A stretch of DNA of 64,000 bases from an uncultured Candidatus Saccharibacteria bacterium (lineage in GTDB: Bacteria > Patescibacteriota > Minisyncoccia > Phycocordibacterales > UBA12445), in the NCBI GenBank assembly GCA_964531375.1, contig CAZHDO010000003.1, positions 17,983 to 81,982 on the forward strand, given 5' to 3'. Below the pieces are notes generated by a model. It worked only from the letters and a program-made list of their open reading frames with translations. It was not told where the DNA came from and did not search any database. This document shows positions 1 through 64,000 of the stretch, piece after piece (within the stretch, counting starts at the first letter, position 1; every line of letters starts with the position of its first letter). A program made the position numbers and the translations under genes.

Positions 1-1306
1 CCACATGTATTTCAACGGTTGTTTGACTGTCAGCGGCGGTAGAAAATTCTTGTGTTTTTGCAGAAGGAATTGTCGTGTTTCTTTCAATAAGTTTTGTTGC
101 AACCCCACCCATAGTCTCAATACCAAGCGAAAGCGGAATAACATCCAAAAGTAAAACATCCTTAACTTCTCCCTGCAAAATTCCACCCTGAATAGCTGCA
201 CCAATAGCAACAACTTCATCTGGATTAATTGATCGATTTGGTTCTTTGTTAAAAAGATTTTTTACAGCTTCAATAATAGCCGGCATTCTAGTCTGACCCC
301 CGACAAGTATTACCTCCTGAATTTCAGAAAACTTAAGTCCCGAAGCTTCAACGGCTCTCTTCGTAATCTCTATTGACCTATCAATATATTCTTGCGCTAA
401 CACTACTAAACTAGCTCTTTTCATTTTCAAAAGAAGATGCTTTGGACCATTTTCATCAGAAGTAATAAATGGAATATTTATTTCAACTTCACTCACAACA
501 GATAATTCATGCTTGGCCTTTTCCGCAGCTTCTTTTAATCTCTGTTTTGCCAGTGGGTCATTAGAAACATCGATTCCACTATCTTTTTTAAATTCATCCA
601 CAATCCATTTCATTATCTTCTGGTCAATATCCTCCCCGCCCATGTGACTATCACCGTCGGTAGATTTAACCTCAATAACACTATCCCCAACTTCAAGAAT
701 AGAAACGTCGAACGTACCTCCTCCGAAGTCGTATACTGCAATTTGCTCATTTTTCTTTTTATCAAAACCATAAGCAAGAGCTGCGGCTGTTGGTTCATTT
801 ATAATTCTTCTAACCTTGAAGCCTGCAATTTCTCCAGCATCCTTTGTTGCTTTCCTTTGTGAGTCATTAAAGTATGCAGGCACGGTAATGACGGCCTCAG
901 TAATTGTCTCACCAAGCTTTGCCTCTGCATCAGCCTTTAATTTTCCCAAAATCATTGCAGAAACTTCTTCAGGTGTATATTCTTTATCATTCATCTTTAC
1001 TCTAACTCCACCATCAGAATTTTTAGTAATAGTAAATGGCACAGAAGCTTTGTCTCTTGTAACTTCTTTATCATCGTATCTATGACCCATCAATCTCTTG
1101 ATACCATAAATGGTATTCTGAGGGTTTGTTATATTCTGTCTTTTTGCAAGTTGACCAACAATCCTCTCATTTGCTTTTGAAACAGCGACAATAGATGGGG
1201 TTGTTCTAACTCCATCTACGTTTTCAATTATCTTAGGCTGGCCTCCTTCAATAATGGCCATTGCCGAATTTGTCGTACCTAAATCTATTCCAAGTATTTT
1301 TGCCAT
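1..1306 (-). CDS. dnaK: Chaperone DnaK (Hsp70), N-terminal ~435 aa; the gene continues beyond the window start
   Basis: The reverse-complement translation starting at the ATG at 1306-1304 reads [24 protein letters not shown]...[13 protein letters not shown], which are canonical Hsp70 motifs. It is absent from the ORF track only because it runs off the window edge. Confidence 0.9.
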
Positions 1307-1345
1307 AAATTTTATAGTTAAACTTAATAAAGTTTTTAATAATGT

Positions 1346-1939
1346 TTAATTCTTATATACACTCACCCTCACCTTGCAAGGCCGAATGACCTTGTTTCTA
1401 AATTTATAACCTTTTTGTAAAATATCAACAACTATATCATCATTTTCTTTTTCTTCCACTGGAATTGTCGTCACTGCTTGATATTCTTCTGGATTAAATT
1501 TATCACCAACCTTACCTATCGGTAACAATCCAAATGAAGAAAAGGTGTTTAATAAGCTTGAATATATACCCTCGACACCCATCCTCCAGTTCTTGTCAAC
1601 CTTCTCCCAAACTTCTTTATTTGCGAACGCCATATCAAAATTATCAGCTACAGGAAGTAATTCAGAAAGAAGTCTTTCTTTTATCAGAGGTTCTAATTCT
1701 GATAGATTTTTCTCTTCGAGTTTTTTTGCATTTATATAATCAGCCTTAGCTCTTTGCCACCCTTCTAAATACTGCTGTTTCTCCAATTCGCAGCTCTTTA
1801 GTTTTTCTCGAAGTTTTTTAACAACCTTCAGGTAGTCGCCCTCTTCTTCATCTAAGACAACATCATTATTAACCTCGTTAGAATCGGATGCCTCCATATA
1901 ATCATCAGTACCTTTGTTTTTGTTTGTATCTTCGTTCAT
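1346..1939 (-). CDS. grpE: Nucleotide exchange factor GrpE
   Basis: 197 aa with an acidic N-terminus, a coiled-coil and a GrpE-like C-terminal region (LPVADNFDMA...GKVGDKFNPEEYQAV). It sits immediately upstream of dnaK, as in grpE-dnaK operons. Confidence 0.8.
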   Translation of the reverse strand: MNEDTNKNKGTDDYMEASDSNEVNNDVVLDEEEGDYLKVVKKLREKLKSCELEKQQYLEGWQRAKADYINAKKLEEKNLSELEPLIKERLLSELLPVADNFDMAFANKEVWEKVDKNWRMGVEGIYSSLLNTFSSFGLLPIGKVGDKFNPEEYQAVTTIPVEEKENDDIVVDILQKGYKFRNKVIRPCKVRVSVYKN

Positions 1940-2100
1940 ATTTTTAATTACTAACCCACACTATATCATAAATTAATATTATTTGAAGAATTTTAAACCC
2001 CATCTTCAATCCTGTCAAATATCATTTTTTCATTTTATTTTGTACAATAATCTGCGAAATTTGAACATTAATAAAATAAAGCAAAAAGGAGATTCGTCCT

Positions 2101-2457
2101 GTGACAAGAACCGAAAGAGTACAGTTGGTAATTCCACGAAGGGGCCTATTAATTCAACTCAGAGGAGGTCTGAGTCACACCACGACACTACTGAGAAAAC
2201 TTGATGATGTTTTTGGTGGCTTGACGGGAGAGCTTGTCGACATGAAATGTCATGATCTTAGATTGTCGTTTTTTGATCGGAGCTGGAGTGTTCAGGACGG
2301 TTTAGAATCCGAAAGTATTATTGTACACCTCTTTGGCGGTATAAAAATCAATTTCGTTGATTGGTTTATTAACAGAATTGATGAAGATAAAAGAATTTTT
2401 GGATTCTCGTGTCCTTCCGACGGAGACCTTGTTATCCGCTTTAAACCGGATCTTTAA
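2101..2457 (+). CDS. Hypothetical small protein (118 aa) with a GTG start; compositionally GC-rich relative to its flanks
   Basis: An AAAGGAG Shine-Dalgarno at 2085-2091 lies 9 nt upstream of the GTG at 2101. The ORF ends 17 nt before a strong intrinsic terminator. I recognised no family. Confidence 0.4.
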   Translation: MTRTERVQLVIPRRGLLIQLRGGLSHTTTLLRKLDDVFGGLTGELVDMKCHDLRLSFFDRSWSVQDGLESESIIVHLFGGIKINFVDWFINRIDEDKRIFGFSCPSDGDLVIRFKPDL

Positions 2458-2473
2458 ACCGATGTCTCTTGTT

Positions 2474-2499
2474 GCCCACCACTGGTGGGCAATTTTTTT
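2474..2499 (+). terminator. Rho-independent terminator (GCCCACC-act-GGTGGGC followed by a T7 run)
   Basis: A perfect 7-bp GC-rich stem is followed by aattttttt. It lies between the convergent 2101-2457 (+) gene and murF (-). Confidence 0.6.
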
Positions 2500-2507
2500 A
2501 ATATAAA

Positions 2508-3809
2508 TTATCTTTTTATCCACTCGGCCTCTTGTCTAACCAATTTATTATCAAGTCTTTCTTGTTCGGTAACAATATCAGCAACAACTTTTTCCATCCT
2601 AATACCCTGAGACCCCTTAATCAAAACAGCATCTCCTTTTTCTATAAATTTTTTAGCAAATTCCCCAGCTAGAACTGAATCTTTAAAATAATGTATATGC
2701 TCATATTTCATTCCGGCCGACAACGCACCATCGGCAAATAATTTTGCTTTTTCACCAACAACAATTAGCACCCCACAAGTCTCTGGTATCATTTTACCTA
2801 TTTTTTTGTGGGCTTTTTCAGAATGTTCACCAAGCTCTAACATATCTCCCAGTATTGCAATCTTTCTGCCCCTGTTCTTTATTTCAGAAAAAGACTGCAA
2901 GGCCATTTCTAAGGCAACCGGTGATGAATTATAAGTATCATCTATTATTAAAGAATCGTTTATTCCATGCAATGGTTTAAATCTTCCAGGAGGTCCGCTA
3001 TGTTCTTTTAAAACATTGATTATTTCAACAAAATTCAAGTTACAAGCGAGACCAACTGAAAAAGCAGCCAAAGCTGTATAGACATTTTGTTTACCAAAAA
3101 CGTTACTTAATCTTACAGGTAAATTGTTGCCATTATAATCAATTTTAAAAGCGATTCCTTTAGGCATAATATTATCACCTGCGCCTTCGTATGAAATGTG
3201 ATAATTCGATGCGATTATTTTTGAATTTTTTTCGAAGCCAAAACTTAAAATTTTTCCTTTAAATTTATCTTTTAATTTTTCAATTGATTGATCGTCAAAA
3301 TTTAAAATTAATGTTCCATTTTCTTTTAATGTTTTTATCAAGAACGCTTTTTCTTTAACAATTTCTTTTTGTCCTTTGAATTGCTCAATATGGACCGGAA
3401 TTTCTGCAATCCTTGTCATAACAACAATATCTGTTTTTAACCACCTTGAAACACTTTCAATATCCCCCGGCTTATCTGCTCCGACTTCAAGAATTAGCCA
3501 CTCAGGAAAATCTGATTTAAAAATTATAAGAAGCGCACCGTTTATTATATTTACGAACCAGAGAAATGGATTATTCCAAGCATTTTTTAGACCTAATATC
3601 GTTAGCGGTAAACCAATTTCACTATTGAAACTTTTTTCACTTCTTCGTACTTTAAAAAAATCATTCATTATGGTAAAAATCGCATCTTTTGTGGATGTTT
3701 TACCAACACTACCAGTAACGGCAATAATCTTAGGCTTATATTTATTTAGTACCAATTTTGCCTCTAAGGTTATTATTGATACTATTATTTTTTTAAAAAA
3801 TGATTTCAT
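2508..3809 (-). CDS. murF: Mur ligase, most likely UDP-MurNAc-tripeptide--D-Ala-D-Ala ligase MurF
   Basis: It carries a Mur ligase P-loop (IIAVTGSVGKTSTKD) and the motif SEIGLPLTIL, and lies directly downstream of ftsI in a dcw-type arrangement. Confidence 0.7.
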   Translation of the reverse strand: MKSFFKKIIVSIITLEAKLVLNKYKPKIIAVTGSVGKTSTKDAIFTIMNDFFKVRRSEKSFNSEIGLPLTILGLKNAWNNPFLWFVNIINGALLIIFKSDFPEWLILEVGADKPGDIESVSRWLKTDIVVMTRIAEIPVHIEQFKGQKEIVKEKAFLIKTLKENGTLILNFDDQSIEKLKDKFKGKILSFGFEKNSKIIASNYHISYEGAGDNIMPKGIAFKIDYNGNNLPVRLSNVFGKQNVYTALAAFSVGLACNLNFVEIINVLKEHSGPPGRFKPLHGINDSLIIDDTYNSSPVALEMALQSFSEIKNRGRKIAILGDMLELGEHSEKAHKKIGKMIPETCGVLIVVGEKAKLFADGALSAGMKYEHIHYFKDSVLAGEFAKKFIEKGDAVLIKGSQGIRMEKVVADIVTEQERLDNKLVRQEAEWIKR

Positions 3810-3832
3810 ATTTAGTTTAATTTTAACGCGCG

Positions 3833-5554
3833 TTATCTGTCAGGTGGTATCTCATAATATCCAATTAGAAACTTTAATATATTATAAAATGGCTCAGTCA
3901 AACTATGCGATGCGTATTCTACCCCTTTAGGATCAATAGTGTAAAGAAAGACAAGGAATTTTGGGTTATATGCAGGAAAATAACCAAAAAATGAATGCAG
4001 AAACCTATCTGAATAATATCCACCCTTACCATTTAGTAATAAAGCGGTTCCAGTCTTCGCCGCTACTGTGTAATTTGCAAGCTTTTTCTCTCCACCCATT
4101 AAATTTTTATCTACCACGTCAACAAGCATTCTTGTTATCTCCTCCGACGTTTTTTGTTCTAAAACCCGCCTACCTTCTGGAATAATATTTTCTTTATTTA
4201 TCCCAACACGATAATTAATTTTATCAACTACGGTTGGTGTTACAATCGTTCCTCCGTTCGCAAGAGATGACAGTGCAACCACTGTTTCAATAGGAGTTAG
4301 TGCAATACCTTGTCCAAAGGCAGACGTAGCGTAATCAACCTCTTGCTTGCTTATTAAATTTTTTACAAGACCTTTTGCCTCATTTGGCAAGTCTACTCCT
4401 GTTTTCTCACCAAGACCAAAACTTAACATATATTTACTAAATTTTTCAGTACCTAATTTTTGCATTATATAAACCATACCAGCGTTTAGTGAATTACCCA
4501 GAGCATCTTGTATTGTAGTAATACCCCTAGCTTTGTTATCAAAATTACCAATCCTTTTACCGTTTAACTCAACGAATCCCTTGTCGTTATATGTTGACTT
4601 TGCAGTCACAACACCAGCATCAAGACCAGCTGCCACTGTAAGCGGTTTAATCGTAGAACCCATTTCAAAAACATTTTCGGTAAGAGGGTTCCTAAATACA
4701 GCTAAACTTTTTTCTTTACCAAAATTATTTGGATCAAAATCTGGTAAGGCTGCCATCGATATTATTTTCCCTGTTTTTGGGTCAATAATTATTCCACCGG
4801 CAGATTCCCCTTTCCATTTTTCCATAACACCAGCAAGCTCTTTTTCAAGAACACCTTGCGCTGTTGGTTCAATATTTAACACAACATCGCCTGTCATTTC
4901 GGGACCATCTCCAAGTAAAGTTTTCTTTAAATTTGAAAAGATTTCAGCAAAAAAATTAACATAAACCGACTCACTATCTCTGTGTAAAATATCCTCGAAT
5001 TGTTTTTCAACACCATACCTTCCAATAAATTTCTCACCGTCTTCTTTACTCCTAGCAACGATCCCCAGTACATGAGATGCCAAATTACCTGACGGATAAA
5101 ATCTCACTTCTTCGCGATATGTATAAATACCACGTATGCGCATATTTTTAATTGCGTTCAAAGAATCTTCATCTTTAATATTTCCAATTACCTCATAGGT
5201 ATCATTTTGCTTACCAGCTTTTTCTATAAAAGATTGTTTATCAAACTCCACAAGACTAGATATTTTATCAAAAACCTCTTCTGGGTTTTTAATTGAAGTG
5301 GGATTAATTGCGAGAAGATAGTTTGTTTTTAAATTTGATGCTGAAACTAAATTACCATTTTTTTCTTGAAAGTATATTGAACCACGTGAAAATATATCAG
5401 GAAGTGGTTTTGAATATTGACGTGAAGCGCTCTCTGAGAACTCATCTCCGCGAACTATTTGTATAATAAAAAGACGTACAATAATGATAATTGCAAATGA
5501 AACCAAAAAAAATGAAAGATATTTTACACGATTATTGTTTTCATATTTCATCAC
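3833..5554 (-). CDS. ftsI: Class B penicillin-binding protein / septal transpeptidase FtsI
   Basis: It has an N-terminal TM segment, the SxxK motif (STIKP), a KTGT motif and a PBP dimerisation region, and sits within the mraZ-rsmH-ftsL-ftsI context. Confidence 0.8.
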   Translation of the reverse strand: MMKYENNNRVKYLSFFLVSFAIIIIVRLFIIQIVRGDEFSESASRQYSKPLPDIFSRGSIYFQEKNGNLVSASNLKTNYLLAINPTSIKNPEEVFDKISSLVEFDKQSFIEKAGKQNDTYEVIGNIKDEDSLNAIKNMRIRGIYTYREEVRFYPSGNLASHVLGIVARSKEDGEKFIGRYGVEKQFEDILHRDSESVYVNFFAEIFSNLKKTLLGDGPEMTGDVVLNIEPTAQGVLEKELAGVMEKWKGESAGGIIIDPKTGKIISMAALPDFDPNNFGKEKSLAVFRNPLTENVFEMGSTIKPLTVAAGLDAGVVTAKSTYNDKGFVELNGKRIGNFDNKARGITTIQDALGNSLNAGMVYIMQKLGTEKFSKYMLSFGLGEKTGVDLPNEAKGLVKNLISKQEVDYATSAFGQGIALTPIETVVALSSLANGGTIVTPTVVDKINYRVGINKENIIPEGRRVLEQKTSEEITRMLVDVVDKNLMGGEKKLANYTVAAKTGTALLLNGKGGYYSDRFLHSFFGYFPAYNPKFLVFLYTIDPKGVEYASHSLTEPFYNILKFLIGYYEIPPDR

Positions 5555-5885
5555 TCAAGAAAGAAAGACCACCCTTCACAAAACTATTATCAACATTCGC
5601 AAAATTCATTTTATTAAAATCTTCTTCTAGACCCAATCTAGATGCAAATTCAATTGTTACTTTCCCTCTCGCCTTAAGATACTGAGACTCAAGAACCGCG
5701 ACCTGTGAATTCACTGAAGAAATCTCTTTATCGACTTTTTCTCTTGCAACTATATTAAAAATTGAACTCTGAACAAAGTACAAATACATAAAACCAAACA
5801 TTACTATAAAAACCATTAGAACACCGGAAAATCTTCCAAGTCCCAAGCTTCTTATATTTAATTTTGTTTTATTTATTCGCTTCAT
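5541..5885 (-). CDS. ftsL: FtsL/DivIC-like cell-division protein (single TM plus coiled-coil)
   Basis: 114 aa with one TM helix and a heptad region, positioned between rsmH and ftsI. Confidence 0.45.
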   Translation of the reverse strand: MKRINKTKLNIRSLGLGRFSGVLMVFIVMFGFMYLYFVQSSIFNIVAREKVDKEISSVNSQVAVLESQYLKARGKVTIEFASRLGLEEDFNKMNFANVDNSFVKGGLSFLSDEI

Positions 5886-6774
5886 TTATTTTCTTTGCGA
5901 TTCTTAGCTTTGCACTCCTTGCTCTAGCGTTCGTAGACAACTCCTCTTCACCTGCAACAATTGGCTTTTTTGTAATAATTTCTGCACCACCTAACTCTTT
6001 TTTATTTTTAAAAAATACTTTTACTATTCGATCTTCTAGTTCATGAAAAGAAATTACTGCAACCCTTCCTCCAATATTTAACCTACTCCATACATCTTCT
6101 AATCCTTTCCTAATCGCGCCCATTTCATCGTTTACTGTTATTCTTAATGCTTGAAATGTTTTTGTTGCAAAATGTATTCTTCTTTTTTTATATATCGCGG
6201 GAACTGCTGTTTCAATAATATTTACAAGTTGAAATGTTGTTTCTATCGGCTTTTTTTCTCTTTCTTCAACAATCACCCTGGCAATCCTCTTTGCAAACCT
6301 CTCACCACCATAACCATAGATAATGTCTGCAATACTCTCTTCAGCCCATTCATTCACTATCTCTCGGGCTGTCAACCTACCCTCAATAGGTTTTTCATCA
6401 AAAGTCATTAACAACGGCTCATCTTTTAGAAAACTAAATCCTCTTCCAGAAACTTCAAGTTGAAAAGAACTTAAACCAAGATCAAACAATGCAACGTCTA
6501 CTTTAGCGATACCAGCATCATCTAAAACCGTTCCTAAATTTCTGAAATTTGTAACGAACAATTGCGACTTGCAAACATTTTCTAACGAAGGGCTGGCTCT
6601 CTCAATAGCAGCCTTGTCTTCGTCTATGCCAATCAAAAGCCCCTCAGAACCAATTAACTTGCAAATTTCCTTACTGTGCCCACCACCACCAAGAGTTCCG
6701 TCAAGGGCCACCATTCCTGGCTTTAAGTTCAAACCTTCTATTACCTCCTTTAAAAGAACGGGTATATGTGTCAT
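5869..6774 (-). CDS. rsmH: 16S rRNA (cytosine1402-N4)-methyltransferase RsmH (MraW)
   Basis: It begins MTHIPVLLKEVIEGL, has a SAM-binding GTLGGGGHS motif, and lies downstream of mraZ. Confidence 0.85.
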   Translation of the reverse strand: MTHIPVLLKEVIEGLNLKPGMVALDGTLGGGGHSKEICKLIGSEGLLIGIDEDKAAIERASPSLENVCKSQLFVTNFRNLGTVLDDAGIAKVDVALFDLGLSSFQLEVSGRGFSFLKDEPLLMTFDEKPIEGRLTAREIVNEWAEESIADIIYGYGGERFAKRIARVIVEEREKKPIETTFQLVNIIETAVPAIYKKRRIHFATKTFQALRITVNDEMGAIRKGLEDVWSRLNIGGRVAVISFHELEDRIVKVFFKNKKELGGAEIITKKPIVAGEEELSTNARARSAKLRIAKKINEANK

Positions 6775-6779
6775 AAGGA

Positions 6780-7214
6780 TTAAAGTACGCCAGACTCACC
6801 TAACTTTTCGGCCAAAACATCAACCTGACTCTCAACCTTTGATTTATAATCTTTCCAAACATCTTCATCCCAAATTTCTAATCTTGTATGAACTCCGATT
6901 ATTGCAACTTTTTCCTTAATTCCAGCGTATTCTTTTAAAATATCTGATATCAAAATCCTTCCTAGCGAATCAACCTCAACAAGCGTTGCACCACCCAACA
7001 TAAAACGATTGAACTTTCTAACATCGGACTGAAAAGTTGATGTTTCAGAAAGTTGCGCTGCAACCTTTTCCCACTGAGCGACAGTATAGACAGAAATACA
7101 CTTGTCAAAACCATAACCAATAACAACTTCACCACCCATCTCTTTTCGGAATTTAGCAGGCAAAGAAACCCTTTTTTTAGGATCGACTGTATGTTTGTGT
7201 TCTCCGATAAGCAT
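6780..7214 (-). CDS. mraZ: Transcriptional regulator MraZ
   Basis: 144 aa with the duplicated MraZ fold signature (DPKKRVSLPAKFR ... DSLGRILI). Confidence 0.85.
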   Translation of the reverse strand: MLIGEHKHTVDPKKRVSLPAKFRKEMGGEVVIGYGFDKCISVYTVAQWEKVAAQLSETSTFQSDVRKFNRFMLGGATLVEVDSLGRILISDILKEYAGIKEKVAIIGVHTRLEIWDEDVWKDYKSKVESQVDVLAEKLGESGVL

Positions 7215-7351
7215 TTTGTTGTTTTTATTTCTTATACCACTTCATCCCACTTGAATAACATTATATTCCACTCTCAAACACAATTCAAACAAAGTTATCC
7301 ACAACACTTTTTGTACAGAATGGCAAGATGTCAAAATTTCTAAATATTTTT

Positions 7352-7382
7352 ACACAAAAGAAAACCGCCCTTTTGGGGCGGC
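7352..7382 (-). terminator. Rho-independent terminator on the minus strand (CCGCCC-cAAAA-GGGCGG followed by a T-run)
   Basis: The hairpin lies 15 nt downstream of the stop of the 7397-7825 gene and is followed by ttttcttttgtg on the minus strand. Confidence 0.55.
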
Positions 7383-7396
7383 TTGATGCAGCAGGT

Positions 7397-7825
7397 TTAT
7401 TCAGCAAAAGACATTTCTTCTTTAAAAGCACTTTTTCTTTTAAAAACAACAAGATTTTTTAAATGGTTATTGTCTTTTTTTTGCGAAGCAAGTGTTACAA
7501 TCTTATAAGCATTTCCTTCATGGATTTCAAACAACCACGGAATCCATGAACTGCGGTTTTTTGACCTAAGCCTATTTCCTTCTCTAAAATACAGCTGGTA
7601 AACAATTTTAAAAACGGCAATTTTATCCTGAGTAGAAATATTAACACCACTAAAACAATGTAAACTATTTCTCAGGAGGGGCTTGTTTTTCAAAAAGTCT
7701 GGATCTTCATAAGTTTTCAAATGAACAATTCCCTTTAATTCCTTGAGAAGCAGGCGTGCTTTCTGTATTGAAAGAAAACAAATGGTCAAAAAAACATTCC
7801 TGGCTGTCATTTCAATGACGTTCAT
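7397..7825 (-). CDS. Hypothetical protein (142 aa)
   Basis: An ORF with its own downstream terminator, inserted between lysS and mraZ. I recognised no family. Confidence 0.45.
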   Translation of the reverse strand: MNVIEMTARNVFLTICFLSIQKARLLLKELKGIVHLKTYEDPDFLKNKPLLRNSLHCFSGVNISTQDKIAVFKIVYQLYFREGNRLRSKNRSSWIPWLFEIHEGNAYKIVTLASQKKDNNHLKNLVVFKRKSAFKEEMSFAE

Positions 7826-7938
7826 AATAATTCTCCTGTGTTTTTATTTTAACGAACAAAGTCAGTTTATGATACTACAATATAATTAATATAAAGTCAA
7901 CAAAAACACAATAAACAAAAAACTTCTTGTTTGTTTAT

Positions 7939-9405
7939 TTAGGCCTTATTCTCCGGCCTCATTAGAGGGAAAATCTGACATTCTCTGGCTGGTTTATCCA
8001 TTAGGAAACTGAACAATCTCTCACTTAGGCCAAAACCACAGGTTGGTGGCATTCCGTATTCTAGAGCTTCAACGAAGTCATGGTCGTACATTTGAGCCTC
8101 TTCATCTCCTCCCTCTCGTAACTTAGCTTGCTCCTCAAACCTACCAGCTTGGTCTATCGGGTCATTCAATTCGCTAAAACCTTTTCCAACTTCTGAACCA
8201 GCAAGGATAACTTGAAATCTTTCAACAACCTTGTTGTCCCCTTCTTTTCTCTTGGCCAATGGTTCCATAAACACAGGGACATTAATCAAAAATCCTGGCC
8301 CAGCGATTTGCTTACGACAATATTTCCAAAGATTATCAATAGCCCTCATTTCATTAAAACCTTTTGAGTCATACTCAACCTTAAGTTCTCTTAGCTTACT
8401 TTCCATTTCAGCCAAATTCGAATTAAAAATATCTATTCCTGTTTTTTCTTTTATTATTGAAACATAATCATAAGTCTCCCAATCTTTCTCTAAATCAACC
8501 TCAAAACCCTTTATATTAAATTTTAAAGTATCAAAAGTTTCTTTTGCAATATATCTATACATATCTTTAACCATTTCCATTCCTTCATTGTAGTCAGAAT
8601 AAGCAGAATAAAATTCCATCTGCGTGTAATCTTGAAGATGTTCAGCGTCCATTCCTTCATTTCTAAATATTCTTCCGATTTCAAAAACTTTCGGAAAGCC
8701 CGCAACCATTAATCTTTTTTGCCAAAGCTCACCTGCTGATATTCGTAAGTAAACGTCCATATCAAGGGCATTATGGTGGGTTATAAACGGCCTTGCATCG
8801 GCACCACCAGCTGTATTTTCAAGCGCAGGAGTTTCAACTTCCATAAAGTCTCTTTTGAGCAAAAAATTTCTTATCGATGTCCAAAATTTAGACCTCTTAA
8901 TAGCCATTTCTCTCACATCTTTATTAACCAAAATATCTAAATATCTTTTTCTTAATCGTTCTTCTTCATCTTTAAGGCCATAGTATTCACCAGGAAGTGG
9001 TCGGAGACTTTTTGAAAGCATCTTCCAGTTTTTTACTTGAATAGTTTTCTCACCTCTTTTTGTTACAAACAACGTTCCTTTAACTTCTATAAAATCACCA
9101 ATATCCACAACTTCCCCAAATAATTGAAAATCTTCATCTTGAGTTTCTCCTTTTTTTAAGAGGCCCTGAAATTCTGCCGTGCCATCAAAAAAATTAAAGA
9201 AAATTATTGCGCCCTGTCCTCTGAGCGACATTACCCTTCCAACCAAAAAAATCTCTCTTCCGTCAGAGAGCTCTGTGAATTTTTCTATAACTTCATTAAG
9301 AAAATAATCTCTTTTTGTTCTTGCTGGATAAGGATCAATACCTTTTTCTTTTAGAAAATTTAACTTTCTAATACGCTCATCTCTTATTTCTTCTAAAGAA
9401 GCCAT
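7939..9405 (-). CDS. lysS: Lysine--tRNA ligase (class II)
   Basis: It has an N-terminal OB-fold anticodon-binding domain and class II aaRS motifs (FRNEGMDAEH...GGADARPF). Confidence 0.9.
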   Translation of the reverse strand: MASLEEIRDERIRKLNFLKEKGIDPYPARTKRDYFLNEVIEKFTELSDGREIFLVGRVMSLRGQGAIIFFNFFDGTAEFQGLLKKGETQDEDFQLFGEVVDIGDFIEVKGTLFVTKRGEKTIQVKNWKMLSKSLRPLPGEYYGLKDEEERLRKRYLDILVNKDVREMAIKRSKFWTSIRNFLLKRDFMEVETPALENTAGGADARPFITHHNALDMDVYLRISAGELWQKRLMVAGFPKVFEIGRIFRNEGMDAEHLQDYTQMEFYSAYSDYNEGMEMVKDMYRYIAKETFDTLKFNIKGFEVDLEKDWETYDYVSIIKEKTGIDIFNSNLAEMESKLRELKVEYDSKGFNEMRAIDNLWKYCRKQIAGPGFLINVPVFMEPLAKRKEGDNKVVERFQVILAGSEVGKGFSELNDPIDQAGRFEEQAKLREGGDEEAQMYDHDFVEALEYGMPPTCGFGLSERLFSFLMDKPARECQIFPLMRPENKA

Positions 9406-9433
9406 AAATTAAAAATTATATATAAGCGTCAGA

Positions 9434-9901
9434 TTATTTAATCTCAGTAATTTTATACTGAACAGCGCCTTTTGGAGTATTTACAGTAACAATATCACCA
9501 ACTTTTTTACCAATCAAAGCCGAACCAAGCGGAGAGACATCAGAAATCTTACCAAGAGAAACATTTGATTCTTCAGAACCAACAACCTGATATTTCTTTG
9601 AATCCTTTGTTTTTTCGTTATTTAATTCAACAACAGAACCCATTCCAACCAATCCCTTTGTGTGTCCAGAAACAACCACAACATTTTTTAATATTGTCTC
9701 AATTTCAGCGACCCTCTCTTCTACGTTTCTTTGTAATTCCCTGGCCTCTTGATATTCAGCATTTTCAGAAAGGTCACCTAGTGATTTTGCAAATTCGAGA
9801 CTTTCTACGACTTCTTTTCTTTTCTTTATTACAAGCTCTTCTAATTCGGCCTTTAATTCCTTAATCTTTTCTGGGCTTAAATATTGAACGTTTGTATTCA
9901 T
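9434..9901 (-). CDS. greA: Transcription elongation factor GreA
   Basis: 155 aa with an N-terminal coiled-coil and a C-terminal FKBP-like domain (VVELNNEK...GKKVGDIVTVNTPKG). Confidence 0.85.
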   Translation of the reverse strand: MNTNVQYLSPEKIKELKAELEELVIKKRKEVVESLEFAKSLGDLSENAEYQEARELQRNVEERVAEIETILKNVVVVSGHTKGLVGMGSVVELNNEKTKDSKKYQVVGSEESNVSLGKISDVSPLGSALIGKKVGDIVTVNTPKGAVQYKITEIK

Positions 9902-9987
9902 AATATATAAGATTATATTTTTTGAGACCTAACGTCAAGCAAGATATACATCAAATAAAGCTACTGTCTTAAATTAAAATTATAGAG

Positions 9988-11655
9988 CTATTTAAAGAAT
10001 TCTGGTTTATTTATAAACATCCAATTAAACAATTGATTCATTACATAAACACCGCCCATTGTATTTTCTACTGGCCCTTTTTCCATAACGACAGTAAAGG
10101 CATATTTTGGGTCTTTGTATGGAAAAAAACCAACGTTCCACGAATTAACAAACTTTTTAGAAACCCCAAGTTCGGCGGTTCCTGTTTTTCCCGCAATCTC
10201 AACCTGTGAAAAATTAATACCCTTAGAGGTACCTTCCAAAACCGAATCCCTCATCCCCTCCTTTATTACATCAAACTTATCGCTATCTACTTCGACAATA
10301 CTTTCTATTGTAACCCCCGCTCCAGGCGCTTGTTTTATTATTGTTGGCTTAAGAACCTTACCTCCATTTGCGATTGCAGATATGGCTCGAACAACTTGTA
10401 TTGGTGTGACCTGAAAACCGTACTGACCAATACCACTATGATAAGTATTACCCAATGACCACTTTTCTCCATCAAAAATCCTTTCTTTCCATTCAGGAGA
10501 CGGTATATTCCCAGATTTTTCAGGTTGTAATTCAAAACCCGTTGTAGTACCAAAACCAAACATTTTAGAATACTTTTCAATATTCAAAATACCAATACCC
10601 TTCTGATCTTCATAACCGCCACTTATAGCATAAAAATACACATCAGAAGAGAACGCAATTGCCTTTTTCATATCAACCCAGCCGTGAGCTTTCCAGTCTT
10701 TGAAAACAGTCGGCTTATCAGGCGAATATGGGTTGGGTATTGAAATGGACCCAGAACTATAAATAGATTTTTCTGGTTTTATAATTCCTTCATTCAAAGC
10801 AGCCAAGGCAAAAATTGGCTTCATAATAGAACCAGGTACATACAAACCTGAAACTACTCTATTCATAAACGGCATCCTTTTGTCTTTTAGATATTCCCCA
10901 ACTTTCTCTTCATCTTTTTGGATAAGTGCGTTTGAATCATATTCAGGATAACTCGCCATTGCAACTATTTCTCCAGTATTAACATCCATCATAACACCAG
11001 CGCCCCCCTGAAAACCTTTTTCTTTGGCCAACGAGCTTATGTATTCTGAAAACTTATTTGAAATATCGACATCTAATGATAACTTAACATCGCCTCCCTT
11101 AACTCCAGGATCAAAAATATTTTCTGATTGTATCTCCCCACGAGCATTAACTTCAACAACCTCAACCCCCTCAATACCCCTCAAATACTCGTTAAATATT
11201 TTTTCAGCTCCCTCCTTGCCCGCCATTTCTTTTGAATCTATAGATATATCTAATTTTTCAATATCTTCTTTTGATGGATAACCTAAGTACCCAAGAGCAA
11301 CGTGCACCGACTTATCTGTATATCTTCTTCCATCCTTTTCATTCCAAGCTAAAAGATTATCGTTTCTATCGTAAATAACACCTCGCTCTGGAAGATATGC
11401 GATTTTTTTCAAGCTATTTGACTCACTTCTTATTGCAAAAGATTCTCCGTGCTTCACCTGAAGCGACCATATTTTAAGAACAAAAACGGATACAACTAAA
11501 AGAAAAAAAACGAATGCAAAAACAATAACCTTCTTGGGTAGTGGCTTTTCAATCCAACCCTCAAATTGGTGAGTATTAAAAGAAGACAAATTACTAGAAT
11601 CTAAAAAGATTTCATCTGGCTCAATATCTTTATTCATTCCAGCGCGAAATTTCAT
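9988..11655 (-). CDS. mrdA: Penicillin-binding protein 2 (elongasome transpeptidase)
   Basis: It has an N-terminal TM segment, the SxxK motif (SIMKP) and a KTGTAE motif, and is adjacent to the mreBCD genes. Confidence 0.8.
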   Translation of the reverse strand: MKFRAGMNKDIEPDEIFLDSSNLSSFNTHQFEGWIEKPLPKKVIVFAFVFFLLVVSVFVLKIWSLQVKHGESFAIRSESNSLKKIAYLPERGVIYDRNDNLLAWNEKDGRRYTDKSVHVALGYLGYPSKEDIEKLDISIDSKEMAGKEGAEKIFNEYLRGIEGVEVVEVNARGEIQSENIFDPGVKGGDVKLSLDVDISNKFSEYISSLAKEKGFQGGAGVMMDVNTGEIVAMASYPEYDSNALIQKDEEKVGEYLKDKRMPFMNRVVSGLYVPGSIMKPIFALAALNEGIIKPEKSIYSSGSISIPNPYSPDKPTVFKDWKAHGWVDMKKAIAFSSDVYFYAISGGYEDQKGIGILNIEKYSKMFGFGTTTGFELQPEKSGNIPSPEWKERIFDGEKWSLGNTYHSGIGQYGFQVTPIQVVRAISAIANGGKVLKPTIIKQAPGAGVTIESIVEVDSDKFDVIKEGMRDSVLEGTSKGINFSQVEIAGKTGTAELGVSKKFVNSWNVGFFPYKDPKYAFTVVMEKGPVENTMGGVYVMNQLFNWMFINKPEFFK

Positions 11656-11660
11656 AAATA

Positions 11661-11921
11661 CTAGAATGTCCTAACTCTTTCTCTAATAATTCCAGAAATA
11701 AGCAAAGTAACAGCAGAAAATGCTGTAAAAATAAACTTAAAACCATAAAAACTCGGAACCTGAACTCCAAAAAGAATATCTACAACAAAAGATAAAAACA
11801 AAAATTCGTAATAATTTTCAAAATTAAATGCAGATATAAAACCTATTAGCATAAACGCAAAACCTGGGCTAAAAAAAGTTAAATATAATAAAAAAAAGTC
11901 AATTAAAATTCTTGTTAGCAT
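11661..11921 (-). CDS. Small polytopic membrane protein, possibly a short MreD
   Basis: 86 aa and hydrophobic. Its position between mreC and mrdA matches the mreBCD-mrdA order. The MreD assignment rests on synteny only. Confidence 0.35.
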   Translation of the reverse strand: MLTRILIDFFLLYLTFFSPGFAFMLIGFISAFNFENYYEFLFLSFVVDILFGVQVPSFYGFKFIFTAFSAVTLLISGIIRERVRTF

Positions 11922-11924
11922 AGA

Positions 11925-12824
11925 CTATTCTTTTTCTTTTCTTATTATCTCAACAAAACGAATCTCTTTAATATTAAAAGGTGCTTTTAAAAATATTTTT
12001 TTAAACGCATCTCCTTCTTTTTTTTCTATTACCGCAACAATGGCTACTGTACTAACTATATTACCAGGAAACAAAGCGTAATCTCCAACCCCAACGGTAT
12101 ATTGACTTGGCATTGATACATAGAAGTTACCACTACCAGATCCAATAATATCAATCATGGTTTTGCTTTGCCCAAATATAATTGAAGTTTTTAATCCGTA
12201 GGATGAAAACAATCTTATCTTAGAAGTTTCGGAATAAATCTCCACAACCTCACCAACCATTGACCCCATTGAATCGATGGCTATGTCGCCAACCTTTACA
12301 CTTTTGTTCTTACCACTATCAACCAAAATGACATCATACGGAGGGGTTACCGGACCAGATAAAACAAATGCTGGTGTTATATTAATTTCCCTAGTTTCTG
12401 TTGTTTTTTTATTTTTTTCTTTTAAATTTTTGCTCTTGTCGGAACCGCTACCTGTGCCGACAAACTGAGAAGAATCATTTATAGTTAATATGTTTTTTAA
12501 ACCTAAATTTTCTTCTTTAAGAATCTTATTTTCCAAAGCATAAACCCTAAGAAGACCTAATTGTTTTGTTAACTTATCATTTTCCAAAACAAGGCTCTCT
12601 TTATTATCAAAATTAATAAAAAAAGCTGAAATCTCATCTGAAATATAATTATTTATACCCCAAAGAGGTTTAGAAACATATGTTATCGAGTCAAATAAAA
12701 AAGACTGGACTGATTCTCTCCAGACAAAAGAAATTATTAAAATTAGGAAAATTAAAATAAAAGATATAAATTTATTTTTATTTTCATATTCTTTATTGGG
12801 GAGGTATTTCATCTTCATTGCCAA
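11925..12824 (-). CDS. mreC: Rod shape-determining protein MreC
   Basis: It has an N-terminal TM segment, a coiled-coil (LKEENLGLKNIL) and a beta-rich C-terminal region, and lies immediately downstream of mreB. Confidence 0.6.
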   Translation of the reverse strand: MAMKMKYLPNKEYENKNKFISFILIFLILIISFVWRESVQSFLFDSITYVSKPLWGINNYISDEISAFFINFDNKESLVLENDKLTKQLGLLRVYALENKILKEENLGLKNILTINDSSQFVGTGSGSDKSKNLKEKNKKTTETREINITPAFVLSGPVTPPYDVILVDSGKNKSVKVGDIAIDSMGSMVGEVVEIYSETSKIRLFSSYGLKTSIIFGQSKTMIDIIGSGSGNFYVSMPSQYTVGVGDYALFPGNIVSTVAIVAVIEKKEGDAFKKIFLKAPFNIKEIRFVEIIRKEKE

Positions 12825-13848
12825 TTAAAACCTCTTCATATAAATCAAAATTTTCCAACACAGTACCCGTACCCCTAACAACAGCCCTCAGTGGATCCTC
12901 CGCTATCGTAACTGGTATTTTAATTTCTTTTTGAATCACTATTGGTAGTCCTTGAATAAGAGAACCGCCACCAGCCAAAACAACACCCTTGTGCATAATA
13001 TCAGCAACTATTTCAGGTGGAGTAATTTCAATAACCTCTTTTACTGAATTAACAATAAGTTTAATAGAGCCCGCTATAGCCTCTCTTACGTCGTGATCAG
13101 TAACCACCACCTCTCTTGGAAGTCCAGTAACAAGATCTCTCCCCTTAACAACAAATTCCATTGGTGAGCCCTGTTCACATGCTGAACCAATGGCAATTTT
13201 AATATCTTCGGCGGTTTTTTCACCCAGAAGAATTTTGAATTCATCTCTGATGTAAGAAACAATATCCTGGTCAAGCTTATCACCCGCTATTCTGAGGTTT
13301 TTAGACTGAACAATTCCATTCAAAGAAATAACCGCAATATCAGTTGTACCGCCACCTATATCAACAATCATACTACCCATTGGTTCATGGACAGGCATTC
13401 TAACGCCTATAGCTGCCGCCATTGGCTCTTCAATCAGATGAACCTCTCTTGCACCAACATTCATGCCAGCATCTCTAACAGCACGTCTTTCAACACTTGT
13501 AATTCCAGACGGAACGCCGATAAGCACCCTAGGCCTAAGAAGTTTTTTGTTCGAAATCTCTTGGGTCTTTCTTATAAAATATCCAATCATTTCCTCTGTA
13601 ATTTCAAAATCAGAAATGACACCATCTACAAGTGGTCTAACAGCAACAATATGATGAGGCGTTCTGCCTATCATTTGCTTAGCCTCCTTTCCTATTGCAA
13701 CAACTCTATTTGTTTTTTGATTAACTGCCACAACAGATGGTTCATCGATAACAATTCCATGGTCGCGAAGATATACTAGAGTATTTGCGGTTCCTAAATC
13801 AATTCCGATATCACTTGAAAAATATCTGTAAAATTTCTTTTTCATCAT
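12793..13848 (-). CDS. mreB: Rod shape-determining actin homolog MreB
   Basis: It carries the motifs DIGIDLGTANTLVY and MIVDIGGGTTDIAV. Confidence 0.9.
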   Translation of the reverse strand: MMKKKFYRYFSSDIGIDLGTANTLVYLRDHGIVIDEPSVVAVNQKTNRVVAIGKEAKQMIGRTPHHIVAVRPLVDGVISDFEITEEMIGYFIRKTQEISNKKLLRPRVLIGVPSGITSVERRAVRDAGMNVGAREVHLIEEPMAAAIGVRMPVHEPMGSMIVDIGGGTTDIAVISLNGIVQSKNLRIAGDKLDQDIVSYIRDEFKILLGEKTAEDIKIAIGSACEQGSPMEFVVKGRDLVTGLPREVVVTDHDVREAIAGSIKLIVNSVKEVIEITPPEIVADIMHKGVVLAGGGSLIQGLPIVIQKEIKIPVTIAEDPLRAVVRGTGTVLENFDLYEEVLIGNEDEIPPQ

Positions 13849-13865
13849 CCTTTATTATCTTCAGG

Positions 13866-15116
13866 TTATATAAGTTTAAACAATTCCTCTTCTGTAACTA
13901 TTTTTATTTCTCCATTTTTTCTAACCTTAAGTTCAAAACCGCCAGCATCTAAAGTTTTTTGACTCACAATAATTCTATAAGGAATTCCGATTAAATCGGC
14001 ATCACTAAATTTCGCACCAGCAGAAACATCTCTATCGTCATAAATAATTTCAACACCCCTCTTTTTAAATTCTTCATAAATTCTCTCTGTTTTTTCTTTC
14101 ACAATATCACCATCTTTTTTACTACTTATTTCTATAAGGTGTATTTTAAATGGCGCAATGGATTCTGGCCAAATTATTCCAGCTTCGTCAGAAAGCGCCT
14201 CAACCACAGCACCCATTGCACGACCCAAACCTATCCCATAACAACCCATCAATATCGGTAAAGTTTTACCTTCTTCGTTCTTGTAAACCATTTCAAAAGG
14301 TTCGGTAAATTTGGTTTTTAACTCAAAAATATTACCAACTTCAATCGACTTTTCTTCTTTAAAATTATCCCCACCACAGGAAGGGCAAACTTTTTGGGTT
14401 GAAATTATTTCATCATTTATAGCAATCAAACATTTATCACAAACGTATATTTTATCTTCTCCTGCGCTAGTAACCATCTGAAACTCGTGGGAAAATTTTG
14501 AAAAGCTTCCGCCAGATGCATAAGTCTTAAAAGTAAGATGCCCAATCCCTATTCTTTTAAAAATATTGTTATAAACTTCAGCCATTGTTTCGTAAAAATT
14601 ATGCATATCATTTTCATCTCTATGAAAAGAATACATATCTTTCATAACAAATTCCCTTCCACGAAGTATTCCTGACTTTGCACGAAGCTCCATTCTGAAT
14701 TTATTTTGAAACTGGTAAACAGACAAAGGCAGATCTTTGTAGGAATTTACAAAATTCTTTACGAGAGGGACAACCACCTCTTCGTGTGTTGGAGCAAGCG
14801 CGCTCTCCCTCTTGCCTACATCTATTATTTTATATAAATCATCCATCGTGTCCCAGCGCCCTGTTTTCTGCCAAAGTTCCTTGGGATGAAGAGATGGCAT
14901 AAAAATTTCTTGTGCACCTACCTTATTCACTTCTTCACGAATTATATTTTCAATTTTTTTTATTACTGTATATCCCAGTGGAAGATAACTATAAACCCCT
15001 GCTTGAAGCTTATCGACAAATCCAGCACGTATAAGCAAAGAAGCATTTTTCGAAACCTCATCTTTAGGCCCCTCTCTTCTTGTCTTTGTAAAAAGTTTAG
15101 ATTGTCTCATATACAC
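13866..15116 (-). CDS. proS: Proline--tRNA ligase (short form)
   Basis: It begins MRQSKLFTKTRRE with a ProRS-type N-terminus, has class II motifs and an FRDE-type motif (SFHRDE). Confidence 0.75.
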   Translation of the reverse strand: MYMRQSKLFTKTRREGPKDEVSKNASLLIRAGFVDKLQAGVYSYLPLGYTVIKKIENIIREEVNKVGAQEIFMPSLHPKELWQKTGRWDTMDDLYKIIDVGKRESALAPTHEEVVVPLVKNFVNSYKDLPLSVYQFQNKFRMELRAKSGILRGREFVMKDMYSFHRDENDMHNFYETMAEVYNNIFKRIGIGHLTFKTYASGGSFSKFSHEFQMVTSAGEDKIYVCDKCLIAINDEIISTQKVCPSCGGDNFKEEKSIEVGNIFELKTKFTEPFEMVYKNEEGKTLPILMGCYGIGLGRAMGAVVEALSDEAGIIWPESIAPFKIHLIEISSKKDGDIVKEKTERIYEEFKKRGVEIIYDDRDVSAGAKFSDADLIGIPYRIIVSQKTLDAGGFELKVRKNGEIKIVTEEELFKLI

Positions 15117-15261
15117 TGAATACTAACTCAAATGACCACCTGTGTGAAGTGGCCATTTTATTCATTTATTACAACATAACACGATGAGACACAATGTAAA
15201 ATCTAATGAGAAAAATAACGATAAAAAACAACAAAAAAATATAAACCAAGAATACGATGCT

Positions 15262-16377
15262 CTATGCCGGAAATATTATTTTTACAACATCACTCAAAGT
15301 AACAGCCGCCATTACGAATAATAGAAGAGCAAAACAGACAACACTCATCTTATTTACAACCTCAGGATTAAGAGGTTTTCCTCTTAAATATTCTGCAAAC
15401 AAAAGAAACAGTCTACCTCCGTCTAGTACTGGAAACGGAACCAAATTCAGCACTGCCAAATTGATTGATATAAGCGCAATCATATTCATCAACTGAACAA
15501 GACCATCCTCTGAAGCCTTTCCAACCAATCCAACCATTCCTACCGGACCACTTACATTTGAAACAGAAGATTGTCCTGTAAAAAATCCGTAAATAAAATC
15601 AACTAGACCCAGGCACATACTGTATGTAATTTTGACGCTCAAAATCAATCCTTCGGGAATCGCTTGATAAAAAGGTAACTTTAGTGTTCCCACCATATCC
15701 AAAGAAACGCCAATAGCAGGTTTTCCATTTGCTATTCCAGCCACTGGTATTACGTTTGTAGTAGAGGCCATGCCGTTTCTCTTATATCCGACAAAGATGT
15801 TCTGATCACTATTCGACGCAATAAAACCTTGTACATTTTCAACTGTTATACTTTCAGCTTGTATTGTGCTAGTCGCTGTTGATAAAAATATAATTTCATC
15901 GCCAGCCTCAAGTCCTGCTTTTTTTGCAGGAGAACTTGATAAAACATTCATTATCGCTAAATGAGTTTCTTCTGCCTTAAGTCTTTCTGGTAACTCGCTT
16001 ACAGAAACAGGGGCACCAATAGTTATCGTTGACGAAATCAAAAACCAAGCAAGTATAAAATTAAAAGACACCCCAGCAAGCATAACGGCTGCTTGGATTT
16101 TTTTAGATTTAGCACTCAACGACCTATTCCTAACTTCCTCGCTTGCCTTTAAAAATTCATCATTATTTTCCTCTCCAAAAATTTTAACAAAACCACCGAA
16201 TGGTATTAAATTAAAACTGTATTCTGTCTCTCCCCATTTAAAAGAAAATAATTTAGGTGGAAATCCAAAACCAAATTCATCAACTCTAATACCAGACAGT
16301 TTTGCAACTATAAAATGCCCAAATTCATGAGAAAGTACAAGTATTGCAAGAACCGCAAAAAAAATAATTAAATTCAT
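15262..16377 (-). CDS. rseP: Site-2 (RIP) zinc metalloprotease RseP, M50 family
   Basis: It has an HEFGHFIVAK zincin motif within a TM helix, a PDZ domain, and a C-terminal LDGG motif. Confidence 0.85.
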   Translation of the reverse strand: MNLIIFFAVLAILVLSHEFGHFIVAKLSGIRVDEFGFGFPPKLFSFKWGETEYSFNLIPFGGFVKIFGEENNDEFLKASEEVRNRSLSAKSKKIQAAVMLAGVSFNFILAWFLISSTITIGAPVSVSELPERLKAEETHLAIMNVLSSSPAKKAGLEAGDEIIFLSTATSTIQAESITVENVQGFIASNSDQNIFVGYKRNGMASTTNVIPVAGIANGKPAIGVSLDMVGTLKLPFYQAIPEGLILSVKITYSMCLGLVDFIYGFFTGQSSVSNVSGPVGMVGLVGKASEDGLVQLMNMIALISINLAVLNLVPFPVLDGGRLFLLFAEYLRGKPLNPEVVNKMSVVCFALLLFVMAAVTLSDVVKIIFPA

Positions 16378-16935
16378 TTACATTCCCATTATTTCAACTT
16401 CCTTTTTCGCAGCAACAGCCTCTAGGTTTTTGTTTGCCTCATCAACTAGTTTTTGTAATTCATCCTTTAGTACGAATTTATCATCTTCTGTAAGCAAGCT
16501 ATCTCTAACCTTAGCCTGTATATCGGTCCAAACACTTTCTCTCTCTAATCGAATAGCCACCCTTGCTTCTTCAAGCCTTTCTTTAATTAATTTTGTAATT
16601 GTCTTTCTTCTATCTTCTGTAAGTTCAGGAAAAATAACCCTTACACCCAAACTATCTGGTGAAGTAGAGACACCCAGGTTTGCAGCTGCAATCGCCCTTT
16701 CTATATCCTTAATACTGTTCTTGTCCCAAGGGGTAATCTTTAGAGTCCGTGCGTCTTCAATACTAATATTAGCCACATGAGTCAGCGGCATTTTTGAACC
16801 GTAAGAATCAATTACTACACTATCAAGCAACGCTGGCGTAGCTCTACCAGTCCTTAAACCCGCAAATTCTTGATTAAGCCATTTTGCTGTTGATGTTGTT
16901 TTATCTTTAAATTGTGTGAAATTGTATATTGCCAT
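16378..16935 (-). CDS. frr: Ribosome recycling factor
   Basis: 185 aa with a typical RRF sequence (LRTGRATPALLD...TEDRRK). Confidence 0.9.
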   Translation of the reverse strand: MAIYNFTQFKDKTTSTAKWLNQEFAGLRTGRATPALLDSVVIDSYGSKMPLTHVANISIEDARTLKITPWDKNSIKDIERAIAAANLGVSTSPDSLGVRVIFPELTEDRRKTITKLIKERLEEARVAIRLERESVWTDIQAKVRDSLLTEDDKFVLKDELQKLVDEANKNLEAVAAKKEVEIMGM

Positions 16936-16995
16936 AAGTTTATTGTTAATTATTAATCAATTACCAAAACGCTCGCTCATCTAAATATATCATTT

Positions 16996-17715
16996 TTACT
17001 TTTTTTCTTCTACCACTGGACACAAAAAAGACAAATATTCTAGCAATAATTTTGGAGCTGAGGAAATATCGCCAGAGTATTTTTTTATTTTTGAAATTTC
17101 ACTAAAGATTTTTTGATAATCAATATAATTTAAGAAATTACTATTTTTTTGTATATTAAAAATATGGCCTTCGATGTCTGAAATAAAATCTTCGACAATA
17201 ATTCTCTGACTGCTTGGCTCCATATCTTCATCTATTAAATCAGCAACCATTAAAATTCTTTCAGGTATTTGTGATGACAAAAATTTCTTTGCACTATCTC
17301 CAACAACACTGTCTAATTCATAAATTATTTTTTTTAATCTAGACTTAATTGTCGGTAAAAGTATTCTTTCGCTTGGTGTAATGATAAAAAAATGAGTATT
17401 GGGAATTGGCTCTTCTAGGGTTTTTAAAATAGCGTTCTGTGACTGTTCCGTAAAGCGCCTAGCCCCAATAATAAATATTCTTTTTCCACCAGATAAACTC
17501 TTGCTTTGACTAATTTGTCTTATTTTTCTTCCCTCCTCAATATCAAAAACGTCTTGGTCGTAAATATAATAATCTGGATTTCTTGAAATTTGGACACCTA
17601 AAATTTGCGCTAATAATTCATTCAATTTAGCGATGGATTTTTTAATATCACCAACCACAAGATAAGCATGGTGAAAATCTTTTGTTTCCTTAAAATTATC
17701 CAAAATAGAATCCAT
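16996..17715 (-). CDS. Possible DNA polymerase III delta'-like protein (degenerate AAA+)
   Basis: 239 aa. It begins HAYLVVG without an intact P-loop, as seen in delta'-like proteins. The assignment is weak. Confidence 0.3.
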   Translation of the reverse strand: MDSILDNFKETKDFHHAYLVVGDIKKSIAKLNELLAQILGVQISRNPDYYIYDQDVFDIEEGRKIRQISQSKSLSGGKRIFIIGARRFTEQSQNAILKTLEEPIPNTHFFIITPSERILLPTIKSRLKKIIYELDSVVGDSAKKFLSSQIPERILMVADLIDEDMEPSSQRIIVEDFISDIEGHIFNIQKNSNFLNYIDYQKIFSEISKIKKYSGDISSAPKLLLEYLSFLCPVVEEKK

Positions 17716-17719
17716 ATCT

Positions 17720-18733
17720 CTACCTTTTTGACGTTATTGATTGTTTATAAACATCAAGATGTTCAAGAGCAACACCAGTGCCTTTTACAACACAATAAAG
17801 AGCATCTTCTGCAAGTATCGCCTTAACACCCGTCTTTCTATAAATAAGTTCTGGTAAATTTCTAAGCATCGAAGTACCGCCTGTCATAATTATTCCATGG
17901 TCAATTATATCTGCTGAAAGTTCCGGTGGTGTCTCTTGAAAAACATCCTTAATCGCCTTAACTATTTGTTTTAATTCTTCAGAAATTGCCTTAACTATTT
18001 CATTGGTTGTAATTTCTGCAGTTCTAGGTAACCCACTTAAAAAGTCTCTACCCTTTATTGTCATTTTCATTTCATCGTCGACAATAATCGCAGAGCCAAC
18101 TTTTTTCTTTATCTCTTCTGCCGTCTGATCGCCAACCGCGAGATTAAAAGTTTTTTTAATATAATCAGTTATTGCTTGGTCAATTTTATTTCCAGCACAT
18201 TTTACAGAATTTGCAGTAACGATACCCCCCAAAGAAATAACAGCCACATCTGTCGTACCCCCACCAATATCTACCACCATATGTCCACGCGCCTCGTGAA
18301 TAGGAATTCCTGCACCTATAGCCGCAAGAATCGGCTCTTTAACCACATATGCCATTTTCGCACCTGCTCTAATCGTGGCCTCAATAACAGCCCTTCTTTC
18401 AGTGGAAGAAATACCGGCAGGAACAGACACCATTACTTCAGGTTTAAATATATCGATTTTTCTAAGAGATTTATTTATGTAATAACGCAACATCGCTTCA
18501 GTGATTCTATAGTCAGCGATCACACCATCTTTCATTGGTCGATAAGCAATAATATCGTCTGGAGTTTTACCGATCATATCTTTTGCGCCAGTACCAACAG
18601 CAATCACTCGATTATCCCTTTGAGATACAGCAACCACAGAAGGTTCATTTAAAACAATCCCACGCCCAGGCACAAAAACCAGCGTGTTTGCTGTTCCAAG
18701 ATCTATTCCTAATTTTCTAGTAAATAGCCCCAT
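17720..18733 (-). CDS. MreB/Mbl-family actin-like protein (second paralog)
   Basis: It carries GIDLGTANTLVF and MVVDIGGGTTDVAV motifs. It has the MreB fold but is distinct from the copy at 12793-13848. Confidence 0.85.
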   Translation of the reverse strand: MGLFTRKLGIDLGTANTLVFVPGRGIVLNEPSVVAVSQRDNRVIAVGTGAKDMIGKTPDDIIAYRPMKDGVIADYRITEAMLRYYINKSLRKIDIFKPEVMVSVPAGISSTERRAVIEATIRAGAKMAYVVKEPILAAIGAGIPIHEARGHMVVDIGGGTTDVAVISLGGIVTANSVKCAGNKIDQAITDYIKKTFNLAVGDQTAEEIKKKVGSAIIVDDEMKMTIKGRDFLSGLPRTAEITTNEIVKAISEELKQIVKAIKDVFQETPPELSADIIDHGIIMTGGTSMLRNLPELIYRKTGVKAILAEDALYCVVKGTGVALEHLDVYKQSITSKR

Positions 18734-18784
18734 ATTTATTTTTCTGATTACAACCTGAGACTTACCACGACAGTTTCCCTTGTC

Positions 18785-20083
18785 TTAGTTTGGAAATCTT
18801 TCAATCTCAACGCCAATTTTTTTTAATCTATCTTCAATTTCTCCGTATCCTCTATCAATATAATATGCATTATGTATTACAGAATCACCTTCTGCAAGAA
18901 TTGCTGCAAGCAAAAACGCCAAACCAGCTCTTATATCTGGACTTTCCATCTCTCTTCCGTGTAAATTTGATGGACCTTTTACCGTCGCCCGATGAGGATC
19001 CCATACTTTTATATCAGCCCCCATTCTCTTTAAATCATCAGCATAATTTAAACGCCCTTCGAATATTGTTTCAAAAATAAAACTCTCTCCTGTTGATTGT
19101 GTTAGAAAAACAACCATCGGCGCTTGAAGGTCTGTCGGAAATCCTGGATACTCGTGGGTCTTAATATTTAAACTTTTATAATCTGAATTTGGAGTTTTTG
19201 AATTATCAATAAACCTTATACTATTTTTACCAACCTGCATTTTCACACCAGTTGAAATCAAATATTCTATAAGTGATTCGTTCCATTCTGGATCGCAATT
19301 TTTTATTTCTAAATTATTTGCGCACAATGCTCCCAGAATAATAAAACTACCAGCTTCAATTCTATCAGATGGTGTTATGTAAGCCTTACCTTTTGCAGAC
19401 AATAAGCCAGTACCAATAACCTCTATCGTCGATGTACCAGCGCCTTTTATTTTTGCACCACATTTATTTAAGAAATCTGCAAGATGTTTTGTCTCAGGCT
19501 CAAGTGATGCATTTTTAATCGTGGTTTTTCCTTTTGCTAAAACGGCAGCCATCATAAGTGTCTGCGTACCAGTGACACTCTGATTTTTCATAAAAATATT
19601 TGCGCCTTTTAATTTACCATCAGTTGCTTTGATAGAATATTTTTTCTCTTCGTTTTCAATCCTTGAACCCATTTTTTTAAAACCATCCAAAAAAACATCT
19701 ATTGGTCTTGCGCCAATAACGCAACCGCCTGGATGAGGAAAAGAAACAATTCCCATTCTTGCAAGAATCGGGCCAGTTAAAACAATAGAGGCTCTTAACT
19801 TTTTGGAAATCTCATCGGGAATATCTGTATTTATTTTTTTGCCAAATTTAATTGAACAACTTTTTGGACTTAAATCATTAACCTCTGCACCGAGCGCACG
19901 AAGAAGATCTTTCATCCTCTTCACGTCCTCAATTTGAGGAATATTTTTAATTACTAATTCATCTTTAAAAAGAACTGAAAAAGATAACGCTTGCAAAACT
20001 GCATTCTTCGCTCCATTAATTTCAATTACCCCCTCAAGAGTCTTTTTTCCACCTAATCCTTTGACTTTAAATATGTCTGACAT
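18785..20083 (-). CDS. murA: UDP-N-acetylglucosamine 1-carboxyvinyltransferase
   Basis: 432 aa with an EPSP-synthase-like fold and a MurA-specific N-terminus (KGLGGKKTLEGVIEINGAKNAVL). Confidence 0.9.
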   Translation of the reverse strand: MSDIFKVKGLGGKKTLEGVIEINGAKNAVLQALSFSVLFKDELVIKNIPQIEDVKRMKDLLRALGAEVNDLSPKSCSIKFGKKINTDIPDEISKKLRASIVLTGPILARMGIVSFPHPGGCVIGARPIDVFLDGFKKMGSRIENEEKKYSIKATDGKLKGANIFMKNQSVTGTQTLMMAAVLAKGKTTIKNASLEPETKHLADFLNKCGAKIKGAGTSTIEVIGTGLLSAKGKAYITPSDRIEAGSFIILGALCANNLEIKNCDPEWNESLIEYLISTGVKMQVGKNSIRFIDNSKTPNSDYKSLNIKTHEYPGFPTDLQAPMVVFLTQSTGESFIFETIFEGRLNYADDLKRMGADIKVWDPHRATVKGPSNLHGREMESPDIRAGLAFLLAAILAEGDSVIHNAYYIDRGYGEIEDRLKKIGVEIERFPN

Positions 20084-20250
20084 ACCTAAATCTTATCTTA
20101 TGAATTATAAATATACAATATTGATTTTTGCGCACAGATTCATGTTGATAAGACAGCTTATATATTCAGATAAAATGCTAATTTATCCTTATTTTGCAAG
20201 ATAAATTTAATAATTAACAACAAAAGACAAAATATACATATTTTCTAAAC

Positions 20251-20279
20251 TTGACAAACTACACTATTTGGTATATAGT
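20251..20279 (+). promoter_or_regulatory. Sigma70-like promoter, TTGACA-N17-TATAGT
   Basis: A consensus -35 TTGACA at 20251-20256 and a TATAGT -10 element at 20274-20279 lie about 40 nt upstream of the lipoprotein ATG. The AAGGAG Shine-Dalgarno is at 20307-20312. Confidence 0.5.
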
Positions 20280-20320
20280 ATATAAAGTTCATTAAAAATT
20301 CCAAAAGAAGGAGCGTTCTC

Positions 20321-20851
20321 ATGAAGAACCTTTATTTCGTTGCAGTTCTGATCCTCGCTGTGACTTTTCTTGTTGGTTGCGGTGGCGGAGGTGGTGATAC
20401 ATATTACAACGTTGTCGGCCCGGAGTTGGACCCAAATCCAACCCCTACGCCGACTCCAACACCGACGCCCACACCCGCTCCAACTCCTGTGCCGACACCA
20501 ACTCCTACGCCGGCTCCGATTCCCGAGCTACACTATCGGGTAAATCGGATACTAACCGATGGAGTAACAACAGCAGAAGCAGTCAGTACCAGTGTTTCGC
20601 AGTTCAAAGATGCTGGTATGATTGTTGTAGTGGCTGGGGAACCTGACATGAACTCCGCTGTTTCGGCCCTCTCTGGTCTCTCTGGCACGTTTGTCTTTGT
20701 AGACAACCAAGCCGGACCGTTCTACCCCGTATTGTTGATTGATGACGCGGGGGCAGTAACCAAGTCCTCTGCCAGAGAGCCATGGTCCGCTGGGACGTAT
20801 CTTGTACTCAAAGACGTTCCCGGCGGAGGTAAGGGCTCCCGCCGTTGGTAA
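20321..20851 (+). CDS. Secreted lipoprotein with a Pro-Thr-rich linker (176 aa); GC-rich, about 53% GC
   Basis: It has a signal peptide with an LVGC lipobox, a (PT)n/PTPAP low-complexity linker and a C-terminal globular domain of unknown family. The AAGGAG Shine-Dalgarno is 8 nt upstream. Confidence 0.7.
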   Translation: MKNLYFVAVLILAVTFLVGCGGGGGDTYYNVVGPELDPNPTPTPTPTPTPTPAPTPVPTPTPTPAPIPELHYRVNRILTDGVTTAEAVSTSVSQFKDAGMIVVVAGEPDMNSAVSALSGLSGTFVFVDNQAGPFYPVLLIDDAGAVTKSSAREPWSAGTYLVLKDVPGGGKGSRRW

Positions 20852-20871
20852 ATTTGCTTTTACCGCAACCC

Positions 20872-20905
20872 GCCGTCTAACTTGTTTAGGCGGCTTTTCT
20901 TTTCC
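20872..20905 (+). terminator. Rho-independent terminator
   Basis: A 9-bp stem, GCCGTCTAA/TTAGGCGGC, is followed by ttttcttttcc, 21 nt after the lipoprotein stop. Confidence 0.55.
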
Positions 20906-20989
20906 CTAAAAAACATTGACACAAATATTTTTTTACCCTAGTATCACAAACACTGAATCGTTCTTTTAAAAAAACCACGGGGGGTGAAT

Positions 20990-21151
20990 ATGAAAGTTAT
21001 TGCAACAAAAATCTTACTTCTGTCGTTTTTACTTTTAACAATCTCAACAATTGGGTGCCTACAAGAAAAAGGTGGTGAGGTTTTATATACCACCACTGGA
21101 CCGAGCGCAATCGCATCTCAACCCGCTCGTTTGCCTTTTTTTATCCGCTAA
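20990..21151 (+). CDS. Small lipoprotein (53 aa); below the ORF-track cutoff
   Basis: ATG at 20990. The sequence MKVIATKILLLSFLLLTISTIGC has a lipobox, and a terminator follows directly. Confidence 0.45.
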   Translation: MKVIATKILLLSFLLLTISTIGCLQEKGGEVLYTTTGPSAIASQPARLPFFIR

Positions 21152-21173
21152 GACAAACCAATGTCTCTAGTGG

Positions 21174-21203
21174 AACCGCCTTTAGTAGGCGGTTTTCTTT
21201 TTT
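21174..21203 (+). terminator. Rho-independent terminator
   Basis: A stem AACCGCC/GGCGGTT with a tttagta loop is followed by a T-run. Confidence 0.55.
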
Positions 21204-21208
21204 AAAAT

Positions 21209-22285
21209 TTAGATTTTAAACTCAATTACATCCCCATCTTTTACAATATATTCTTTACCTTCAGTCCTAAGTAATCCTTTTTCCCTAGCAACTCCAAACG
21301 AGCCTGAATCTAATAAATCTTGCCAATTTATTACATCAGCGCGAATAAATTTTTCTCTAAAATCTGTATGTATCGCTGTCCCAGCTTCTGGGGCAGGAGA
21401 ATTTCTTTTTGTAGTCCACGCACGAGTTTCATCTTCCCCTGTCGTAAGAAAAGTTATTAAATCTAAAATCTCATAACCCTTTTTTATAAGATCATTTATT
21501 CCGTCGTCTTTTACTTCAAGAGCCTTTCTGTATTCATTCTTTTCATCTCCTTCGAAAGCTGAAAGTTCCTGTTCGATAGCCGCATCTACAACAACATGAC
21601 TTGCCCCAGAACTTTCGAAGAACTTAATTAGATCGCTTGTATCCACTAGCTTGCTCCCGCTCTTGCTATTTAAAACATAAAGAATCGGCTTCATAGTTAA
21701 TAAATGAAGTGACTTTACGATTTTCTTTTCCTCGTCTGTAAAAATTAAAGTACTTGCTAATTGTCCTGCTTCAAGAACTTTTTGAAGTCTTTGTAAAATT
21801 TCATTCTCAATAATTGCAACTTTATCTCCCCTTCTTAGATCTTTACCAACATTAACAATCCTTTTGGAAACAGTTTCCATATCCGCAAGAATAAGTTCAA
21901 GATTTATCACCTCAATATCACTCATTGGATTTGGTTTACCAGAAACGTGAATTATATTTTCATCTTCAAAAATTCTCACAACCTCAGCAATAGCATCCAC
22001 TTCACGAATATTTGAAAGGAATTTATTTCCAAGCCCCTCGCCACTCGCTGCGCCTTTTACAAGTCCTGCGATATCTACGAATTCTATTGCTGTCGGAACT
22101 GTTTTTTTTGAATTTGAGAATTTCGTCAATTTATCCAACCTCTCATCTGGTACAGCCACCACACCAACAGATGGATCTATTGTGCAAAATGGATAATTTT
22201 CCGCAGGCACACACTTTTTTGTAAGAGCATTGAAAAGCGTTGATTTTCCAACATTTGGTAACCCGACAATTCCTATACTGAGCAC
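21209..22285 (-). CDS. ychF: Ribosome-binding ATPase YchF (Obg-family GTPase)
   Basis: It has a GTG start, a G1 motif IGIVGLPNVGKSTLFNALT, and a C-terminal TGS domain (GDVIEFKI). Confidence 0.9.
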   Translation of the reverse strand: MLSIGIVGLPNVGKSTLFNALTKKCVPAENYPFCTIDPSVGVVAVPDERLDKLTKFSNSKKTVPTAIEFVDIAGLVKGAASGEGLGNKFLSNIREVDAIAEVVRIFEDENIIHVSGKPNPMSDIEVINLELILADMETVSKRIVNVGKDLRRGDKVAIIENEILQRLQKVLEAGQLASTLIFTDEEKKIVKSLHLLTMKPILYVLNSKSGSKLVDTSDLIKFFESSGASHVVVDAAIEQELSAFEGDEKNEYRKALEVKDDGINDLIKKGYEILDLITFLTTGEDETRAWTTKRNSPAPEAGTAIHTDFREKFIRADVINWQDLLDSGSFGVAREKGLLRTEGKEYIVKDGDVIEFKI

Positions 22286-23916
22286 GCAAGTTGATGTTAT
22301 TTAATAAAAAAGGAGACAGATTGAGGGCACCGACTGAAGGAGGTATCCATCCATAAGATTCCGGAACGGGAATGAAACCAGATACCTGAATTATTTCCTT
22401 GTTGCCTACTACTCTATCTACAACGCTTTTAACTATGCCTTGTTTTCTCTCGAAATTCAAGCCATCGCCAAATCTCATCTTTGTGTCCAGAGCCAATGCT
22501 TCTATTTGTTTGATATCAGGAAATATTACATCATCAGGCATTTGTGATTCTTGTTTCGACTTCAGTATTTGATTATTAATCGACGACATTCTTTCTCTTA
22601 CCGGATCAACATACTTTTTATATTTATCTATATCCAACAAACCAGCCCCGAATAATTTAGTATATCGATCTTCTTCTTTTCCTAATTTATTTATCTCTTT
22701 CTTTAACGCTTCAACATTTACTGAGATAGTTTTAATCATTGATGGTCTCTCGTTTTTCCATCGCTCAAGATGCCACTTCATCAACTCCGGAGAAGTTAAG
22801 ATATTTTCAAGTTCTCTCCATACTTTTTTATCCGCCACCATCGCATTAATACTTCCCTCTTCACAAGTTGAAGGCAGAGGATATTTATAAATCCTATCGT
22901 TACATCGATAATAAAGATTTGTACCTTTCTTAGGACCGGCGCCGGATCTAGTACAACCGCAAGGACAATGTACTTTTTTTGAGAGAAGATATTCATATTT
23001 AGTACATCTATTAGAATTAATTTTATTAATCTGTAATTTTGCCTGAACACGATCAAACAATTCTTTATCAATAACTTTTATCGTTGGAATTTGAATCCAC
23101 TTATCTTCCGGATGAAACTTTCTGCTAGTCTTCTTTATCTTCTTATACTTTTCCTTCTTGATAGGATTAACCGGTTCAACCGCATAAGAAGCACCGAAAT
23201 GACTTTCTCCAATATATGACTTGTTTCTTAATAATGTAATGAGGGTACTTGTATTCCAAACGCCACGCTTACTTTTGCGAGGAGGGATTCCCAATTCTTG
23301 AAGCTTCTTCACAAGCCCTCTTATGGTACATCCCTCATCAGCCAACGCAAAAATCTTTCGTAAAGTATCTATCTCGTTTGGATTAATTTCATAAAAACCC
23401 TCTTTTTCTTTCGTCCTTAAAACAAAGGTCAAACCGTAAGGAGCTTCAGAAGTAATTATATGTCCCTCTCTGGCTTTTCTTAATTTTCCAATTCTACAAC
23501 GCTCAGCTATCTTTTTTCTTTCATATTCCGCAAAGACACCCCTAACCCCCATCATCAACCTGTCCTCATTGTTTTTTGACGGAGGCATAGTGACAAAGAG
23601 AGGCTCAATACCTAACATTCTCAATTCATCCATTACCAATTCTTGATAATAGTAACGCCTCGCCAGCCTATCATAAAACGGCGTCCCACATCTTCTTCTG
23701 AGCATCTAAACGAAGCTGATCAAGCTGTGGTCTTTCTAGAGTATCTCCGCTCCAACCCTCATCTTCATATACCTGAACAACCTCATATCCTTTGTCTTTG
23801 ATAAAATCATTCATCGCATCAATCTGGGTCTTTATAGTCTGCTCTTCTTCCTGACGGGCAGTAGAAACTCTGGCGTAAGTGGCAATTATTTTAATTTCTT
23901 TTCCTATGTTTTCCAT
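22143..23916 (-). pseudogene. Large serine recombinase (integrase) split by a frameshift: an 81-aa N-terminal ORF (23671-23916) and a 520-aa ORF (22143-23705) in different frames
   Basis: The N-terminal ORF carries the catalytic motif TYARVSTARQ. The 520-aa ORF continues with the resolvase core YDRLARR, a recombinase domain and a zinc ribbon (CPCGC...YYRCN). The frames switch at a T4 run near 23685-23700. The 3' tail of the ORF overlaps the ychF start by 143 nt. Confidence 0.7.
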
Positions 23917-23946
23917 TTTTATTTTATTTATTTAATTAATAATACC

Positions 23947-24258
23947 TCAACTTTTAGAATCTATTAAATTCTGTCCACCACTGGAGACTGAAACTCTGCT
24001 TCTTTTTAAAACTTCTTCAAAAAAATAGTCATAGATCCTGTTTATCTCCAACTGTATATTTTTATCTATTTCTGAAGTAGTTTTCTGATAGATCACTAAT
24101 GGCTCTCCACGATATTTAGTTTTCTTTGACGATAACTTAATTTCCCCAACAACAATGCCACTTGGAATCCAATCGAAATTAACCTTACTGGAAAACAAAA
24201 TCGGACAGCAATAATCTACCACCAAACTTCCAAAGTCTTCTTCATAATCTTTATACAT
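23947..24258 (-). CDS. Hypothetical protein (103 aa)
   Basis: ORF only. Confidence 0.3.
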   Translation of the reverse strand: MYKDYEEDFGSLVVDYCCPILFSSKVNFDWIPSGIVVGEIKLSSKKTKYRGEPLVIYQKTTSEIDKNIQLEINRIYDYFFEEVLKRSRVSVSSGGQNLIDSKS

Positions 24259-24293
24259 ACTATTAATATTAGTTTATAATTTATTCATTAACC

Positions 24294-24959
24294 TTACTTA
24301 TTTTCAGGAATATTATTTATTCCCTGATAAGCATTCTTGAATTCAACCAATTCACACATGCTGTTTATTCGAGAGAATATTCGGCTACCAACAGCTTCCG
24401 TTAAAGATGTCGGATTATGATTGGTGGTGAAGGAAGTGGATCTCAATTGCTGATATCTTTCATTAATGATCTCGTGATATTCTGAAATAATTGCCTCGGT
24501 GAATTTTTCCGTTCCGATATCATCGATAATTACAAACCCCGGATATACCTTTATATCTTCCAAGAAATCAACGGCTTCTCTCTTCTGAAGCTTTTCCAAT
24601 TCTGAATCGAATTCGGAATCAAATTTAAAAGATAATTTAATCGCATTGATGATCTTCTTAGATGCTATTACCGCCACCTTAGGAACTCCTTTCATAGAAT
24701 CTACATATTTTTGTATCCCGTAAACTGTATGGGTTTTCCCTGCCCTTGATACTCCGAAGAGACAGATACCGTTTTTCTCTAGTCTTCTCCCATTAGAATA
24801 TGAATCTAAAAGCTTATTTATAAAGCTAAAAATAAACTTTCCCTCCGGAGTTATTTTTTCCAATGTTGCCTCTCGGAACATATTCGGAATATTAATAACC
24901 TTCATCATCCCCCAAAATGTTTGTGAAATATCTTTCATTTTAATTAATTTTATTACCAT
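24294..24959 (-). CDS. DnaC/IstB-like AAA+ ATPase (helicase-loader type)
   Basis: It has a Walker A motif GVSRAGKTH and a Walker B motif FVIIDDIG, and lies adjacent to the initiator-like gene with a 20-nt overlap. Confidence 0.65.
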   Translation of the reverse strand: MVIKLIKMKDISQTFWGMMKVINIPNMFREATLEKITPEGKFIFSFINKLLDSYSNGRRLEKNGICLFGVSRAGKTHTVYGIQKYVDSMKGVPKVAVIASKKIINAIKLSFKFDSEFDSELEKLQKREAVDFLEDIKVYPGFVIIDDIGTEKFTEAIISEYHEIINERYQQLRSTSFTTNHNPTSLTEAVGSRIFSRINSMCELVEFKNAYQGINNIPENK

Positions 24960-25836
24960 TAATATCTAACTCTACTTTCTCCCACTTAATCGGTTCCTTT
25001 TGAATAAAGACCCCAGGAGTCCTACCAGTATTCACACCGGTAGGAGTCAGGGAGGCTTCTAATAAAAGAAACTTCTCTATTTGCTGATCACTTCGAAAGA
25101 ACCAGTCGGCGCCAAGACGGGCATTATTGGCCATTCTCCAAACATCCGTTTTGAATTTATCAATGGCCAAAATTATTTCTTCCTTGGAAAATTTCTTTAA
25201 CCTCGCTTTAATACGAGCCTTCGGACAAATCCTAGAACCAGGTTGAATCTTTGATTTAAAATGGCCGTAGATCTCTTCAATTGTCTCTATAGAATTTTTA
25301 GCTTTATATTTACTATTACTTAAAGCATTTAAACTATTAGTACTTAAAGCATTTGTGGCATCCAAATCCACCGGTACATTTTGATCCCCCTGGACCACCG
25401 GGACCTTTTTGTCCTCCTGGTCAATAACTGACTTAATTGTGGTCCTCTTTAATATATAGTTGACCTTCACATACCAGTTTTTAATCTTGCCATTCTCATC
25501 CTTTCTCGCGAACCTTTTTACCAAACCCAATTCTTCCAACCTCTTATGAGCTTTTTCAAATGCTTTCTTTCCTATTTTCATTCCCTTCATTACGAATGAT
25601 TTTACAGCCCAAACCTGATTAGTCTTTTGCCACCTTGCCGTATAATAATAGAAACAATATAAGCCATAAATCTTTGCGAAGTTTTTTTCTTTCAAGAACA
25701 AGTCCATGGTGGCCTTAGGAATGATCACCGAATTATGAAGAATATCAATTTCCTTTTCTTTAGATTCTATAAGCTGATCATTGATCATTCCCTCCAGGAC
25801 AATGGGTTCACTATCTTTTACCACCAATTCTTCCAT
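24940..25836 (-). CDS. Phage/plasmid replication initiator-like protein (wHTH plus a conserved phage C-terminal domain)
   Basis: It has a central winged-helix-like region (LEELGLVKRFARKDENGK) and a C-terminal region (ARLGADWFFRSDQQIEKF) reminiscent of a conserved phage replisome-organiser C-terminus. Confidence 0.45.
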   Translation of the reverse strand: MEELVVKDSEPIVLEGMINDQLIESKEKEIDILHNSVIIPKATMDLFLKEKNFAKIYGLYCFYYYTARWQKTNQVWAVKSFVMKGMKIGKKAFEKAHKRLEELGLVKRFARKDENGKIKNWYVKVNYILKRTTIKSVIDQEDKKVPVVQGDQNVPVDLDATNALSTNSLNALSNSKYKAKNSIETIEEIYGHFKSKIQPGSRICPKARIKARLKKFSKEEIILAIDKFKTDVWRMANNARLGADWFFRSDQQIEKFLLLEASLTPTGVNTGRTPGVFIQKEPIKWEKVELDINGNKIN

Positions 25837-25841
25837 ATTTT

Positions 25842-26102
25842 TTATTTGCTAAGATTGCCCCATTCTTTTTCATCACGAAGAATATTTTCCCATCTCTTAA
25901 TAAATTGTTCTTTGGTCACCCTATTCTTCCAATCTAATTTTGCTTTCTTTAGCTCTTTTAAAGCATTCTCAGCATTGATTGATGATATCTTTCCATCATT
26001 TTCTCCTTCTGAATTAAAACGATTTTCTAAGCTTAATATCTTCACCCAAGCTCTATCTACGAAATTACTATCTACTCCTACTTTATTGTTTATCTTTGAC
26101 AT
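25842..26102 (-). CDS. Hypothetical protein (86 aa)
   Basis: ORF only; it is charged and helical. Confidence 0.3.
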   Translation of the reverse strand: MSKINNKVGVDSNFVDRAWVKILSLENRFNSEGENDGKISSINAENALKELKKAKLDWKNRVTKEQFIKRWENILRDEKEWGNLSK

Positions 26103-26120
26103 ATTATTTTTTTATTATTA

Positions 26121-26612
26121 TTAATTGATTATAACTGCGCTACCCCCGGCTTTAATTTCTTCTTCACTATTTCTTTTATATTCTCTTCTCCAATATGTTT
26201 TAAGTACCATATCGAAAATCGATCTACTATTATGAACAAATAATTTTTCAATAGTGTCCAGTGCATCATCAACATCCGTGAAATTAATTACAGCCCCCAA
26301 TTCCTTCAATTTATCCAGAAGATTTAAAAAAGAATCTCTATCCTTTGTAAATCTTTTTGCGGAGCCGGCAATTATATAATATTTCTTTTCGCTATCTTTC
26401 AAATAAGAAAGGAGATCTTTTACACCCGGATTTTCCAGACAATTAAACGCTGAGCCACTTTCTATAAACACCTTTTCGACCTCACAACCTAACTCTTCCG
26501 CATACTCTCTAGCCCATTTCTCTTGAGCCTTTAAATATTCTGCATTTCTTAATGGATCTTTTATCCCGGCTCTACAATAAATTACAGCACTTCTTTTGAT
26601 CTCGTTTTCCAT
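26121..26612 (-). CDS. Resolvase N-terminal-domain-like protein lacking the catalytic serine
   Basis: AVIYCRAGIKD aligns to the YxRVSTxxQ core of serine recombinases but reads R-A-G instead of R-V-S-T. The remainder follows the resolvase alpha/beta pattern. There is no DNA-binding C-terminal domain. Confidence 0.35.
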   Translation of the reverse strand: MENEIKRSAVIYCRAGIKDPLRNAEYLKAQEKWAREYAEELGCEVEKVFIESGSAFNCLENPGVKDLLSYLKDSEKKYYIIAGSAKRFTKDRDSFLNLLDKLKELGAVINFTDVDDALDTIEKLFVHNSRSIFDMVLKTYWRREYKRNSEEEIKAGGSAVIIN

Positions 26613-26634
26613 ATTATTTTAATTACTAACTTAT

Positions 26635-27177
26635 TTATAAATTCCTTAATTCCGGATCGATATACGGAATTCCTAACATCTCAAAGAGGTCCTCTTCTTC
26701 TCTTACTTCATATTCATTAAGGACACCTTCTTCATCTTCTCTGGTCAAATATCCATCAACGCTTTTATACCCTCTCCTACACCAACCATTAGCCAATACT
26801 TTATGGCTATAATTGGAGGACCCAGTTCTGAGGGCAAAAGTTAATCCCCATCTATCTTCTTCGGTGAAAAATAAATCCAGAGCTATTCCTTCAGGCAACA
26901 TCCTTTGGGAATATCTACAGGGAAGCTCTCCTCTCACCTTTTCCCACCTATTAATAACCGAGGCTATTCCACTTTCGAATAATCCTATTTCATACGGTTT
27001 TGGAATCGCTACTATTTCTATATCACCGACCAAAGGCTTTTTTCTTCTTATACTTCCCGCAATTTCTGCTCTAATACAATGAGGACGGAGTAAATCCAAC
27101 ACCCTCAAAGCTATCTCATGAGCTTCCTCATAAGGGAACCTTTTTTCTACTTCATTCTTTTCTTCTTCTTTATTCAT
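26635..27177 (-). CDS. Minimal Pol X-family (Pol beta-like) nucleotidyltransferase, 180 aa
   Basis: The palm signature IAGSIRRKKPLVGDIEIVAIP matches the GS-x(9-13)-D-x-D/E pattern. The C-terminal MLGIPYIDPELRN resembles the conserved LGLPYIEPELRE of Pol X. The size is comparable to the smallest viral Pol X enzymes. Confidence 0.55.
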   Translation of the reverse strand: MNKEEEKNEVEKRFPYEEAHEIALRVLDLLRPHCIRAEIAGSIRRKKPLVGDIEIVAIPKPYEIGLFESGIASVINRWEKVRGELPCRYSQRMLPEGIALDLFFTEEDRWGLTFALRTGSSNYSHKVLANGWCRRGYKSVDGYLTREDEEGVLNEYEVREEEDLFEMLGIPYIDPELRNL

Positions 27178-27369
27178 CTTAAATATTTTTAACTATTAAT
27201 CTTCCTTCTTCTTTAATAATTCTTAAAAAATCTTTTCCAACATCTATTAATGATGCCAACCGAGAAAAATCATTTCTAAAACAAAAAAGTACCTTATTCA
27301 GGTACATATAATTATTACATTGGTCTTTTTTAGAACTTGAAATTCTAAACAATTCTGGACAATTCCAGG

Positions 27370-28221
27370 CTATTTTGGGCTATTTCTTTTATGGGCGGAT
27401 ACTAGTTGCTCTATCAGCATATCGATATCTATTCCATTTTTTCGCAATTCTTCAACAGACACCTCTCTTCTAAAAAGAATATCTCTCTTGTTGCTTCTTT
27501 TTGGAAAAAAAGCTTTCAGTATCTGACCCTTGAATCCGAGACCATTTAACATATTTATAACTCTCTTGCTTTTTATTTCTTTCTTTATTTCCTGAGGAAG
27601 CTTTGCCAACTCAAGTTTCTCACCAGCATTGTCGTATAGATATTCAAAAAAAGTCATATTCTTTCCTGATGAATGCGGATAGCTAAGTAGACAGCCATTG
27701 ATCCAAATACCTCGTTCTTCTGTCGATACTTCAAATACTTTTGGAATATTGTAACCGGATGAATTCTTGCTTAATATTACTTCTGGTTTGTTGTCCGGTT
27801 CTCTAACAATAATGTTTTTATTATTTTCCATTTCCTCTTTGGCGACAAAAACAAGTTCTTTATATTTCACCTCAAAATCCTCTGCTAACTTTCGCAGATC
27901 TTCTTCATTTTTTCTAAATTCCGCAAAACGATTTTCTAGTTTAAGTTCCTCGTTCTTTTGATTAGAAAATTTGTAATGCTCTAAAAGAAAATCTCGTAAC
28001 GCATTAAAAGATTCGTTAAAAACTTTCCATGTGGAATTTATCTTAGAATCTGAGAACTGGGATAATATTTCACTTGACCAACTATCGTATTCTTGGAACA
28101 TCGCTAAATATCTTTCCACGGACTTTCCACTGGATAAAATCCGGATCAAGAATAATTCCACCTTCTGTTCTGGCAGTAGCTTTATAAATTTATTAAATCT
28201 TTCTTTATCTTCTAATATCAT
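27370..28221 (-). CDS. Hypothetical protein (283 aa); the last gene of the 13-gene block
   Basis: ORF only. It lies 12 nt downstream of the preceding gene. Confidence 0.4.
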   Translation of the reverse strand: MILEDKERFNKFIKLLPEQKVELFLIRILSSGKSVERYLAMFQEYDSWSSEILSQFSDSKINSTWKVFNESFNALRDFLLEHYKFSNQKNEELKLENRFAEFRKNEEDLRKLAEDFEVKYKELVFVAKEEMENNKNIIVREPDNKPEVILSKNSSGYNIPKVFEVSTEERGIWINGCLLSYPHSSGKNMTFFEYLYDNAGEKLELAKLPQEIKKEIKSKRVINMLNGLGFKGQILKAFFPKRSNKRDILFRREVSVEELRKNGIDIDMLIEQLVSAHKRNSPK

Positions 28222-28233
28222 GCATTTTTACTT

Positions 28234-28653
28234 TTACATCAACATTATTTCTGCAGTGCTCAATTCATCTTCTGCTTTTCTTTTGGCATCGATTGTATCC
28301 CAATTCAATAAGTGAATAGCTTCTACTAGCTCCGGGCGCATTCTCCAGTGTATAGCAGCCTCCTCAGGAAAATCAGCGAGAAAAGATACATTATAATTAG
28401 GATTCGGTAATTGATAATTCATCTGTTCGGCTATCTTTCCGGCTAATTTGCCGTATGGTAAGTTGGCATTAGAACCTCCAATTTTCCAACCCATTGCAGC
28501 TCCCATTATTTTAGAAGTAATTGTGTTGTCTGGAGAGAAATAATTCAATAGCAACATCCATCTTTCTTTATCTGTTAGAGGATTTTTCTTAAAATATTCA
28601 ACGAAGTCATTTACTGTTGGATAAGTTTTATTTCCTAATTCTTCTGATGTCAT
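28234..28653 (-). CDS. Hypothetical protein (139 aa)
   Basis: ORF only. It lies 7 nt downstream of the DUF2779-like gene. Confidence 0.4.
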   Translation of the reverse strand: MTSEELGNKTYPTVNDFVEYFKKNPLTDKERWMLLLNYFSPDNTITSKIMGAAMGWKIGGSNANLPYGKLAGKIAEQMNYQLPNPNYNVSFLADFPEEAAIHWRMRPELVEAIHLLNWDTIDAKRKAEDELSTAEIMLM

Positions 28654-28660
28654 ATTTTTA

Positions 28661-30160
28661 TTATTTATTATTAATCACCTCATTAAGTATCCTAAATATC
28701 TCAACCATAACAAATGTATCTTGTTTACAATATTCTTTAATCAGATATATTTTATTTGCTCGGTCTTTTGGCTCTTCTCCTTTATTAACAATATCTCCCC
28801 ACCAGACGAAACCTACATCATTACCAGTATATGGCAGATGGTCATAGGACATCTTGGGAAGTAATACGGTCATTACTGATTCTATCCCAGAACTACCTCC
28901 GAAATCTTTGTGGACATAATGCTGTTTTGAGAATACATCTCGAAGATCTTTCATTTGACGACAGATTCTGTTTAGGACTTTTTCGTATTTTGGAAGTCTA
29001 AGTCCGATCTCTTTGGTGACACCCTTCTCAAACGAAACATTCCAGGCAAGTACCGTACCCTTAGGGTCAACAATCTTTTCCAGTAGTTTTGCAACTGCTT
29101 CAGATGGGTCCGAATTCTCTTCGTGGAGATAATCTACATGGCGCAGTGGTCCGCCTTTCTGATCGATAATGTGCATTGAGAATTGAATAGGAATTCTTTG
29201 GTATGGTCTGAATCCAGAATATGCAGGTACTGCTGGGGCAAAGGTTTCGTAATCGAAGAAATAAAGAGGGTAAGTATATTCATCTAAAATATATGAGATC
29301 TCTTTCCTATCTATTATTTCTTCTTCTGTTTTGTGGGTATGAATTTGATTCTTTTGTGTCTCGGTAAAACCCTTGGTATCTGCTATCTCGTGCAAATGAT
29401 AAATACCATCTTTCACAAGCTTGGTCAGTTTTTTAGAAGTGATACGAGACAAATCGTGAATAGAATATTCCGGGAACTCCGGATGGGATATCTCGAAGGT
29501 GGCACAGTGACTTCTTCGTCCATAATAATGACAATCACATCCGACTGCCGGCTCTTTCGTTTGGTTCAGATATTCTTTAGCCTCTTCCATTTGTTTAGCA
29601 GTAGGAGCTTTCTTTGCAGAGACTTGATCGGTACTATCGTCAATTATAAAAAGCTTCTTAATATCTATCTCCCCATCACGAACATATTTATTATTTATAT
29701 GAACAATGAATTTTTTACCTATATCAATACCTGCCCGTTCCAAAACAATTACCTGAAAGGCAAGATCTGAAATATGATCTCTTGGCCCATCGTCATCTTT
29801 TTTTGAGCTCGAAGCTTTTACTTCATAGATATCCCATTTTTTAGTTTCAGAATTCCAAACAAGAAAATCACAACGGATTATATATCCATCAGCAACAAAT
29901 GTCGGCTGATAAATGGCCGGCACTTTTTGCGCCATAAGTTGCTCTATCTCTTTTGATGCCGAAAAATCATGATTCTTAACTTCAACGAAACCGGGAAATA
30001 ATCCCTTCGCATATTCCTCTACTGTATTCCCTTGATCCATTATATTCTGTTGCGACAGGGGTACTTCAAACTGTTCTAGTTCAGGTCTATTTAATCTAAA
30101 CCAAGCGTCCTTTGGACACATAAGATACTCAAGAAATCTGGATTTAGATATAAGTTTCAT
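28661..30160 (-). CDS. DUF2779-like nuclease: Cas4/RecB-type PD-(D/E)xK domain with Fe-S cysteines plus a C-terminal DEDD-like 3'-5' exonuclease region
   Basis: The N-terminus MKLISKSRFLEYLMCPKDAW is the DUF2779 hallmark. DGYIIRCDFLV...WDIYEVK gives the PD-(D/E)xK motif. CDCHYYGRRSHC together with the N-terminal Cys gives a 4-Cys cluster. FFDYETF is an Exo I-like DxE motif, and YCKQDTFVM is a Y-x4-D Exo III-like motif. Confidence 0.6.
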   Translation of the reverse strand: MKLISKSRFLEYLMCPKDAWFRLNRPELEQFEVPLSQQNIMDQGNTVEEYAKGLFPGFVEVKNHDFSASKEIEQLMAQKVPAIYQPTFVADGYIIRCDFLVWNSETKKWDIYEVKASSSKKDDDGPRDHISDLAFQVIVLERAGIDIGKKFIVHINNKYVRDGEIDIKKLFIIDDSTDQVSAKKAPTAKQMEEAKEYLNQTKEPAVGCDCHYYGRRSHCATFEISHPEFPEYSIHDLSRITSKKLTKLVKDGIYHLHEIADTKGFTETQKNQIHTHKTEEEIIDRKEISYILDEYTYPLYFFDYETFAPAVPAYSGFRPYQRIPIQFSMHIIDQKGGPLRHVDYLHEENSDPSEAVAKLLEKIVDPKGTVLAWNVSFEKGVTKEIGLRLPKYEKVLNRICRQMKDLRDVFSKQHYVHKDFGGSSGIESVMTVLLPKMSYDHLPYTGNDVGFVWWGDIVNKGEEPKDRANKIYLIKEYCKQDTFVMVEIFRILNEVINNK

Positions 30161-30163
30161 AAG

Positions 30164-31279
30164 CTATTTATCCCCATCATTTACCAACTTCGAAGTGACG
30201 GAGAGATTTTCAAGTTGTGCAATTCGTTCTTCTAATTTTTTGATTACTTCCTTGTCTTGTAAGATTATGCCCTTACTGGACAATTCTCTTACCTGCTTGT
30301 ACTTGTCATCAATTTCTTTTTCAAGCCTTTCGTTCGCCCTAAGAACTGAGTCGACCAATCTGAGTGTTAAATCATCCAAAACCTGACCATTTTCTCTTTT
30401 TGATTTATCTAACTCCTGTTTCGCTTTATCCTTTTCCGTACGATTTTTCTTTCCATCAATAAGTTTCCATTGGGCATACAGCACTACCAATCCCCCAAAA
30501 ATACCGCCGACTGCATTAGCAATAATTGGTGTATCGTTTGCTGTCCGCCATGCCGATTTCATATAATCAACAACATGGTATTTATCCCACAGATCAAATA
30601 TTATTTGTGGATCAAGATGCTGAAAAAAAGTGAGATCGATTGGTGACTTGCTTGTTATCTCACTTATGGATGTATACTTTTGTAAGTTTAAATCAAGATT
30701 TCTAGAATTTCTCATCCTAACTGTACGATATACACTTTTACTCAGGTCGTGGTAGTTACCATTTTCGTCGTACCTATCATCTCCTATTTTCGATGATTTA
30801 AATTTTGTGAGACTAATGCTGAGTTTAGATGCGTATTTAGTTCCAACCACACCTATTACACGTTCAACTTCAGGATGTTTTTTAAGAAATGGTTTAAATC
30901 TTTCTTCTATTTCACCTACATTCAGTGTTGCTTCTATCAAAACAAAAAAGATGTCGTTTTCAAACAACTCAGAAAGACCGTGTTCCTCAACCATCTTTCG
31001 ATATTCTCTTGCATGAAGATAACCTTTTTTCTTTGCGAACGATTCATTTAATTTACTAAATTTAGGTATCCCTTCACTAAGAATTTTTTCCAATAAAGTC
31101 TCCTTGTCTATCTTTATGGCAACAAAAAAGAGCAAAACATAAAATTGCATGTCTGCTTTTGTGGAATTTGCGATAGTATCTTTATAGAGAAAATTTACAA
31201 CCTCATCACGTAAATTAAGTAAGGAGAGATCTTTTAATCCCTTATCCTTTTCTTTAATTTTTACTTCTATCTTTTTCAT
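30164..31279 (-). CDS. Membrane-anchored coiled-coil protein (371 aa)
   Basis: It has a single TM helix (IIANAVGGIFGGLVVLY) followed by a long coiled-coil. Its start overlaps the Res stop (ATGA). Confidence 0.45.
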   Translation of the reverse strand: MKKIEVKIKEKDKGLKDLSLLNLRDEVVNFLYKDTIANSTKADMQFYVLLFFVAIKIDKETLLEKILSEGIPKFSKLNESFAKKKGYLHAREYRKMVEEHGLSELFENDIFFVLIEATLNVGEIEERFKPFLKKHPEVERVIGVVGTKYASKLSISLTKFKSSKIGDDRYDENGNYHDLSKSVYRTVRMRNSRNLDLNLQKYTSISEITSKSPIDLTFFQHLDPQIIFDLWDKYHVVDYMKSAWRTANDTPIIANAVGGIFGGLVVLYAQWKLIDGKKNRTEKDKAKQELDKSKRENGQVLDDLTLRLVDSVLRANERLEKEIDDKYKQVRELSSKGIILQDKEVIKKLEERIAQLENLSVTSKLVNDGDK

Positions 31280-34182
31280 ACATTCAGTAATACTGATACT
31301 GTAGAGCTAACTGTTATTTTTTCTGTTGGGACAATCACGTATCGCCACGGTTTTGCTATTCCATATTTACCAACATTCTTTGAAACTAACTCGCAATACT
31401 TATCTGCTGTTTTCTTTTTCTCTTGTATATCTAGATTGCCTATCTCCCCACTTGTTTTTACTTCAACCATTACAATTTCATTTTCAAATTCAACTATAAA
31501 ATCTGGCTCGTAGCGGTGTTGTGAATTGCCAAATTCGTCACGCCAATATAGTCCTTCAAATTGATTTGGGGCAGGTCGAAGCCAGTCTTCAACTGAACCA
31601 TCCCTGTCTAATAAATAAGCCAAACGTGCTTCGTCAGAGGAATCGAAACGATACATTGAGTGACAGGCCTTACTAAACCCCGTATAAATTCTATCTCTCG
31701 AAAAGCGATCAAATTGGGATTCTAGTGTGACAGGTTTCTCGTCAAAACTTCGGGAAATATTGTACTGTTCCAAATATGGTTTTGGTTCACGAATACCAGA
31801 CTCCAAATAGCCCTCGGACTTAAAATGTTTGTGATCCAATATTTGAGCGTATATTTCATTAGCTATTTGGCGTGTATTATTTTCTACCATCATCTTGAGG
31901 GTATTAACATCAGCCGTAAAAGATCTGTAGTATGTAGTCGCTTGTTTTGAAAGCTTGATCAACAATTCTTTCTGTTCATCGTAATCGATGAGAGGATGAT
32001 CGGAGTCAACTAAAACAGAAATGATCGTATTTTCAGGACTCTGAGCCCGACCCTCACCAAGACTCGATACGCGAGTAACTTCAGTCTCCCTACGTCCTTG
32101 ATGGGCAACACCAAATAAATCTTTTTCTTCTTTCCCCTGCAACGACTGCTCGAGTATTGAAGCTTCCGTAGCAAATCTACTTAATTTCTTTATATCCAAA
32201 TTAAAATCATCTATAACAAGCTCTCCATAGTGAGGTGTGAGCATTAACCTTGGAATAGGGATGTTACGAATCTCAATAGTTTCTTTAGAAATACGTCCGA
32301 TGCTCTCAAGCTCTTTTTTAGCAGGCTCACTTAAAATATTAAACAGTGAACTCTCTTCATATACAGTGCCACCAGTCTGCCCAACTCCTATTTTTCTTGC
32401 CTCATTCTTTGCGGTTATCTCCACAATTTCATTTACCTTATTTTGTATCGTTGCCACCTTAACATCCTCCGGGGTGTCTTCTCCTATAACAGCACTGACT
32501 GTTTTTGTCGCTTGCTCTTGGATTTCCTGCATTATCACCGGACTAGCCTTAATTTGATCCTGTATGCTTGTTACGAATGCCGACTGAACCTCAATAATTT
32601 CTTTTACTACTTTTGTATCATCAGTTGAAATACTTTCAATATTTGTTGGTTGAATAAGCTTAGAGTTGCGTGCTTCTTCAATAACTTTCGCGTAATTGTC
32701 ATGGGCAACAATCATCACACGATCTACTTTTTTGTTTCCAGTTTTTTCCCCGTATGGTAGACGGAGACCTCGGCCAATTGTTTGTTCAGTTAAAATCTGT
32801 GCAGCCGAAGATCGTATTGGTGCAATGGTATAAATATTAGAAACATCCCAACCCTCCTTAAGCATGTTCACGTGGATAACAATTTCTACAATATTATCAG
32901 GATGTTCAAGTGATATTAATTTTTCAATCGTTTCATCTGCTTCATCTCCCCTTGTTTTTGTATGAACCTCAATCACCCTTCCCTTATAGACACCGCCCCT
33001 AAAATCATCACTATCAATTAGTTTACGGAGCGCGCTGGCGTGGGCTGTATCTTTGGCTACTACAAGCATCACGGGCTTCACCTCCTGCTTATCATTTTCG
33101 AGCGCATAATCTTTTAAAGCTAACTTTGCTCGTTCGTGGAAAAAAGCGGCGAGCTGTAATTTACGAGCGTCTGTTTCTATAGATTCAGCGTCCAAATGAC
33201 TAAAATCGACATCAGCTTCCGTGCCAATCCATGGATCTTTCACATACCCATCACGAATAGCATCACCGAGATTATAGACATAGAAGATGTTTTTCTTGAG
33301 AACAAGTTCCGCACCCCTCCTTGTAGTAGTTGGGGCAAGATATGGCGTAGCGGTAAATTCAAGTCCAAATAACGGATCAATACGGTCAAGAGAACTCATT
33401 GCAGCATCGGCGTGATAGTGATGCGATTCATCCATCAACACAACCAGATCATCGAGTGACGCTAGGTGATCAAAGTAAGATAAAAGCCTCCCGTCTTCTA
33501 CTCCAAAAATTTCCGAACCTTTTGTAATACCCTTTTCCTTTTCTATATCTTTTTGTGCAAACTGCTGAATATTAAAAATATTTATTTCAATCTTATTTGC
33601 AAAGAGTTGTGCCGTTCGGCTTTGCACGTAGTTTTCTTTAATGATAATTTTTACATTTGAAGTAGTAAGTTCTTCAATCCCACGGAAAACATATTTGGGA
33701 TTATTGGCTTTGCTAAAATCATCTACCAGTTTACGGTAGATGGTATTACCCGGAGCAACAATCAAAAAATGTTGAACGCCATAAACAAGATAGAGATATG
33801 TCACAAAAGCACCCATGAGACGAGTTTTTCCCACACCAGTGGCAAGAGCGAAAGTATATGCTGGAAAGGTTCGTTCAAAAGCCTGAAATTGCTTCAATCC
33901 AGGGATTGTGTGCGTGTATTCTTTTGTCGCTTCTTCGATATCACTAACACTCCCACGGTTCCCCCTCTTCATTCTTGCTAATACTTTTTTACCAGCATCC
34001 CCCTCTAGAAAATCAGCGAAAAAATGCAAACTTTTTTCTTGCGGAGTTCGCAGGCTCATTGTGTTAGTTATATATTGTAGGGCTTGTTCTTTTTTCATAT
34101 TATTATTCATCAGAATCACTTTCTTCTTCAATTTCTTCCATTGCCCGCTCTTTAATAGGAAGTAGATACTCTTTCTTTCCAA
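31276..34182 (-). CDS. res: Type III restriction enzyme Res subunit (SF2 helicase plus C-terminal PD-(D/E)xK endonuclease)
   Basis: It has a motif I ATGVGKT, a motif II LMDESHH, and a C-terminal YEPDFIVEF...VMVEVK nuclease motif. The likely true start is the ATG at 34110 or 34098, overlapping or abutting the Mod stop. At about 940 aa it is typical of Type III Res. Confidence 0.75.
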   Translation of the reverse strand: MERKSIYFLLKSGQWKKLKKKVILMNNNMKKEQALQYITNTMSLRTPQEKSLHFFADFLEGDAGKKVLARMKRGNRGSVSDIEEATKEYTHTIPGLKQFQAFERTFPAYTFALATGVGKTRLMGAFVTYLYLVYGVQHFLIVAPGNTIYRKLVDDFSKANNPKYVFRGIEELTTSNVKIIIKENYVQSRTAQLFANKIEINIFNIQQFAQKDIEKEKGITKGSEIFGVEDGRLLSYFDHLASLDDLVVLMDESHHYHADAAMSSLDRIDPLFGLEFTATPYLAPTTTRRGAELVLKKNIFYVYNLGDAIRDGYVKDPWIGTEADVDFSHLDAESIETDARKLQLAAFFHERAKLALKDYALENDKQEVKPVMLVVAKDTAHASALRKLIDSDDFRGGVYKGRVIEVHTKTRGDEADETIEKLISLEHPDNIVEIVIHVNMLKEGWDVSNIYTIAPIRSSAAQILTEQTIGRGLRLPYGEKTGNKKVDRVMIVAHDNYAKVIEEARNSKLIQPTNIESISTDDTKVVKEIIEVQSAFVTSIQDQIKASPVIMQEIQEQATKTVSAVIGEDTPEDVKVATIQNKVNEIVEITAKNEARKIGVGQTGGTVYEESSLFNILSEPAKKELESIGRISKETIEIRNIPIPRLMLTPHYGELVIDDFNLDIKKLSRFATEASILEQSLQGKEEKDLFGVAHQGRRETEVTRVSSLGEGRAQSPENTIISVLVDSDHPLIDYDEQKELLIKLSKQATTYYRSFTADVNTLKMMVENNTRQIANEIYAQILDHKHFKSEGYLESGIREPKPYLEQYNISRSFDEKPVTLESQFDRFSRDRIYTGFSKACHSMYRFDSSDEARLAYLLDRDGSVEDWLRPAPNQFEGLYWRDEFGNSQHRYEPDFIVEFENEIVMVEVKTSGEIGNLDIQEKKKTADKYCELVSKNVGKYGIAKPWRYVIVPTEKITVSSTVSVLLNV

Positions 34183-35800
34183 ATTGGCACGCTTTCAAAA
34201 TTGACTGTGGTATTTTCTTAATAGTTATACGACCATCCACCTTTTCACATCCAGGTTCAAATTTCTTTGGACAAATAAGTAACGTCTCGTTGAAACCTAA
34301 ATGGCTCACAATCTGTTGGACCATCGCTACAGATAACATTTGTGTAGTTATATAAATACTATTGTTGCCTTGGCCCTTGCCATGTTTCCGATAATCAGAC
34401 GGACTTGGAGCGAACGTGTAGTTGGTAAGCTTACACATAGCGCGAATAAGCTTAGTGTCATTGTAATAGCTATCAATCACAGGATTACCAAATTCATCAA
34501 TTACTACAAAGCTTGGCGCCAGCTCGTAAAACTTAAATCCACCTCCTCCGTGCCAATTCACAGCTTCGCTGATTCCATTAGGATCTTCGGCGTCAACGAC
34601 TGCCTTCATTCGTTTATGCACGTGCGAATAAGCGTGATCTCCCATTTCTATCCCAATATAATTAAAATTCATTTTATGAGCTACTGCCGTTGTTGTGCCT
34701 GAGCCAAGAAACGAATCCAGAATCCAATCCTTACTAGACAAATTTGCTATTTCAAAAAAAGTCTTAATAAGCGATTCTGGTTTTTTAGAGTTTCGAAATT
34801 CAACCACACCTTCATATCCAACACGGTTGAAAGCTGCAGAAGCATCAAAAAAGGATGGATACGGAAGTTCTTTTGACGAAATTCGTGTTTGGGGTACTCC
34901 TTGAAAATAATTACCATTTTTCTTTTTAATATTTTCTGGTGAAAGAAAATATCTGTGGCCAGTTCCGTCATCTCCCATATTAGGGACCTCGTACAAAACA
35001 TTATGACCATCACTTTGAAGTCGTCCTTCAATATGAGCAACATAAAATCTACCACTACTGTTTCCTTCTCTTAACCCACCTCGAATATTAATCTTCTTAA
35101 GTCCAGTTTTATTTCCATCTGAACGGGTTAATTCATACTCACCAAATTTAAAAACATGACACTCCTTATTTCCCAGCAGAAGTTTTTCTCCGGCTCCAAT
35201 TGTTTTTACAGTCCATTCATAACCTTCATACGGATCAGCCGTGACCAACTGTTTTCTTTTTGAAATATTAAATTGATTTGTTTTTTGATAACAGTGTACA
35301 TATTCAGCGACATCGTGAATATCTTTGTCTCCCTTCAACATTCGCTCTGAGTGTCTAACTTTTATAATAAACGACGTAATAAAATTGTTTCTTTGGAAAA
35401 CTTCATCTAATAGGACTTTCAGATATGCTTGCTCTCCATTATCAATTTGTACAAAAATTACCCCATCATCCTTCAAAAGCATTCTTAACAACTCCAATCT
35501 AGGCCTCATAAGTGAGAGCCAAGTACTATGTTCCACACTGTCATCATAATGTTCAAAAGCATTACCGGTATTGTATGGGGGGTCAATATAAATGCATTTT
35601 ACTTTTCCTTCATACTCAGGAAGAAGCGCTTTTAGAGCGAGTAGATTGTCACCATGAATAATCATATTCTCCGTATCTTTGTCGCCATAGGACAAATCAG
35701 TTCGTTCTTCCAAAATGCGTGGTTCAATGTTAGCAATATCATACTCAGGATTATTCTTCCCGATCCATGTAAGCTCTAGTTTTTGTTTGTTGTTTGACAT
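34103..35800 (-). CDS. mod: Type III R-M Mod subunit (beta-class N6-adenine / N4-cytosine DNA methyltransferase)
   Basis: Motif IV IYIDPPYNTG precedes motif I LDSFLGSGTT, which is the beta-class permutation. The gene lies immediately upstream of, and is coupled to, res. Confidence 0.8.
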   Translation of the reverse strand: MSNNKQKLELTWIGKNNPEYDIANIEPRILEERTDLSYGDKDTENMIIHGDNLLALKALLPEYEGKVKCIYIDPPYNTGNAFEHYDDSVEHSTWLSLMRPRLELLRMLLKDDGVIFVQIDNGEQAYLKVLLDEVFQRNNFITSFIIKVRHSERMLKGDKDIHDVAEYVHCYQKTNQFNISKRKQLVTADPYEGYEWTVKTIGAGEKLLLGNKECHVFKFGEYELTRSDGNKTGLKKINIRGGLREGNSSGRFYVAHIEGRLQSDGHNVLYEVPNMGDDGTGHRYFLSPENIKKKNGNYFQGVPQTRISSKELPYPSFFDASAAFNRVGYEGVVEFRNSKKPESLIKTFFEIANLSSKDWILDSFLGSGTTTAVAHKMNFNYIGIEMGDHAYSHVHKRMKAVVDAEDPNGISEAVNWHGGGGFKFYELAPSFVVIDEFGNPVIDSYYNDTKLIRAMCKLTNYTFAPSPSDYRKHGKGQGNNSIYITTQMLSVAMVQQIVSHLGFNETLLICPKKFEPGCEKVDGRITIKKIPQSILKACQFGKKEYLLPIKERAMEEIEEESDSDE

Positions 35801-35808
35801 AATTATAA

Positions 35809-36387
35809 TTATTTTAGATGTGGACGAAGGAATATCTCGATTTCTTTTATAGCACCATCTACCTTTTTTGAAAACTCATCATTAACTCCAATGTTATATA
35901 TAATACTATCAGTACTATCACTAGAGCGTCCATCTAAATATAAACTTAGTCCGCTATATAGCTCTCTTACTAATGCATCTAGATTTAATTGTGCTTTCGT
36001 TGCCTCAGACCCCCATGATACTTCTGCTTCAAGTAATTCGGCTTCAAGATTTGTCCAAGCTTCTCTCACTTTATTCCATCGAACTGAATATACAGCCCTA
36101 TTCATCTTTTGATTGTCACTATATTCCTCTGCTTTAAATCCATTAACCTCAAGAGCCGACTGCATTTCGCCCAATGGAATGAAGGGGTTTCTCACAAATT
36201 TTATAGCATCTCTTAATTTTAGAGAGGCCTTTAGATACTTTCTGGCAATCTCGTAGTTTGTTTTTCCCATCATCTGCTTCCTCCACCCAACTAATCCAAA
36301 AATGGCAACCCCAGCTACAATAACAGCAGATATAGATGTTATAGAATTTGCGACAGTATTAAATATGATTTCTGTACTTGTAGACAT
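35809..36387 (-). CDS. Small membrane protein (192 aa) with an N-terminal TM helix and a helical C-terminal domain
   Basis: It has a TM segment SITSISAVIVAGVAIFGLVGW. It lies 2 nt after the SNF2 stop and 8 nt before the mod start. Confidence 0.45.
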   Translation of the reverse strand: MSTSTEIIFNTVANSITSISAVIVAGVAIFGLVGWRKQMMGKTNYEIARKYLKASLKLRDAIKFVRNPFIPLGEMQSALEVNGFKAEEYSDNQKMNRAVYSVRWNKVREAWTNLEAELLEAEVSWGSEATKAQLNLDALVRELYSGLSLYLDGRSSDSTDSIIYNIGVNDEFSKKVDGAIKEIEIFLRPHLK

Positions 36388-36389
36388 AA

Positions 36390-39300
36390 CTATATTATCT
36401 TCCAGCTTATGGTGAATAATATTTCTAACTTCGATCTTTGTTTTAACTGAGCCTCTACTTTCTTCAACAAATCCTCTTTTTTTAATTCAACCTCATCCTG
36501 TGCCTCGTATAATTTTCTACGCATTTCATTTCTTTTTTTCTCAGAATCCTTTATTTCCCGTTGAGCTTTAAGTTTATCATCAAGGTCAATAATTTTCTTA
36601 GCATTTGTCTTGGCTGCCTTAATATCAATATCAAGCTTTCTCAAATCAAGTTCGAGAGCTTTCTTTACATCTTCTGACCAATTATCCAGTTTATCCACTT
36701 CGTCATCAAAAAATTCTGCATTCCTTTGCATAATTTGTCCTGAAATTACCGAGATATTTTGATTTTCAAGCTCTTCTATTTTTTTGCGTGCCTCAGGTGA
36801 AAATATTTTTGGTGTAACCGACTGTGCAGAAAGTGAAAATAACTTTTTTATACTGTCCGATTCGATTGACTCCCCTGTTTCATTAATAGCAGACACAACG
36901 ACAGCATCTTCTGATTCAAAAGCTTCAACTGTATAATTTGAGACTTTTAACATTCCGCTTTTACCAACCAGTGGTTCTAGTACAGAAATAATTGATGAGT
37001 GATTTGAGTAATCAAAAACAATCTCTGCTTCATCAACTTGTTTGTTTTTTACTTCATTCAAAATCCTCTGTGCTAAAGAGTGTCCGGGGCGATACACGTG
37101 AGCATCTTCTACATTTTTACCGATTTTATATGGACCCTGATCGATATCCTCGTTTGGAAATGGATTGGTTTTAAGAGAAAAAGAATATTCGTGATCGGAA
37201 AAATCAGCATTATCACCCAAATAGTAACGAGTAACATCCCACAACCAGCGATTATATGTGTCCAAATAGGCTTCGCCTTCTTTTTTATTGATCTTTAATT
37301 TTTCATGCACCTCCGCATCGAAATTTTCTAAGAGCTTCTGTCGAGTGTCGGATAAGTTACTTTTTATACTCTCGTCCATTTCTTCCTGAAGTTTATCAAA
37401 GGCAATATTGATGTCTTCAGACGTTCTGCATGTTTGATAAATACCGGCTATGCGTTTTTCGAAATCGACACCGGACTCAATAGATCCTAACACTTCATCA
37501 CTCGCACCGAACACACCTTTAAACAATTTGAATTTCTGATCCAACAGTTCATATACACGCTGGTCTGCTGCGTTTTTTCTATTAACAAAGTTGATTACGA
37601 CGACATCGTGTTTCTGACCATAGCGATGACAGCGACCAATACGTTGTTCAATTCTTTGTGGATTCCACGGTAAATCATAGTTAATTACCAAAGAACAAAA
37701 TTGTAAATTAACACCCTCAGCTCCCGCCTCAGTGGCGATCATAATTTCTGCTTCATCTCTAAAATATTCAATGAGTGCCGCTCGAGTATCAGCTGTTTTT
37801 GAACCAGTTACTTTGTCAGTGTCCTTATTTCTTGCAAGCCAACTTTTATATATCTCTTTTGATTTTTCATCGTTATTTGAACCGTTAAACAAAACAATTT
37901 TATCCTTATATCCATTATTAGCGAGGAGGGTCTCAGCAAGATATCGTTGTGTGATAGTAGATTCAGTGAAAATTATAGCTTTCTTTTTAGCACCCAACTC
38001 AGCAGTCATCTCAAATCCTTTTTTTAGTGCAGTAATTAAGGCATCTCCTTTGGAGTTCGTGTATATTTTCTGCGCGAGATTACGGAATTTTTCCAGATCA
38101 GCTTTTTCCTGCTCCATGAGTACAATATCTTTCTCTGTGAGAGCTTTCTTTTCCTTCTCATCTTCATCGTCTTCGCTCTCCTCATCATCAATCCATTCAT
38201 CTGATATTTCTGGAAGAGCTTCGAAATCTTGAAGGAGCGAAATAGTACCATCATCTTGTTGTGGTATTTTTGCTTTTGTGTCCACGATCAACTGCCTGAG
38301 CTTATATACCAGCTTATCTAATGTACTAGCGATAGCGAAGGAAGACGATGCCAAAAGCTTTCTCAAGATGAGTGTCATGAGCTGACGCTGACTAAAAGGT
38401 AAAGCGTAGAGCTTTGCCCGCTGAAGATACTCGGACATACCATCATAAAGTTGAACTTCCTGTTCGGTTGGAATATAGTCTTGCGTTATTGGTTTTCGCT
38501 CTGTGTAATTGATATATTCTAGTACTTGGCGACGGAGTGTACGGATACAAACAGGTTTTAGGCGATTGCGTAAATCAACGAACATTTCCTGTTTGGGCTC
38601 AAGAAGACCAACTTCGTTTTCATATATATCTTGCTCACGGGAAACTCTTGCATAATTTGCTTTAAAACTTTTAAGATCCCCGAATACATGATCATCAATA
38701 ATACTAACAAGTCCATAAAGTTCGAGAAGGGAGTTTTGTAATGGGGTCGCAGTAAGTAAAATTTTCGGTACTTCTTCTAATGCTTTCTTTATCTCTTGCG
38801 CAATTTTATTGCTTTTTTTATATACATTGCGTAAACGATGTGCTTCATCAATAACCGCTAAATCCCATTTTGTTTGTTTTATATATGAAGATTTAGATCG
38901 AGCAAAGTGATAAGAACAAATAATTATTTTGTCTTCTTGATTAAATGGATTCAGGTTTCCGTCTTTTATATATTGATTAAAAGATTTTGCCTCAAGAATT
39001 ATCGAAGGTAAAAAGAATTTCTCCGAAAGTTCATCGTTCCATTGTTTTCGTAAGCTCGAAGGGACAATCAAAAGAATACTCCTCTTTCTCTCAGCCCATT
39101 TTTGAGAAAGAACTAACCCGGCCTCAATAGTTTTTCCAAGACCAACCTCATCAGCTAAAATTGCGCCCTTCGAAAGCGGTGAGCGAAAAGCAAAAAGGGC
39201 CGCCTCAATTTGGTGTGGGTTTAGGTCTACTTGAGCATTAGATAGTGTAGAAGAAAGTTTTTCCAAACTATTGGAAGAACATCGTTTTGTCAGCTCATAA

Positions 39301-39419
39301 GCAAAATATTTAGCGTGTTGGGCGGTTATTTTCATTTTGCCAGTATACAATAAAGAGGCGGAAAAATCGCCTTGAAAGAATGGCGTTTGTATTTTACAAA
39401 CCTCGCTTTCTATTCCCAA
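36390..39419 (-). CDS. SNF2-family (SWI2/SNF2, RapA-like) helicase with a C-terminal coiled-coil extension
   Basis: Motifs: I ADEVGLGKT, II DEAHRLRN, III LLLTATPLQNSL, VI RIGRCHRYGQ. The roughly 350-aa C-terminal extension ends in a coiled-coil. The track start is a TTG. An in-frame ATG, MKITAQHAKYF, at 39335 is the more likely start. Confidence 0.8.
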   Translation of the reverse strand: MGIESEVCKIQTPFFQGDFSASLLYTGKMKITAQHAKYFAYELTKRCSSNSLEKLSSTLSNAQVDLNPHQIEAALFAFRSPLSKGAILADEVGLGKTIEAGLVLSQKWAERKRSILLIVPSSLRKQWNDELSEKFFLPSIILEAKSFNQYIKDGNLNPFNQEDKIIICSYHFARSKSSYIKQTKWDLAVIDEAHRLRNVYKKSNKIAQEIKKALEEVPKILLTATPLQNSLLELYGLVSIIDDHVFGDLKSFKANYARVSREQDIYENEVGLLEPKQEMFVDLRNRLKPVCIRTLRRQVLEYINYTERKPITQDYIPTEQEVQLYDGMSEYLQRAKLYALPFSQRQLMTLILRKLLASSSFAIASTLDKLVYKLRQLIVDTKAKIPQQDDGTISLLQDFEALPEISDEWIDDEESEDDEDEKEKKALTEKDIVLMEQEKADLEKFRNLAQKIYTNSKGDALITALKKGFEMTAELGAKKKAIIFTESTITQRYLAETLLANNGYKDKIVLFNGSNNDEKSKEIYKSWLARNKDTDKVTGSKTADTRAALIEYFRDEAEIMIATEAGAEGVNLQFCSLVINYDLPWNPQRIEQRIGRCHRYGQKHDVVVINFVNRKNAADQRVYELLDQKFKLFKGVFGASDEVLGSIESGVDFEKRIAGIYQTCRTSEDINIAFDKLQEEMDESIKSNLSDTRQKLLENFDAEVHEKLKINKKEGEAYLDTYNRWLWDVTRYYLGDNADFSDHEYSFSLKTNPFPNEDIDQGPYKIGKNVEDAHVYRPGHSLAQRILNEVKNKQVDEAEIVFDYSNHSSIISVLEPLVGKSGMLKVSNYTVEAFESEDAVVVSAINETGESIESDSIKKLFSLSAQSVTPKIFSPEARKKIEELENQNISVISGQIMQRNAEFFDDEVDKLDNWSEDVKKALELDLRKLDIDIKAAKTNAKKIIDLDDKLKAQREIKDSEKKRNEMRRKLYEAQDEVELKKEDLLKKVEAQLKQRSKLEILFTISWKII

Positions 39420-39479
39420 AAGATACTGGACATTTCCTCATTTAACACCCCAACAAAAAGAAGAGGGGTTCTACGATTT

Positions 39480-41240
39480 TCAATCCAATTCCTTGTAGTC
39501 CACTTTTAAGAATCGGTTTCTCCTGTTGAAACTGGCTCTCGTATGCTCCTTTATTTTTAGTTTAATTTGTTTTTGCCTTTCTTCGTTCTCGATCTTATCC
39601 CTATTAAGAGTGAGAATATATTGAAAATTTGTTTTAACCTCCTGTTCGGCTAAGAAGTTTAAACTCTGAACCAGTGTATCCTGATCAACATCAAATATAT
39701 TATCGTGTATTAGAAACATTGGATGCCTTTTGTTTGTGTCTTTGTTGAGCATTAAGCTTATGTCGTAGATGAATACTTTGGTTCTATCAACACTGTGACT
39801 ACCATCGTCCGGTATTCTCAAGTCCAATTTGACAATCTGTTTACTAGACGCTTTATTTACTGTCGATATGTCAAAAGAAACCCCTGCGTTTCCCATAATA
39901 TACTCATTTATTTCTGCAATTGTTTTATTGAAATCCTTAATAACCTTACTTATCTCGAATATCTTTGCATCTAGCTCAGAAAACAGATTGTCTTTTTTAA
40001 TTCTCAAGATAACCACTTCACGATTAATTCTTTCAAATTCGTCTAGATTAGCTTGAGTGGTAGCGTATTCATCCTTTTTCTTCGTATAAGTATAAAAACC
40101 TTCTTTTAAGATACTAAGTGAATCATTTTTATCGACATGAATAAGGAGGTCAGCTCTTTTTTCATCCAAAGAATTAAGCTCTTCTTGAATTTTTTGAACC
40201 TCTGACCTTACTTCATCGGCCCTCTCATTTATAAGAAGATTTTGATATTTCTCAATCTTCTTTTTAAAGTCCAAAATTTCATTTATTGACTTGGAAACGA
40301 TCTCGCCTAGACCCGCCTTAAATTTATCGTAAACAATCTGAATGTCACTCGTATTTATATTTTCTACCTTAGGCATAGACTCAATGCGCCTAAGCTCATA
40401 CTTTAAAGCAATCTGTCTCGTTCTAAGTTTTTCTATATTAGAATCTATTTTAACTAATATATCTTGGTTCTGTTGGAAAATTGGTTCAACTCTAAATTTA
40501 TCCAGAGAATCTCCAGCCCTAGATAGCTCCAATTCAAGAGCGTTAAGTTCCGCCTTAACATCAGATATTTTTTTCTTCCCTGAATCCGTTATTCTTTTCT
40601 TAATATGACCTTGTGTTTGAGATTTTTCTTCAATCTCCTTAATAATCTTCTTCATTTCCTTAACAAGAAGAGGGTTAATACCAAAGAGGTATAAATGTGT
40701 CTTAACTAGATCCGAATTCGGAATTTTTTCTCTAAGATCATAACAGTTTACGATATCCTTAAATTCTGAGTTTTCGTCTCTAATCAGTGGGCCTATAAGT
40801 TCTCTAAAACTTGGTCTGTCTAATTTATCTTCCTTATTTTTTTCATAAAAAAGATTAGTCAAATACAAAAGGGCATCGTTCGTGTTTTTATACAAACTAA
40901 TATCACCATCCACTTCTATTGACGGTTTGTCCGGGTCATTTATTGTCCGTTCAATCGTCACTTTTTTGCCGTCTATTACTAAGTCCAAACAAATTCTTGT
41001 ATCATAAGAAAACTTATCGAAAGGAATCTTGGTCACACGACTAGAATCGGCATCTTTAAAGAGACAAAAATTAATAAATTCAACCGACATTGATTTTCCT
41101 ACTCCATTAGTTTTTTTATCTTTACGGGGTCCTGATTTCGCTTCAGAAACTTTTTCACCTAAAATAAGGTTAACACCTTCTCTAAATTCAATAGGATCAA
41201 AAGTTGGCGGTATTGAGTATAATTTTAGTATTTTAATCAT
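39480..41240 (-). CDS. ABC/SMC-like ATPase with a long coiled-coil insert (DUF2326-like; ABC-3C-type ATPase candidate)
   Basis: It has an N-terminal P-loop KTNGVGKS, about 250 aa of coiled-coil, and a C-terminal Walker B/D-loop region PMFLIHDNIFDVDQDTL. Confidence 0.6.
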   Translation of the reverse strand: MIKILKLYSIPPTFDPIEFREGVNLILGEKVSEAKSGPRKDKKTNGVGKSMSVEFINFCLFKDADSSRVTKIPFDKFSYDTRICLDLVIDGKKVTIERTINDPDKPSIEVDGDISLYKNTNDALLYLTNLFYEKNKEDKLDRPSFRELIGPLIRDENSEFKDIVNCYDLREKIPNSDLVKTHLYLFGINPLLVKEMKKIIKEIEEKSQTQGHIKKRITDSGKKKISDVKAELNALELELSRAGDSLDKFRVEPIFQQNQDILVKIDSNIEKLRTRQIALKYELRRIESMPKVENINTSDIQIVYDKFKAGLGEIVSKSINEILDFKKKIEKYQNLLINERADEVRSEVQKIQEELNSLDEKRADLLIHVDKNDSLSILKEGFYTYTKKKDEYATTQANLDEFERINREVVILRIKKDNLFSELDAKIFEISKVIKDFNKTIAEINEYIMGNAGVSFDISTVNKASSKQIVKLDLRIPDDGSHSVDRTKVFIYDISLMLNKDTNKRHPMFLIHDNIFDVDQDTLVQSLNFLAEQEVKTNFQYILTLNRDKIENEERQKQIKLKIKEHTRASFNRRNRFLKVDYKELD

Positions 41241-41464
41241 TTTTTATAGATATATGGCTCAGCAAATTCGACTATCCCTGCCTGATACAAAAAAATAAGG
41301 GAAAATATAACCTGTCTGTGATTTATCGTGCCTAATTCCTGTTTCAAATTTACAAAAATTTCATCTAACATTAACTTTTGTTCTTTCGCTTTTGAAATCT
41401 TTTTTAAAATCAAAAAGCCGAGATAAGGTGAAGATGTTTTAATTTTTTCATCTTTACTAATCAT
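41237..41464 (-). CDS. Small alpha-helical protein (75 aa), a candidate middle component of the three-gene ABC ATPase module
   Basis: It is coupled by 4-nt overlaps to both of its neighbours. Confidence 0.4.
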   Translation of the reverse strand: MISKDEKIKTSSPYLGFLILKKISKAKEQKLMLDEIFVNLKQELGTINHRQVIFSLIFLYQAGIVEFAEPYIYKK

Positions 41465-42420
41465 TTCTCATTTGGAAATACATTGCACTTAATAAGCTCA
41501 TCTAATAGATAAAACCTTATCGCCAGATAATCGTGTTTTTTACCCTTATTACTAATCTCGCTTGAAAAATACTCAGTTAGATTATCAAGGGCCTTTTTAG
41601 GATCACCGTCGGCTTGAGTTAAAAAGATATCGCTTTTAATTCTTAAGAAATTTCGTATAAAATCAATTTTTACAGAATCAAGACCTAGTTTTTCATCCAC
41701 CTCACTGCGAGCCAGAGAATATCTCGGCAACAAATCAATTATCTGAGATTTTAAAAACTTTGATTTATCTGCAAACCGATACTCAATCTTGTGGCCCGGA
41801 TCCGGTTCCTCTGTCCAATTCTTATCGCTTATTTCTTTATTATTACTCAAGAAGACAACAAGATCAGCAATCGTCTCTACCTCATTCGTTAGGACCTGTT
41901 CAGATTTACGATCCTTTTGACTATCAAACTCATCTCTCAAAAGATCATGTATCTCTCTTATTTTTGAAGCATCAAGCGGCCTAATCACCTTAACTAATTT
42001 TGACAAGGTTATAATATCTTCATTTTGATCGAAAGACACATTCTTGGGACCCTTGATTTTTGCCTTAAAATTAAGTTTCTTCGTTGTTATTATTAAGAAT
42101 TTTAAAGAGTCAAATTTAGAAGAGAGTCCACTGTCTTCGAATTTTTTTATTGTTTCCTTAATTTTCTTAAGAGTAGTTTCCGATGTAACTTGGAATGAAA
42201 TCTTTCTTGCTCCATCACCCAGGTCAACAGATGGGAAACTCGACTTAAGTATATTTAAATTAACTAGATTTAAATCAAAAACCTTATTCAATAATTTACA
42301 AAAAACATCTTCTAAAAAGATATTTATATCTGTAAGCCCGTTGCTATTACTATTCTTAGTCGATGATTCAATACGAGAAAAGTAATCAATTATTTGATTG
42401 ATAAGATTTTGATTCTCCAC
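41461..42420 (-). CDS. Hypothetical protein (319 aa); the first gene of the block and a candidate sensor/effector partner of the ABC ATPase
   Basis: It overlaps the 75-aa gene by 4 nt. I recognised no catalytic motif. Confidence 0.4.
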   Translation of the reverse strand: MENQNLINQIIDYFSRIESSTKNSNSNGLTDINIFLEDVFCKLLNKVFDLNLVNLNILKSSFPSVDLGDGARKISFQVTSETTLKKIKETIKKFEDSGLSSKFDSLKFLIITTKKLNFKAKIKGPKNVSFDQNEDIITLSKLVKVIRPLDASKIREIHDLLRDEFDSQKDRKSEQVLTNEVETIADLVVFLSNNKEISDKNWTEEPDPGHKIEYRFADKSKFLKSQIIDLLPRYSLARSEVDEKLGLDSVKIDFIRNFLRIKSDIFLTQADGDPKKALDNLTEYFSSEISNKGKKHDYLAIRFYLLDELIKCNVFPNEK

Positions 42421-42613
42421 GAAATATATTATAATCTATTTTTTATTTTTTACTAAATTCTTTTCAAATAATCATGTGACAAAACGATCCAAATCGCCTT
42501 GAAGAAATGACGGTTCTGTTTTAAAAACCCGGATTTTATATTTAGTTAAAATACATATTCTTATTATCCGCAATCTTTTACTTTCCTCCATCTGTTGATA
42601 ACATTCAGTCATC

Positions 42614-43606
42614 ATGGAACCACTATTTAAAGAAGCGGACAATAAAATAATTAAGTTATCTGAAAAGATAATGGCATTAAGAAAGAGACCGCTATTGATT
42701 TTAGATTTAGAGAATGTCGCATATTGGACTACTATTAGGCTGGAAAATGAATTAAAGGGAAAAAAATTGTCAAAACTTGATGTTCTGCTTAATGCACCTA
42801 TGGGAGGTCGCATAGAGCCGGCCTTCAATATTGTCAAACTCATAAGGAAACATGCCGAAGCGGTAGAGATGATAATTCCTTATCGTGCAAAAAGTGCCGG
42901 CACGCTCATCTGTTTAGGAGCAGACAAATTACTGATGAATACTACTGCCGAGTTAGGACCACTTGATACTCAGAACAGGATCCACAAGGAAGAAGAATTT
43001 GAATCAACACAAAATATCTTTAAGGCCCTCGAGCAGATTCAACAGCATGCTCTCGATGGTTTTAATTCTGCCATAACCACAATTAAAAAACGAAACCATA
43101 ATTTAAAAATAGATGATGTGGTAAAATTGGCTGCCATGTTTTCAGGACAAACATGTAGTTCTTTGTACAATAAAATAGATCCTGAAATGCTCGGAGAATA
43201 TGCCCGTCTACTTGAAATGTGCGAGAAGTATGTGTTTGAAGTGTTAATAAGATATGCTGGGCGTGATTATGAGGATGCAAAAAAAGTTACTAAAAAATTG
43301 GTTTATGGTTATCCGAATCATAATTTTATTATTGATATACAGGAGTCAGAAAAATTAGGTTTACCGGCAGAAGAAGTAAGCGATGATATTAAAGAAATTA
43401 TTGATGATCTAAAGATAGAGCTTCGCGAAAAAGATCTTACAAGACAGTCTTTCCTCCTTGAAACCGGAATTTCTTATCAGGAGAAACGAAGATGGTCACT
43501 AATTAAACTTTTAGAGTATCCAACCAAAGAAACCCCGGAGAAAAATAAGCCGGTTCAAAAACCAAAAGAAACTGAGGTGGTGGACAAGAACATAGAGAAA
43601 AAATAA
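42614..43606 (+). CDS. ClpP-fold serine protease of the SDH (serine dehydrogenase proteinase) / S49-like family
   Basis: NAPMGGRIEPAFNIVKLIR and RAKSAGTLICLGADK correspond to the ClpP/crotonase-fold Ser protease core. It is transcribed divergently from the 13-gene block. Confidence 0.55.
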   Translation: MEPLFKEADNKIIKLSEKIMALRKRPLLILDLENVAYWTTIRLENELKGKKLSKLDVLLNAPMGGRIEPAFNIVKLIRKHAEAVEMIIPYRAKSAGTLICLGADKLLMNTTAELGPLDTQNRIHKEEEFESTQNIFKALEQIQQHALDGFNSAITTIKKRNHNLKIDDVVKLAAMFSGQTCSSLYNKIDPEMLGEYARLLEMCEKYVFEVLIRYAGRDYEDAKKVTKKLVYGYPNHNFIIDIQESEKLGLPAEEVSDDIKEIIDDLKIELREKDLTRQSFLLETGISYQEKRRWSLIKLLEYPTKETPEKNKPVQKPKETEVVDKNIEKK

Positions 43607-43724
43607 GCAGACTTTTAAAATCTGATATTTAATAACAAAAAGATGGGCCCACATAGACCCATCTTTTTGTTATTAAATTATTTAGACTTGATGCCTGTTT
43701 CCAATGCTTTTTGTGATTAAGTTA

Positions 43725-43940
43725 CTATATATCCCCCATACTCAAGAGTTCTTTTTGAACCTTTTCAATCATCGCATCAAATGTCTTTGCAGAACCAGCG
43801 AGCATTCCTCCGTGATTAATCTGTGGAATTCCTGCGCCAATAAGTCCTTCTCTAATAATCTGATCGTGGCACTTCTTGAGCATCTCAATCTGTATTGGGA
43901 GAAGCAGGAACTTTTCTTTTGTACTTTTTTTCTTATTCAT
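43725..43940 (-). CDS. Hypothetical small protein (71 aa)
   Basis: It overlaps the upstream 63-aa ORF by 4 nt, forming a coupled pair. Confidence 0.3.
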   Translation of the reverse strand: MNKKKSTKEKFLLLPIQIEMLKKCHDQIIREGLIGAGIPQINHGGMLAGSAKTFDAMIEKVQKELLSMGDI

Positions 43941-44128
43941 TTTGTTTTTTTATTATACTCCAAAACACTGATTTTGGGTCTTTCGAAGTTATTATAACGA
44001 TTAACAGCTTCCATGTAGGTTATGAGAGCTGTAAAATCTTCAAGGGCTTTGGCCCGAGATATTTCTTTACTATTAATCTCAAAGTATAGTTGCAGATATT
44101 CATCAAGTCTTTTCTCAGAAATTTGCAT
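43937..44128 (-). CDS. Hypothetical small protein (63 aa)
   Basis: It is coupled to the 71-aa ORF; they may form a two-gene module. Confidence 0.3.
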   Translation of the reverse strand: MQISEKRLDEYLQLYFEINSKEISRAKALEDFTALITYMEAVNRYNNFERPKISVLEYNKKTK

Positions 44129-44148
44129 TTGTATTTTTAGACCTAATA

Positions 44149-44997
44149 TTAATAATCACAGACATTAAGGTCCGATAATTCTAGACCAAGTGCCTCTGCC
44201 AAAGATTGTTTAGCCTCATATGTTCCACCAATAGCATCTATGATACCCGTCTCTAAAGCTTTTGGAGGTAAAATCGAAGAACCATCGGCTAGTTTTGCAA
44301 CATCTTCGTATTTAAGATTTCTATTCTTGGCAATGGCTCCAACAAATACTTTATGGAATTCTTTTAGATCACTCATAACCATATTCTTCTCTTCTTGTGT
44401 CATCGGCCTATCACCACTAAGCATATCTTTATACTTTGCGGATGTCAGTTGATTATATGTATATCCATCTTTAGTATTTTTTGCGGCGTTATCAACAAAG
44501 GATTGAGTTATTCCTATAGAGCCAATATCTGAAAATTCTGAAGCGAATATCTTTTGTGCTCCTGTAGCGGCCCAATAAGCGGCGGATGTTCCTTGGTCTT
44601 TAATAACAGCAATAGTTGGCTTGGTAGATCTCTTAAGAGCACCGGCAATTTCTTCTCCTGCCACACCGCTACCGCCTGGCGAATTTATCTCTATGATAGA
44701 AGCATAAATATTTGGATCTTTCTCTATCTTTTCCAAAGTACCCACAATGTCTCCCCCTACTGTTTCGTCTGTCCATTCTTCTACTCCTCCATATTTATAT
44801 TCCACCAAGTCTCCATTGATTTTAATTCTAGCGACATTACAAGAACTATCCGCCTCAGATGTGTTTTGATCAGAGAGTTCTCTGTCTAAAACAAGAATCG
44901 AAGCGGAAGAGAATAAGACTAAGAAAAAAAGGACGATGGTGGTAATTATGGCTATTTTTAAATTGAACTTAGCGAGTAGGGTTTTTATTTGTTGCAT
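44149..44997 (-). CDS. sppA: Signal peptide peptidase SppA (S49 family, 36K type)
   Basis: It has an N-terminal TM segment and the motifs EINSPGGSGVAGEEIAGAL and DQGTSAAYWAATGAQKIFA. Confidence 0.7.
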   Translation of the reverse strand: MQQIKTLLAKFNLKIAIITTIVLFFLVLFSSASILVLDRELSDQNTSEADSSCNVARIKINGDLVEYKYGGVEEWTDETVGGDIVGTLEKIEKDPNIYASIIEINSPGGSGVAGEEIAGALKRSTKPTIAVIKDQGTSAAYWAATGAQKIFASEFSDIGSIGITQSFVDNAAKNTKDGYTYNQLTSAKYKDMLSGDRPMTQEEKNMVMSDLKEFHKVFVGAIAKNRNLKYEDVAKLADGSSILPPKALETGIIDAIGGTYEAKQSLAEALGLELSDLNVCDY

Positions 44998-45018
44998 TGT
45001 TTAATTCTAATTATAAAT

Positions 45019-45252
45019 TTAAAACTCAAACGAATTTATATAATCCCCTGCCTCAGAACGAGTAAGACCTTCAATATGCGATAAACACTGCTGAATCGTA
45101 GCATAATCATCAAACTGCTGGAATATAAGATCGTGGAGTTTTCTTCTTTGGCCCGATGTGATAAGTTCATCCTCTCTAAACGGATAATTAGAGATCTCTT
45201 CGAATGAGGATGAGTAATCTCTTTCTGCTACTGCGTTATTATTTGAATTCAT
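45019..45252 (-). CDS. Hypothetical protein (77 aa)
   Basis: ORF only. Confidence 0.3.
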   Translation of the reverse strand: MNSNNNAVAERDYSSSFEEISNYPFREDELITSGQRRKLHDLIFQQFDDYATIQQCLSHIEGLTRSEAGDYINSFEF

Positions 45253-45304
45253 TTTATTTATATTTAGTTAATTAAAAAGACCGGAAGAGTTTCCGATCTT
45301 GTCT

Positions 45305-45976
45305 CTATCTGATCCCGATAAAACTTGAGATCATGTCGCTCGCTTCAGCTTTAGTCATTCCACCCTCAAGTTCTGAAAGCCAGTTCGCCCGATCTTTCTC
45401 GTTATGGGAATTGCGCTTAATAAGAGAAGTTAGAAGTTCCTTTTGACGAGGAGTTATAAGAGGAATTTCTTTAGGAGCTTCTACTTTCTTTATCTGAACA
45501 GGTTGCATGTCTTCAAGATCTTGGCTGAACAGATCAGATAACCCAGTAGCTCTAATTGTGGAGTCTATATAGGCGGATTTTTGTGCCATCTTAATTGTCT
45601 TGTTTGGATCTCCTTCATTCTTTTCTAGTGTAGAAGCTCCACGACCTTGGCCCATTACCTCCCCATTTCTATATAAAGTGCAAATATAGGCTATTAGGCC
45701 CGGAATACTCTGGAAAGCGATCATTGTTTCGTTGTCTCGAGTAAATGTAGCCGTAAGTGAGTAAACCCCACAAAGTTTCTCACATCCTGACTTTCCGAGG
45801 CTTCTTCGTCCTTTGATGTTATAGAAGTCGATATTTTCTTTTAGTGTCGGAAGTAGACGATCAATAAAATACTGTCTACGCTGAAGTAAGCCATCAACTC
45901 CTTGTCTAAAGCTCGCCATGGCATCGGTGTCCGCTAAGCGAATCATCCCCTTTTCAACTGTTGTTTGATTGTTCAT
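45305..45976 (-). CDS. Hypothetical protein (223 aa); its GC content is higher than that of the flanks
   Basis: ORF only. Confidence 0.4.
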   Translation of the reverse strand: MNNQTTVEKGMIRLADTDAMASFRQGVDGLLQRRQYFIDRLLPTLKENIDFYNIKGRRSLGKSGCEKLCGVYSLTATFTRDNETMIAFQSIPGLIAYICTLYRNGEVMGQGRGASTLEKNEGDPNKTIKMAQKSAYIDSTIRATGLSDLFSQDLEDMQPVQIKKVEAPKEIPLITPRQKELLTSLIKRNSHNEKDRANWLSELEGGMTKAEASDMISSFIGIR

Positions 45977-45987
45977 TGTTTTATTAA

Positions 45988-46164
45988 TTATCTTCTTGTA
46001 ATTAAAACACTCGAGTTCCCATATTCAACATCTATAAAATCACCGACTTTAAAATTAGATTTGTATAAAAGATTATTTTGAATACGGATCATTGGTTTTC
46101 TCTCTCCACTGGCGACCCTGTCGTATTTACCAGTTGCGTAATTCACTATCATTTTTCTTTTCAT
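45988..46164 (-). CDS. SymE-like / AbrB-fold small protein (58 aa); below the ORF-track cutoff
   Basis: MKRKMIVNYATGKYDRVASGERKPMIRIQNNLLYKSNFKVGDFIDVEYGNSSVLITRR parallels the SymE core (sYasrYpdysR.P.itLkGqWLeeaGFatGtaVdVkvmeGcIVLTa). Confidence 0.35.
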   Translation of the reverse strand: MKRKMIVNYATGKYDRVASGERKPMIRIQNNLLYKSNFKVGDFIDVEYGNSSVLITRR

Positions 46165-46174
46165 TTTGTTTTAT

Positions 46175-46474
46175 TTATTTTCTAAGCTCTCGAACCTGAC
46201 AATAATGGAATAGACACACTTGTTTTGGGTACCTAGCTATCACAGAACCATCAGGACCTTTCTTCTCGACGATGGTCATAGAGCGCAAACTTTTTTCTCC
46301 GAGCCTAACTTTGTAGCCATTCTCCAACCATTTCTTGTAGGTCATACAGTGGATATTTGGATCATACTCATCGGCGGCTTCCTGACCGTATCGCTCTAAT
46401 ATTTGGAGCCTCACAGCTTCAAATGTTTCCTTCGACCCTGTATAGCCCGACTTCACCGTAATTTTTAGTGACAT
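46175..46474 (-). CDS. Hypothetical protein (99 aa)
   Basis: ORF only. Confidence 0.35.
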   Translation of the reverse strand: MSLKITVKSGYTGSKETFEAVRLQILERYGQEAADEYDPNIHCMTYKKWLENGYKVRLGEKSLRSMTIVEKKGPDGSVIARYPKQVCLFHYCQVRELRK

Positions 46475-46499
46475 TTATATTTCTAATAAACTATTAATA

Positions 46500-46528
46500 A
46501 TAAAAGCACCGGGGACGAGCCAGTGCTT
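46500..46528 (-). terminator. GC-rich hairpin followed by a T-run on the minus strand (terminator-like)
   Basis: On the minus strand, GCACTGG-ctcgtcc-CCGGTGC is followed by ttttattatt. It would terminate a minus-strand transcript arising in the ORF-free region upstream. Confidence 0.4.
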
Positions 46529-46939
46529 ATGTTCGAGATCGTTGTCTTTTTAAAACAATCTCAAAAATATAGTCATATAGTTTATAATTTAAAAATGATG
46601 GGTGGGGAGTTGTTCGGTTTGTGACTGTGGCATATCCAAAGACACTGTATGAAGCGAACCTATATCGCTCGCTGACTACTTTAGAATATAGCCCCCATGC
46701 ACTTGTTTTTAGAATTTGATGGCACAAAAAAATTCTGCAAAAATTTTAGGACTTTGGGGAAGTCGAGCTTTTTATGTGCCATTTTTGACGATTTTTGAGC
46801 CTTATATAGAGCCACCGTTTTGGACTCATTTTTAGGAATATGCGATTCTATGCGTTTTAAGGCCCGTTAAATTCTGAAGTGGATATATGAGTCATTCAGG
46901 CTTTTTGAGCTCCAAAAAAGCCCTCTTATTGAGGGTTTC

Positions 46940-47120
46940 TAAATGAGGATTTTATGATCTTCTAGACACTGTGAGAAAAGATCTATTCTTATAATTCTGA
47001 GATATTTTGTCGGTTCTTCTAGGCACCCAATGTACATTCTTCTAGGTACTGAAAAAGAGGATAAATTAGCGGATTAATCCGAGATTGGTTTGGATTGTCG
47101 ATTCTTCTAGAAGAATGCAC
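46940..47120. repeat. Cluster of four TTCTTCTAG(R)(Y)AC direct repeats; the last is embedded in the perfect palindrome TTCTTCTAGAAGAA
   Basis: Copies lie at about 46959, 47014, 47037 and 47102, within a 0.93-kb ORF-free AT-rich region. Confidence 0.5.
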
Positions 47121-47434
47121 ATTGAGTACTTTTTCCAATGCTGAAATACTCAGATGTTTAAAAAGATAGCTTAAATTAGAGGAATTATTTTAGGATCAAT
47201 ACCGATATAATCTTTCATGTTTACAGTAAACTGAAATGGTATCCCCCGTCTACAAAATGGTGTTGCGTTCGAAGTATTCCGATTGATAACATTTTTTTAA
47301 ATTATATTGATTAAAAACAACAACATTTTAAGATTAATGTAAAATCGACTTATTAGCAATACACAAAACAACTGTAATCTAAAATAAAAAACAGGGGCAT
47401 CGTAAAGATACCCCCAGAAGCACACATTTAATAA

Positions 47435-48301
47435 TTAAATACCATGGAAAGTGCGAACTTTATCTAAATAGTGAGTTTGACTTGCGATTGCTCCTTTTTC
47501 GCCTTCCCTGTCTCTTCCTGAACGAACTTCAATATTCACATACGGGATACGCTTCCTCGCTGTATAATTTGACAAAGAACCTTTCGAACCATCATCAATG
47601 CGCTCATATACAACATTCAATCTCGATTTCTTGTAGAAATTAATCTCCTTAGTAAACTTACCTGACGTTTTATCTTCGCCAGAAAGCCAAATCAAATTCT
47701 TCTCATCAGTATCAAGCGAGGACTCCACACAAATCTCTTTTTTCTTTTTAAGATTTGTGATTCCAAAATCTCCACGGGGATTGTTGTTGTGTAGCGCAAT
47801 TAATACTTCATCTCTTCTGTTTTTTCCAGAAAAAATAACAGAAAGGACTCTGTTTGCAAGTGGCCAATATGGACCATCCTCATAAAAAATTCTGTTCGGA
47901 TCTTGATGTGTCTGAGCGTGTGCCCCAAAGTCATACAAATTACGAAACTCCCCATTTTCGAAAGCAAGCAGAACACCACCGTCTTTAATTGCTCTGAGTC
48001 CAACATCAAAAGCAATATTCTCTGAATCATGACAAACGATAATTCTAATGTCTTTAGAACCCATTTTTGAAAAAACACTAAACTTAAACTTCTTTTTTTC
48101 TAAAACAAACACCTCACTTTTGAAATCAATTTTGTTTTTTACAATGAATTCGAAATTACCTCGGTTCATCATATCTGCATCCCTCGACGACTCATCGAGT
48201 TTTACATGATTTCCATTGTCGCAAGAGACAAGAAAAAAGGCACTCAAAATAACTATCGCTAATAAAAAGCGACGCGAAACATTAGAGGAATAATTTTTCA
48301 T
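47435..48301 (-). CDS. Lipoprotein of unknown function (288 aa)
   Basis: It has a signal peptide with an LVSC lipobox. Confidence 0.5.
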   Translation of the reverse strand: MKNYSSNVSRRFLLAIVILSAFFLVSCDNGNHVKLDESSRDADMMNRGNFEFIVKNKIDFKSEVFVLEKKKFKFSVFSKMGSKDIRIIVCHDSENIAFDVGLRAIKDGGVLLAFENGEFRNLYDFGAHAQTHQDPNRIFYEDGPYWPLANRVLSVIFSGKNRRDEVLIALHNNNPRGDFGITNLKKKKEICVESSLDTDEKNLIWLSGEDKTSGKFTKEINFYKKSRLNVVYERIDDGSKGSLSNYTARKRIPYVNIEVRSGRDREGEKGAIASQTHYLDKVRTFHGI

Positions 48302-48389
48302 AAACTACGCTCCGTTTGGTATTAAGTATTACAAATTTTTAAAGTACTTCCCTATTTTTAAATCTAACATTCTCAAATAATTTTGCAAT

Positions 48390-48422
48390 AAAAAACCGCT
48401 TTTGTTGCGGTCTTTTCTTTTG
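48390..48422. terminator. Bidirectional intrinsic terminator (AACCGC-ttttgtt-GCGGT flanked by an A-run and a T-run)
   Basis: It lies immediately downstream of the stop of the minus-strand gene 48430-48663. Confidence 0.5.
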
Positions 48423-48429
48423 ATAAATA

Positions 48430-48663
48430 CTATTTGGCTAAATTTTTAAGTTCTTCTTGATACTTACTTGCCACTTGCATTACAGCGGCCATCTGATCAA
48501 GTCCTTTTTCTTTCATAAGCACTTGCGCCTCTTCTGCTATCTTTTGAAAGAAGGTCGGGTTCTTTATAACCATATTCATAAGCATCTCTTTCTGATCCTC
48601 AGGAACAGGTGAATCTTTAAGCGCCTTCTTCAACATCTGCTTCATAAAAAATTCTTTTATCAT
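48430..48663 (-). CDS. Hypothetical protein (77 aa)
   Basis: ORF only. Confidence 0.35.
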   Translation of the reverse strand: MIKEFFMKQMLKKALKDSPVPEDQKEMLMNMVIKNPTFFQKIAEEAQVLMKEKGLDQMAAVMQVASKYQEELKNLAK

Positions 48664-48861
48664 AGAGAGAATATTACATTAACTCACAAAAAATCTTAAG
48701 CTTGACTAATATTATAACATAATGTAGTTTAAAAATATATTTCAGTACCTTAAATCAAATCACAAAAGGAGTGTTCATGTCCTCAGACCCGTTCTTTTTC
48801 ATTAAAAAATTTTTGTCGTTCGTTGGTAAAAATCTAGACAACAAGAAGGTGAAAAAGATTA

Positions 48862-49128
48862 TTGCAAAACCATATTATTTCCAAAATTCAAAAAAGAAGA
48901 GGTGCAAAAAAAATGGGGAAGGTTATTAACCTTAAAGACGTGGATGTTGAGAAAATGAGAAGGGCCACAAGCATCTCTGAAACCAGAATACAGAGCGCCT
49001 TTGCACGAGATAATAAAATCGTGCCTACGAGCGATCTAAAGACAGCGTTTGAGTGTTATAAAAACGCAACAACGCCAGCGAGTAAGGATTTGGCAATCAG
49101 GCAAATTGCCGCTTTTTTTAAAAAATGA
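48862..49128 (+). CDS. Hypothetical protein (88 aa)
   Basis: An ORF with a downstream terminator. Confidence 0.35.
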   Translation: MQNHIISKIQKRRGAKKMGKVINLKDVDVEKMRRATSISETRIQSAFARDNKIVPTSDLKTAFECYKNATTPASKDLAIRQIAAFFKK

Positions 49129-49142
49129 TTTTATGCAGCAAA

Positions 49143-49180
49143 ACCCGCCTCTCGAATTAACGAGGGCGGGTTTATTTATT
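49143..49180 (+). terminator. Rho-independent terminator
   Basis: CCCGCCTCTCG-aattaa-CGAGGGCGGG is followed by tttatttattt. Confidence 0.55.
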
Positions 49181-49216
49181 TATAGCGGGCAAGGTTTAAA
49201 ATTAAAACAGACGCAA

Positions 49217-49249
49217 GAAACGTCGTTTCCAAAAAGGAAACGACGTTTC
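49217..49249. other. Perfect 14-bp inverted repeat with a 5-nt loop (GAAACGTCGTTTCC-aaaaa-GGAAACGACGTTTC)
   Basis: It lies in the convergent intergenic region just downstream of hppA. No U-run follows. Confidence 0.4.
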
Positions 49250-49272
49250 GCGCGTTGCAAGATTTATTAAGT

Positions 49273-51264
49273 TTACTTAACTAAAAACTTTGCAATCAAA
49301 AGGGCAACAATGTTTGCGACTTTAATCATAGGGTTAATAGCTGGTCCAGCTGTGTCCTTGTAAGGATCACCAACGGTGTCTCCTGTAACAGCGGCCTGAT
49401 GAGCAAAGGATTTCTTTCCTCCATAATTTCCTTCCTCGATATACTTCTTGGCATTATCCCAAGCAGCACCACCTGAGGTCATAGAAAGACCCAAAAAGAT
49501 ACCTGTTACAATAAGACCAACAAGAAGTCCACCAAGTGCTTGTGCTCCCAACAAGAAACCGACAGCAATTGGGAAAACAATTGGTATAAGTGCTGGTATA
49601 ATCATCTCTTTTAATGCTGCTTTTGTAACGATATCAACACACTGGGCATAGTCTGGCTTACCTGTTCCATCCATAATCCCCTTAATCTCTCTAAACTGTC
49701 TTCGAACCTCCTCCACAACAGATCCAGCAGCTCTTCCAACAGCCTCCATAGCAATAGAAGCAAAAAGATAAGGCATCATACCTCCAATAAATAAACCGAT
49801 CAAAACATTCACATTACTTAGATCAAAAACAACTGTCTGTCCCCCATTTACAGCTGAAATTTCTTGAGTATACGAAGCGAAGAGAACCAAGGCTGCAAGT
49901 CCGGCAGAAGCTATAGCATAACCTTTTGTAACAGCTTTAGTTGTGTTTCCGACAGCATCTAATGGGTCTGTAATATTTCTAACTGATTCTGGTAATCCAG
50001 CCATTTCAGCAATACCACCAGCATTATCTGTAATAGGACCAAAAGCATCAATTGCAATAATTATTCCAGCCAACGAAAGCATACTTAGAGTTGCGAGAGC
50101 AATACCATAAAGACCAGCAAAGAAATATGATCCGTAAATAGCGGCTGTAATTACTAATATTGGCAATGCTGTTGCCTGCATAGAGACAGCCAATCCTGTA
50201 ATTATGTTTGTACCATGTCCAGTTGTGGAAGCTTTAGCAATTCTTTGAACAGGACTAAACATTTTTGAAGTATAGTACTCTGTAATAACAACCATTAATA
50301 TTGTTACAGCAAGACCAATAACTAAAGGCCAAAAAATATTAAGACCTTCTGGTATCGTAACCAAACTATTTACATTTGAAATGTAATAGAAAAATGCAAG
50401 CTGTAAAATTATCGTTGCAGCAAGTCCCTTGTAAAGGGCGGCCATAATTCCACCAGTCAATCTTACAAACAAAGAACCAATTATTGATGCAAGAATCGAA
50501 ACCGAACCAATGAGAAGTGGTAATTCAAGAATCATCTTATCTCCAGGAAAAGAGATATTTCCCAAAATCATTACTGACAAGACAGAGACGACATATGTTT
50601 CAAAAAGATCAGCTGCCATACCAGCATCGTCACCCACATTGTCTCCCACGTTATCTGCAATAACCGCTGGATTTCTTGGATCATCTTCTGGAATACCAGC
50701 CTCAACTTTTCCAACTAAGTCAGCACCAACATCTGCACCCTTTGTAAAAATCCCTCCACCAAGACGAGCAAAAACAGAAATAAGAGAAGCGCCAAAACCA
50801 AGACCAATTAATGAATTTACGTCACCTGCATATTTATAGAATAATGAAAGAGAAAGAAGTGCTAGACCTACAACAAAAAATCCAGTAACAGCACCACCCT
50901 TAAACCCAAGGGAGAAAGCTTCGGAAAGTCCCTTCTTGGCCTCTTCAGCAACGCGTGAATTTGCCTTAACAGCAACAATCATTCCGATGTATCCTGCAAG
51001 CATTGAAGACAAGGCTCCAACAACGAAACCGAGAGCAATCATTCTTCCAAGCCAAATTGCAAGCAATATGGTAATAACAAAACCAACCCCAAAAACAGTT
51101 TTATTTTGTCTTGAAAGGTAAGCTCTCGCACCATCCTCAATAGCCTGCTGAATTGACTTCATTTTGTCGTTTCCAGCCGACTTCTTCATAACACTACTTA
51201 CCAAAAAAGCTCCATACAACAAAGAAATTATGGAAGCGACCATCGAAATCGTAAAAATAGACAT
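49273..51264 (-). CDS. hppA: Membrane-bound proton/sodium-translocating pyrophosphatase
   Basis: It has [19 protein letters not shown] and [21 protein letters not shown] signatures and multiple TM helices. Confidence 0.9.
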
Positions 51265-51356
51265 ATATTAGTTATATATAAACCTTAATAATAAACTTTT
51301 AATGTGAGGCCTATTATATAGATAAATTTAGCTTTTAGCAAGGAAAAGCTTTATTT

Positions 51357-52373
51357 TTAAACCTGTATTAAATTTTCGTTTCTACCCTCAACAAACGCCC
51401 TAATATTACAAATGGTAATCTTTAGAATCTCCTCCTCAGCTTCTTTTGTAAAAAAAGCAATATGCGGAGTGACAATTACTTGTGGAAGATCAATTAGTAT
51501 ATGGTCTTCGTACAACACCTTGAAATCTTTTATTTTCTCATCTCGATTATTTATAAGCTGAGATTCTTCTTTGAGTTGTCTTTCCGCTTCAAGCACATCC
51601 AAACCTGCACCAGCAAGATCACCACCCTTAATAGCATTAAGCAATGCTTCTGTTTCAACTATCTCTCCCCTTGCAGTATTTATAAGATACGCGCCCTTTT
51701 TTATTTTTCCAATATTATTTTTATTTATTAGATGATATGTGCTTTTATTAAATAAAGTATGAATCGAAATAATATCAGAACCAGCCAAAACTTCCTCTAA
51801 AGATGTGCATTTCGTACAAGTCTCTGAAGCGAACTTTTCATCAGGCGCAATATCATAAGCAAGAATATTCATTCCAAAACCCTTCGCCATCCTAATTACA
51901 TTTTTACCAATCTTCCCCATTCCAATAATGCCAAGTGTCTTTCCATAAAGATCAAAACCTTCAAGATTCGAAATATTAAAATCAGAACCCTCTCGGAGTT
52001 GATTATAAGCAGGGTATATCTTCCTAGACAAAGAAAGAATTAAGGCGAACGTAAATTCAGCCACAGTATGAGTCCCATAGGAAGGAACGTTAGCAACCCT
52101 TATGCCCTTTTCCGTCGCGTACGAAATATCAACATGATCATAACCGGTTGACCTTGTGGCAATAAACTTAAGACTTGGAAGCTGTTCAATAACGTCTTTT
52201 TTAATTTCAGAATTTATAAAAATAGAAATAATATCAGCGTCTTTTGCTTCACTAATATTTTCAATACTTAATTTTTTATCAGTAAAAACAAATTCTAAGT
52301 TTGGAATATTTTTAATTAACCCACCAAGCATAGCCCTATCCTTGTCACTTGTCTCGAAAAATACAGATTTCAT
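51357..52373 (-). CDS. D-isomer-specific 2-hydroxyacid dehydrogenase (NAD-dependent)
   Basis: It has a Rossmann motif GIIGMGKIGKNV and catalytic R/E/H positions typical of the family. Confidence 0.75.
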   Translation of the reverse strand: MKSVFFETSDKDRAMLGGLIKNIPNLEFVFTDKKLSIENISEAKDADIISIFINSEIKKDVIEQLPSLKFIATRSTGYDHVDISYATEKGIRVANVPSYGTHTVAEFTFALILSLSRKIYPAYNQLREGSDFNISNLEGFDLYGKTLGIIGMGKIGKNVIRMAKGFGMNILAYDIAPDEKFASETCTKCTSLEEVLAGSDIISIHTLFNKSTYHLINKNNIGKIKKGAYLINTARGEIVETEALLNAIKGGDLAGAGLDVLEAERQLKEESQLINNRDEKIKDFKVLYEDHILIDLPQVIVTPHIAFFTKEAEEEILKITICNIRAFVEGRNENLIQV

Positions 52374-52515
52374 TTTATTTTTTAGTTATTAACACCTTGA
52401 TTATACATTATTTCCAAACAAAAACCCAAAATATTTAACTTGATTTCCGGTCGAAAATGTATCATTAAATTATCCACTTTTGCATTTTATTAAAATAATA
52501 TATAGTAGTGTTCTT

Positions 52516-53727
52516 ATGAAAGAAACAATAAAAAAAATAGTAGCAAAAGAGATATTAGACTCAAGAGGTAACCCAACAGTTAGCGTTACAATCTCATCAG
52601 AAAATTTTGAAGCAAGCACAGATACTCCATCCGGAGCGAGTACTGGAAAATACGAAGCAGTCGAACTTAGAGATGGCGATAAAAGTCGTTTTAATGGCAA
52701 GGGTGTGCTTAAAGCAGTAGAAAATATTAACAAAACAATAGCATCAGCGCTGATTGGAAAAGATCCTCTTAATCAAGAAGAGATTGACAGGATTATGTTA
52801 AGCCTGGATGGAACTCCAAATAAATCCAATCTTGGAGGAAATGCAACCATTGCCGTAAGTATTGCAGTATTAAAATTAGCTGCAAAAATCTCAAATAAAC
52901 CTCTTTACGAATACATAAAGGAAACTGCAAAAATAAAACCTTCAAGGAAATTTCCATATTTACAAATGAACCTTGTGAATGGCGGACAACATGCATCATC
53001 ATCACTAGCTTTTCAGGAATATCACACAATCGCTGACACAGAAAACCTAAACGAAGCTATTGAAAATATCTACAGAGTGCAAAATGAACTTAAAAAAACA
53101 CTAAAAGCAAATACAGGCGACGAAGGCGGATTTGTACCACAAATGTCGGAGATAGAAGAGCCATTAGTTGCTTTTAATAAAGCAGTTGAGACGGTTGGTC
53201 TTACTGGAAAGGTAAAATATTCCCTAGATGTCGCGTCTTCATCTTTTTTTGAGGATGGTCTTTACGATATTGGAAATAAGAAAATTACAGCTGAAGAGCT
53301 TTTGTCTATTTACAAAGACCTTTGCAATAAATATCCAATAATTTCAATTGAAGATCCTTTCAATGAAGATGATTTTGAAATGTTCGCAAAATTAAAAAAG
53401 GAAATTCCTAGCATAATTGTTATTGGTGATGACCTAACAGTTACCAACAAATCAAAACTTCAAGACGCGATCAAGTTGAATAGCGTCGGCGGTTTAATAA
53501 TCAAACCAAACCAGATTGGCACAATGACAGAAGTTTTTGAAACAATGAAACTAGCCAGAGACAATAATATCAATTGTGTGGTAAGTCACAGAAGCGGAGA
53601 AACAAATGATGATTTTATCGCTGACCTCGCCATTGGAACTGGGGCTTATGCGGTAAAATTTGGAGCCTTACAAAGAGGAGAGAGAATTGCTAAATACAAC
53701 AGATTAAGTTCGATTATAAATTACTAA
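52516..53727 (+). CDS. eno: Enolase
   Basis: SRGNPTVSVTI...SGASTGKYEA and a C-terminal TIM barrel. The likely start is the ATG at 52516 (MKETIKKIVAKEILD). The track ORF begins at 52480. Confidence 0.9.
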   Translation: MKETIKKIVAKEILDSRGNPTVSVTISSENFEASTDTPSGASTGKYEAVELRDGDKSRFNGKGVLKAVENINKTIASALIGKDPLNQEEIDRIMLSLDGTPNKSNLGGNATIAVSIAVLKLAAKISNKPLYEYIKETAKIKPSRKFPYLQMNLVNGGQHASSSLAFQEYHTIADTENLNEAIENIYRVQNELKKTLKANTGDEGGFVPQMSEIEEPLVAFNKAVETVGLTGKVKYSLDVASSSFFEDGLYDIGNKKITAEELLSIYKDLCNKYPIISIEDPFNEDDFEMFAKLKKEIPSIIVIGDDLTVTNKSKLQDAIKLNSVGGLIIKPNQIGTMTEVFETMKLARDNNINCVVSHRSGETNDDFIADLAIGTGAYAVKFGALQRGERIAKYNRLSSIINY

Positions 53728-53737
53728 TTTAAAAAAA

Positions 53738-54544
53738 ATGAAAAAGGAATACTCAAGATCCTACACAGTTGCAACCATAGGACCAGCTTCAGGTGAAGTG
53801 GAAACTTTAAAAAAAATGATTGCCCACAGAATGGACTTAGCAAGACTTAATTTTTCTCACGGGACACACGAAACACACGCGAAATATATAGCAGCTATTA
53901 GAGAAGCATCAAAACTTAATGAGAGATATATTCCTATCATACAAGACCTTTCTGGACCAAGAGAAAAAACAGATGATGGTCACCAACTAAACAAAGAATT
54001 AGAATCTGTAATAACAGATAAAGACAAAGAGGATCTTAAATTTGGACTGGAGCAAAACGTTGATTATGTGGCGCTTTCCTATGTATCAAGCGGAAAGGAT
54101 GTTATAGAACTTCGTGACCTAATGGAAAAATATGGAAAGGTAAAACCAATCATTGCAAAAATAGAAAGACCAGAAGCGATACCAAACCTAGACGATATAA
54201 TAGAAAAAACAGATGCGGTAATGGTCGCCAGAGGTGATCTTGGAAATTCCATGCCGCTTGAACAGTTGCCATTCCTTCAGGCAATGATTGTAAAAAAATG
54301 CAACAAAGCTCAAAAGCCTGTTATTGTTGCAACACAGATGATGTTATCGATGGTTAATTCCCCAACCCCGACACGAGCCGAGGTTACAGATGTTTCAAAC
54401 GCCATTCTACAAGGTGCAGATGGTGTTATGCTCTCAGAAGAAACGACAATTGGAAAATATCCCGTCCAAACAGTTGAAATGATGGAAAAAATTGTTCTTG
54501 AGGCCGAGAAATATACAAATGGGAGATTGCCAAATAAATTATAA
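53738..54544 (+). CDS. pyk: Minimal pyruvate kinase (268 aa; A-domain core only, with no B or C-terminal domains)
   Basis: It has RMDLARLNFSHG, MVARGDLG and MLSEET active-site motifs. The roughly 100-aa lid and the 100-aa C-terminal regulatory domain are absent. Confidence 0.65.
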   Translation: MKKEYSRSYTVATIGPASGEVETLKKMIAHRMDLARLNFSHGTHETHAKYIAAIREASKLNERYIPIIQDLSGPREKTDDGHQLNKELESVITDKDKEDLKFGLEQNVDYVALSYVSSGKDVIELRDLMEKYGKVKPIIAKIERPEAIPNLDDIIEKTDAVMVARGDLGNSMPLEQLPFLQAMIVKKCNKAQKPVIVATQMMLSMVNSPTPTRAEVTDVSNAILQGADGVMLSEETTIGKYPVQTVEMMEKIVLEAEKYTNGRLPNKL

Positions 54545-54664
54545 AATAATATTTACTTGGGGATAACTTTTGGACAGTATTTTTTACAAGGAGTAAAATA
54601 TATGTAAGGTTCCTAGAATGGTACCGGTCGGGATAATTTTATAAATAAATTTAAATAAAAAAAT

Positions 54665-54862
54665 ATGCAAAAATTAGCTTGGATTTTAACAACAATTGGG
54701 GCATTGAATTGGGGATTAATTGGAATAGGTGCGATAATGACGACTAATCTAAATATAGTAAACTTACTGCTTGGCAACTACCCAATGATAGAGGTTTCTG
54801 TTTATATTTTAGTGGGCATAGCAGCTCTTATTAGAATTCCTTCCTGGAAATCAATTGAATAA
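54665..54862 (+). CDS. DUF378-family small membrane protein
   Basis: 65 aa with two TM segments. LAWILTTIGALNWGLIGI is typical of DUF378. Confidence 0.5.
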   Translation: MQKLAWILTTIGALNWGLIGIGAIMTTNLNIVNLLLGNYPMIEVSVYILVGIAALIRIPSWKSIE

Positions 54863-54886
54863 TTGAGTCTTTGTATTAGTTTTAAA

Positions 54887-54918
54887 ATACCGCTTTCTTA
54901 AGAAGGCGGTATTTTTTA
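54887..54918 (+). terminator. Rho-independent terminator
   Basis: ATACCGC-tttcttaagaag-GCGGTAT is followed by tttttt. Confidence 0.55.
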
Positions 54919-54949
54919 CAAAAAGGAATGACCGCAATAAATGCGGTCA
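54918..54949 (-). terminator. Rho-independent terminator on the minus strand
   Basis: TGACCGC-atttat-TGCGGTCA is followed by ttcctttttgt on the minus strand, downstream of the 54969-55523 gene. Confidence 0.5.
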
Positions 54950-54968
54950 CAATAAACTGGCTCTCATC

Positions 54969-55523
54969 TCAGTGTTCAGTCTCCAAGATTTCGATAACTT
55001 CCAAAATCCTTTTTTTGAGAACAGAAACAAACTCAAGCCTGTAAGATATTTTTTTGAAAGAAGCATCAAGATACTTCACAGTCTCACTTTCCAAAAAAGA
55101 ATGGAGGTATTGTCCAAATCTGCCATAGGCATTTGTTCCAATACTACCATCGGCCCTACTGTACAGGATTGAATTAAAAAACCCAGGACTTGCCTTTATT
55201 GCACCGCAAGCTGACTCGAATTTTTTGCGTTCATCAGACACAACATCGCACACATCAGGTACCAAAATGATGTCGTTCACATACAAGGATTCTCCAATTG
55301 TTTTTTTTGAAGACCCGCGCGCGATTACCCAAGTAGAACTTTTCCTCTCGTGAAGATGAAGTCTTTTGTACTCCATAGTCTCCAAAACGTCTCCATTAAG
55401 TTTATCGACTGTTGTGGAAACAGGTTGACATACAATGTTGTGAATTTTTATCTTACCGACTTCGTCGAGTAATGATAAAAAAAGCAACTCAACCAAAACA
55501 TCTGAACCAACATAACTCCTCAT
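54969..55523 (-). CDS. Hypothetical protein (184 aa)
   Basis: ORF only. Confidence 0.35.
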   Translation of the reverse strand: MRSYVGSDVLVELLFLSLLDEVGKIKIHNIVCQPVSTTVDKLNGDVLETMEYKRLHLHERKSSTWVIARGSSKKTIGESLYVNDIILVPDVCDVVSDERKKFESACGAIKASPGFFNSILYSRADGSIGTNAYGRFGQYLHSFLESETVKYLDASFKKISYRLEFVSVLKKRILEVIEILETEH

Positions 55524-55625
55524 TGTTAGCTTCCTTTCAAAATTTTTTAAATGTACAAATTTATTTCCTAATAATTATGAGAGTATTTTATTTTCAAGTC
55601 AATTTAAAACTGTGGATTTCTATTA

Positions 55626-56015
55626 TTAGTTAAATTTAATTTTAAAATTATACATCCCCATACCACACAAACCCTGAATTTCGGAACCAATATTTTGCGC
55701 TGGGATATCAACCAAAGTCTCTCCGTTTAAAGGAAGATTTTTTCTAAAATTAATAGCTGGAATAGATAAAGCTGATGAGCAATCATATGTGCTATTTGTT
55801 ATTACCTTTACCACGGTTGGAACACCAGCTTTTGCCAAAGTTTCTCTTGGCGAATAACCGCCCTTTGCATTAATCTCTATTATTTGTTTACCATCTACCA
55901 CACTAACATTATTGCTATCTTTTATATTAACGGGGTCTATTTTCCCAGGAGAAAAACGTAAAGCAAAAAAAATTAGAAATACTGCTAAGATTGTGGAAAT
56001 AATTATTGGTTTCAT
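55626..56015 (-). CDS. Secreted cupredoxin-like protein (putative copper-binding)
   Basis: It has a signal/TM N-terminus, and its C-terminal LCGMGMY with Cys/Met ligand candidates resembles Cupredoxin_1 proteins of cop loci. Confidence 0.4.
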   Translation of the reverse strand: MKPIIISTILAVFLIFFALRFSPGKIDPVNIKDSNNVSVVDGKQIIEINAKGGYSPRETLAKAGVPTVVKVITNSTYDCSSALSIPAINFRKNLPLNGETLVDIPAQNIGSEIQGLCGMGMYNFKIKFN

Positions 56016-56026
56016 TATTTTAGAAA

Positions 56027-57037
56027 TTAAAAAACAGGTGGTATTAATCCAATTACCACCAAACTATTTATAATATTAAACAACGACATGGTTATAATTA
56101 TAATCCCAATGGTCTTAAAAAAAATACTTTGTTTCTTTCCACTTTTAATTCGGTATGAGCTAAAACCAATCAACACCAAGACTGGTAATGTTCCTAACGC
56201 GAACATGAACATAGTTAACGCACCGCTAAAAAAACTCCCAGTACTGAGTGCATAAAACTGCATTGATTGAGTAAAACCGCAAGGTAAGAAAAAAGTTAAA
56301 ACCCCAACAACAAAAGGCGTAACTCTATTATTAAAATCCGAGACTAACAAAACTTTTTTTGATAATAATTTTGGCATAGATATTTGAAATCTTTTAGCGA
56401 AATCAAAAACACCAAGAAGGTTTACACCCATGAAAAACATAACCAAACCAACAGAGAGTATCATTAAGAAATTCATTGTTTCACTAATTTGAAACGTAGC
56501 ACCCAATTGCCCAATAACACCACCTAAAAAGAAAAAAGAAATTAACCGTCCTAAGTGAAATAGAATTTGTGGCATAACCTTATCTCCTCCTTGAGAGAAA
56601 GTAGCCGATAAAGAAAGAAGAAAACCGCCAACAACCGCCATGCAAGTAGAAAGTGAAGCTACAATACCAATCAAAAATATTGACCAGAAATTCATCTCCT
56701 TTACCGAAACCAAATTAGCAATTCCTGCTTTTTGAAGCAATATAAATAATGCAATAACAATAATGGCAACAGGAACAGAAATTTTAAAATCAGAATAATC
56801 TTTGTTAATATTTTTTTCTACCACAAAACCATATCCACGATCTGAAAAGAGGTTACTCAAAATAATAGCAATTTCCTTTTCATTTTTATTTCCGAAATTT
56901 GCCTCAATTTCCACAGAGTGTTCTATAAAATTCGGATCAATATTTTTTATTTCAGAAATCTTTTTTAACTCATCATCTATATGAATCATGCAAGACTTAC
57001 AATGAGTTCCGTTAATATAAAATTTATATTTTTTCAT
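56027..57037 (-). CDS. Membrane protein with an N-terminal heavy-metal-associated (HMA) domain and a DsbD/CcdA-like transmembrane region
   Basis: It has an HMA-like motif GTHCKSCMIHIDDE, 6 or more TM helices and conserved cysteines in the TM region. Confidence 0.55.
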   Translation of the reverse strand: MKKYKFYINGTHCKSCMIHIDDELKKISEIKNIDPNFIEHSVEIEANFGNKNEKEIAIILSNLFSDRGYGFVVEKNINKDYSDFKISVPVAIIVIALFILLQKAGIANLVSVKEMNFWSIFLIGIVASLSTCMAVVGGFLLSLSATFSQGGDKVMPQILFHLGRLISFFFLGGVIGQLGATFQISETMNFLMILSVGLVMFFMGVNLLGVFDFAKRFQISMPKLLSKKVLLVSDFNNRVTPFVVGVLTFFLPCGFTQSMQFYALSTGSFFSGALTMFMFALGTLPVLVLIGFSSYRIKSGKKQSIFFKTIGIIIITMSLFNIINSLVVIGLIPPVF

Positions 57038-57038
57038 A

Positions 57039-59306
57039 TTATAGTTTTATGGTTTTTAATCTAAGTGAATTCAACACAACAGAAACACTAGAAAATGCCA
57101 TAGCAAAACCAGCAAAAGCAGGATTTAATAACCAACCAAACAGTGGGTAAAACAAACCACCAGCAAGCGGTATTCCAATTAAATTATAAAAGAATGCCCA
57201 AAAGAGATTCTGTCTTATAGTTCTCATTGTGAGCTTTGAAAGCTTAATAGATTTAACCAATTTTTCCATATCTCCATGCAAGATAGTTATTCCAGCTGAC
57301 TCTATGGCAATATCAGTTCCAGTACTCATCGCAATGCCGACATCTGCCTTAGCAAGCGCTGGTGCATCATTAATACCATCACCAACCATTGCGACACTCC
57401 TCCCCCTGCTCTGCAATCGTTCTATTTGCAAAAGCTTATCCTGCGGCATTAATTCAGCAACAACCTCGTCTATGCCAACCAACGACGCTATATATGATGC
57501 GGTATTTTTATCATCACCCGTCAGCATCACTACTTTTAATTTTAAATTATGTAAACTTTTTACTGCTTCAATAACTTCTGGCTTAATTTTATCAGCGACC
57601 ATCACAATTCCAACAACCACATTTTTGTCTGCTAAAATTATTGGGGTCTTGCCTTGAGTCGTCTCTTTTCTAATTTCTTCTTTGTCTAATTTTAAACCAA
57701 GCTCTTCTATAAATTTCACGTTACCTGCAAAATATTCAGTACCCGCAACTACCCCTTTTAACCCCCTGCCTTTTATTGCTTCAAAACTAGAAACTGCGTC
57801 AAAATTAATTTTTTTATCTTTTACATAATTCATTATTGCCACTGAAATTGGGTGTTCAGATTTATTCTCTAATGAAGCAAGTATTGAAATTATCTCTTCT
57901 TCTTTTTTGTTAGAATAATTTTTAATCGAGACAACCTCGGGCCTTCCTTTGGTTATTGTCCCTGTTTTATCCATAACAACCGTATCGATATTATGAAGTT
58001 TTTCCAAAGTAGTGGCGTCTTTAATTAAAATACCCTCCCTTGCTCCCTTTCCAACCCCAACAATAATTGCAGTTGGGGTTGCTAAACCGAGCGCACAAGG
58101 ACAAGCAATAACCAGAACACCAACAAACGAAGCTATACCATAAGAAATCGCACTAGAAAGGCCAAGATAAGAAGAACCGACACCAAACCACATTACCAAA
58201 GAAAAAGTAGCAATAGCGAGAACCACGGGAACAAAGACAGCTGATATCTTATCTGCAAGCTCCTGTATTGGCGCCTTACTACCTTGGGCCATTTCAACCA
58301 TCATTATTATTTGAGACAAAAGCGTCTCCTCTCCAATCTTAGTTGCCTTAAAAATAAATGTTCCATTCGTATTCATTGTTCCACCAGAGACAGAGTCGCC
58401 AATCTTTTTTTCAGAAGGAATTGGTTCCCCAGTCATCATTGACTCATCAACAAAAGAACCACCATCGACAACAACACCATCAACAGGAATTTTTGCTCCA
58501 GGTTTAATAATTATCAAATCCCCTCTTTTAACCTTGTCGATTGGCATTTCCACCCCTACCTCATTTTTTAAAACAAGAGCTGTTTTTGCTTGAAGATTCA
58601 ATAATTTTTCAATCGCATCACCTGTCTTTAGTTTCGATTTAGCTTCGAGATATTTTCCTAAATTTACAAAAGCAATAACGACAATTGTTATGTCAAAATA
58701 TGTATACTGAATATTAAAATAATTTTTTAAATAACTACCGAAAAGAATAATGAAAACACTATAAGTAAAGGCGGTAATAGTACCAATACCAATAAGTGTA
58801 TCCATGTTTGCTTTACCATATCTCAAGAAACGCAAAACTCCTTCAAAATATATTTTACCAGCAAATACGAGAGTAAAAGCAGACATGAGTGGTATAATTA
58901 CGTTCAATATATTAAATATATTAATTGGAATAGGTGTAATTAATCCCGAGATAGATAATGCATCCCAAAACATCGCAGAGATACAAAATATGGCAAGAGG
59001 TATTGTTACGTTAATCTTATTTTTCATTTCCGTAATTTCAGCTAACTTCTCTTCTTTTGACTGATTCAAACCGAGATGACCGGCGTGTTCTTCTGCTGTC
59101 ATAATTTTATAACCCAGTGGCTCTACTTTTTTAGATAAATATCCGTAATCTTTAACAGTATCATCAAAATCAACCTGAACGGTTTCAGTACCAAAATTCA
59201 CGCTTGCGGAAACTACTCCTTTAGTATTTTTTAAACTTTTTTCTATATTTGATGCACACGAAGCGCAATGCATTCCCTTTACCCTGAAAGTTTTTTTATT
59301 TGCCAT
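57039..59306 (-). CDS. copA: Copper-translocating P1B-type ATPase
   Basis: It has an HMA motif [12 protein letters not shown], a CPC transmembrane motif ([11 protein letters not shown]), DKTGTIT phosphorylation and GDGINDAP hinge motifs. Confidence 0.9.
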
Positions 59307-59308
59307 TT

Positions 59309-59569
59309 TTAATTAGATAAATTAAATATTTTTAATAATTCATCTATTGCCTTACTTTTGTTATCTGCAAATTGATGCACGGCACATGTATCAAGATGTC
59401 CTGCCAGTAGGTCGCGTTTTACTTTTTTTAAAAGACCTATAGCACTATCGACCTGTTGGATTATCTCTGGACAATATCTATCATCCTCTATCATTTTTGT
59501 AACTTTATTTATTGTCCCCAGTGACTGCTTAATACACTTTAAAGTTTTAGCATTGTTTATTTCTTTCAT
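59309..59569 (-). CDS. csoR: CsoR/RcnR-family metal-sensing transcriptional repressor
   Basis: 86 aa with a conserved Cys...His...Cys ligand pattern (YCPEI...HLDTCAV), located directly upstream of copA. Confidence 0.7.
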
Positions 59570-59688
59570 AATGTTTAATATTAGCTACTTAGTATAACCT
59601 ATATCATAGGTTATAGGTTACAATTTTGCAACATATTCACACACAGACATGTTATAATAGTAAACTAAATATATAAAATTATAAATCA

Positions 59689-60183
59689 ATGCTAACAGAC
59701 TTTTTTTCTAAAGAAATAATTGTATTTTTACTAGGAGCAGCGCCGGTGTCTGAGGTTAGAGGAGCAATACCAGTAGGAATGCTTGTTTTTGGTTTTCCTG
59801 TATTAAAAACCTATATATTGGCAACGCTAGGAAACATAACTCCTGTTATCCCCCTACTACTCTTTCTTGATAGATTTTCTAAATACCTAATGAAAAAATC
59901 ACTCTTGCTGAATAATTTTTTTAATTGGTTATTTGAAAGAACAAGGGTGAAACATAGTGGTCATTTTGATAAATGGAAATACGCACCATTGGCCTTATTT
60001 ATCTTTGTGGCCATACCTGTTCCTCTTACAGGAGCATGGAGCGGTGTAATTGCTGCAATTATTTTTGGTATACCATTTTTTGAAGCGGCAGTATCAATAT
60101 CCTTAGGGGTCGCTGTGGCGGGTGTCCTTGTTGTGCTTTTAACAAGCCTTGGAATACTAACGGCGAGTCAGTTTATGCTTTAA
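59689..60183 (+). CDS. Small polytopic membrane protein (putative small multidrug-export-like family)
   Basis: 164 aa with 4 TM helices. Confidence 0.35.
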   Translation: MLTDFFSKEIIVFLLGAAPVSEVRGAIPVGMLVFGFPVLKTYILATLGNITPVIPLLLFLDRFSKYLMKKSLLLNNFFNWLFERTRVKHSGHFDKWKYAPLALFIFVAIPVPLTGAWSGVIAAIIFGIPFFEAAVSISLGVAVAGVLVVLLTSLGILTASQFML

Positions 60184-60382
60184 TTTTATAAAAAAAAACC
60201 ACCGCTTAAATTAAGTGGTGGTTTTTATAATTTTACTTAGCTTTCTTCTTTGGCTTCTTTGTCTCTTTTTTTCGAGAATCGTTTCCTTTTGCCATTTTAT
60301 TTTCTCAATTAATTTTTAATAAGATAATTATATCATAATAATTTTTTCACAAAATAAATTACTGTGGATAATTATCCAAACC

Positions 60383-60949
60383 TTACTTCAGAAATATTAT
60401 TTTATTATCTCTTAGTTCGCTTCTTAGCTTTTTGTAATCAGGAATCGCCATCGACACCAGATTCCAAAAACGAACAGAATGGTTAAATTCGCCTAGATGG
60501 CAAATCTCGTGAACAATAATATAATCAAATAAATTTGGCTTTAAATAAATTACTTTATAGTTGAAATTCAAATTACCGACCTTTGAACAACTACCCCATC
60601 TTGTTTTTTGATTTTTAATTGTTATTTTGCCGATACTGTAGCCATAGAGTTTGTTGAAAAAATCTATTCTGTCTTTAACTTTTTTTAAAATCTCAACCTT
60701 GCGGTCAATATAGTCTTTTTTATTTATTTTAATTACAACCCTATTTGAAAACTTTTTAAAATAGTTTAATTTTTTAAAAACCCAGTTAGTCTTCTCCTTT
60801 ATAAAGTTATTGACTATGTTTAAATTAGTATTTTGAGGCGCAGTAACAATAAACTTGCCATCAAAATGTATGGCAAGTTTTATTCCTCGAATTATTTTAC
60901 TTACCTTAAGTTCGTATTGAACCTTTTCACCACGGAGATCTACCTCCAC
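60383..60949 (-). CDS. YgjP-like zinc metallohydrolase (DUF45/M48-like)
   Basis: It has an HEICHLGEFNHSVRFW motif of the HExxH...NHs.rFW type. Confidence 0.65.
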   Translation of the reverse strand: MEVDLRGEKVQYELKVSKIIRGIKLAIHFDGKFIVTAPQNTNLNIVNNFIKEKTNWVFKKLNYFKKFSNRVVIKINKKDYIDRKVEILKKVKDRIDFFNKLYGYSIGKITIKNQKTRWGSCSKVGNLNFNYKVIYLKPNLFDYIIVHEICHLGEFNHSVRFWNLVSMAIPDYKKLRSELRDNKIIFLK

Positions 60950-60960
60950 AACATTTTAAA

Positions 60961-61251
60961 TTATTTATTTATTTCTCCTTTCTTACACTCACCTCTGTAA
61001 AATGCCCATTCTTCACAGTAGCTATTGTCAGAAAAGAAACAAAGTCCTGTCGCATTACCTTTCTCATCTGAGACAAATTCTGGTCGTCCTGCGTGCTCAG
61101 TGCAAAATACAGTTGCTGGATTAGACAAACTCTCTGTTTTTATATTTTTATCCGCTATTGGAACGCCTGTCGTATAATAAAAAATTACCTTAAGAGCAAG
61201 CAGACCCACAACAACTAGTGCACTGATATTCATTAAGTCCTCTTTTTTCAT
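60961..61251 (-). CDS. DUF333-family secreted protein (putative hemolysin-like)
   Basis: It has a signal peptide and a Cys-rich C-terminus GLCFFSDNSYCEEWAFYRGEC. Confidence 0.5.
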   Translation of the reverse strand: MKKEDLMNISALVVVGLLALKVIFYYTTGVPIADKNIKTESLSNPATVFCTEHAGRPEFVSDEKGNATGLCFFSDNSYCEEWAFYRGECKKGEINK

Positions 61252-61327
61252 CTGATTAACAAATTATTTAATAATTTATATGTATCTATATTATACATTA
61301 TTCAAATCAAAATTAAAAAGAAATATT

Positions 61328-62248
61328 TTATAATTTCTTTGGGAAAATTATTGACCCAACAAGAGAAGCGACCAGCGCTAAAATTATTACCAAAAATGAC
61401 ATAACGGAAGATATCTGAACCCCAACAATCCCAATGAGCATCTTGGCACCGATAAACACAAGAATAAACGATAACCCCTTTTGAAGATGATGAAATTTAT
61501 GCATAACATTTTCTATAAGGAAAAACAAAGCACGCAAACCCATTACAGCAAAAATATTTGAAGTAAATAAAATAAAAGGATTCTGAGTTATTGCAAAAGC
61601 GGCAGGAATAGAATCAACTGCAAATATAATATCTGTGGTCTCAACAAGAAGCACGATCATAAACAACATCGTAAAACACCACCGTCCACCCTCTTTAATC
61701 ATAAACTTTCCACCGTGATAACTACCTGTAAATGGTAAATATTTTTGCGCAAGCTTAAGAACTTTATTCTCATGAAAATTTACGTGCTCTTCTTTTTTGT
61801 CTTCGAATAATTTAATTCCTGTGTATATTAATATTGATCCAAAAATATAAAGCACCCAATGGAACTGACTAACAACAAAAGATCCTGCGGTTATAAATAT
61901 GGCTCGAAACACAATCGCGCCCAATATGCCCCAAAACAAAACTTTATGATGATACTGCTCTTCTAATTTAAAGAAATTAAACAAAAGCAAGATAACAAAT
62001 AGATTATCAACTGAAAGCATTTTTTCTGTAACATAGGCACTAAGAAACTGGGTTGCAGAGTCCTGTCCCATATAAAGAAAAATCAAAAAAGAAAAAGCAA
62101 CAGAAATCGCAACCCAAAACAAGGACTGGTATATTGCCTCTTTTGCCCCCACCTTATGAGCCTTACGACTAAAAAAACCAAGATCAGCAATTAAAAAAGC
62201 CGCAATAATAAAACAAAAAAGAACAAACAATGAATTCTGTATTTCCAT
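61328..62248 (-). CDS. TerC-family integral membrane protein
   Basis: 306 aa with 7-9 TM helices, and the TerC-like duplicated motifs FAVDSIPA and EKMLSVDNLF. Confidence 0.7.
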   Translation of the reverse strand: MEIQNSLFVLFCFIIAAFLIADLGFFSRKAHKVGAKEAIYQSLFWVAISVAFSFLIFLYMGQDSATQFLSAYVTEKMLSVDNLFVILLLFNFFKLEEQYHHKVLFWGILGAIVFRAIFITAGSFVVSQFHWVLYIFGSILIYTGIKLFEDKKEEHVNFHENKVLKLAQKYLPFTGSYHGGKFMIKEGGRWCFTMLFMIVLLVETTDIIFAVDSIPAAFAITQNPFILFTSNIFAVMGLRALFFLIENVMHKFHHLQKGLSFILVFIGAKMLIGIVGVQISSVMSFLVIILALVASLVGSIIFPKKL

Positions 62249-62260
62249 ATATTATTTTAT

Positions 62261-62620
62261 TTAATTATTTGGCTTGTTTATTAAATAACCGAGTAAAATC
62301 AGCGCTAAAATTATTGCAATAGAATTTCTGCCAAACCCACCATCTAGATATTGAATAATTAAAAAAACTGCGGCCAAAACAGATACAAAAAACAAAAACA
62401 CTAAAGAGGTTTTGGGTATATCATCTGATTTAATTTCCTGTTCAACAATAATTTCTATTTTTTTCCTTCTTGGTATTACAATATACAAAGAGGAAGAAAA
62501 AATAAGGAAATAAGAAAAATAAGCTAAATTAGTTCCGATTAATCTAACATTAAAAAAGTTTATATATACAGAAAATGCAATGGAAACAAATAATAATATT
62601 GAAGCTAACCAGTGTTTCAT
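62261..62620 (-). CDS. Hypothetical membrane protein (119 aa)
   Basis: 4 TM helices. Confidence 0.35.
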   Translation of the reverse strand: MKHWLASILLFVSIAFSVYINFFNVRLIGTNLAYFSYFLIFSSSLYIVIPRRKKIEIIVEQEIKSDDIPKTSLVFLFFVSVLAAVFLIIQYLDGGFGRNSIAIILALILLGYLINKPNN

Positions 62621-62714
62621 AAATATTTAATTAATTAACCTACCTTCATTTTAACCTTTTTATTCATCTTGTGTATAGTATATAATAATTAAACATAAAT
62701 TAATTGAAAAAAAT

Positions 62715-63677
62715 ATGAATGCAATTGAAATTATAAATCTGACAAAAAAATTTGATGACCTTGTGGCTGTTGATGGTATTAACCTCACTATTAATAAGGG
62801 AGAAATATTTGGATTACTAGGTCCCAATGGCGCCGGAAAGACAACTACACTCATGATTCTGTCTACACTACTCAAGCCGACGTCAGGTGACGCTACTGTA
62901 AATAATTTCAGCGTACTTGGAGATTCTTCAAAGGTTAGAAGTTCGATTGGTATTGTTTTCCAAGACCCAAGCTCTGATGATACTTTAACTGGTTATGAAA
63001 ATCTAAAACTCCACGCCCTACTGTATGACCTACCAATGAAAGCAATAGACGAAAAAATAGACGCGGTACTTGACCTTGTTGATATGAAAGACAGAAAAAA
63101 TGACGTTGTTAAAAACTATTCAGGAGGAATGAGGAGAAGAATGGAAATAGCTAGAGGTTTACTACATGAGCCAGAAATTCTTTTCTTAGATGAACCAACG
63201 CTAGGCCTAGACCCACAAACAAGAGCTAAAATATGGCAATATATTGAAGCCTTAGCAAAAAAGAAGAAAATGACAATAATTCTGACCACACACTATATGG
63301 AAGAAGCAGATAAACTATGCAACAGAATTGCAATTATTGACCATGGAAAAATAGTGGCGCTCGATACACCGGCAAATCTTAAGCAAAAAATCGGCGGAGA
63401 TGTTGTTACACTTTCGGGAAAAAATTTAAATATAGATGAATTATCAAAACTTCTGTTTGTGAAGCATATTGAAAAAATAGATGGTCACTATAGATTTTCT
63501 ATTGAAAACTACAGAAAAAATCTTCAAAAATTATTATTGGTCGCTGGCGAAATTGACTCCGTAGAAGCGCGATCCCCAGACCTAAACGATGTTTTTTTAC
63601 ACTATACAGGAAAAGAAATACGTGAAAGTTCAACCAGCCCCGTCGAGCGTCTTAGAATTATAAATAAGGTAAAATAA
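62715..63677 (+). CDS. ABC transporter ATP-binding protein (DrrA/ABC-2 exporter type)
   Basis: It has a Walker A motif GPNGAGKTT, a signature motif LSGGMRRRMEIARGL and a Walker B motif ILFLDEPTLGLD. Confidence 0.85.
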   Translation: MNAIEIINLTKKFDDLVAVDGINLTINKGEIFGLLGPNGAGKTTTLMILSTLLKPTSGDATVNNFSVLGDSSKVRSSIGIVFQDPSSDDTLTGYENLKLHALLYDLPMKAIDEKIDAVLDLVDMKDRKNDVVKNYSGGMRRRMEIARGLLHEPEILFLDEPTLGLDPQTRAKIWQYIEALAKKKKMTIILTTHYMEEADKLCNRIAIIDHGKIVALDTPANLKQKIGGDVVTLSGKNLNIDELSKLLFVKHIEKIDGHYRFSIENYRKNLQKLLLVAGEIDSVEARSPDLNDVFLHYTGKEIRESSTSPVERLRIINKVK

Positions 63678-63681
63678 TAAA

Positions 63682-64000
63682 ATGAACATTCAGAAAAACC
63701 TAAAAGGAATATATGCATTGTGGTATCGAGAAGTAAAAGTATTCCTTCGCGAAACAAGTAGAATCATATCATCAATCTTTATGCCATTAATATGGTTCTT
63801 TGTTTTTGGTGAAGGCATTGGACAAATATCAAATGTAAATGGCAATTACCAACACTTCATCTTTCCCGGTTTCCTGGTAATGACCATAATCTTCAACGCC
63901 ATATTTAACGGTGCCTATTTGGTTTGGGATAAGAAAATAGACTTCCTTAAAGAAGTTTTGGTTGCACCACTATCAAGAACCACAATTTTTATTGGCAAGG
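63682..64000 (+). CDS. ABC-2 type transporter permease (partial; it continues past the window end)
   Basis: The ATG at 63682 begins MNIQKNLKGIYALWYREVKVFLRETSRI, a typical ABC-2 permease N-terminus. It is coupled to the upstream ATPase. Confidence 0.7.
   Translation, partial: MNIQKNLKGIYALWYREVKVFLRETSRIISSIFMPLIWFFVFGEGIGQISNVNGNYQHFIFPGFLVMTIIFNAIFNGAYLVWDKKIDFLKEVLVAPLSRTTIFIGK

What the first reader, a model, noticed from the sequence alone, without database searches (positions are those of the whole stretch)
26635..27177. 180-aa Pol X-family nucleotidyltransferase, near the minimal size known for this family
The palm motif AGSIRRKKPLVGDIEIV and the C-terminal LGIPYIDPELRN match Pol beta/Pol X. 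There are no lyase, BRCT or PHP domains. Enzymes this small are known from some large DNA viruses, where they do gap-filling repair. Within a mobile island beside a resolvase-like gene, it could support repair or replication of the element. It could also be a minimal nucleotidyltransferase for signalling.
Basis: partly seen in the sequence, partly recalled or inferred. Interest (0 to 1): 0.6.

Follow-up and report, generated by a model that had tools for sequence, protein, structure and literature searches.

The report
Mini Pol X of mobile elements
The gene encodes a real, stripped-down relative of repair DNA polymerase beta (180 aa) from a large, uncharacterised family (some members only about 156-162 aa) carried by phages and integrated mobile elements next to their replication genes, so it is probably a tiny DNA gap-filling enzyme, though its activity is untested.

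Summary
ORF 26635..27177 (minus strand, 180 aa) is a genuine family X (Pol beta-like) nucleotidyltransferase with only the palm and the C-terminal nucleotide-selection subdomain. It has no 8-kDa lyase, helix-hairpin-helix or PHP domain, the same architecture as the 174-aa ASFV Pol X. Sequence profiles hit Thermus PolX (6e-8) and ASFV Pol X (8.5e-5). A confident AF2 model (pLDDT 91) matches Pol beta/lambda (E ~5e-11, TM ~0.7), not small non-polymerase NTases. The acidic triad is D52-x-E54...D101, not three Asp. It is near-invariant across 134 divergent sequences (DED 93%, rare DDE/DDD), as are GS-x-RR and an Arg at the second steric-gate position ("RTGS" versus "FTGS" in the full YFTGS motif). 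The family is large (about 1,550 50%-identity clusters at E<=1e-10, nearly all 155-210 aa) and spans Patescibacteria, Bacteroidota, Verrucomicrobiota and uncultured phages. Members sit beside unrelated types of mobile-element primase-helicases, integrases and DNA methylases. Here it is the first gene of an operon ending in a (split) large serine recombinase next to ychF. Most likely it is a distributive short-gap-filling polymerase serving element replication or repair. A signalling role is not supported. No paper found describes this family.

The parts
26635..27177 (-). Mini Pol X gene, 180 aa: palm (about residues 14-105) plus C-terminal nucleotide-selection subdomain (about residues 106-180)
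   Evidence: ORF; Pfam thumb/palm; PDB profile hits; AF2 model and Foldseek
27043..27057 (-). Codons for G41-S42-I-R44-R45, the triphosphate-binding GS-x-RR motif
   Evidence: Aligns to ttPolX CGSARRYK and ASFV VGSLRREE. G41 133/134, S42 131, R44 130, R45 133 across representatives
27016..27024 (-). Codons for D52-I53-E54, the first two metal ligands (DxE instead of DxD)
   Evidence: Aligns to ttPolX GDLDFL and ASFV NDVDLL. D52 131/134; E54 126/134 with D in 7. Codons read
26875..26877 (-). Codon for D101, the third metal ligand
   Evidence: Aligns to the Asp in ttPolX 'LQVDLRV' and ASFV 'YQLDLF'. 130/134 D, 3 E
26818..26832 (-). Codons for L116-R117-T-G-S120. The family signature '(I/L)RTGS' replaces the Pol beta 'YFTGS' steric-gate motif
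   Evidence: Aligns to ttPolX YLTGS and ASFV (H/F)FTGP. R117 131/134 plus 3 K; T118 132; G119 134
27289..27305 (-). Terminator-like hairpin plus T-run between the upstream 283-aa gene and the Pol X gene, which makes Pol X the first gene of the next transcription unit
26121..26612 (-). 163-aa protein with a resolvase catalytic-domain fold only, 'YCRAG' where the catalytic 'YxRVS' Ser would be; next gene in the operon
   Evidence: Pfam Resolvase 3.3e-9; NCBIfam weak hits; sequence read. Not a recurrent neighbour in other loci
24940..25836 (-). 298-aa putative replication initiator / helicase-loading protein (weak DnaB-remodelling-like match)
   Evidence: NCBIfam NF053829 E=1.3e-3, weak; no Pfam hit; position next to the loader ATPase
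24294..24959 (-). 221-aa DnaC/DnaI/IstB-like AAA+ helicase-loader ATPase
   Evidence: Pfam Bac_DnaA 1.7e-5; NCBIfam PRK08116 3e-21 and DnaI/DnaC/IstB hits
22143..23916 (-). Large serine recombinase of the element, split into an 81-aa ORF (23671..23916, catalytic YARVST) and a 520-aa ORF (22143..23705); marks the element end
   Evidence: Pfam Resolvase/Recombinase/Zn_ribbon_recom; ORFs; local HMM labels
21209..22285 (-). Chromosomal ychF (GTPase) flanking the element; probable integration target
   Evidence: Pfam MMR_HSR1 + YchF-GTPase_C. The same ychF cluster flanks the recombinase in L007 and L063

Best explanation
The gene encodes a catalytically competent, minimal family-X nucleotidyltransferase made of the palm and the C-terminal nucleotide-selection subdomain only. 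Shown: homology, fold, motif conservation and context. Inferred: it binds an incoming (d)NTP through G41-S42 and R44/R45, and uses two metal ions held by D52, E54 and D101 to add nucleotides to a 3'-OH. Lacking the 8-kDa and helix-hairpin-helix DNA-binding domains, it would be distributive and suited to filling gaps of one to a few nucleotides. It belongs to a large family carried by temperate and transposable phages and by integrative islands, placed inside their replication/recombination modules. In this window it is the first gene of the operon Pol X, resolvase-like protein, 86-aa ORF, initiator-like protein, DnaC-like loader, 103-aa ORF, large serine recombinase, in an island inserted next to ychF. 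The most likely role is accessory DNA synthesis for the element. That could mean completing short gaps or primer-proximal stretches during the element's own replication or recombination/transposition, or repairing its DNA, while bulk synthesis is left to the host replicase.
For: Family membership and fold: ttPolX 6e-8, ASFV Pol X 8.5e-5, Pol lambda 1.7e-3; pLDDT 91.4; all 50 listed PDB hits are Pol beta/lambda; giant-virus Pol X, including a 174-aa Harvfovirus Pol X with TM 0.68/0.70. Active-site selection: GS-x-RR, D52, E54, D101, R117, TG invariant in 28 close homologues and 94-100% conserved in 134 sequences down to about 38% identity. The exceptions to DED are mostly DDE or DDD, so one Glu is usually retained, as expected for a working metal site. 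Prostova et al. 2022 (PMC9226535) class Asp/Glu triads as canonical and probably active. Family size: 4,328 50%-identity representatives at E<=1e-3 and 1,550 at E<=1e-10, nearly all 155-210 aa. Context: 41 of 64 non-redundant genome loci have a recombinase within 10 kb (24 large serine, 19 tyrosine). The adjacent large genes are non-homologous mobile-element primase-helicases: Prim-Pol+PriCT_1+/-AAA_25, Toprim, DnaG+DUF927, PriCT_2+D5_N+DUF5906, DUF3987, BT4734_N+PriCT_2+DUF5906. A pooled scan of 146 nearest neighbours is led by AAA_25, Prim-Pol, recombinases and DNA methylases. 130 IMG/VR contigs carry it next to DnaB, AAA_24 and SNF2 helicases and a dATP/dGTP pyrophosphohydrolase, on contigs with terminase, Mu-type portal or T7-like RNAP. 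Window operon structure.
Against: No biochemical data exist for any member. Position 2 of the triad is Glu; from my memory of Pol beta mutagenesis, D190/D192 to Glu is strongly deleterious there. The residue aligned (via ttPolX R270 and ASFV R127) to Pol beta R283, which positions the template, is an invariant Leu/Met. The aromatic steric-gate residue is replaced by an invariant Arg, so sugar selectivity, template dependence or even the substrate may differ from Pol beta. The family is only weakly basic (median net charge +2) and this protein is acidic (pI 5.0, net -9), against +14 for the ASFV Pol X core, which argues against strong stand-alone DNA binding. No AP endonuclease or ligase partner, as in ASFV base-excision repair, was seen nearby. 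Serine and tyrosine recombinases leave no gaps to fill. The context is a generic DNA-metabolism module without one obligate partner, so the precise step cannot be deduced.
Confidence: 0.55

Rival explanations
1. It is an active Pol X-fold enzyme, but not a templated gap-filler. It would act as a template-independent terminal transferase or as a ribonucleotide-incorporating or otherwise relaxed polymerase (Pol mu/TdT-like behaviour), for example tailing or healing DNA ends of the element.
For: The steric-gate motif YF is replaced by (I/L)R with invariant Arg, and the Pol beta R283 equivalent is Leu. From established knowledge, Pol mu and TdT also deviate at these positions (G-W) and incorporate rNTPs or act without a template. 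Prostova et al. note that ASFV Pol X, Pol lambda, Pol mu and TdT can bind dNTP without DNA and do non-templated synthesis. Rare fusions to HNH endonuclease and DUF4326 suggest end-processing contexts.
Against: No loop-1-like insertion typical of TdT/Pol mu is evident in a 180-aa protein. The closest sequence relatives are templated gap-fillers (ttPolX, ASFV Pol X). Context gives no specific hint of end-joining: no Ku or ligase was seen among the top neighbour families.
Confidence: 0.17
2. It is the initiating or primer-extending polymerase of the element's replisome. It would work with the neighbouring helicase, possibly with a small partner protein, as a primase-like enzyme or as the first extender of primers. 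This would be analogous to the truncated A-family polymerase + SSB primases of SCCmec elements.
For: It lies immediately next to replicative helicases. In several Bacteroidota/Saccharibacteria loci the adjacent protein is helicase-only, with no recognisable primase catalytic domain: AAA_25 of 341-407 aa in L001, L006, L013, L029, L036; PriCT_2+D5_N+DUF5906 without an AEP domain in L028; DUF3987 in L027; DUF5906 in L034. There is a precedent for a cut-down polymerase recruited as a mobile-element primase beside a helicase and serine recombinases (Rice 2023, PMC10061031). From memory, human Pol lambda, Pol mu and TdT have been reported to make short DNA de novo.
Against: In about 18 Patescibacteria loci a full Prim-Pol primase-helicase is present next to the Pol X, so it is not simply a primase substitute. 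In this window the partners are DnaD-like/DnaC-like loaders that would recruit the host primase. No conserved small partner was found across loci. No Pol X primase is known.
Confidence: 0.13
3. It is a non-polymerase minimal nucleotidyltransferase, such as a signalling cyclase/CD-NTase-like enzyme, an MNT/KNTase-type toxin-antitoxin or resistance NTase, or a protein/small-molecule nucleotidylyltransferase.
For: It has the generic Pol beta-superfamily core (hG[GS], DxE, D). From memory, DxE occurs in kanamycin NTase-type enzymes. The island carries defence cargo: type III R-M, a DrmD-like SNF2 helicase and PDC-M68B.
Against: It has the Pol X-specific C-terminal subdomain above the Pfam gathering score, including the terminal LG.P...P..R motif shared with ttPolX, ASFV Pol X and Pol beta. 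All 50 listed PDB fold hits are Pol beta/lambda, and other NTases appear in BFVD only at E>1e-2. No PADLOC model matches, and there is no HEPN or effector neighbour. Homologues sit in replication modules and not in defence operons.
Confidence: 0.05
4. It is a catalytically dead remnant or purely structural DNA-binding subunit derived from a full-length bacterial PolX.
For: About a quarter of full-length prokaryotic PolX have inactivated polymerase sites (PMC9226535). The triad is not DDD.
Against: Inactive PolX show many different degraded triads and deletions. Here all metal ligands and dNTP-binding residues are 94-100% conserved across a very large family of uniform length with compensated variants. 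The ORFs are intact and stand-alone.
Confidence: 0.05

Closest known systems
African swine fever virus Pol X (O174L, 174 aa; PDB 1JAJ/1JQR, 5HRB etc.)
   Same: Same two-subdomain architecture (palm + C-terminal subdomain, no 8-kDa lyase, no HhH subdomain, no PHP) and the same size class. Profile-level sequence homology covers almost the whole length (E=8.5e-5, query 31-170 versus 35-177). GS-x-RR, the first and third Asp, TG and the C-terminal LG..Y..P..R motif all align. [quoted passage not shown]
   Different: Only about 20% identity. ASFV has DxD, an aromatic H115-F116 gate and R127, where this family has DxE, (I/L)-R and Leu. ASFV Pol X is strongly basic (+14 on the aligned core) whereas this protein is -9 and the family median is +2. 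ASFV is a eukaryotic NCLDV enzyme working in base-excision repair with a viral AP endonuclease and ligase. This family lives in bacterial phages and integrative elements next to primase-helicases and integrases. Some members are smaller (156-162 aa).
Canonical bacterial PolX (Thermus thermophilus ttPolX 3AU2/3B0X; Bacillus subtilis YshC), about 570 aa
   Same: Best sequence match of the family profile (6e-8) across the palm and C-terminal subdomain (ttPolX 154-315). NCBIfam PRK08609 aligns to model positions 148-315 of 571. The dNTP-binding and metal-binding motifs are shared.
   Different: Lacks the N-terminal 8-kDa and HhH subdomains and the whole PHP 3'-5' exonuclease/AP-endonuclease domain. 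NCBIfam score is 27 bits against a cut-off of 426. DxE not DxD, Arg not Leu/Phe at the gate, and no R270 equivalent. It is a mobile-element gene, not a chromosomal repair gene.
[quoted passage not shown]
   Same: PolX2 is also a bacterial Pol X lacking the 8-kDa and PHP domains.
   Different: [quoted passage not shown] PolX-like proteins lack the polymerase region altogether. Neither is a 160-180-aa stand-alone palm+C-terminal protein, and that survey reports only these groups. I did not test direct sequence comparison with a PolX2 member.
SCCmec CcPol-MP type primases (truncated A-family polymerase + SSB; Rice 2023, PMC10061031)
   Same: A cut-down DNA polymerase catalytic core encoded on integrative elements beside a replicative helicase and serine recombinases. 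It is a functional analogy for what a minimal polymerase can do in a mobile-element replication module.
   Different: Unrelated fold (family A, not family X). It requires a small OB-fold partner, and no conserved partner was found here. Primase activity is demonstrated there and purely hypothetical here.

Membership tests
DNA polymerase family X (Pol beta-like polymerases) | Pol beta-superfamily palm with the hG[GS]-x-RR dNTP-binding motif | tested here: met
   A-G41-S42-I-R44-R45 aligns to ttPolX CGSARR and ASFV VGSLRR and is 97-100% conserved. The Pfam palm model alone is below its cut-off (16.1 versus 25 bits), but some homologues carry a precomputed PF14792 hit.
DNA polymerase family X (Pol beta-like polymerases) | Three acidic metal ligands (canonically DxD...D) | tested here: met
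   D52-x-E54...D101 align to the GDLD and VD Asp positions of ttPolX and the NDVD and LD Asp positions of ASFV Pol X. All three are acidic but position 2 is Glu (126/134). Asp/Glu triads are counted as canonical by Prostova et al..
DNA polymerase family X (Pol beta-like polymerases) | Pol X-specific C-terminal (nucleotide-selection) subdomain, Pfam PF14791 | tested here: met
   PF14791 E=6e-7, 29.7 bits against a cut-off of 25. The subdomain is modelled with pLDDT above 90 and superposes on Pol beta/lambda.
DNA polymerase family X (Pol beta-like polymerases) | 8-kDa dRP-lyase domain and HhH DNA-binding subdomain | tested here: not met
   The protein starts about 13 residues before the palm, with no Pfam, PDB or model evidence of these domains. 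Their absence is shared with ASFV Pol X, so it is not disqualifying for the family.
DNA polymerase family X (Pol beta-like polymerases) | YF(TGS) steric gate and the helix-N Arg (Pol beta R283) for templated, dNTP-selective synthesis | tested here: not met
   (I/L)116-R117-TGS, with Leu at the position aligned to ttPolX R270 / ASFV R127. The Pol beta numbering is from my own knowledge.
DNA polymerase family X (Pol beta-like polymerases) | Template-directed DNA polymerase activity | not testable with these tools
   No biochemical data for any member were found in the searched literature.
ASFV-type minimal Pol X | Stand-alone palm + C-terminal subdomain protein of about 170-180 aa | tested here: met
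   180 aa here; family median 175 aa, minimum 156 aa. The profile alignment to 5HRH covers residues 35-177 of 178. A 174-aa giant-virus Pol X model gives TM 0.68/0.70.
ASFV-type minimal Pol X | Close sequence relationship or monophyly with ASFV/NCLDV Pol X | tested here: inconclusive
   The profile E-value to ASFV (8.5e-5) is weaker than to bacterial ttPolX (6e-8). No phylogeny was built.
ASFV-type minimal Pol X | Operates with a co-encoded AP endonuclease and ligase in base-excision repair | tested here: not met
   Neither appears among annotated window neighbours nor among the 25 commonest neighbour families in 146 pooled neighbours. Several small or unannotated ORFs remain unassigned.
Minimal non-polymerase NTases (MNT/KNTase, CD-NTase/cGAS-like, CCA-adding head domains) | Best sequence/fold matches to those families; partner HEPN or effector gene; defence-system model hit | tested here: not met
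   No such Pfam hit at E<=1. No PADLOC hit. All 50 listed PDB fold hits are Pol beta/lambda. In BFVD other NTases appear only at E>1e-2. Neighbours are replication/recombination genes.

The most novel reading that the evidence does not exclude
This family could be the smallest natural DNA polymerases (down to about 156-162 aa), with a re-tooled active site (DxE metal ligand plus an invariant Arg in place of the aromatic steric gate). Mobile elements would use it as a dedicated replisome component working with their helicase, either as a Pol X-fold primase/initiating polymerase or as the obligatory first extender of primers, and not as a repair enzyme. In the helicase-only Bacteroidota elements it would supply the missing priming activity.
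Probability: 0.13. Interest if true: 0.8.

Novelty: new variant of a known kind. Interest (0 to 1): 0.55.

Why it matters
ASFV Pol X is widely cited as the smallest DNA polymerase and is treated as a viral oddity. This gene shows that bacteria's mobile elements and phages carry a very large, strongly conserved family with the same stripped-down architecture. Some members are smaller still, and the family has its own active-site signature (D-E-D, RTGS). Two recent surveys of prokaryotic Pol X and bacterial polymerases do not describe it. If active, these enzymes would do three things. They would add a new accessory polymerase to the toolkit of integrative elements, satellites and transposable phages. 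They would offer a possible evolutionary source or parallel for the giant-virus mini Pol X. They would also provide very small polymerase scaffolds; ASFV Pol X has been used for chemical synthesis and mirror-image work because of its size (PMC10805118 was listed but I did not read it in detail). The invariant Arg at the steric gate makes substrate choice (dNTP or rNTP, templated or not) a directly testable question.

Tried and rejected
- **PHROGs:** no family at E<=1.
- **PADLOC:** no hit for the protein, so a defence-system or signalling reading was rejected.
- **tblastn against 50,697 isolated phage genomes:** no match. **Against 72,556 plasmids:** only a full-length polX and one unannotated Streptomyces locus. 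The family is therefore essentially absent from cultured phage and plasmid collections, despite 130 IMG/VR matches.
- **Rfam scan of 20-48 kb:** nothing.
- **Sigma-70 promoter scan:** fewer sites than in shuffles, so uninformative.
- **Search for one obligate conserved partner gene:** none found, because the neighbours vary by lineage.
- **The adjacent 163-aa resolvase-like gene as a partner:** rejected, because it occurs only in this window.
- **The 57-aa ORF 27179..27352:** rejected as a gene, because it spans the terminator-like hairpin.
- **Pseudogene or fragment of a full-length PolX:** rejected on family size, uniform length and motif conservation.
- **Literature searches (six searches, eight papers opened):** no description of a roughly 170-aa prokaryotic or phage Pol X. 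This is absence from an open-access library, not proof of absence.
- **Element boundary distal to the recombinase, and att sites:** not determined.
Full report
**1. The observation**

An ATG-to-stop ORF of 180 aa occupies 26635..27177 on the minus strand. The two quoted motifs are residues 40-56 (AGSIRRKKPLVGDIEIV) and 168-179 (LGIPYIDPELRN).

- Pfam finds the Pol X-specific C-terminal subdomain (DNA_pol_B_thumb, E=6e-7, 29.7 bits, cut-off 25). It gives a sub-threshold palm hit (16.1 bits) and nothing else at E<=1.
- phmmer against PDB sequences aligns residues 12-178 to residues 156-314 of Thermus thermophilus PolX (1.3e-4).
- A profile of 28 homologues raises this to 6e-8. It also detects ASFV Pol X almost end to end (8.5e-5; 31-170 versus 35-177) and Pol lambda (1.7e-3).
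- NCBIfam aligns the protein to positions 148-315 of the 571-position PolX model, far below that model's full-length cut-off.
- An AlphaFold2 model built on the family alignment is confident (pLDDT 91.4, pTM 0.85). Its 50 listed Foldseek matches in the PDB are all Pol beta or Pol lambda (E 4e-11 to 3e-10, TM normalised to the query 0.66-0.75).
- Against viral models, the matches are giant-virus Pol X proteins, including a 174-aa Harvfovirus Pol X (TM 0.68/0.70). Generic nucleotidyltransferases appear only at E>1e-2.

This is a Pol X palm plus C-terminal subdomain with no lyase, HhH, BRCT or PHP domain.

**2. The active site**

The alignments to ttPolX and ASFV Pol X place the motifs as follows.

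| Feature | This protein | ttPolX | ASFV Pol X |
|---|---|---|---|
| dNTP-binding motif | G41-S42-x-R44-R45 | GSARR | GSLRR |
| First two metal ligands | D52-x-E54 | GDLD | NDVD |
| Third metal ligand | D101 | VD (in LQVDLRV) | LD (in YQLDLF) |
| Steric-gate motif | L116-R117-T-G-S | Y-L-T-G-S | (H/F)-F-T-G-P |

The triad is therefore D-E-D. I verified the codons on the raw sequence.

This is a family trait and not a lesion.

- The residues are invariant in 28 close homologues.
- Across 134 sequences (133 50%-identity representatives plus the query) reaching down to about 38% identity, counts out of 134 are: G41 133, S42 131, R44 130, R45 133, D52 131, E54 126 (Asp in 7), D101 130, R117 131 (plus 3 Lys), T118 132, G119 134.
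- The triad is DED in 93%. The main exceptions are DDE (3) and DDD (3), so one Glu is usually retained somewhere.
- This pattern is the opposite of the heterogeneous, degraded triads of the inactive full-length PolX described by Prostova et al., who count Asp/Glu triads as canonical (PMC9226535).

Two features depart from templated gap-fillers.

- An invariant Arg replaces the aromatic gate residue (Pol beta F272, from my own knowledge).
- Leu/Met sits where ttPolX R270 and ASFV R127 lie (Pol beta R283).

In addition, this protein is unusually acidic (pI 5.0, net -9). The family median is pI 8.5 and net +2, and the ASFV core is +14.

**3. The family**

- The exact protein is on record as a hypothetical protein of an uncultured 'bacterium' MAG on a 93-kb contig.
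- The word-indexed search found 1,404 relatives. The top 120 are all 162-208 aa at 59-72% identity, and are named, if at all, 'PolX', 'family 10' or 'DNA polymerase beta thumb domain-containing protein'.
- The exhaustive search of 1.84 billion cluster representatives found 4,328 at E<=1e-3 and 1,550 at E<=1e-10. Nearly all listed hits are 155-210 aa, with complete members of 156-162 aa.
- Rare fusions add an HNH endonuclease or a DUF4326 domain.
- Species-representative genomes with a copy include Saccharibacteria, Paceibacterota, Minisyncoccia, many Bacteroidota, Verrucomicrobiota, a Cyanobium, a Syntrophaceae, a Pseudoxanthomonas and a Parvularculaceae. Identity across phyla is 50-69%, which implies horizontal spread.
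- 130 IMG/VR viral contigs carry it. Isolated phage genomes have none, and plasmids carry only full-length polX.

**4. Context elsewhere**

I called ORFs in 64 non-redundant genome loci, clustered them and annotated representatives.

- 41 loci have a recombinase within 10 kb (24 large serine recombinases, 19 tyrosine integrases).
- In about 18 Patescibacteria loci the order is: small ORF, Pol X, (small ORF), Prim-Pol+PriCT_1(+AAA_25) primase-helicase of 660-880 aa, (small ORF), large serine recombinase.
- In Bacteroidota the typical order is: tyrosine integrase, an ORF of about 270 aa, HTH_17, AAA_25 helicase, Pol X.
- Elsewhere the adjacent large protein is a Toprim primase, DnaG+Toprim+DUF927, PriCT_2+D5_N+DUF5906, DUF3987, or BT4734_N+PriCT_2+DUF5906.

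The partner has thus been swapped repeatedly for non-homologous replication initiators while the Pol X stays.

A pooled scan of the nearest ORF of at least 150 aa on each side (146 proteins) is led by the following:

- AAA_25 (8), Prim-Pol (5), Resolvase/Recombinase (4), Phage_integrase (3);
- five kinds of DNA methyltransferase (13 in all);
- a 3'-5' exonuclease family (3), PriCT domains, DUF3987, DUF5906, YqaJ, dCTP deaminase and IstB-like ATPases.

In viral contigs the gene lies in long same-strand runs of early genes. These include DnaB, AAA_24 and SNF2 helicases, methylases, and a dATP/dGTP pyrophosphohydrolase immediately upstream in four contigs. The contigs also encode a large terminase, a Mu-type portal+F protein or a T7-like RNA polymerase. 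Several carry a 676-aa + AAA_22 pair upstream that could be MuA/MuB-like, which I did not verify.

**5. Context in the window**

All genes from 27177 down to 22143 are on the minus strand and tightly packed:

- Pol X;
- a 163-aa resolvase-fold protein;
- an 86-aa ORF;
- a 298-aa protein with a weak helicase-loading/remodelling match;
- a 221-aa DnaC/DnaI/IstB-like ATPase;
- a 103-aa ORF;
- a large serine recombinase split into 81-aa and 520-aa ORFs.

Next comes chromosomal ychF, then MurA-like and MreB genes.

A terminator-like hairpin (27305..27289) separates the upstream 283-aa gene from Pol X, so Pol X appears to head this replication/integration operon.

Upstream lies cargo: a DUF2779/Cas4-like nuclease, a type III restriction-modification pair, a DrmD-like SNF2 helicase, a PDC-M68B/DUF2326 protein and a SMEK-domain protein.

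The 'resolvase-like gene' beside the Pol X is not its recombinase and is not a conserved partner.

**6. Mechanism**

Shown:

- Pol X homology and fold;
- strong purifying selection on dNTP-binding and metal-binding residues;
- residence in mobile-element replication/recombination modules.

Inferred:

- two-metal nucleotidyl transfer to a 3'-OH;
- distributive action on short gaps, because the DNA-gripping domains are missing, as in ASFV Pol X;
- a role in completing or repairing element DNA while the host replicase does bulk synthesis.

I put the confidences at about 0.95 for a Pol X-family enzyme, about 0.85 for catalytic activity, and about 0.55 for a templated short-gap DNA polymerase serving the element.

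Rivals:

- A relaxed, template-independent or rNTP-using enzyme (0.17), suggested by the Arg gate and the missing R283 equivalent.
- A primase-like or first-extender partner of the element helicase (0.13). This is suggested by helicase-only neighbours in several loci and by the SCCmec precedent of a truncated A-family polymerase acting as a primase (PMC10061031). It is weakened by coexistence with full Prim-Pol primases in Patescibacteria.
- A non-polymerase or signalling NTase (0.05).
- A dead remnant (0.05).

**7. Comparison with what is known, and novelty**

The closest functional and architectural analogue is ASFV Pol X. The closest sequence relative is the core of bacterial PolX.

The gene passes the family X tests for palm motif, acidic triad and C-terminal subdomain. 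It fails those for the 8-kDa/HhH domains (as ASFV does) and for the YF/Arg helix-N features.

Two recent systematic surveys do not describe a stand-alone group of about 170 aa:

- PMC9226535 states that most prokaryotic PolX share a common architecture.
- PMC12926913 reports only PolX1, PolX2 (with an extra C-terminal helical domain) and polymerase-less PolX-like proteins.

AEP-primase, phage-polymerase, NT-fold and tycheposon papers I opened do not mention it.

I therefore rate it a new variant of a known kind. It is an uncharacterised but database-visible subfamily with a distinctive active-site signature and ecology, not a new kind of system. Interest is moderate (0.55). It would rise if the enzyme proves to be the smallest active polymerase or to have unusual substrate or initiation properties.

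Noticed in passing
window 22143..23916 (-): The island's large serine recombinase is split into an 81-aa ORF carrying the catalytic YARVST motif (23671..23916) and a 520-aa ORF with the rest (22143..23705), overlapping by 35 nt in different frames. This could be a frameshift pseudogene (immobilised island), a MAG assembly error or programmed frameshifting. The 520-aa ORF also runs about 140 nt into the start of ychF.
   Followed up: partly
window 21209..22285; L007 and L063: ychF directly flanks the serine recombinase end of Pol X-bearing elements in this window and in two other Patescibacteria genomes (same ychF cluster c50). This suggests the 5' end of ychF is a conserved attachment site for this recombinase lineage.
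   Followed up: partly
window 26121..26612 (-): A 163-aa protein with only a resolvase catalytic-domain fold (Pfam 3.3e-9) and no DNA-binding domain. It reads 'YCRAG' where serine recombinases have 'YxRVS', so the nucleophilic Ser appears to be missing. Its function is unknown, and it is not found next to Pol X in other loci.
   Followed up: partly
window 28661..42420 (-): Defence-type cargo of the island: a DUF2779/Cas4-like nuclease (499 aa), a type III restriction enzyme (968 aa, PADLOC REase_III 3.7e-130) with an N6/N4 methylase, a DrmD-like SNF2 helicase (1009 aa, 1.2e-210), a DUF2326/PDC-M68B protein (586 aa) and a SMEK-domain protein (319 aa). Unannotated 371-aa and 192-aa ORFs lie between them. 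The far boundary of the island was not determined.
   Followed up: partly
L008, L009 (same contig JBAQNN010000001.1, about 20 kb apart) and L023: One Minisyncoccia MAG carries three separate Pol X / primase-helicase / serine recombinase cassettes, two of them on one 68-kb contig. This indicates multiple related elements per small genome.
   Followed up: no
L091, L092, L097, L099 (IMG/VR contigs), gene immediately upstream of the Pol X homologue: A dATP/dGTP pyrophosphohydrolase (PF04447, 6.6e-19) sits directly upstream of the mini Pol X in a group of related viral contigs. dCTP deaminase-like genes are neighbours in two other loci. This may point to a link with altered nucleotide pools or modified DNA.
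   Followed up: no
L088, L094, L115, L140, L142 (IMG/VR contigs): Contigs with a Mu-type portal/F protein carry a 676-691-aa protein plus an AAA_22 ATPase plus an ATPase of about 210 aa upstream of the Pol X homologue. This may be a MuA/MuB-like transposition module. If so, a phage-encoded filler of the short gaps left by transposition would be an attractive specific role.
   Followed up: no
P0166 (351 aa) and P0251 (311 aa): Rare fusion proteins: HNH endonuclease + mini Pol X, and DUF4326 (+DUF488-N3a-like) + mini Pol X. These hint at coupling with DNA cutting or end processing.
   Followed up: partly
L028:8064-9854, L001:8826-9887, L027:2448-3851, L034:7908-9323: In several Bacteroidota elements the replication protein next to the Pol X is helicase-only. 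L028 has a PriCT_2 domain at its very N-terminus with no AEP primase domain before it; the others are AAA_25, DUF3987 or DUF5906 alone. It is open what primes these elements.
   Followed up: partly
window 27179..27352 (-): The 57-aa TTG ORF listed between the 283-aa gene and Pol X overlaps a terminator-like hairpin (27305..27289) and a second inverted repeat (27354..27369). It is probably non-coding regulatory sequence and not a gene.
   Followed up: partly

Follow-up and report, generated by a model that had tools for sequence, protein, structure and literature searches.

A probable mosaic defence island in the Patescibacteria (CPR), centred on helicase-assisted Type III restriction

The tightly packed minus-strand genes g1 to g11 (Table 1) most probably form a mosaic defence island of the Patescibacteria (CPR) that was built by gene embedding, possibly on an integrated mobile element. 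We consider it likely that the island consists of separable modules packed in one or two transcription units and that there is no single 11- or 13-gene machine. The overall arrangement is an ordinary one: a Type III system of the known helicase-assisted kind, with unrelated defence genes lodged within it or next to it. Both of its main features have precedents, since helicase-like ATPases encoded 5' of Type III genes and the embedding of defence genes are each on record. Two of the proteins, the small membrane proteins g5 and g8, are uncharacterised and turn up repeatedly within restriction operons.

Table 1. Features of the block and its flanks in the window (the whole 64-kb stretch of DNA analysed)
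Feature	Coordinates	Strand	Description
46-nt direct repeat, second copy	42491-42536	.	upstream of g1; repeat family D2
g1, SMEK effector, 319 aa	41461-42420	-	N-terminal SMEK domain
g2, ABC-3C middle-component-like, 75 aa	41237-41464	-	Pfam MC6, sub-threshold
g3, SMC/ABC-type ATPase, 586 aa, LmuB-like	39480-41240	-	long coiled-coil middle region
g3-g4 spacer, 144 nt	39336-39479	-	separates ABC-3C cassette from SNF2
g4, SNF2-family ATPase, 981 aa	36390-39335	-	DrmD/RapA-related; conserved 5' partner of Type III system
g5, guest in SNF2/Mod slot, 192 aa	35809-36387	-	N-terminal TM helix and four-helix bundle
g6, Type III Mod methyltransferase, 565 aa	34103-35800	-	DPPY motif, variable central recognition domain
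g7, Type III Res helicase-nuclease, 940 aa	31276-34098	-	start ATG 34098
g8, guest directly after res, 371 aa	30164-31279	-	alpha/beta domain, TM helix, C-terminal coiled coil
g9, DUF2779 protein, 499 aa	28661-30160	-	Cas4-like PD-(D/E)xK nuclease and exonuclease-like domain
g10, 139 aa	28234-28653	-	no match in any profile library
g11, 283 aa	27370-28221	-	C-terminal ~125 aa a widespread modular domain
Two terminator-like hairpins after g11	27289-27368	-	TTTTTTGTTT follows second hairpin
Mobile-element module adjoining ychF	22143-26612	-	recombinase, loaders, resolvase N-domain ORF
Resolvase N-domain ORF	26121-26612	-	Resolvase 3.3e-9
DnaC-like and DnaD-like loaders	24294-25836	-	PHROGs DnaC-like 2e-30, DnaD-like 2.5e-7
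Large serine recombinase	22143-23705	-	Pfam Recombinase, Resolvase, Zn_ribbon_recom; PHROGs integrase 3e-59

Across more than 100 homologue loci, the conserved unit was solely SNF2-Mod-Res (g4, g6 and g7), which was intact wherever a triad locus offered sufficient sequence, generally without the other genes of the block. Judged by this conservation, the triad is the genuine multi-gene core of the block. The SNF2 protein matches Pfam SNF2-rel_dom (4e-36) and Helicase_C (4e-21) as well as the PADLOC DrmD model (1.2e-210), and its closest solved structure is RapA. The best 120 of its 8000 scored homologues are 75-92% identical and represent many CPR lineages; a homologue in a Bacteroidota genome is 81% identical. 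The methyltransferase (Pfam N6_N4_Mtase, 7e-34; PADLOC MTase_III, 2e-130) has no conservation among close relatives at residues ~156-337. The Res protein matches ResIII (7.5e-19) and a TnsA-like endonuclease domain (2e-5) in Pfam and REase_III in PADLOC (3.7e-130), contains a PDF...EVK motif near its C-terminus, and has an alternative ATG start that overlaps the mod stop.

The families of g5, g8 and g9 recur beside restriction systems of several types. Homologues of g5 occupy Type I-like, Type IIG-like and EcoRI-methylase/HNH operons, have TIR or HEPN neighbours, or lie in housekeeping contexts. Embedding of g5 was seen in four or more RM operons, which differ in type and have gaps of -16 to 7 nt, and the SNF2, Mod or Res of the window adjoined its homologues at 0 of 23 loci. 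For g8, which has no fold match in the PDB, homologues were found 3' of a nuclease gene in five of seven independent contexts (Type III and Type II, gaps of -4 to ~30 nt). The 4-nt overlap of g8 with res is kept in a relative (L038), and this overlap and the tight spacing of g4-g11 also fit selected co-expression and physical interplay. The g9 protein (Pfam DUF2779, 1.6e-37; PADLOC Cas4, 1.2e-7) combines the Cas4-like nuclease, with four cysteines, and a 3'-5' exonuclease-like domain with an RNase H fold. Among 80 metagenome loci with g9 homologues, ~9 placed the gene beside a Type III-like Mod or Res; other homologues were 3' of Type I genes, and many were in housekeeping contexts (e.g., RpoC, DnaG). 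At loci L048, L049, L115, L123 and L120, DUF2779 also comes immediately after a large gene for a Res-like or HsdR protein. To judge from these neighbourhoods, the association of g5, g8 and g9 with several restriction types is non-random and recurrent, which leaves room for a degree of functional interplay, for example in a backup or guard role. Their contexts also make g5 and g8 new guilt-by-embedding defence candidates.

These recurrences would fit an alternative explanation in which g4-g9 are functionally tied to restriction. The g5 and g8 proteins would then be anchored in the membrane as guards or adaptors, keeping watch on the restriction enzymes or positioning them, by analogy with PrrC in EcoprrI, and DUF2779 would process the cleaved DNA. 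PrrC, the classical case of an embedded gene, provides a precedent (Payne et al., 2024). However, each of the three families is also found without an RM neighbour, as in g5 homologues adjoining an aminoacyl-tRNA synthetase, SecA or beta-lactamase-family gene or a g8 homologue 3' of a Schlafen-like helicase. Most triad relatives lack all three genes, and we regard this explanation as unlikely.

Relatives of the triad carry a variety of other guests, in some cases in the SNF2/Mod slot that g5 occupies here. The guests in or after the triad include PDC-S13 (L031, 2e-122), an LmuB/mad3-like ATPase together with HEPN_AbiV (L033-35), IS256 and an Abi protein on a Salmonella IncFIB plasmid, a DUF262 protein between mod and res on a Rhizobium plasmid, and a Dsr1-like protein 3' of res (L024). 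The IS256 transposase in the same slot on the Salmonella plasmid and the recombinases that flank many homologue loci could point to a passive genomic sink, in which unrelated or selfish cargo builds up on a mobile element in restriction operons that tolerate it. This would also accommodate g5, g8, g10 and g11, none of which matched a defence model. Yet the identifiable guests are mostly known or candidate defence genes, and g5 and g8 are well conserved (~90-100 homologues, with invariant residues and confident structure models), which makes a passive sink quite improbable. The last two genes of the block were absent from all 80 g9-homologue loci; g10 was also missing from every other fetched locus and g11 from viral contigs. 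Profile searches gave no family match for g11, and 337 representative clusters match it, mostly over residues ~155-283 and at the C-terminus of proteins of 130-600 aa.

The homologue neighbourhoods of the triad relatives contained g1-g3 in no case. The first gene, which starts with GTG and has a TATAAT hexamer 7 nt upstream, encodes a protein matching SMEK_N (Pfam, 1.3e-39; NCBIfam, 5.5e-27) and the PADLOC Aga_REase-PNTD model (3.8e-43). The small g2 gene shares 4 nt with each of its neighbours g1 and g3, and g3 matches Pfam DUF2326 (1.3e-22) and, over its full length, the PADLOC candidate PDC-M68B (7.8e-57). Two copies of a 46-nt repeat (39364-39409 in the g3-g4 spacer and 42491-42536), 78% identical, bracket this 3.1-kb stretch; the 22-nt degenerate core of the repeat occurs at only two sites in the window, both of them source copies, versus 0 expected by chance. 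By domain content and neighbourhood, g1-g3 is a separate cassette of ABC-3C or short-Lamassu-like type with a SMEK effector. ABC-3C systems are reportedly the subject of work by Krishnan et al. in 2020.

The spacer after this cassette measures 144 nt because g4 starts at ATG 39335 and not at an upstream TTG; the NCBI call is 981 aa and nearly all homologues are ~981 aa long. Consensus matches within it include a terminator-like hairpin (39372-39356) and a TATACT hexamer 6 nt ahead of the g4 ATG. A scan of the block for terminators, which like the promoter-like sites are consensus matches, saw no strong terminator upstream of the end of g11, and terminator-like sites with a T-run only 3' of g11. 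Promoter-like sites were fewer than in shuffled sequence. The gaps of ≤12 nt and the position of the T-run sites suggest that g4-g11 are plausibly co-transcribed.

An earlier note had counted 13 co-directional genes between 42420 and 27370, with no gap above 60 nt. The coordinates give 11, as do the 10 gaps and 11 products that the note itself lists, and a 13-gene minus-strand run is reached only with an extension to 26121. The minus-strand ORFs are indeed uninterrupted, but this is not distinctive in a window where 55 of 67 ORFs are on the minus strand and another such run comprises 18 genes. The coordinates bear out nine of the ten intergenic distances given there (-4, -4, 2, 8, overlap, -4, 3, 7 and 12); the exception is the 60-nt figure, which needs the TTG start of g4. 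Packing is nevertheless tighter in the block than elsewhere in the window, with a median same-strand gap of 2.5 nt versus 21.5 nt outside and 90% versus 45% of the gaps at ≤15 nt, and the block is the window's longest chain with every gap ≤60 nt.

Pfam and PADLOC upheld the earlier domain calls (ABC ATPase with DUF2326, SNF2, Type III Mod, Type III Res and Cas4-like/DUF2779 nuclease), and profile searches reduced the products listed as four unknowns, since g1 (SMEK_N, 1e-39) and g2 (MC6-like) are both recognisable. The view of islands as neighbouring systems that each have their own promoter is outdated, embedding inside other systems being common (Payne et al., 2024); 96.7% of embedded defence genes share the orientation of the host system (Payne et al., 2024). 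The proposal of an integrated super-system fails because homologue neighbourhoods (>100 loci) show the genes of the block occurring independently. Overlaps with translational coupling and very short gaps all along the block, the lack of a strong internal terminator, and the action of every recognisable product on nucleic acids would suit a system in which all 11 (or 13) genes, from the ABC ATPase through the membrane proteins, act together, but we give it hardly any credence: no related locus exceeds SNF2-(g5)-Mod-Res-(g8), g5, g8 and g9 are mostly found away from the triad, a 144-nt gap with a hairpin sets off g1-g3, and these three genes match a self-contained system already described. The tight spacing is instead probably attributable to embedding and a compact CPR genome. 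Furthermore, serine recombinase and replication-loader genes adjoin the block, so it may be the cargo of an integrated mobile element.

By family inference, the SMC-like ABC ATPase g3 would sense aberrant or foreign DNA and release the SMEK effector g1 through the small middle component g2, and the effector would probably abort infection. In the triad, Mod probably acts as a dimer that marks one strand of an asymmetric site, and Res would slide along DNA with ATP and cut unmethylated DNA. The SNF2 protein would most likely work on DNA as a translocase or remodeller, helping or regulating the Type III enzyme there. The g5, g8, g9, g10 and g11 genes would be guests inserted in or appended to the triad operon, most likely independent or backup defences carried by the transcription of the host operon. 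Of these, the Cas4-like nuclease and exonuclease of g9 could break down restriction fragments.

Like ABC-3C and short Lamassu systems, g1-g3 combine an effector, a small middle component and an SMC-like coiled-coil ABC ATPase in the same order. SMEK is among the short-Lamassu effectors, and ABC-3C systems served as a seed set for their study (10.1101/2025.04.02.646746). By contrast, g3 has no match to PADLOC LmuB models at E ≤0.01 and g2 scores below the Pfam MC6 gathering threshold (1.3e-4; 22.3 bits versus 27.2). Class 1 DISARM (DrmD-DrmMI-DrmA-DrmB-DrmC) shares with the triad a DrmD-type SNF2 protein, to which g4 is most similar, and after it a methylase (adenine or N4/N6) and then a restriction component of helicase type. 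However, g4 stays below the equivalog cut-off of the NCBIfam DISARM_DrmD_b model (699.9 bits versus 950), the block lacks DrmA/DrmB (DUF1998) and DrmC (PLD), the g6 methylase belongs to PF01555 and not pfam13659, and restriction falls to a canonical Type III Res.

A close likeness, matched by architecture, is to the Type III systems with an extra helicase-like ATPase found in more than 500 genomes (Murray et al., 2021; PMC8259958), in which the SNF2-Mod-Res architecture is already described and the role of the ATPase is unknown. BspHIV/Eco86II have the same ATPase-mod-res order, with the ATPase consistently co-localised with Mod and Res in many genomes, and the ATPase-mod interval of such loci may hold a non-coding gap or an insert, as here (PMC8259958). 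Compared by description, their ATPase resembles g4 in having helicase motifs, no nuclease motif (no nuclease domain was found in g4) and no homology to Res. The characterised examples are m4C enzymes (PMC8259958), whereas the DPPY motif of g6 suggests m6A. Guest genes are not described in that paper, and the present example is a CPR genome with guests. In this it resembles the loci of guilt-by-embedding (Payne et al., 2024): the guests are on the same strand, tightly spaced between or directly after the genes of the host system, vary among related hosts, and are in many cases known defence genes.

The block contains 11 successive minus-strand open reading frames (ORFs; g1–g11 in order of transcription) rather than the 13 genes counted in an earlier note, whose own 10 gaps and 11 products also give 11; a 13-gene run is obtained only by adding two more genes, down to position 26121. 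Nine of the ten quoted gaps were exact, the exception being the spacer between the ABC ATPase (g3) and SNF2 (g4) genes. The quoted 60 nt presupposes a TTG start for g4. The NCBI call for the gene itself and for nearly all of its listed homologues (979–985 aa) has instead an ATG start, so the spacer is 144 nt long. It contains a terminator-like hairpin and, 6 nt ahead of the ATG, a TATACT hexamer. Hexamers similar to a -10 element end 6–7 nt before the starts of both g1 and g4, and no obvious Shine-Dalgarno sequence precedes either gene. Leaderless transcripts of g1 and g4 from separate promoters are a possibility. A promoter scan was uninformative (42 sites seen versus 62 expected).

The window is AT-rich (~35% GC), compact (~90% coding) and strongly strand-biased. 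The minus strand holds 55 of the 67 ORFs of at least 70 aa, with a separate run of 18 genes outside the block. The co-directionality of the block is merely genome background, but the tight packing that had been claimed along with it is real because the gaps are shorter than in the rest of the window (same-strand median of 2.5 versus 21.5 nt; 90% versus 45% of gaps at or below 15 nt) and terminator-like hairpins with a proper T-run occur solely just after g11. Caution is needed, since genes of a compact genome that are closely coupled and co-directional cannot on that ground be taken for one machine.

HMM searches on each protein, the first check proposed for the block, identified a known Type III restriction-modification (RM) triad (g4, g6 and g7) and a Lamassu-like cassette (g1–g3), and left g5, g8, g10 and g11 unmatched. 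The g6 protein is a canonical Type III Mod (PF01555, 7e-34; PADLOC MTase_III, 2e-130) with a DPPY motif and a central recognition region that is swapped even among close relatives. The g7 protein is a canonical Type III Res (ResIII, 7.5e-19; TnsA-like nuclease domain, 2e-5; PADLOC REase_III, 3.7e-130) with a C-terminal PD...EVK motif, and the start of its gene is next to the mod stop or overlaps with it. The pair has the components of Type III RM systems, namely a beta-class N6/N4 amino-methyltransferase with a variable TRD and an adjacent helicase-nuclease. The g4 protein has SNF2 and Helicase_C domains only and no nuclease domain, and is thus a nuclease-less ATPase encoded 5' of mod. Its nearest family is DrmD (PADLOC, 1.2e-210; NCBIfam DISARM_DrmD_b, 699.9 bits, under the 950 cut-off) and its nearest solved structure is RapA.

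The best 120 of 8000 scored g4 homologues are 75–92% identical and come from many CPR lineages and one Bacteroidota genome; full-length homologues with 43–52% identity are carried on plasmids. In 14 loci fetched around five g4 homologues, SNF2-Mod-Res was kept wherever the sequence was sufficient, and none of g1–g3, g5 or g8–g11 was present. Overall, the triad is retained in at least 12 independent loci from CPR, Bacteroidota, Salmonella and Rhizobium, while its inner positions hold varying guests (by our count, about 5 of 12 independent loci have an insertion inside the triad). This identifies the triad as the conserved unit and its internal positions as sites into which other defence genes insert repeatedly. 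The guests of the relatives L024, L031 and L033 are known or candidate defence genes. The SNF2 protein is 75–76% identical in L031 and L033 versus 37–38% for Res, and Mod has a different recognition domain there; going by these identities, the Mod-Res pair appears to have been exchanged against a conserved SNF2 gene. We also considered whether L033 has a homologue of g9 in the RNase_H_2 protein encoded ahead of SNF2, but its N-terminal match is only marginal (E 0.007), making it an analogue at best. An HTH gene precedes SNF2 in relatives, and no remnant of it was found in the window.

Coordinates and gene orders of features in the window and in related loci (L-numbers)
Locus	Coordinates	Feature or gene order
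Window	27370-42420 (minus)	Block, g1 to g11
Window	27370-27850	g11 C-terminal domain
Window	39335	g4 ATG start
Window	39342-39347	TATACT hexamer before g4 (ATG)
Window	42428-42433	TATAAT hexamer before g1 (GTG)
Window	39372-39356	Terminator-like hairpin, g3-g4 spacer
Window	39364-39409; 42491-42536	46-nt direct repeat
Window	42614-43606 (plus)	SDH-type ClpP-like protease gene
Window	43627-43678	21-bp inverted repeat
Window	21209-27177	Mobile-element-like module
Window		3' of g11: Pol-beta-like protein, resolvase N-domain ORF, DnaD-like and DnaC-like loaders, large serine recombinase abutting ychF
L024/L026	17387-20785 (Dsr1-like, L024)	HTH-SNF2-Mod-Res, then 1132-aa Dsr1-like protein (9e-50)
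L036		SNF2-Mod-Res-T5orf172-PDDEXK
L031	13008-13847 (guest)	SNF2-(PDC-S13, 2e-122)-Mod-Res
L033-35	13177-16193 (guests, L033)	SNF2-(64 aa, LmuB/mad3-like ATPase, HEPN_AbiV)-Mod-Res
Salmonella IncFIB plasmid		Recombinase-HTH-SNF2-(IS256, Abi protein, hypothetical)-Mod-Res
Rhizobium plasmid		Recombinase-HTH-SNF2-Mod-(DUF262)-Res
L001		HsdR-like gene and N6_Mtase/S gene, then g5
L002		HSDR_N/N6_Mtase gene, g5, 158-aa ORF, Methylase_S
L005, L011	1-4084 (L005); 8836-11727 (L011)	EcoRI-type methylase, g5, GmrSD_N/HNH
L013		NucS-like nuclease upstream of g5; N6_Mtase-family genes close by
L017		g5 with TIR protein
L006		g5 with weak HEPN_AbiU2-like match
Other g5 loci		Housekeeping: aminoacyl-tRNA synthetase, SecA, ComM, beta-lactamase-family gene
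Window, L038		g8 after Type III Res, identical 4-nt overlap
L127		Mod, 260-aa ORF, ResIII, g8
L128		C5 methylase, N4/N6 methylase, HNH, g8
L040-42	7609-11110 (L040)	HTH, EcoRI methylase, GmrSD_N/HNH, g8
L043		g8 after Schlafen-like helicase
L129		g8 after unknown small genes

Two small transmembrane proteins, g5 and g8, are the guests of the triad in the window. The g5 protein (NCBI entry WCO84_02480, encoded on a 93-kb contig of the Patescibacteria/CPR metagenome-assembled genome) has 91 homologues, for the most part in CPR. Its 23 genome loci (CPR, Chloroflexia, Acidobacteria, Planctomycetes, Verrucomicrobia and Bacteroidetes) matched g5 alone in tblastn searches with all block proteins, and no SNF2, Mod or Res of the window. 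The idea of a free-standing g5 gene was overturned by Pfam searches of its neighbours, which are frequently other restriction or defence genes, including RM systems of other types. An 86%-identical relative (L130) retains SNF2-g5-Mod-Res. The g8 protein has 104 homologues centred on CPR, and its gene lies directly 3' of another gene in seven independent contexts (a restriction nuclease gene in five of them); g9–g11 were found in none of these relatives' loci. Both genes lie between or directly after system genes on the same strand and have homologues embedded elsewhere (g5 in the window, L130, L001, L002, L005 and L011; g8 in the window, L038, L127, L128 and L040–42). An operon of an EcoRI-type methylase and a GmrSD_N/HNH nuclease recurs in CPR, with g5 homologues between both genes (L005, L011) or a g8 homologue after the nuclease gene (L040). 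Searches of Pfam, NCBIfam, PADLOC and PHROGs returned no match for g5, g8 and g10, nor did Pfam, PADLOC and PHROGs for g11. PHROGs and relaxed-threshold Pfam searches gave nothing usable for these four proteins, and viral-contig scans with g5, g8 and g11 found no relatives.

The g9 gene codes for a DUF2779 protein, a family described in the literature as widespread and uncharacterised. In it, a Cas4-like nuclease that has four cysteines is joined to a predicted 3'-5' exonuclease. Among 80 metagenome loci fetched for g9, about nine have Type III-like Mod/Res genes nearby, and in four of those (L048, L049, L115 and L123) g9 sits immediately 3' of a large Res-like gene, in tight coupling with it. 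Elsewhere it follows a Type I HsdR (L120), N6_Mtase/S genes (L085 and L097) or a NOV_C protein (L047), or adjoins RpoC and DnaG, or AcrB. No partner family is conserved across the 80 loci, and g8, g10 and g11 are missing from all of them. We examined ORFs of 139–143 aa after g9 homologues (L123 and L115) as counterparts of g10, and ORFs of 365–369 aa before g9 homologues as counterparts of g8; BLASTP and phmmer revealed no similarity in either case and Pfam had no match. The 365–369-aa protein precedes DUF2779 by 2–9 nt in two sub-lineages (L073–L076, L096, L104, L117 and L118); the one in L074 has a weak NucS_C-like match and is unrelated to g8 despite its similar size and position. At its C-terminus (~125 residues), g11 carries a modular domain that recurs in 337 representative clusters, each time as the C-terminal part and preceded by unrelated N-termini of 0–450 aa. 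No Pfam model matches this domain, which by eye resembles a winged-helix DNA-binding domain.

The first three genes fit the ABC-3C/short-Lamassu family in domain content and order. The effector-domain gene is placed first (g1; SMEK_N, 1.3e-39), and SMEK is among the effectors given for short Lamassu (Lamassu preprint, 10.1101/2025.04.02.646746). The g2 protein (75 aa) scores below the gathering score of MC6 (22.3 versus 27.2 bits; E 1.3e-4) and has the size and position of the middle component. The g3 protein is an SMC-like ABC ATPase with a coiled-coil insertion, a Walker A-like NGVGKS motif, a C-terminal DUF2326 (1.3e-22) and a PADLOC PDC-M68B match over residues 4–567 (7.8e-57); we regard it as a divergent family member because none of the PADLOC LmuB models matched. 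On either side of the 3.1-kb cassette, the intergenic region carries one copy of a 46-nt direct repeat that has no other sites in the window; the two copies are 78% identical and share an exact core of 13 nt (AAATCGCCTTGAA). The repeat could be a scar left when the cassette was inserted, or else an operator or other regulatory element common to both sites.

The region downstream of g11 resembles a mobile element: adjoining the housekeeping gene ychF, it includes DnaC-like and DnaD-like helicase loaders, a Pol-beta-thumb protein and a separate 163-aa resolvase N-domain ORF. The ORF of the large serine recombinase shares 143 nt with ychF, and the resolvase domain that it encodes seems to be truncated at the N-terminus. 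In L028, L031, L038, L127, L129 and both plasmids, the triad or g8 is likewise flanked by serine recombinases. Because recombinases stand beside the block and its relatives, the block may be the cargo of an integrated mobile element. No tRNA gene marks an integration site in the window, and a repeat search of the window found no convincing att sites or element boundaries. On the other side, 21 nt past the stop of the ClpP-like protease gene, the sequence has a perfect inverted repeat of 21 bp around a loop of 10 nt. This repeat probably terminates transcription in both directions, and the island may have its right edge there.

The earlier note saw in the coupling of the block a sign of an integrated super-system, to be judged by the linkage of its genes among homologues. 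None of more than 100 related loci has g1–g3, g10 or g11 alongside the triad, and g5, g8 and g9 each recur in only a minority of related loci. The super-system is therefore refuted by the note's own criterion. Judged from its sequence, the block is instead a known Type III subgroup with a Lamassu-like cassette and embedded guests, all of known kinds. In the cassette, the SMC-like ATPase would sense aberrant or foreign DNA and release the SMEK effector. The Type III enzyme would methylate one strand of an asymmetric site and cleave unmethylated DNA after ATP-triggered sliding, with SNF2 as a putative accessory translocase or remodeller; g9 could degrade the restriction fragments, and g5 and g8 would be independent or backup membrane-associated defences riding on the operon.

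What remains of interest is the unexplained SNF2 partner, together with g5 and g8, which keep turning up as satellites of restriction operons. These two are conserved, confidently folded (by prediction) membrane proteins without annotation, found repeatedly inside restriction operons of unrelated types, and are candidates for new defence or restriction-accessory functions. An improbable further reading is that they found two uncharacterised families of small membrane-anchored restriction guards or adaptors, with a physical coupling to restriction enzymes whatever their type. Such proteins would either trigger membrane-level abortive infection once a phage anti-restriction protein disables the enzyme (a PrrC-like logic) or hold enzymes at the DNA entry site of the ultra-small CPR cells. 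If so, g4–g9 would be a layered, functionally linked unit, though still not the full 11-gene block. To our knowledge, CPR (Patescibacteria) mostly lack CRISPR, and restriction-centred islands therefore probably make up a large share of their defence. In CPR, the SNF2-assisted Type III architecture is mobile as well as highly conserved; since enterobacterial plasmids carry it too, it is amenable to experiments.

Among known systems, the triad has the same architecture, in gene order and domains, as a subgroup of Type III systems (BspHIV and Eco86II) with an extra helicase-like ATPase gene 5' of mod (Murray et al., 2021; PMC8259958). This ATPase has no nuclease motif and no known role, and over 500 genomes encode it beside Mod and Res; for Eco86II, it was undetected in a partially purified preparation that cut DNA in vitro (Murray et al., 2021). 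BREX-related and YprA/ARMADA systems were rejected as matches since their published descriptions show different architectures. Despite the DrmD-like SNF2 protein, the triad is not a class 1 DISARM system because the block and its flanks lack a DrmA-type protein, DUF1998 (DrmB) and PLD (DrmC), and the methylase is of another family. Embedded defence genes share the orientation of their host system in 96.7% of cases, and embedding has been proposed to serve co-regulation or linked transfer, or to provide a backup, as PrrC does in EcoprrI (Payne et al., 2024). The block adds an example of such embedding from outside that study, which covered neither this phylum nor SNF2-associated Type III as a host system.

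Follow-up and report, generated by a model that had tools for sequence, protein, structure and literature searches.

Six tightly packed genes on the minus strand of an uncultured Candidatus Saccharibacteria genome raise the question of whether they form one previously undescribed defense system or an assembly of separable parts. The genes lie within a 64,000-nt stretch of DNA (GCA_964531375.1, CAZHDO010000003.1:17983-81982; hereafter, the window) and encode an SNF2-family ATPase, the Mod and Res subunits of a Type III restriction-modification (R-M) system, a DUF2779 protein, and two small proteins of 192 and 371 aa. An initial annotation had read them as a single composite reminiscent of DISARM. 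We examined each gene, its occurrence in other genomes, and its resemblance to known systems.

Organization of the locus

All six open reading frames were present on the minus strand in the claimed order, which the gene calls of the source contig reproduce. In the direction of transcription, these are the SNF2 gene (36390-39335), the 192-aa gene (35809-36387), mod (34103-35800), res (31276-34098), the 371-aa gene (30164-31279), and the DUF2779 gene (28661-30160), separated by junctions of 2, 8, 4, -4, and 3 nt, the negative value denoting a 4-nt overlap with the end of res. Two boundaries required correction. The SNF2 gene had been started at a TTG at 39419, up to which the reading frame indeed stays open; the ATG at 39335 is the likelier start, yielding 981 aa, the length of all its homologs. 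Likewise, res had been described as overlapping mod, but its most probable start is 34098, as in the source-contig gene call, which gives a protein of 940 aa and a 4-nt gap between the two same-strand genes.

The same-strand array does not end with the six genes. It runs on through gaps of 7 and 12 nt into two further unknown genes on the minus strand (28234-28653 and 27370-28221, source-contig gene calls). Because the array continues equally tight, close spacing is not special to the six, and we caution that in a compact Patescibacteria genome, tight spacing is no evidence of a functional unit. On the other side, a 144-nt intergenic region 5' of the SNF2 gene (39336-39479, minus strand) is the likely, putative promoter region of the cassette. 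It includes a promoter-like site (39419-39391) identified by consensus match only; the promoter and terminator scan as a whole was uninformative, with fewer promoter-like sites than in shuffled sequence.

The three core proteins

The SNF2 protein carries the Pfam domains PF00176 (SNF2-rel_dom) and PF00271 (Helicase_C), with the motifs GLGKT65, DEAH163, and QRIGRCHRYGQ564. Its proposed likeness to DrmD was borne out for the helicase core, which scored 700 bits against the PADLOC DrmD model (PDLC02619) and 699.8 bits against the NCBIfam model DISARM_DrmD_b (NF038318); in both cases the core alone aligned, and the latter score lies below the equivalog cutoff of 950. Scores against other PADLOC helicase models were 212 bits for BrxHI|BrxHII and 183 bits for HmaA, against 700 for DrmD. 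The nearest solved relative of the core is RapA (E ~1e-38). The C-terminal region of ~330 aa is family-specific and ends in a coiled coil; a profile search against PDB sequences returned no relative of this domain, which was found in 1777 clusters (50% identity) at E<=1e-3 and in 215 at E<=1e-30. The top 120 clusters of SNF2 homologs share at least 75% identity and a length of ~981 aa, and PGAP names these homologs only “SNF2-related protein”.

Mod (565 aa) belongs to PF01555 (Pfam, E = 7e-34), and scores 434 bits against the PADLOC model MTase_III PDLC03636; among solved structures, it matches the Type III Mods 6k0w and 4zcf. The family and the motif order, with DPPY73 preceding FLGSG364, agree with its designation as a beta-class methyltransferase, predicted to modify N6-adenine (or N4-cytosine). 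Res combines a ResIII domain with a C-terminal Tn7_TnsA-like_N domain, a PD-(D/E)xK nuclease (Pfam), and scores 434 bits against REase_III PDLC03648, while its match to EcoP15I Res (4zcf_C) is weak (E = 5e-5). The claim that Res bears its own nuclease domain held up, as both the SF2 ATPase motifs (GVGKT88, DESH223, QTIGRGLR) and the C-terminal nuclease motif (PD...EVK, 865-881) were found. Mod and Res are thus of the Type III subunit types, with mod directly upstream of res, and the catalytic motifs of SNF2, Mod, and Res are all intact by inspection.

A three-gene cassette recurs across phyla

If the association of the SNF2 gene with mod-res were fortuitous, it should be missing from other genomes, as the initial annotation had itself pointed out. 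Among 50 SNF2-homologous loci with at least 5.5 kb of downstream sequence, retrieved by similarity to the window’s SNF2 and hence biased towards this SNF2 clade, with many from metagenome-assembled genomes, the order SNF2-Mod-Res on the same strand was found in 48 (49 by tblastn). The reverse direction gave the same picture: every one of the 23 full-length Res homologs found on plasmids adjoins an SNF2 gene within an SNF2-Mod-Res cassette. The SNF2 loci span more than 15 phyla, with hosts among the Patescibacteria, Gamma- and Alphaproteobacteria, Bacteroidota, Planctomycetota, Omnitrophota, Chlamydiales, Myxococcota, and other groups. Annotated cassettes reside on Salmonella, E. coli, and Rhizobium plasmids and in an E. 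coli tRNA-Sec island, where PGAP gives Mod and Res generic names, and the cassette also occurs on Klebsiella plasmids. Of 5426 complete E. coli genomes, 30 contain the HTH–SNF2 segment in its Salmonella-type form, and two matches to SNF2 came from viral contigs.

SNF2 is the constant member of the cassette. Its family partners match three PADLOC MTase_III models (03636, 03646, and 03634) and three REase_III models (03648, 03654, and 03647). Two loci illustrate this: both encode an SNF2 90% identical to that of the window, but Res is 83% identical in one (L008) and only 36% in the other (L038). Overall, the partners of SNF2 fall into four or more Mod/Res subfamilies, with SNF2 itself remaining 70-90% identical. 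The genes of SNF2-Mod-Res therefore travel as one inherited unit, in many phyla as well as on conjugative plasmids, and the presence of a conserved third gene, linked in both directions, argues against a simple two-gene Mod-Res system as far as sequence conservation can indicate.

The suggestion that this is not a described system also stood, since we found no end-to-end match to published models in the libraries and papers searched. In that literature, we found no name, description, or tested function for an SNF2 protein combined with a Type III system; one Cronobacter island appears as an uninterpreted gene list (PMC12757443).

Insertion slots and passenger genes

Comparing the 48 cassettes revealed that the junctions between the core genes are insertion slots for unrelated genes. 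The SNF2|Mod junction is filled in 19 of the 48 loci and the Mod|Res junction in six; where empty, they measure 3-25 nt. The inserted genes encode RhuM, Bro-N, Schlafen-like (Schlafen/AlbA_2), DUF4145, PDDEXK_3, DUF3644, DUF262, and Abi proteins and an AAA_15 ATPase, and IS elements are also found.

The 192-aa gene of the window occupies the first of these slots. Its product matches no Pfam, PADLOC, or NCBIfam family and is built as a four-helix bundle behind a membrane anchor at the N terminus. The anchor is conserved, with a family median hydropathy of 2.06. The 371-aa “tail” gene encodes an orphan fold, likewise with no match in the three libraries, for which AlphaFold (AF2) yields a compact alpha/beta model (pLDDT 88, pTM 0.87). 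Its hydrophobic stretch is not conserved, as a value of 1.6 is attained there by only eight of 59 members of the family. The original proposal of two membrane proteins thus holds convincingly for the 192-aa protein alone, and the “TM coiled-coil” label of the 371-aa protein is unsupported; the model depicts a soluble-looking protein that is probably not membrane-embedded.

Neither gene was found in any of 77 other loci retrieved with SNF2, 48 of which contain a complete cassette, even when profile HMMs were used. Both families (91 clusters for the 192-aa protein and 104 for the 371-aa protein) occur in other settings and were absent from the viral contigs searched. The 192-aa gene lies between M and S, directly 5' of S, in two Type I-like operons (L170 and L007) and stands alone in L005 and L006. 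The 371-aa gene follows a GmrSD_N-HNH nuclease gene in L169 and a TIR gene in L001, and in L004 and L002 it is alone or split into two reading frames. Each family also recurs once with the cassette in a close relative: the 192-aa gene in the same slot (SNF2-192aa-Mod-Res, L171) and the 371-aa gene directly 3' of res (SNF2-Mod-Res-371aa, L168). Both genes are thus passengers, carried by other defense operons as well, and their single recurrences make an adaptive, cassette-linked role possible.

The DUF2779 gene lies outside the core

The last of the six genes encodes a 499-aa protein that matches PF11074 (129 bits) and joins a Cas4-like PD-(D/E)xK N-terminal half to an RNase-H-like/DEDD C-terminal half. 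Its description as a Cas4-like/DEDD nuclease is compatible with the family match and with the residues seen on inspection (D98...E113-V-K115; Cys15/208/210/219; DYE303), but the resemblance of the N-terminal half to Cas4 profiles is weak (30 bits in PADLOC; 23 bits against a cutoff of 65 for TIGR00372), and we found no CRISPR context for the gene. DUF2779 has been described as uniting a Cas4-like region with an exonuclease region, and as quasi-essential in JCVI-syn3.0 (PMC13621843).

Linkage of this gene to mod-res, which the composite reading presupposed, did not emerge from the census. A DUF2779 gene lies within 10 kb of seven to eight of the 48 cassettes (~15%) and adjoins res in five, in two of them on the opposite strand. 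The order SNF2-Mod-Res-DUF2779 recurs in four loci (L066, L092, L013, and L040). In the reverse count, a Type III or SNF2 neighbor was present at seven of 80 DUF2779 loci; elsewhere, its neighbors include dnaG-rpoD, Type I R-M, GmrSD, reverse transcriptase, and SIR2 genes. DUF2779 is thus a promiscuous defense-island resident, a facultative neighbor of the cassette. A 506-aa RNase_H_2 protein encoded 3' of the R-M operon of L007 was considered as a DUF2779 homolog and rejected, as BLASTP found no similarity.

A separate, small Cas4-like nuclease is encoded in ten of the 48 loci. Both it and DUF2779 seem, as a rough impression, to lie near res more often than chance would have it, and Cas4-like nucleases may have some loose functional link to the cassette.

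Upstream genes and mobile context

The cassettes are nearly always located on mobile elements, either plasmids or islands flanked by integrases or recombinases, and in pEC316_2 the cassette adjoins the psiB/psiA leading-region genes. The window fits this pattern: serine recombinase genes lie at 22143-23705 and 26121-26612, an ABC-3C-type module is directly upstream of the cassette, and housekeeping genes flank both sides, with no tRNA gene at the island ends. In ~14 of 68 related loci (~20%), a small gene encoding an excisionase-type HTH protein precedes the SNF2 gene. The HTH gene is present in L008, L010, L050, L066, and L168 and on plasmids; tblastn found no trace of it anywhere in the 64,000-nt window.

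Proposed mechanism

We consider it likely that the locus is a three-gene, Type III-like R-M cassette in a recombinase-bearing island, which has acquired three optional genes and in which SNF2 would act as a generic translocase for Mod-Res. By the established enzymology of Type III systems, where cleavage depends on ATP and on two unmodified sites in inverse orientation, Mod would mark self by methylating a short asymmetric site on one of its strands; at unmodified sites, ATP hydrolysis by Res in the Mod-Res complex would drive long-range communication, and the PD-(D/E)xK domain of Res would cut the DNA. The least certain part concerns SNF2, presumably a double-strand DNA translocase serving Mod-Res generically. 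A second motor is not obviously needed because Res has a complete ATPase of its own. SNF2 would most likely load or activate Mod or Mod-Res on DNA, or clear DNA-bound proteins ahead of it. We infer this role, whether in methylation or in restriction, by analogy with DrmD-DrmMI of class 1 DISARM and with ATPase-dependent methyltransferase loading in MANTIS. The passengers probably add a second layer of defense or simply exploit expression from the operon, and DUF2779 may process DNA ends.

A bolder reading, which we put forward tentatively as a serious possibility, is that SNF2-Mod-Res constitutes a distinct, unnamed class of ATP-dependent R-M systems. A DrmD-related SNF2 would be its obligatory third subunit, loading the methylase or licensing cleavage, and the SNF2|Mod junction would be a docking site for interchangeable second-line defense genes. 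Two of these genes would represent new families, one of four-helix-bundle proteins tethered to the membrane and the other of “tail” proteins with an orphan fold, found after Res, GmrSD-HNH, or TIR effectors.

Alternative explanations

That the six genes are one dedicated, co-evolved defense system, all working together, was suggested by their common orientation and junctions of at most 8 nt, and the partial recurrences (L171 and L168 for the two small proteins; L066, L092, L013, and L040 for DUF2779) offer it some comfort. No other locus, however, has all six genes, the two small-protein genes are missing from all 77 other SNF2 loci and their families turn up in unrelated operons or alone, DUF2779 lacks linkage in ~85-90% of cases whichever way it is counted and in some loci is encoded on the opposite strand, and the equal spacing extends into two more unrelated genes. 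The census largely refutes a conserved six-gene composite, with only SNF2-Mod-Res recurring widely, and we regard this explanation as highly improbable. The opposite extreme, in which SNF2 and mod-res merely happen to be neighbors, might appeal to the habit of defense islands to pack unrelated systems together, as with the ABC-3C-type module here; given that 48-49 of 50 loci from many phyla share the gene order and strand, and that the reverse count on plasmids gave 23 of 23, its probability is practically nil.

A class 1 DISARM variant in which Res replaces DrmA, DrmB, and DrmC would account for the best SNF2 profile matches being DrmD models (700 and 699.8 bits) and for the adenine methylase gene that comes after the SNF2 gene in both systems. 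Yet PADLOC detected no DrmA, DrmB, or DrmC among the cassette genes and scanned neighbors, and Pfam no DUF1998 (DrmB) or PLD (DrmC) domain in the scanned ORFs, which took in all those of 450 aa or more and the majority of those from 230 aa upwards; this agrees with the absence of DrmB and DrmC noted at the outset. The methylase is a PF01555 Type III Mod rather than a DrmMI of the pfam13659 type, and the SNF2 match is confined to the helicase core, falls below the DrmD_b cutoff of 950, and goes with the PGAP name “SNF2-related protein”. We find such a variant barely credible. The strongest rival assigns SNF2 to establishment or self-protection rather than attack: it would speed scanning by Mod so that host and element are methylated before Res accumulates, or strip stalled Mod-Res from self DNA. 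RapA, its nearest solved relative, recycles stalled RNA polymerase. The nearly constant association with mobile elements, including the position beside psiB/psiA in pEC316_2, and the excisionase-type HTH regulator preceding ~20% of loci point the same way, as do the precedent of ATPase-dependent methylation in MANTIS (10.64898/2026.09.23.753747) and the proposed dependence of DarB-like methylases on SNF2 (PMC5512222). Classical Type III systems, however, establish without such a helper, and SNF2 heads the operon instead of being an early gene under separate regulation; we deem this role unlikely, although worth keeping in view beside the generic translocase that we favor.

Significance

The three-gene cassette pairs a DrmD-type SNF2 protein with a well-understood Type III enzyme and so offers the simplest setting in which to study what such proteins do in bacterial defense. 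Its presence on Salmonella, Klebsiella, and E. coli plasmids makes it testable in model organisms. The cassette also exposes an annotation gap: judging by these results, automated annotation would assign Mod and Res alone to Type III, so that a system of three components, although widespread, probably enters the counts as ordinary Type III R-M. Finally, the variable slots provide a practical route to new accessory defense genes.

Comparison with known systems

Class 1 DISARM shares with the cassette an SNF2 core of the same family as DrmD and the succession of an SNF2 gene and an adenine methylase gene. The core triplet of DISARM consists of the helicase DrmA, DrmB (DUF1998), and DrmC (PLD) (10.1101/2021.12.28.474362; PMC9142583), whereas the window lacks these among the scanned ORFs, its effector is a Type III Res, and its SNF2 has a family-specific C-terminal domain. 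DrmMI methylates a non-palindromic site, like Type III Mods, and when drmD and drmMI were deleted together, protection from one phage was almost lost (10.1101/2021.12.28.474362). Distant SNF2 relatives in L081-L083, considered as genuine DISARM, turned out to belong to a DUF499/DUF1156-methylase/PLD-helicase system.

MANTIS (formerly Gao_RL) is alike in logic, as a methylation-based defense with hemimethylation of asymmetric sites. In it, an extra ATPase loads or activates the methylase, a helicase-nuclease effector is separate, and inverted sites are preferred (10.64898/2026.09.23.753747). RapA-like SNF2 helicases are employed by the “BR” systems, which are related to BREX (PMC12839542). Both MANTIS and the BR systems differ in having a PglX-like methylase, an AAA+ ATPase (MtsA), and other partners, for which PADLOC gave no match among the window proteins, and the likeness, drawn by analogy, is one of logic and not of homology. 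More broadly, SWI2/SNF2 ATPases are generally coupled with adenine methylases on mobile elements (PMC5512222). RapA and BrxHII resemble the window’s SNF2 in the ATPase core only; it lacks a RapA-like N-terminal extension and has no BREX genes nearby. As originally reported, BREX markers were absent: PADLOC and Pfam identified no PglZ, BrxC, or PglX-type methylase in the cassette, its neighbors, or the other large ORFs of the window. Hma, defined by the HmaA SNF2 helicase, the HmaB methylase, and the HmaC AAA+ ATPase, is represented by no HmaB or HmaC match in PADLOC.

The HTH gene upstream of enterobacterial cassettes carries the PGAP label “MAD1” (mads1), with 83.5 bits against a cutoff of 80 for NF047737. 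We do not take this as membership in MADS, since it is a borderline match to a 49-residue excisionase-type HTH model and other genes define that system, namely the mandatory MAD6, MAD7, and MAD8, with no helicase mentioned (10.1101/2023.03.30.534895). No MADS family was matched in NCBIfam by ten window proteins (the six cassette genes and four neighbors).

The slots recall the passengers of Type I hsd operons (PrrC, RloC, RhuM, and Abi-type), where unrelated defense or toxin genes likewise sit between R-M subunit genes; here the host operon is Type III-like, and neither the 192-aa nor the 371-aa family is homologous to them. In the PrrC paradigm, such a passenger stands guard over the R-M system and is triggered by its inhibition.

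Classical Type III systems (EcoP1I and EcoP15I) share with the cassette mod 5' of res, a PF01555 beta-class Mod with DPPY before FxGxG, and a Res that joins an SF2 ATPase to a C-terminal PD-(D/E)xK nuclease, and both the PADLOC Type III models and the EcoP15I chains match the window proteins. Unlike these systems, the cassette encodes a Res distant from that of EcoP15I, has two insertion slots within its operon, and carries a gene for an SNF2 ATPase of ~980 aa directly upstream in essentially every one of its relatives.

Gene organisation of the array and its island

Six ORFs lie on the minus strand in the order described by the initial annotation, and gene calling on the source metagenomic contig concurs. 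They encode an SNF2 ATPase of 981 aa (36390-39335), a 192-aa protein (35809-36387), the Type III methylase Mod of 565 aa (34103-35800), its partner Res of 940 aa (31276-34098), a 371-aa protein (30164-31279), and a DUF2779 protein of 499 aa (28661-30160). Longer SNF2 and Res frames had been proposed, but these were extended to upstream TTG codons, and every homologue has the shorter length. The domain assignments of all six proteins agreed with Pfam, PADLOC, and NCBIfam, and motif inspection found the catalytic motifs intact throughout. The junctions are indeed tight, with successive gaps from SNF2 to DUF2779 of 2, 8, 4, -4, and 3 nt. However, they do not mark a unit: the same-strand array runs on past DUF2779 through genes of 139 aa (28234-28653) and 283 aa (27370-28221), at spacings of 7 and 12 nt; neither gene had a match in Pfam, PADLOC, or NCBIfam. 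Spacing thus does not set the six genes apart.

The SNF2-Mod-Res cassette lies within an island of roughly 22-45 kb with two genes for serine recombinases. It is flanked on both sides by housekeeping genes, which resume below ~22.3 kb (YchF) and at 49.3 kb (H+-PPase). The 64-kb window contains no tRNA gene. Mobile-element genes occupy one island end (22143-27177, minus strand): a large serine recombinase (22143-23705), a DnaA-like ATPase (24294-24959), a resolvase-domain protein (26121-26612), and a small protein with a pol-beta thumb match (26635-27177). The cassette is bordered immediately upstream by a separate tight module with 4-nt overlaps (39480-42420, minus strand), comprising a SMEK_N protein (41461-42420), a 75-aa ORF (41237-41464), and a DUF2326 protein (39480-41240; PADLOC candidate PDC-M68B, 191 bits). 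Its layout looks like that of an ABC-three-component (ABC-3C) conflict system. At the far island edge are a ClpP-like SDH-type serine protease (42614-43606, plus strand) and an S49 peptidase (44149-44997).

SNF2, Mod, and Res are inherited as one unit

Conservation of the SNF2 protein is unusually high: in a collection of 5.8 billion proteins, each of the 120 best clusters shares at least 75% identity with it, at a length of ~981 aa. With each species represented by one genome, a scan found 77 SNF2 loci in Patescibacteria, Gamma- and Alphaproteobacteria, Bacteroidota (including cultured Algoriella, Empedobacter, and Bacteroides intestinalis), Planctomycetota, Omnitrophota, Chlamydiales, Myxococcota, and others. 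The adjacency of SNF2 to mod-res could in principle be a chance juxtaposition, as the initial annotation had recognised. All loci analyzed were retrieved by similarity to the window’s own proteins, many from MAGs, and mechanical ORF calling was used in the bulk analyses; among the 50 SNF2 loci with at least 5.5 kb downstream, SNF2 was followed by Mod and then Res on one strand in 48 by ORF clustering and in 49 by tblastn. The SNF2, Mod, and Res clusters comprised 63, 52, and 50 loci, respectively, while the next commonest neighbour was present in only 10. Starting from the other side, a tblastn search of the window Res against 72,556 plasmids returned 23 full-length homologues, and in all 23 the record or locus also has SNF2 directly upstream of Mod-Res. 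The linkage thus holds whether the search starts from SNF2 or from Res, which excludes a chance juxtaposition; the three genes are inherited as one unit.

The gene order is illustrated by the plasmids Salmonella pR18.1595_113k (HTH, SNF2, IS256, Abi, hypothetical, Mod, Res), E. coli pEC316_2 (HTH, SNF2, 1046-aa methylase, 1120-aa Res), and Rhizobium p7 (HTH, SNF2, Mod, DUF262, Res). In E. coli CFSAN064036, the cassette resides in an integrase-bearing island at tRNA-Sec, and an HTH–SNF2 segment of this type was detected in 30 of 5,426 complete E. coli genomes. On pEC316_2 (NZ_CP018955.1), the genes from HTH to Res span 29496-39248. This cassette (L086 9001-18521; L-numbers denote loci from other genomes retrieved with the window proteins) encodes a giant Mod (MTase_III 03646) and a giant Res (REase_III 03654), and is found a few kb, across two IS elements, downstream of the IncF parB-psiB-psiA leading-region genes.

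A constant SNF2 with exchangeable partners

The partners of SNF2 span several PADLOC families, namely MTase_III 03636, 03646, and 03634, and REase_III 03648, 03654, and 03647. Res identity to the window protein was 83% in one locus (L008) and 36% in another (L038), although SNF2 was 90% identical in both, indicating that a constant SNF2 has been recombined with different Mod-Res pairs. The SNF2|Mod and Mod|Res junctions are insertion slots, filled in 19 and 6 of the 48 loci, respectively, and only 3-25 nt long when empty. Their contents are mixed: RhuM, Bro-N, Schlafen/AlbA_2, DUF4145, PDDEXK_3, DUF3644, an AAA_15 ATPase, DUF262, Abi, IS elements, and several small membrane proteins. In approximately 14 of 68 loci, SNF2 is preceded by a small excisionase-type HTH gene, which the window lacks. 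Genes for serine recombinases, tyrosine integrases, and conjugation proteins are among those flanking the cassettes.

Accessory genes are facultative passengers

The 192-aa and 371-aa families (91 and 104 clusters at 90% identity, respectively) are found mostly in Patescibacteria and, even with family HMMs, in none of the 77 other SNF2 loci. Among loci retrieved with the window proteins, the 192-aa gene occupies the SNF2|Mod slot of one close relative (L171), as in the window, lies directly upstream of the specificity gene in Type I-like operons (L007 and L170) with RhuM, DUF3800, and NYN passengers alongside, and stands alone in two other loci. The 371-aa gene directly follows Res in a close relative’s HTH-SNF2-Mod-Res cassette (L168 7230-11104), the GmrSD_N-HNH nuclease of a Type II-like system (L169 8893-11110), and a TIR_2 gene (L001 9308-11125), in each case within 7 nt or overlapping; it is also found alone beside HEPN and Fic genes (L004) and as a split gene within a conjugative element (L002). 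Given these varied contexts, the two genes are recurrent but facultative passengers of defence operons, and the position of the 371-aa gene right behind three unrelated effector genes suggests a portable “tail” gene. The 192-aa product, annotated as a small TM protein, has a conserved N-terminal anchor. For the 371-aa protein, the proposed TM coiled-coil did not hold up: of 59 family members, only 8 reach the usual threshold over its hydrophobic stretch, and AlphaFold predicts a compact alpha/beta fold (pLDDT 88, pTM 0.87), with no structural relative in PDB or BFVD. Based on family hydropathy and this model, it is probably not a membrane coiled-coil.

DUF2779, a family that a 2026 study (PMC13621843) describes as fusing Cas4-like and exonuclease regions and as quasi-essential in JCVI-syn3.0, had been counted as a component of the composite. 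It is located within 10 kb of only seven to eight of the 48 cassettes, adjoining Res in five, two of them on the opposite strand. In the reverse search, the window DUF2779 retrieved 80 loci; a Type III Res or SNF2 was nearby in only 7 of them, and in only one of its eight closest relatives (56-69% identity). Among its upstream same-strand neighbours are dnaG-rpoD (four loci), ResIII proteins, Type I M/S/R, DpnII, GmrSD, Fic, reverse transcriptases, SIR2, ABC-3C proteins, and relaxases. This sparse linkage and variety of neighbours argue against a dedicated member; DUF2779 is not a dedicated partner of the cassette but a promiscuous gene that is enriched in defence and mobile settings.

A separate small Cas4-like PDDEXK_1 nuclease (~250 aa) is present in 10 of the 48 cassette loci, typically one or two genes after Res (downstream in L015, L017, L021, L022, L026, L036, L037, L038, and L064; upstream in L055). 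A Trypsin_2-domain protein is encoded further downstream in four loci, directly after this nuclease in L015, L017, and L021, and after DUF2779 in L053. The nuclease and Trypsin_2 genes may form another facultative accessory set. As judged by raw adjacency counts, Cas4-like nucleases possibly have a loose affinity for the cassette.

Proposed mechanism

The catalytic motifs of SNF2, Mod, and Res are intact at the sequence level. By analogy with Type III enzymology, Mod would hemimethylate an asymmetric site, marking self DNA, and Res would carry out ATP-dependent long-range communication and cleavage. Classical Type III enzymes need two sites in inverted orientation. Because exchange of the Mod-Res pair is tolerated, we tentatively propose that SNF2, a predicted dsDNA translocase, serves Mod-Res generically; it might activate the methylase or complex or help it to load, or strip proteins off target DNA. 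There are precedents for an extra ATPase alongside an asymmetric-site methylase: in class 1 DISARM, joint deletion of drmD and drmMI nearly abolished protection against one phage (10.1101/2021.12.28.474362), and in MANTIS, an AAA+ ATPase is required for methyltransferase loading (10.64898/2026.09.23.753747). A role of SNF2 in self-protection or establishment on mobile elements is a live alternative to that of a generic helper.

Comparison with known systems

In line with the initial annotation, PADLOC and NCBIfam scans of window proteins found no BREX markers, and the same scans found no MADS, Hma, or Zorya markers. PGAP labels the HTH upstream of SNF2 as MAD1 in E. coli CFSAN064036 (L174 16001-16201) and in L085 (6232-6432). 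This enterobacterial “mads1” call is a borderline match to a generic 49-residue model (NF047737, 83.5 bits against a cutoff of 80), with no other MADS gene present, and is probably a systematic over-annotation. A locus with weak SNF2 similarity in Desulforhopalus vacuolatus (L083 2584-11974) encodes a three-gene DUF499/DUF1156-methylase/PLD-helicase system followed by AbiEi and is unrelated to the cassette. For an SNF2 plus Type III cassette, the literature searched gave two relevant items, a general remark that, on mobile elements, coupling of adenine methylases with SWI2/SNF2 ATPases is widespread (PMC5512222) and a gene list without interpretation for a Cronobacter island (PMC12757443); papers beyond that set may describe it.

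DISARM is defined by DrmA, DrmB (DUF1998), and DrmC (PLD), with class 1 adding DrmD and the pfam13659 methylase DrmMI (10.1101/2021.12.28.474362; PMC9142583). Unlike DISARM, the window ORFs scanned with Pfam and PADLOC, among them every ORF of at least 450 aa, lack the DrmA/B/C triplet and DrmMI. On NCBIfam DISARM_DrmD_b, SNF2 scored 699.8 bits, short of the 950 set as equivalog cutoff, and with only the core aligned. Its family scores ~650-706 bits on the PADLOC DrmD model PDLC02619, in every case confined to the helicase core; PGAP names related proteins merely “SNF2-related protein”. The last 330 aa, from about residue 640 to 981 in the window protein, make up a domain specific to this family, for which a sequence profile search gave no PDB relative. 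In a library of 1.84 billion proteins, this domain matches 1,777 clusters (50% identity) and typically ends proteins of about 940-1,010 aa. “DISARM-reminiscent” holds as an analogy, an SNF2 core beside an asymmetric-site adenine methylase being common to both, but not as membership. By sequence-level criteria, Mod and Res are a Type III R-M pair; unlike Type III R-M, the cassette has a conserved third gene, SNF2.
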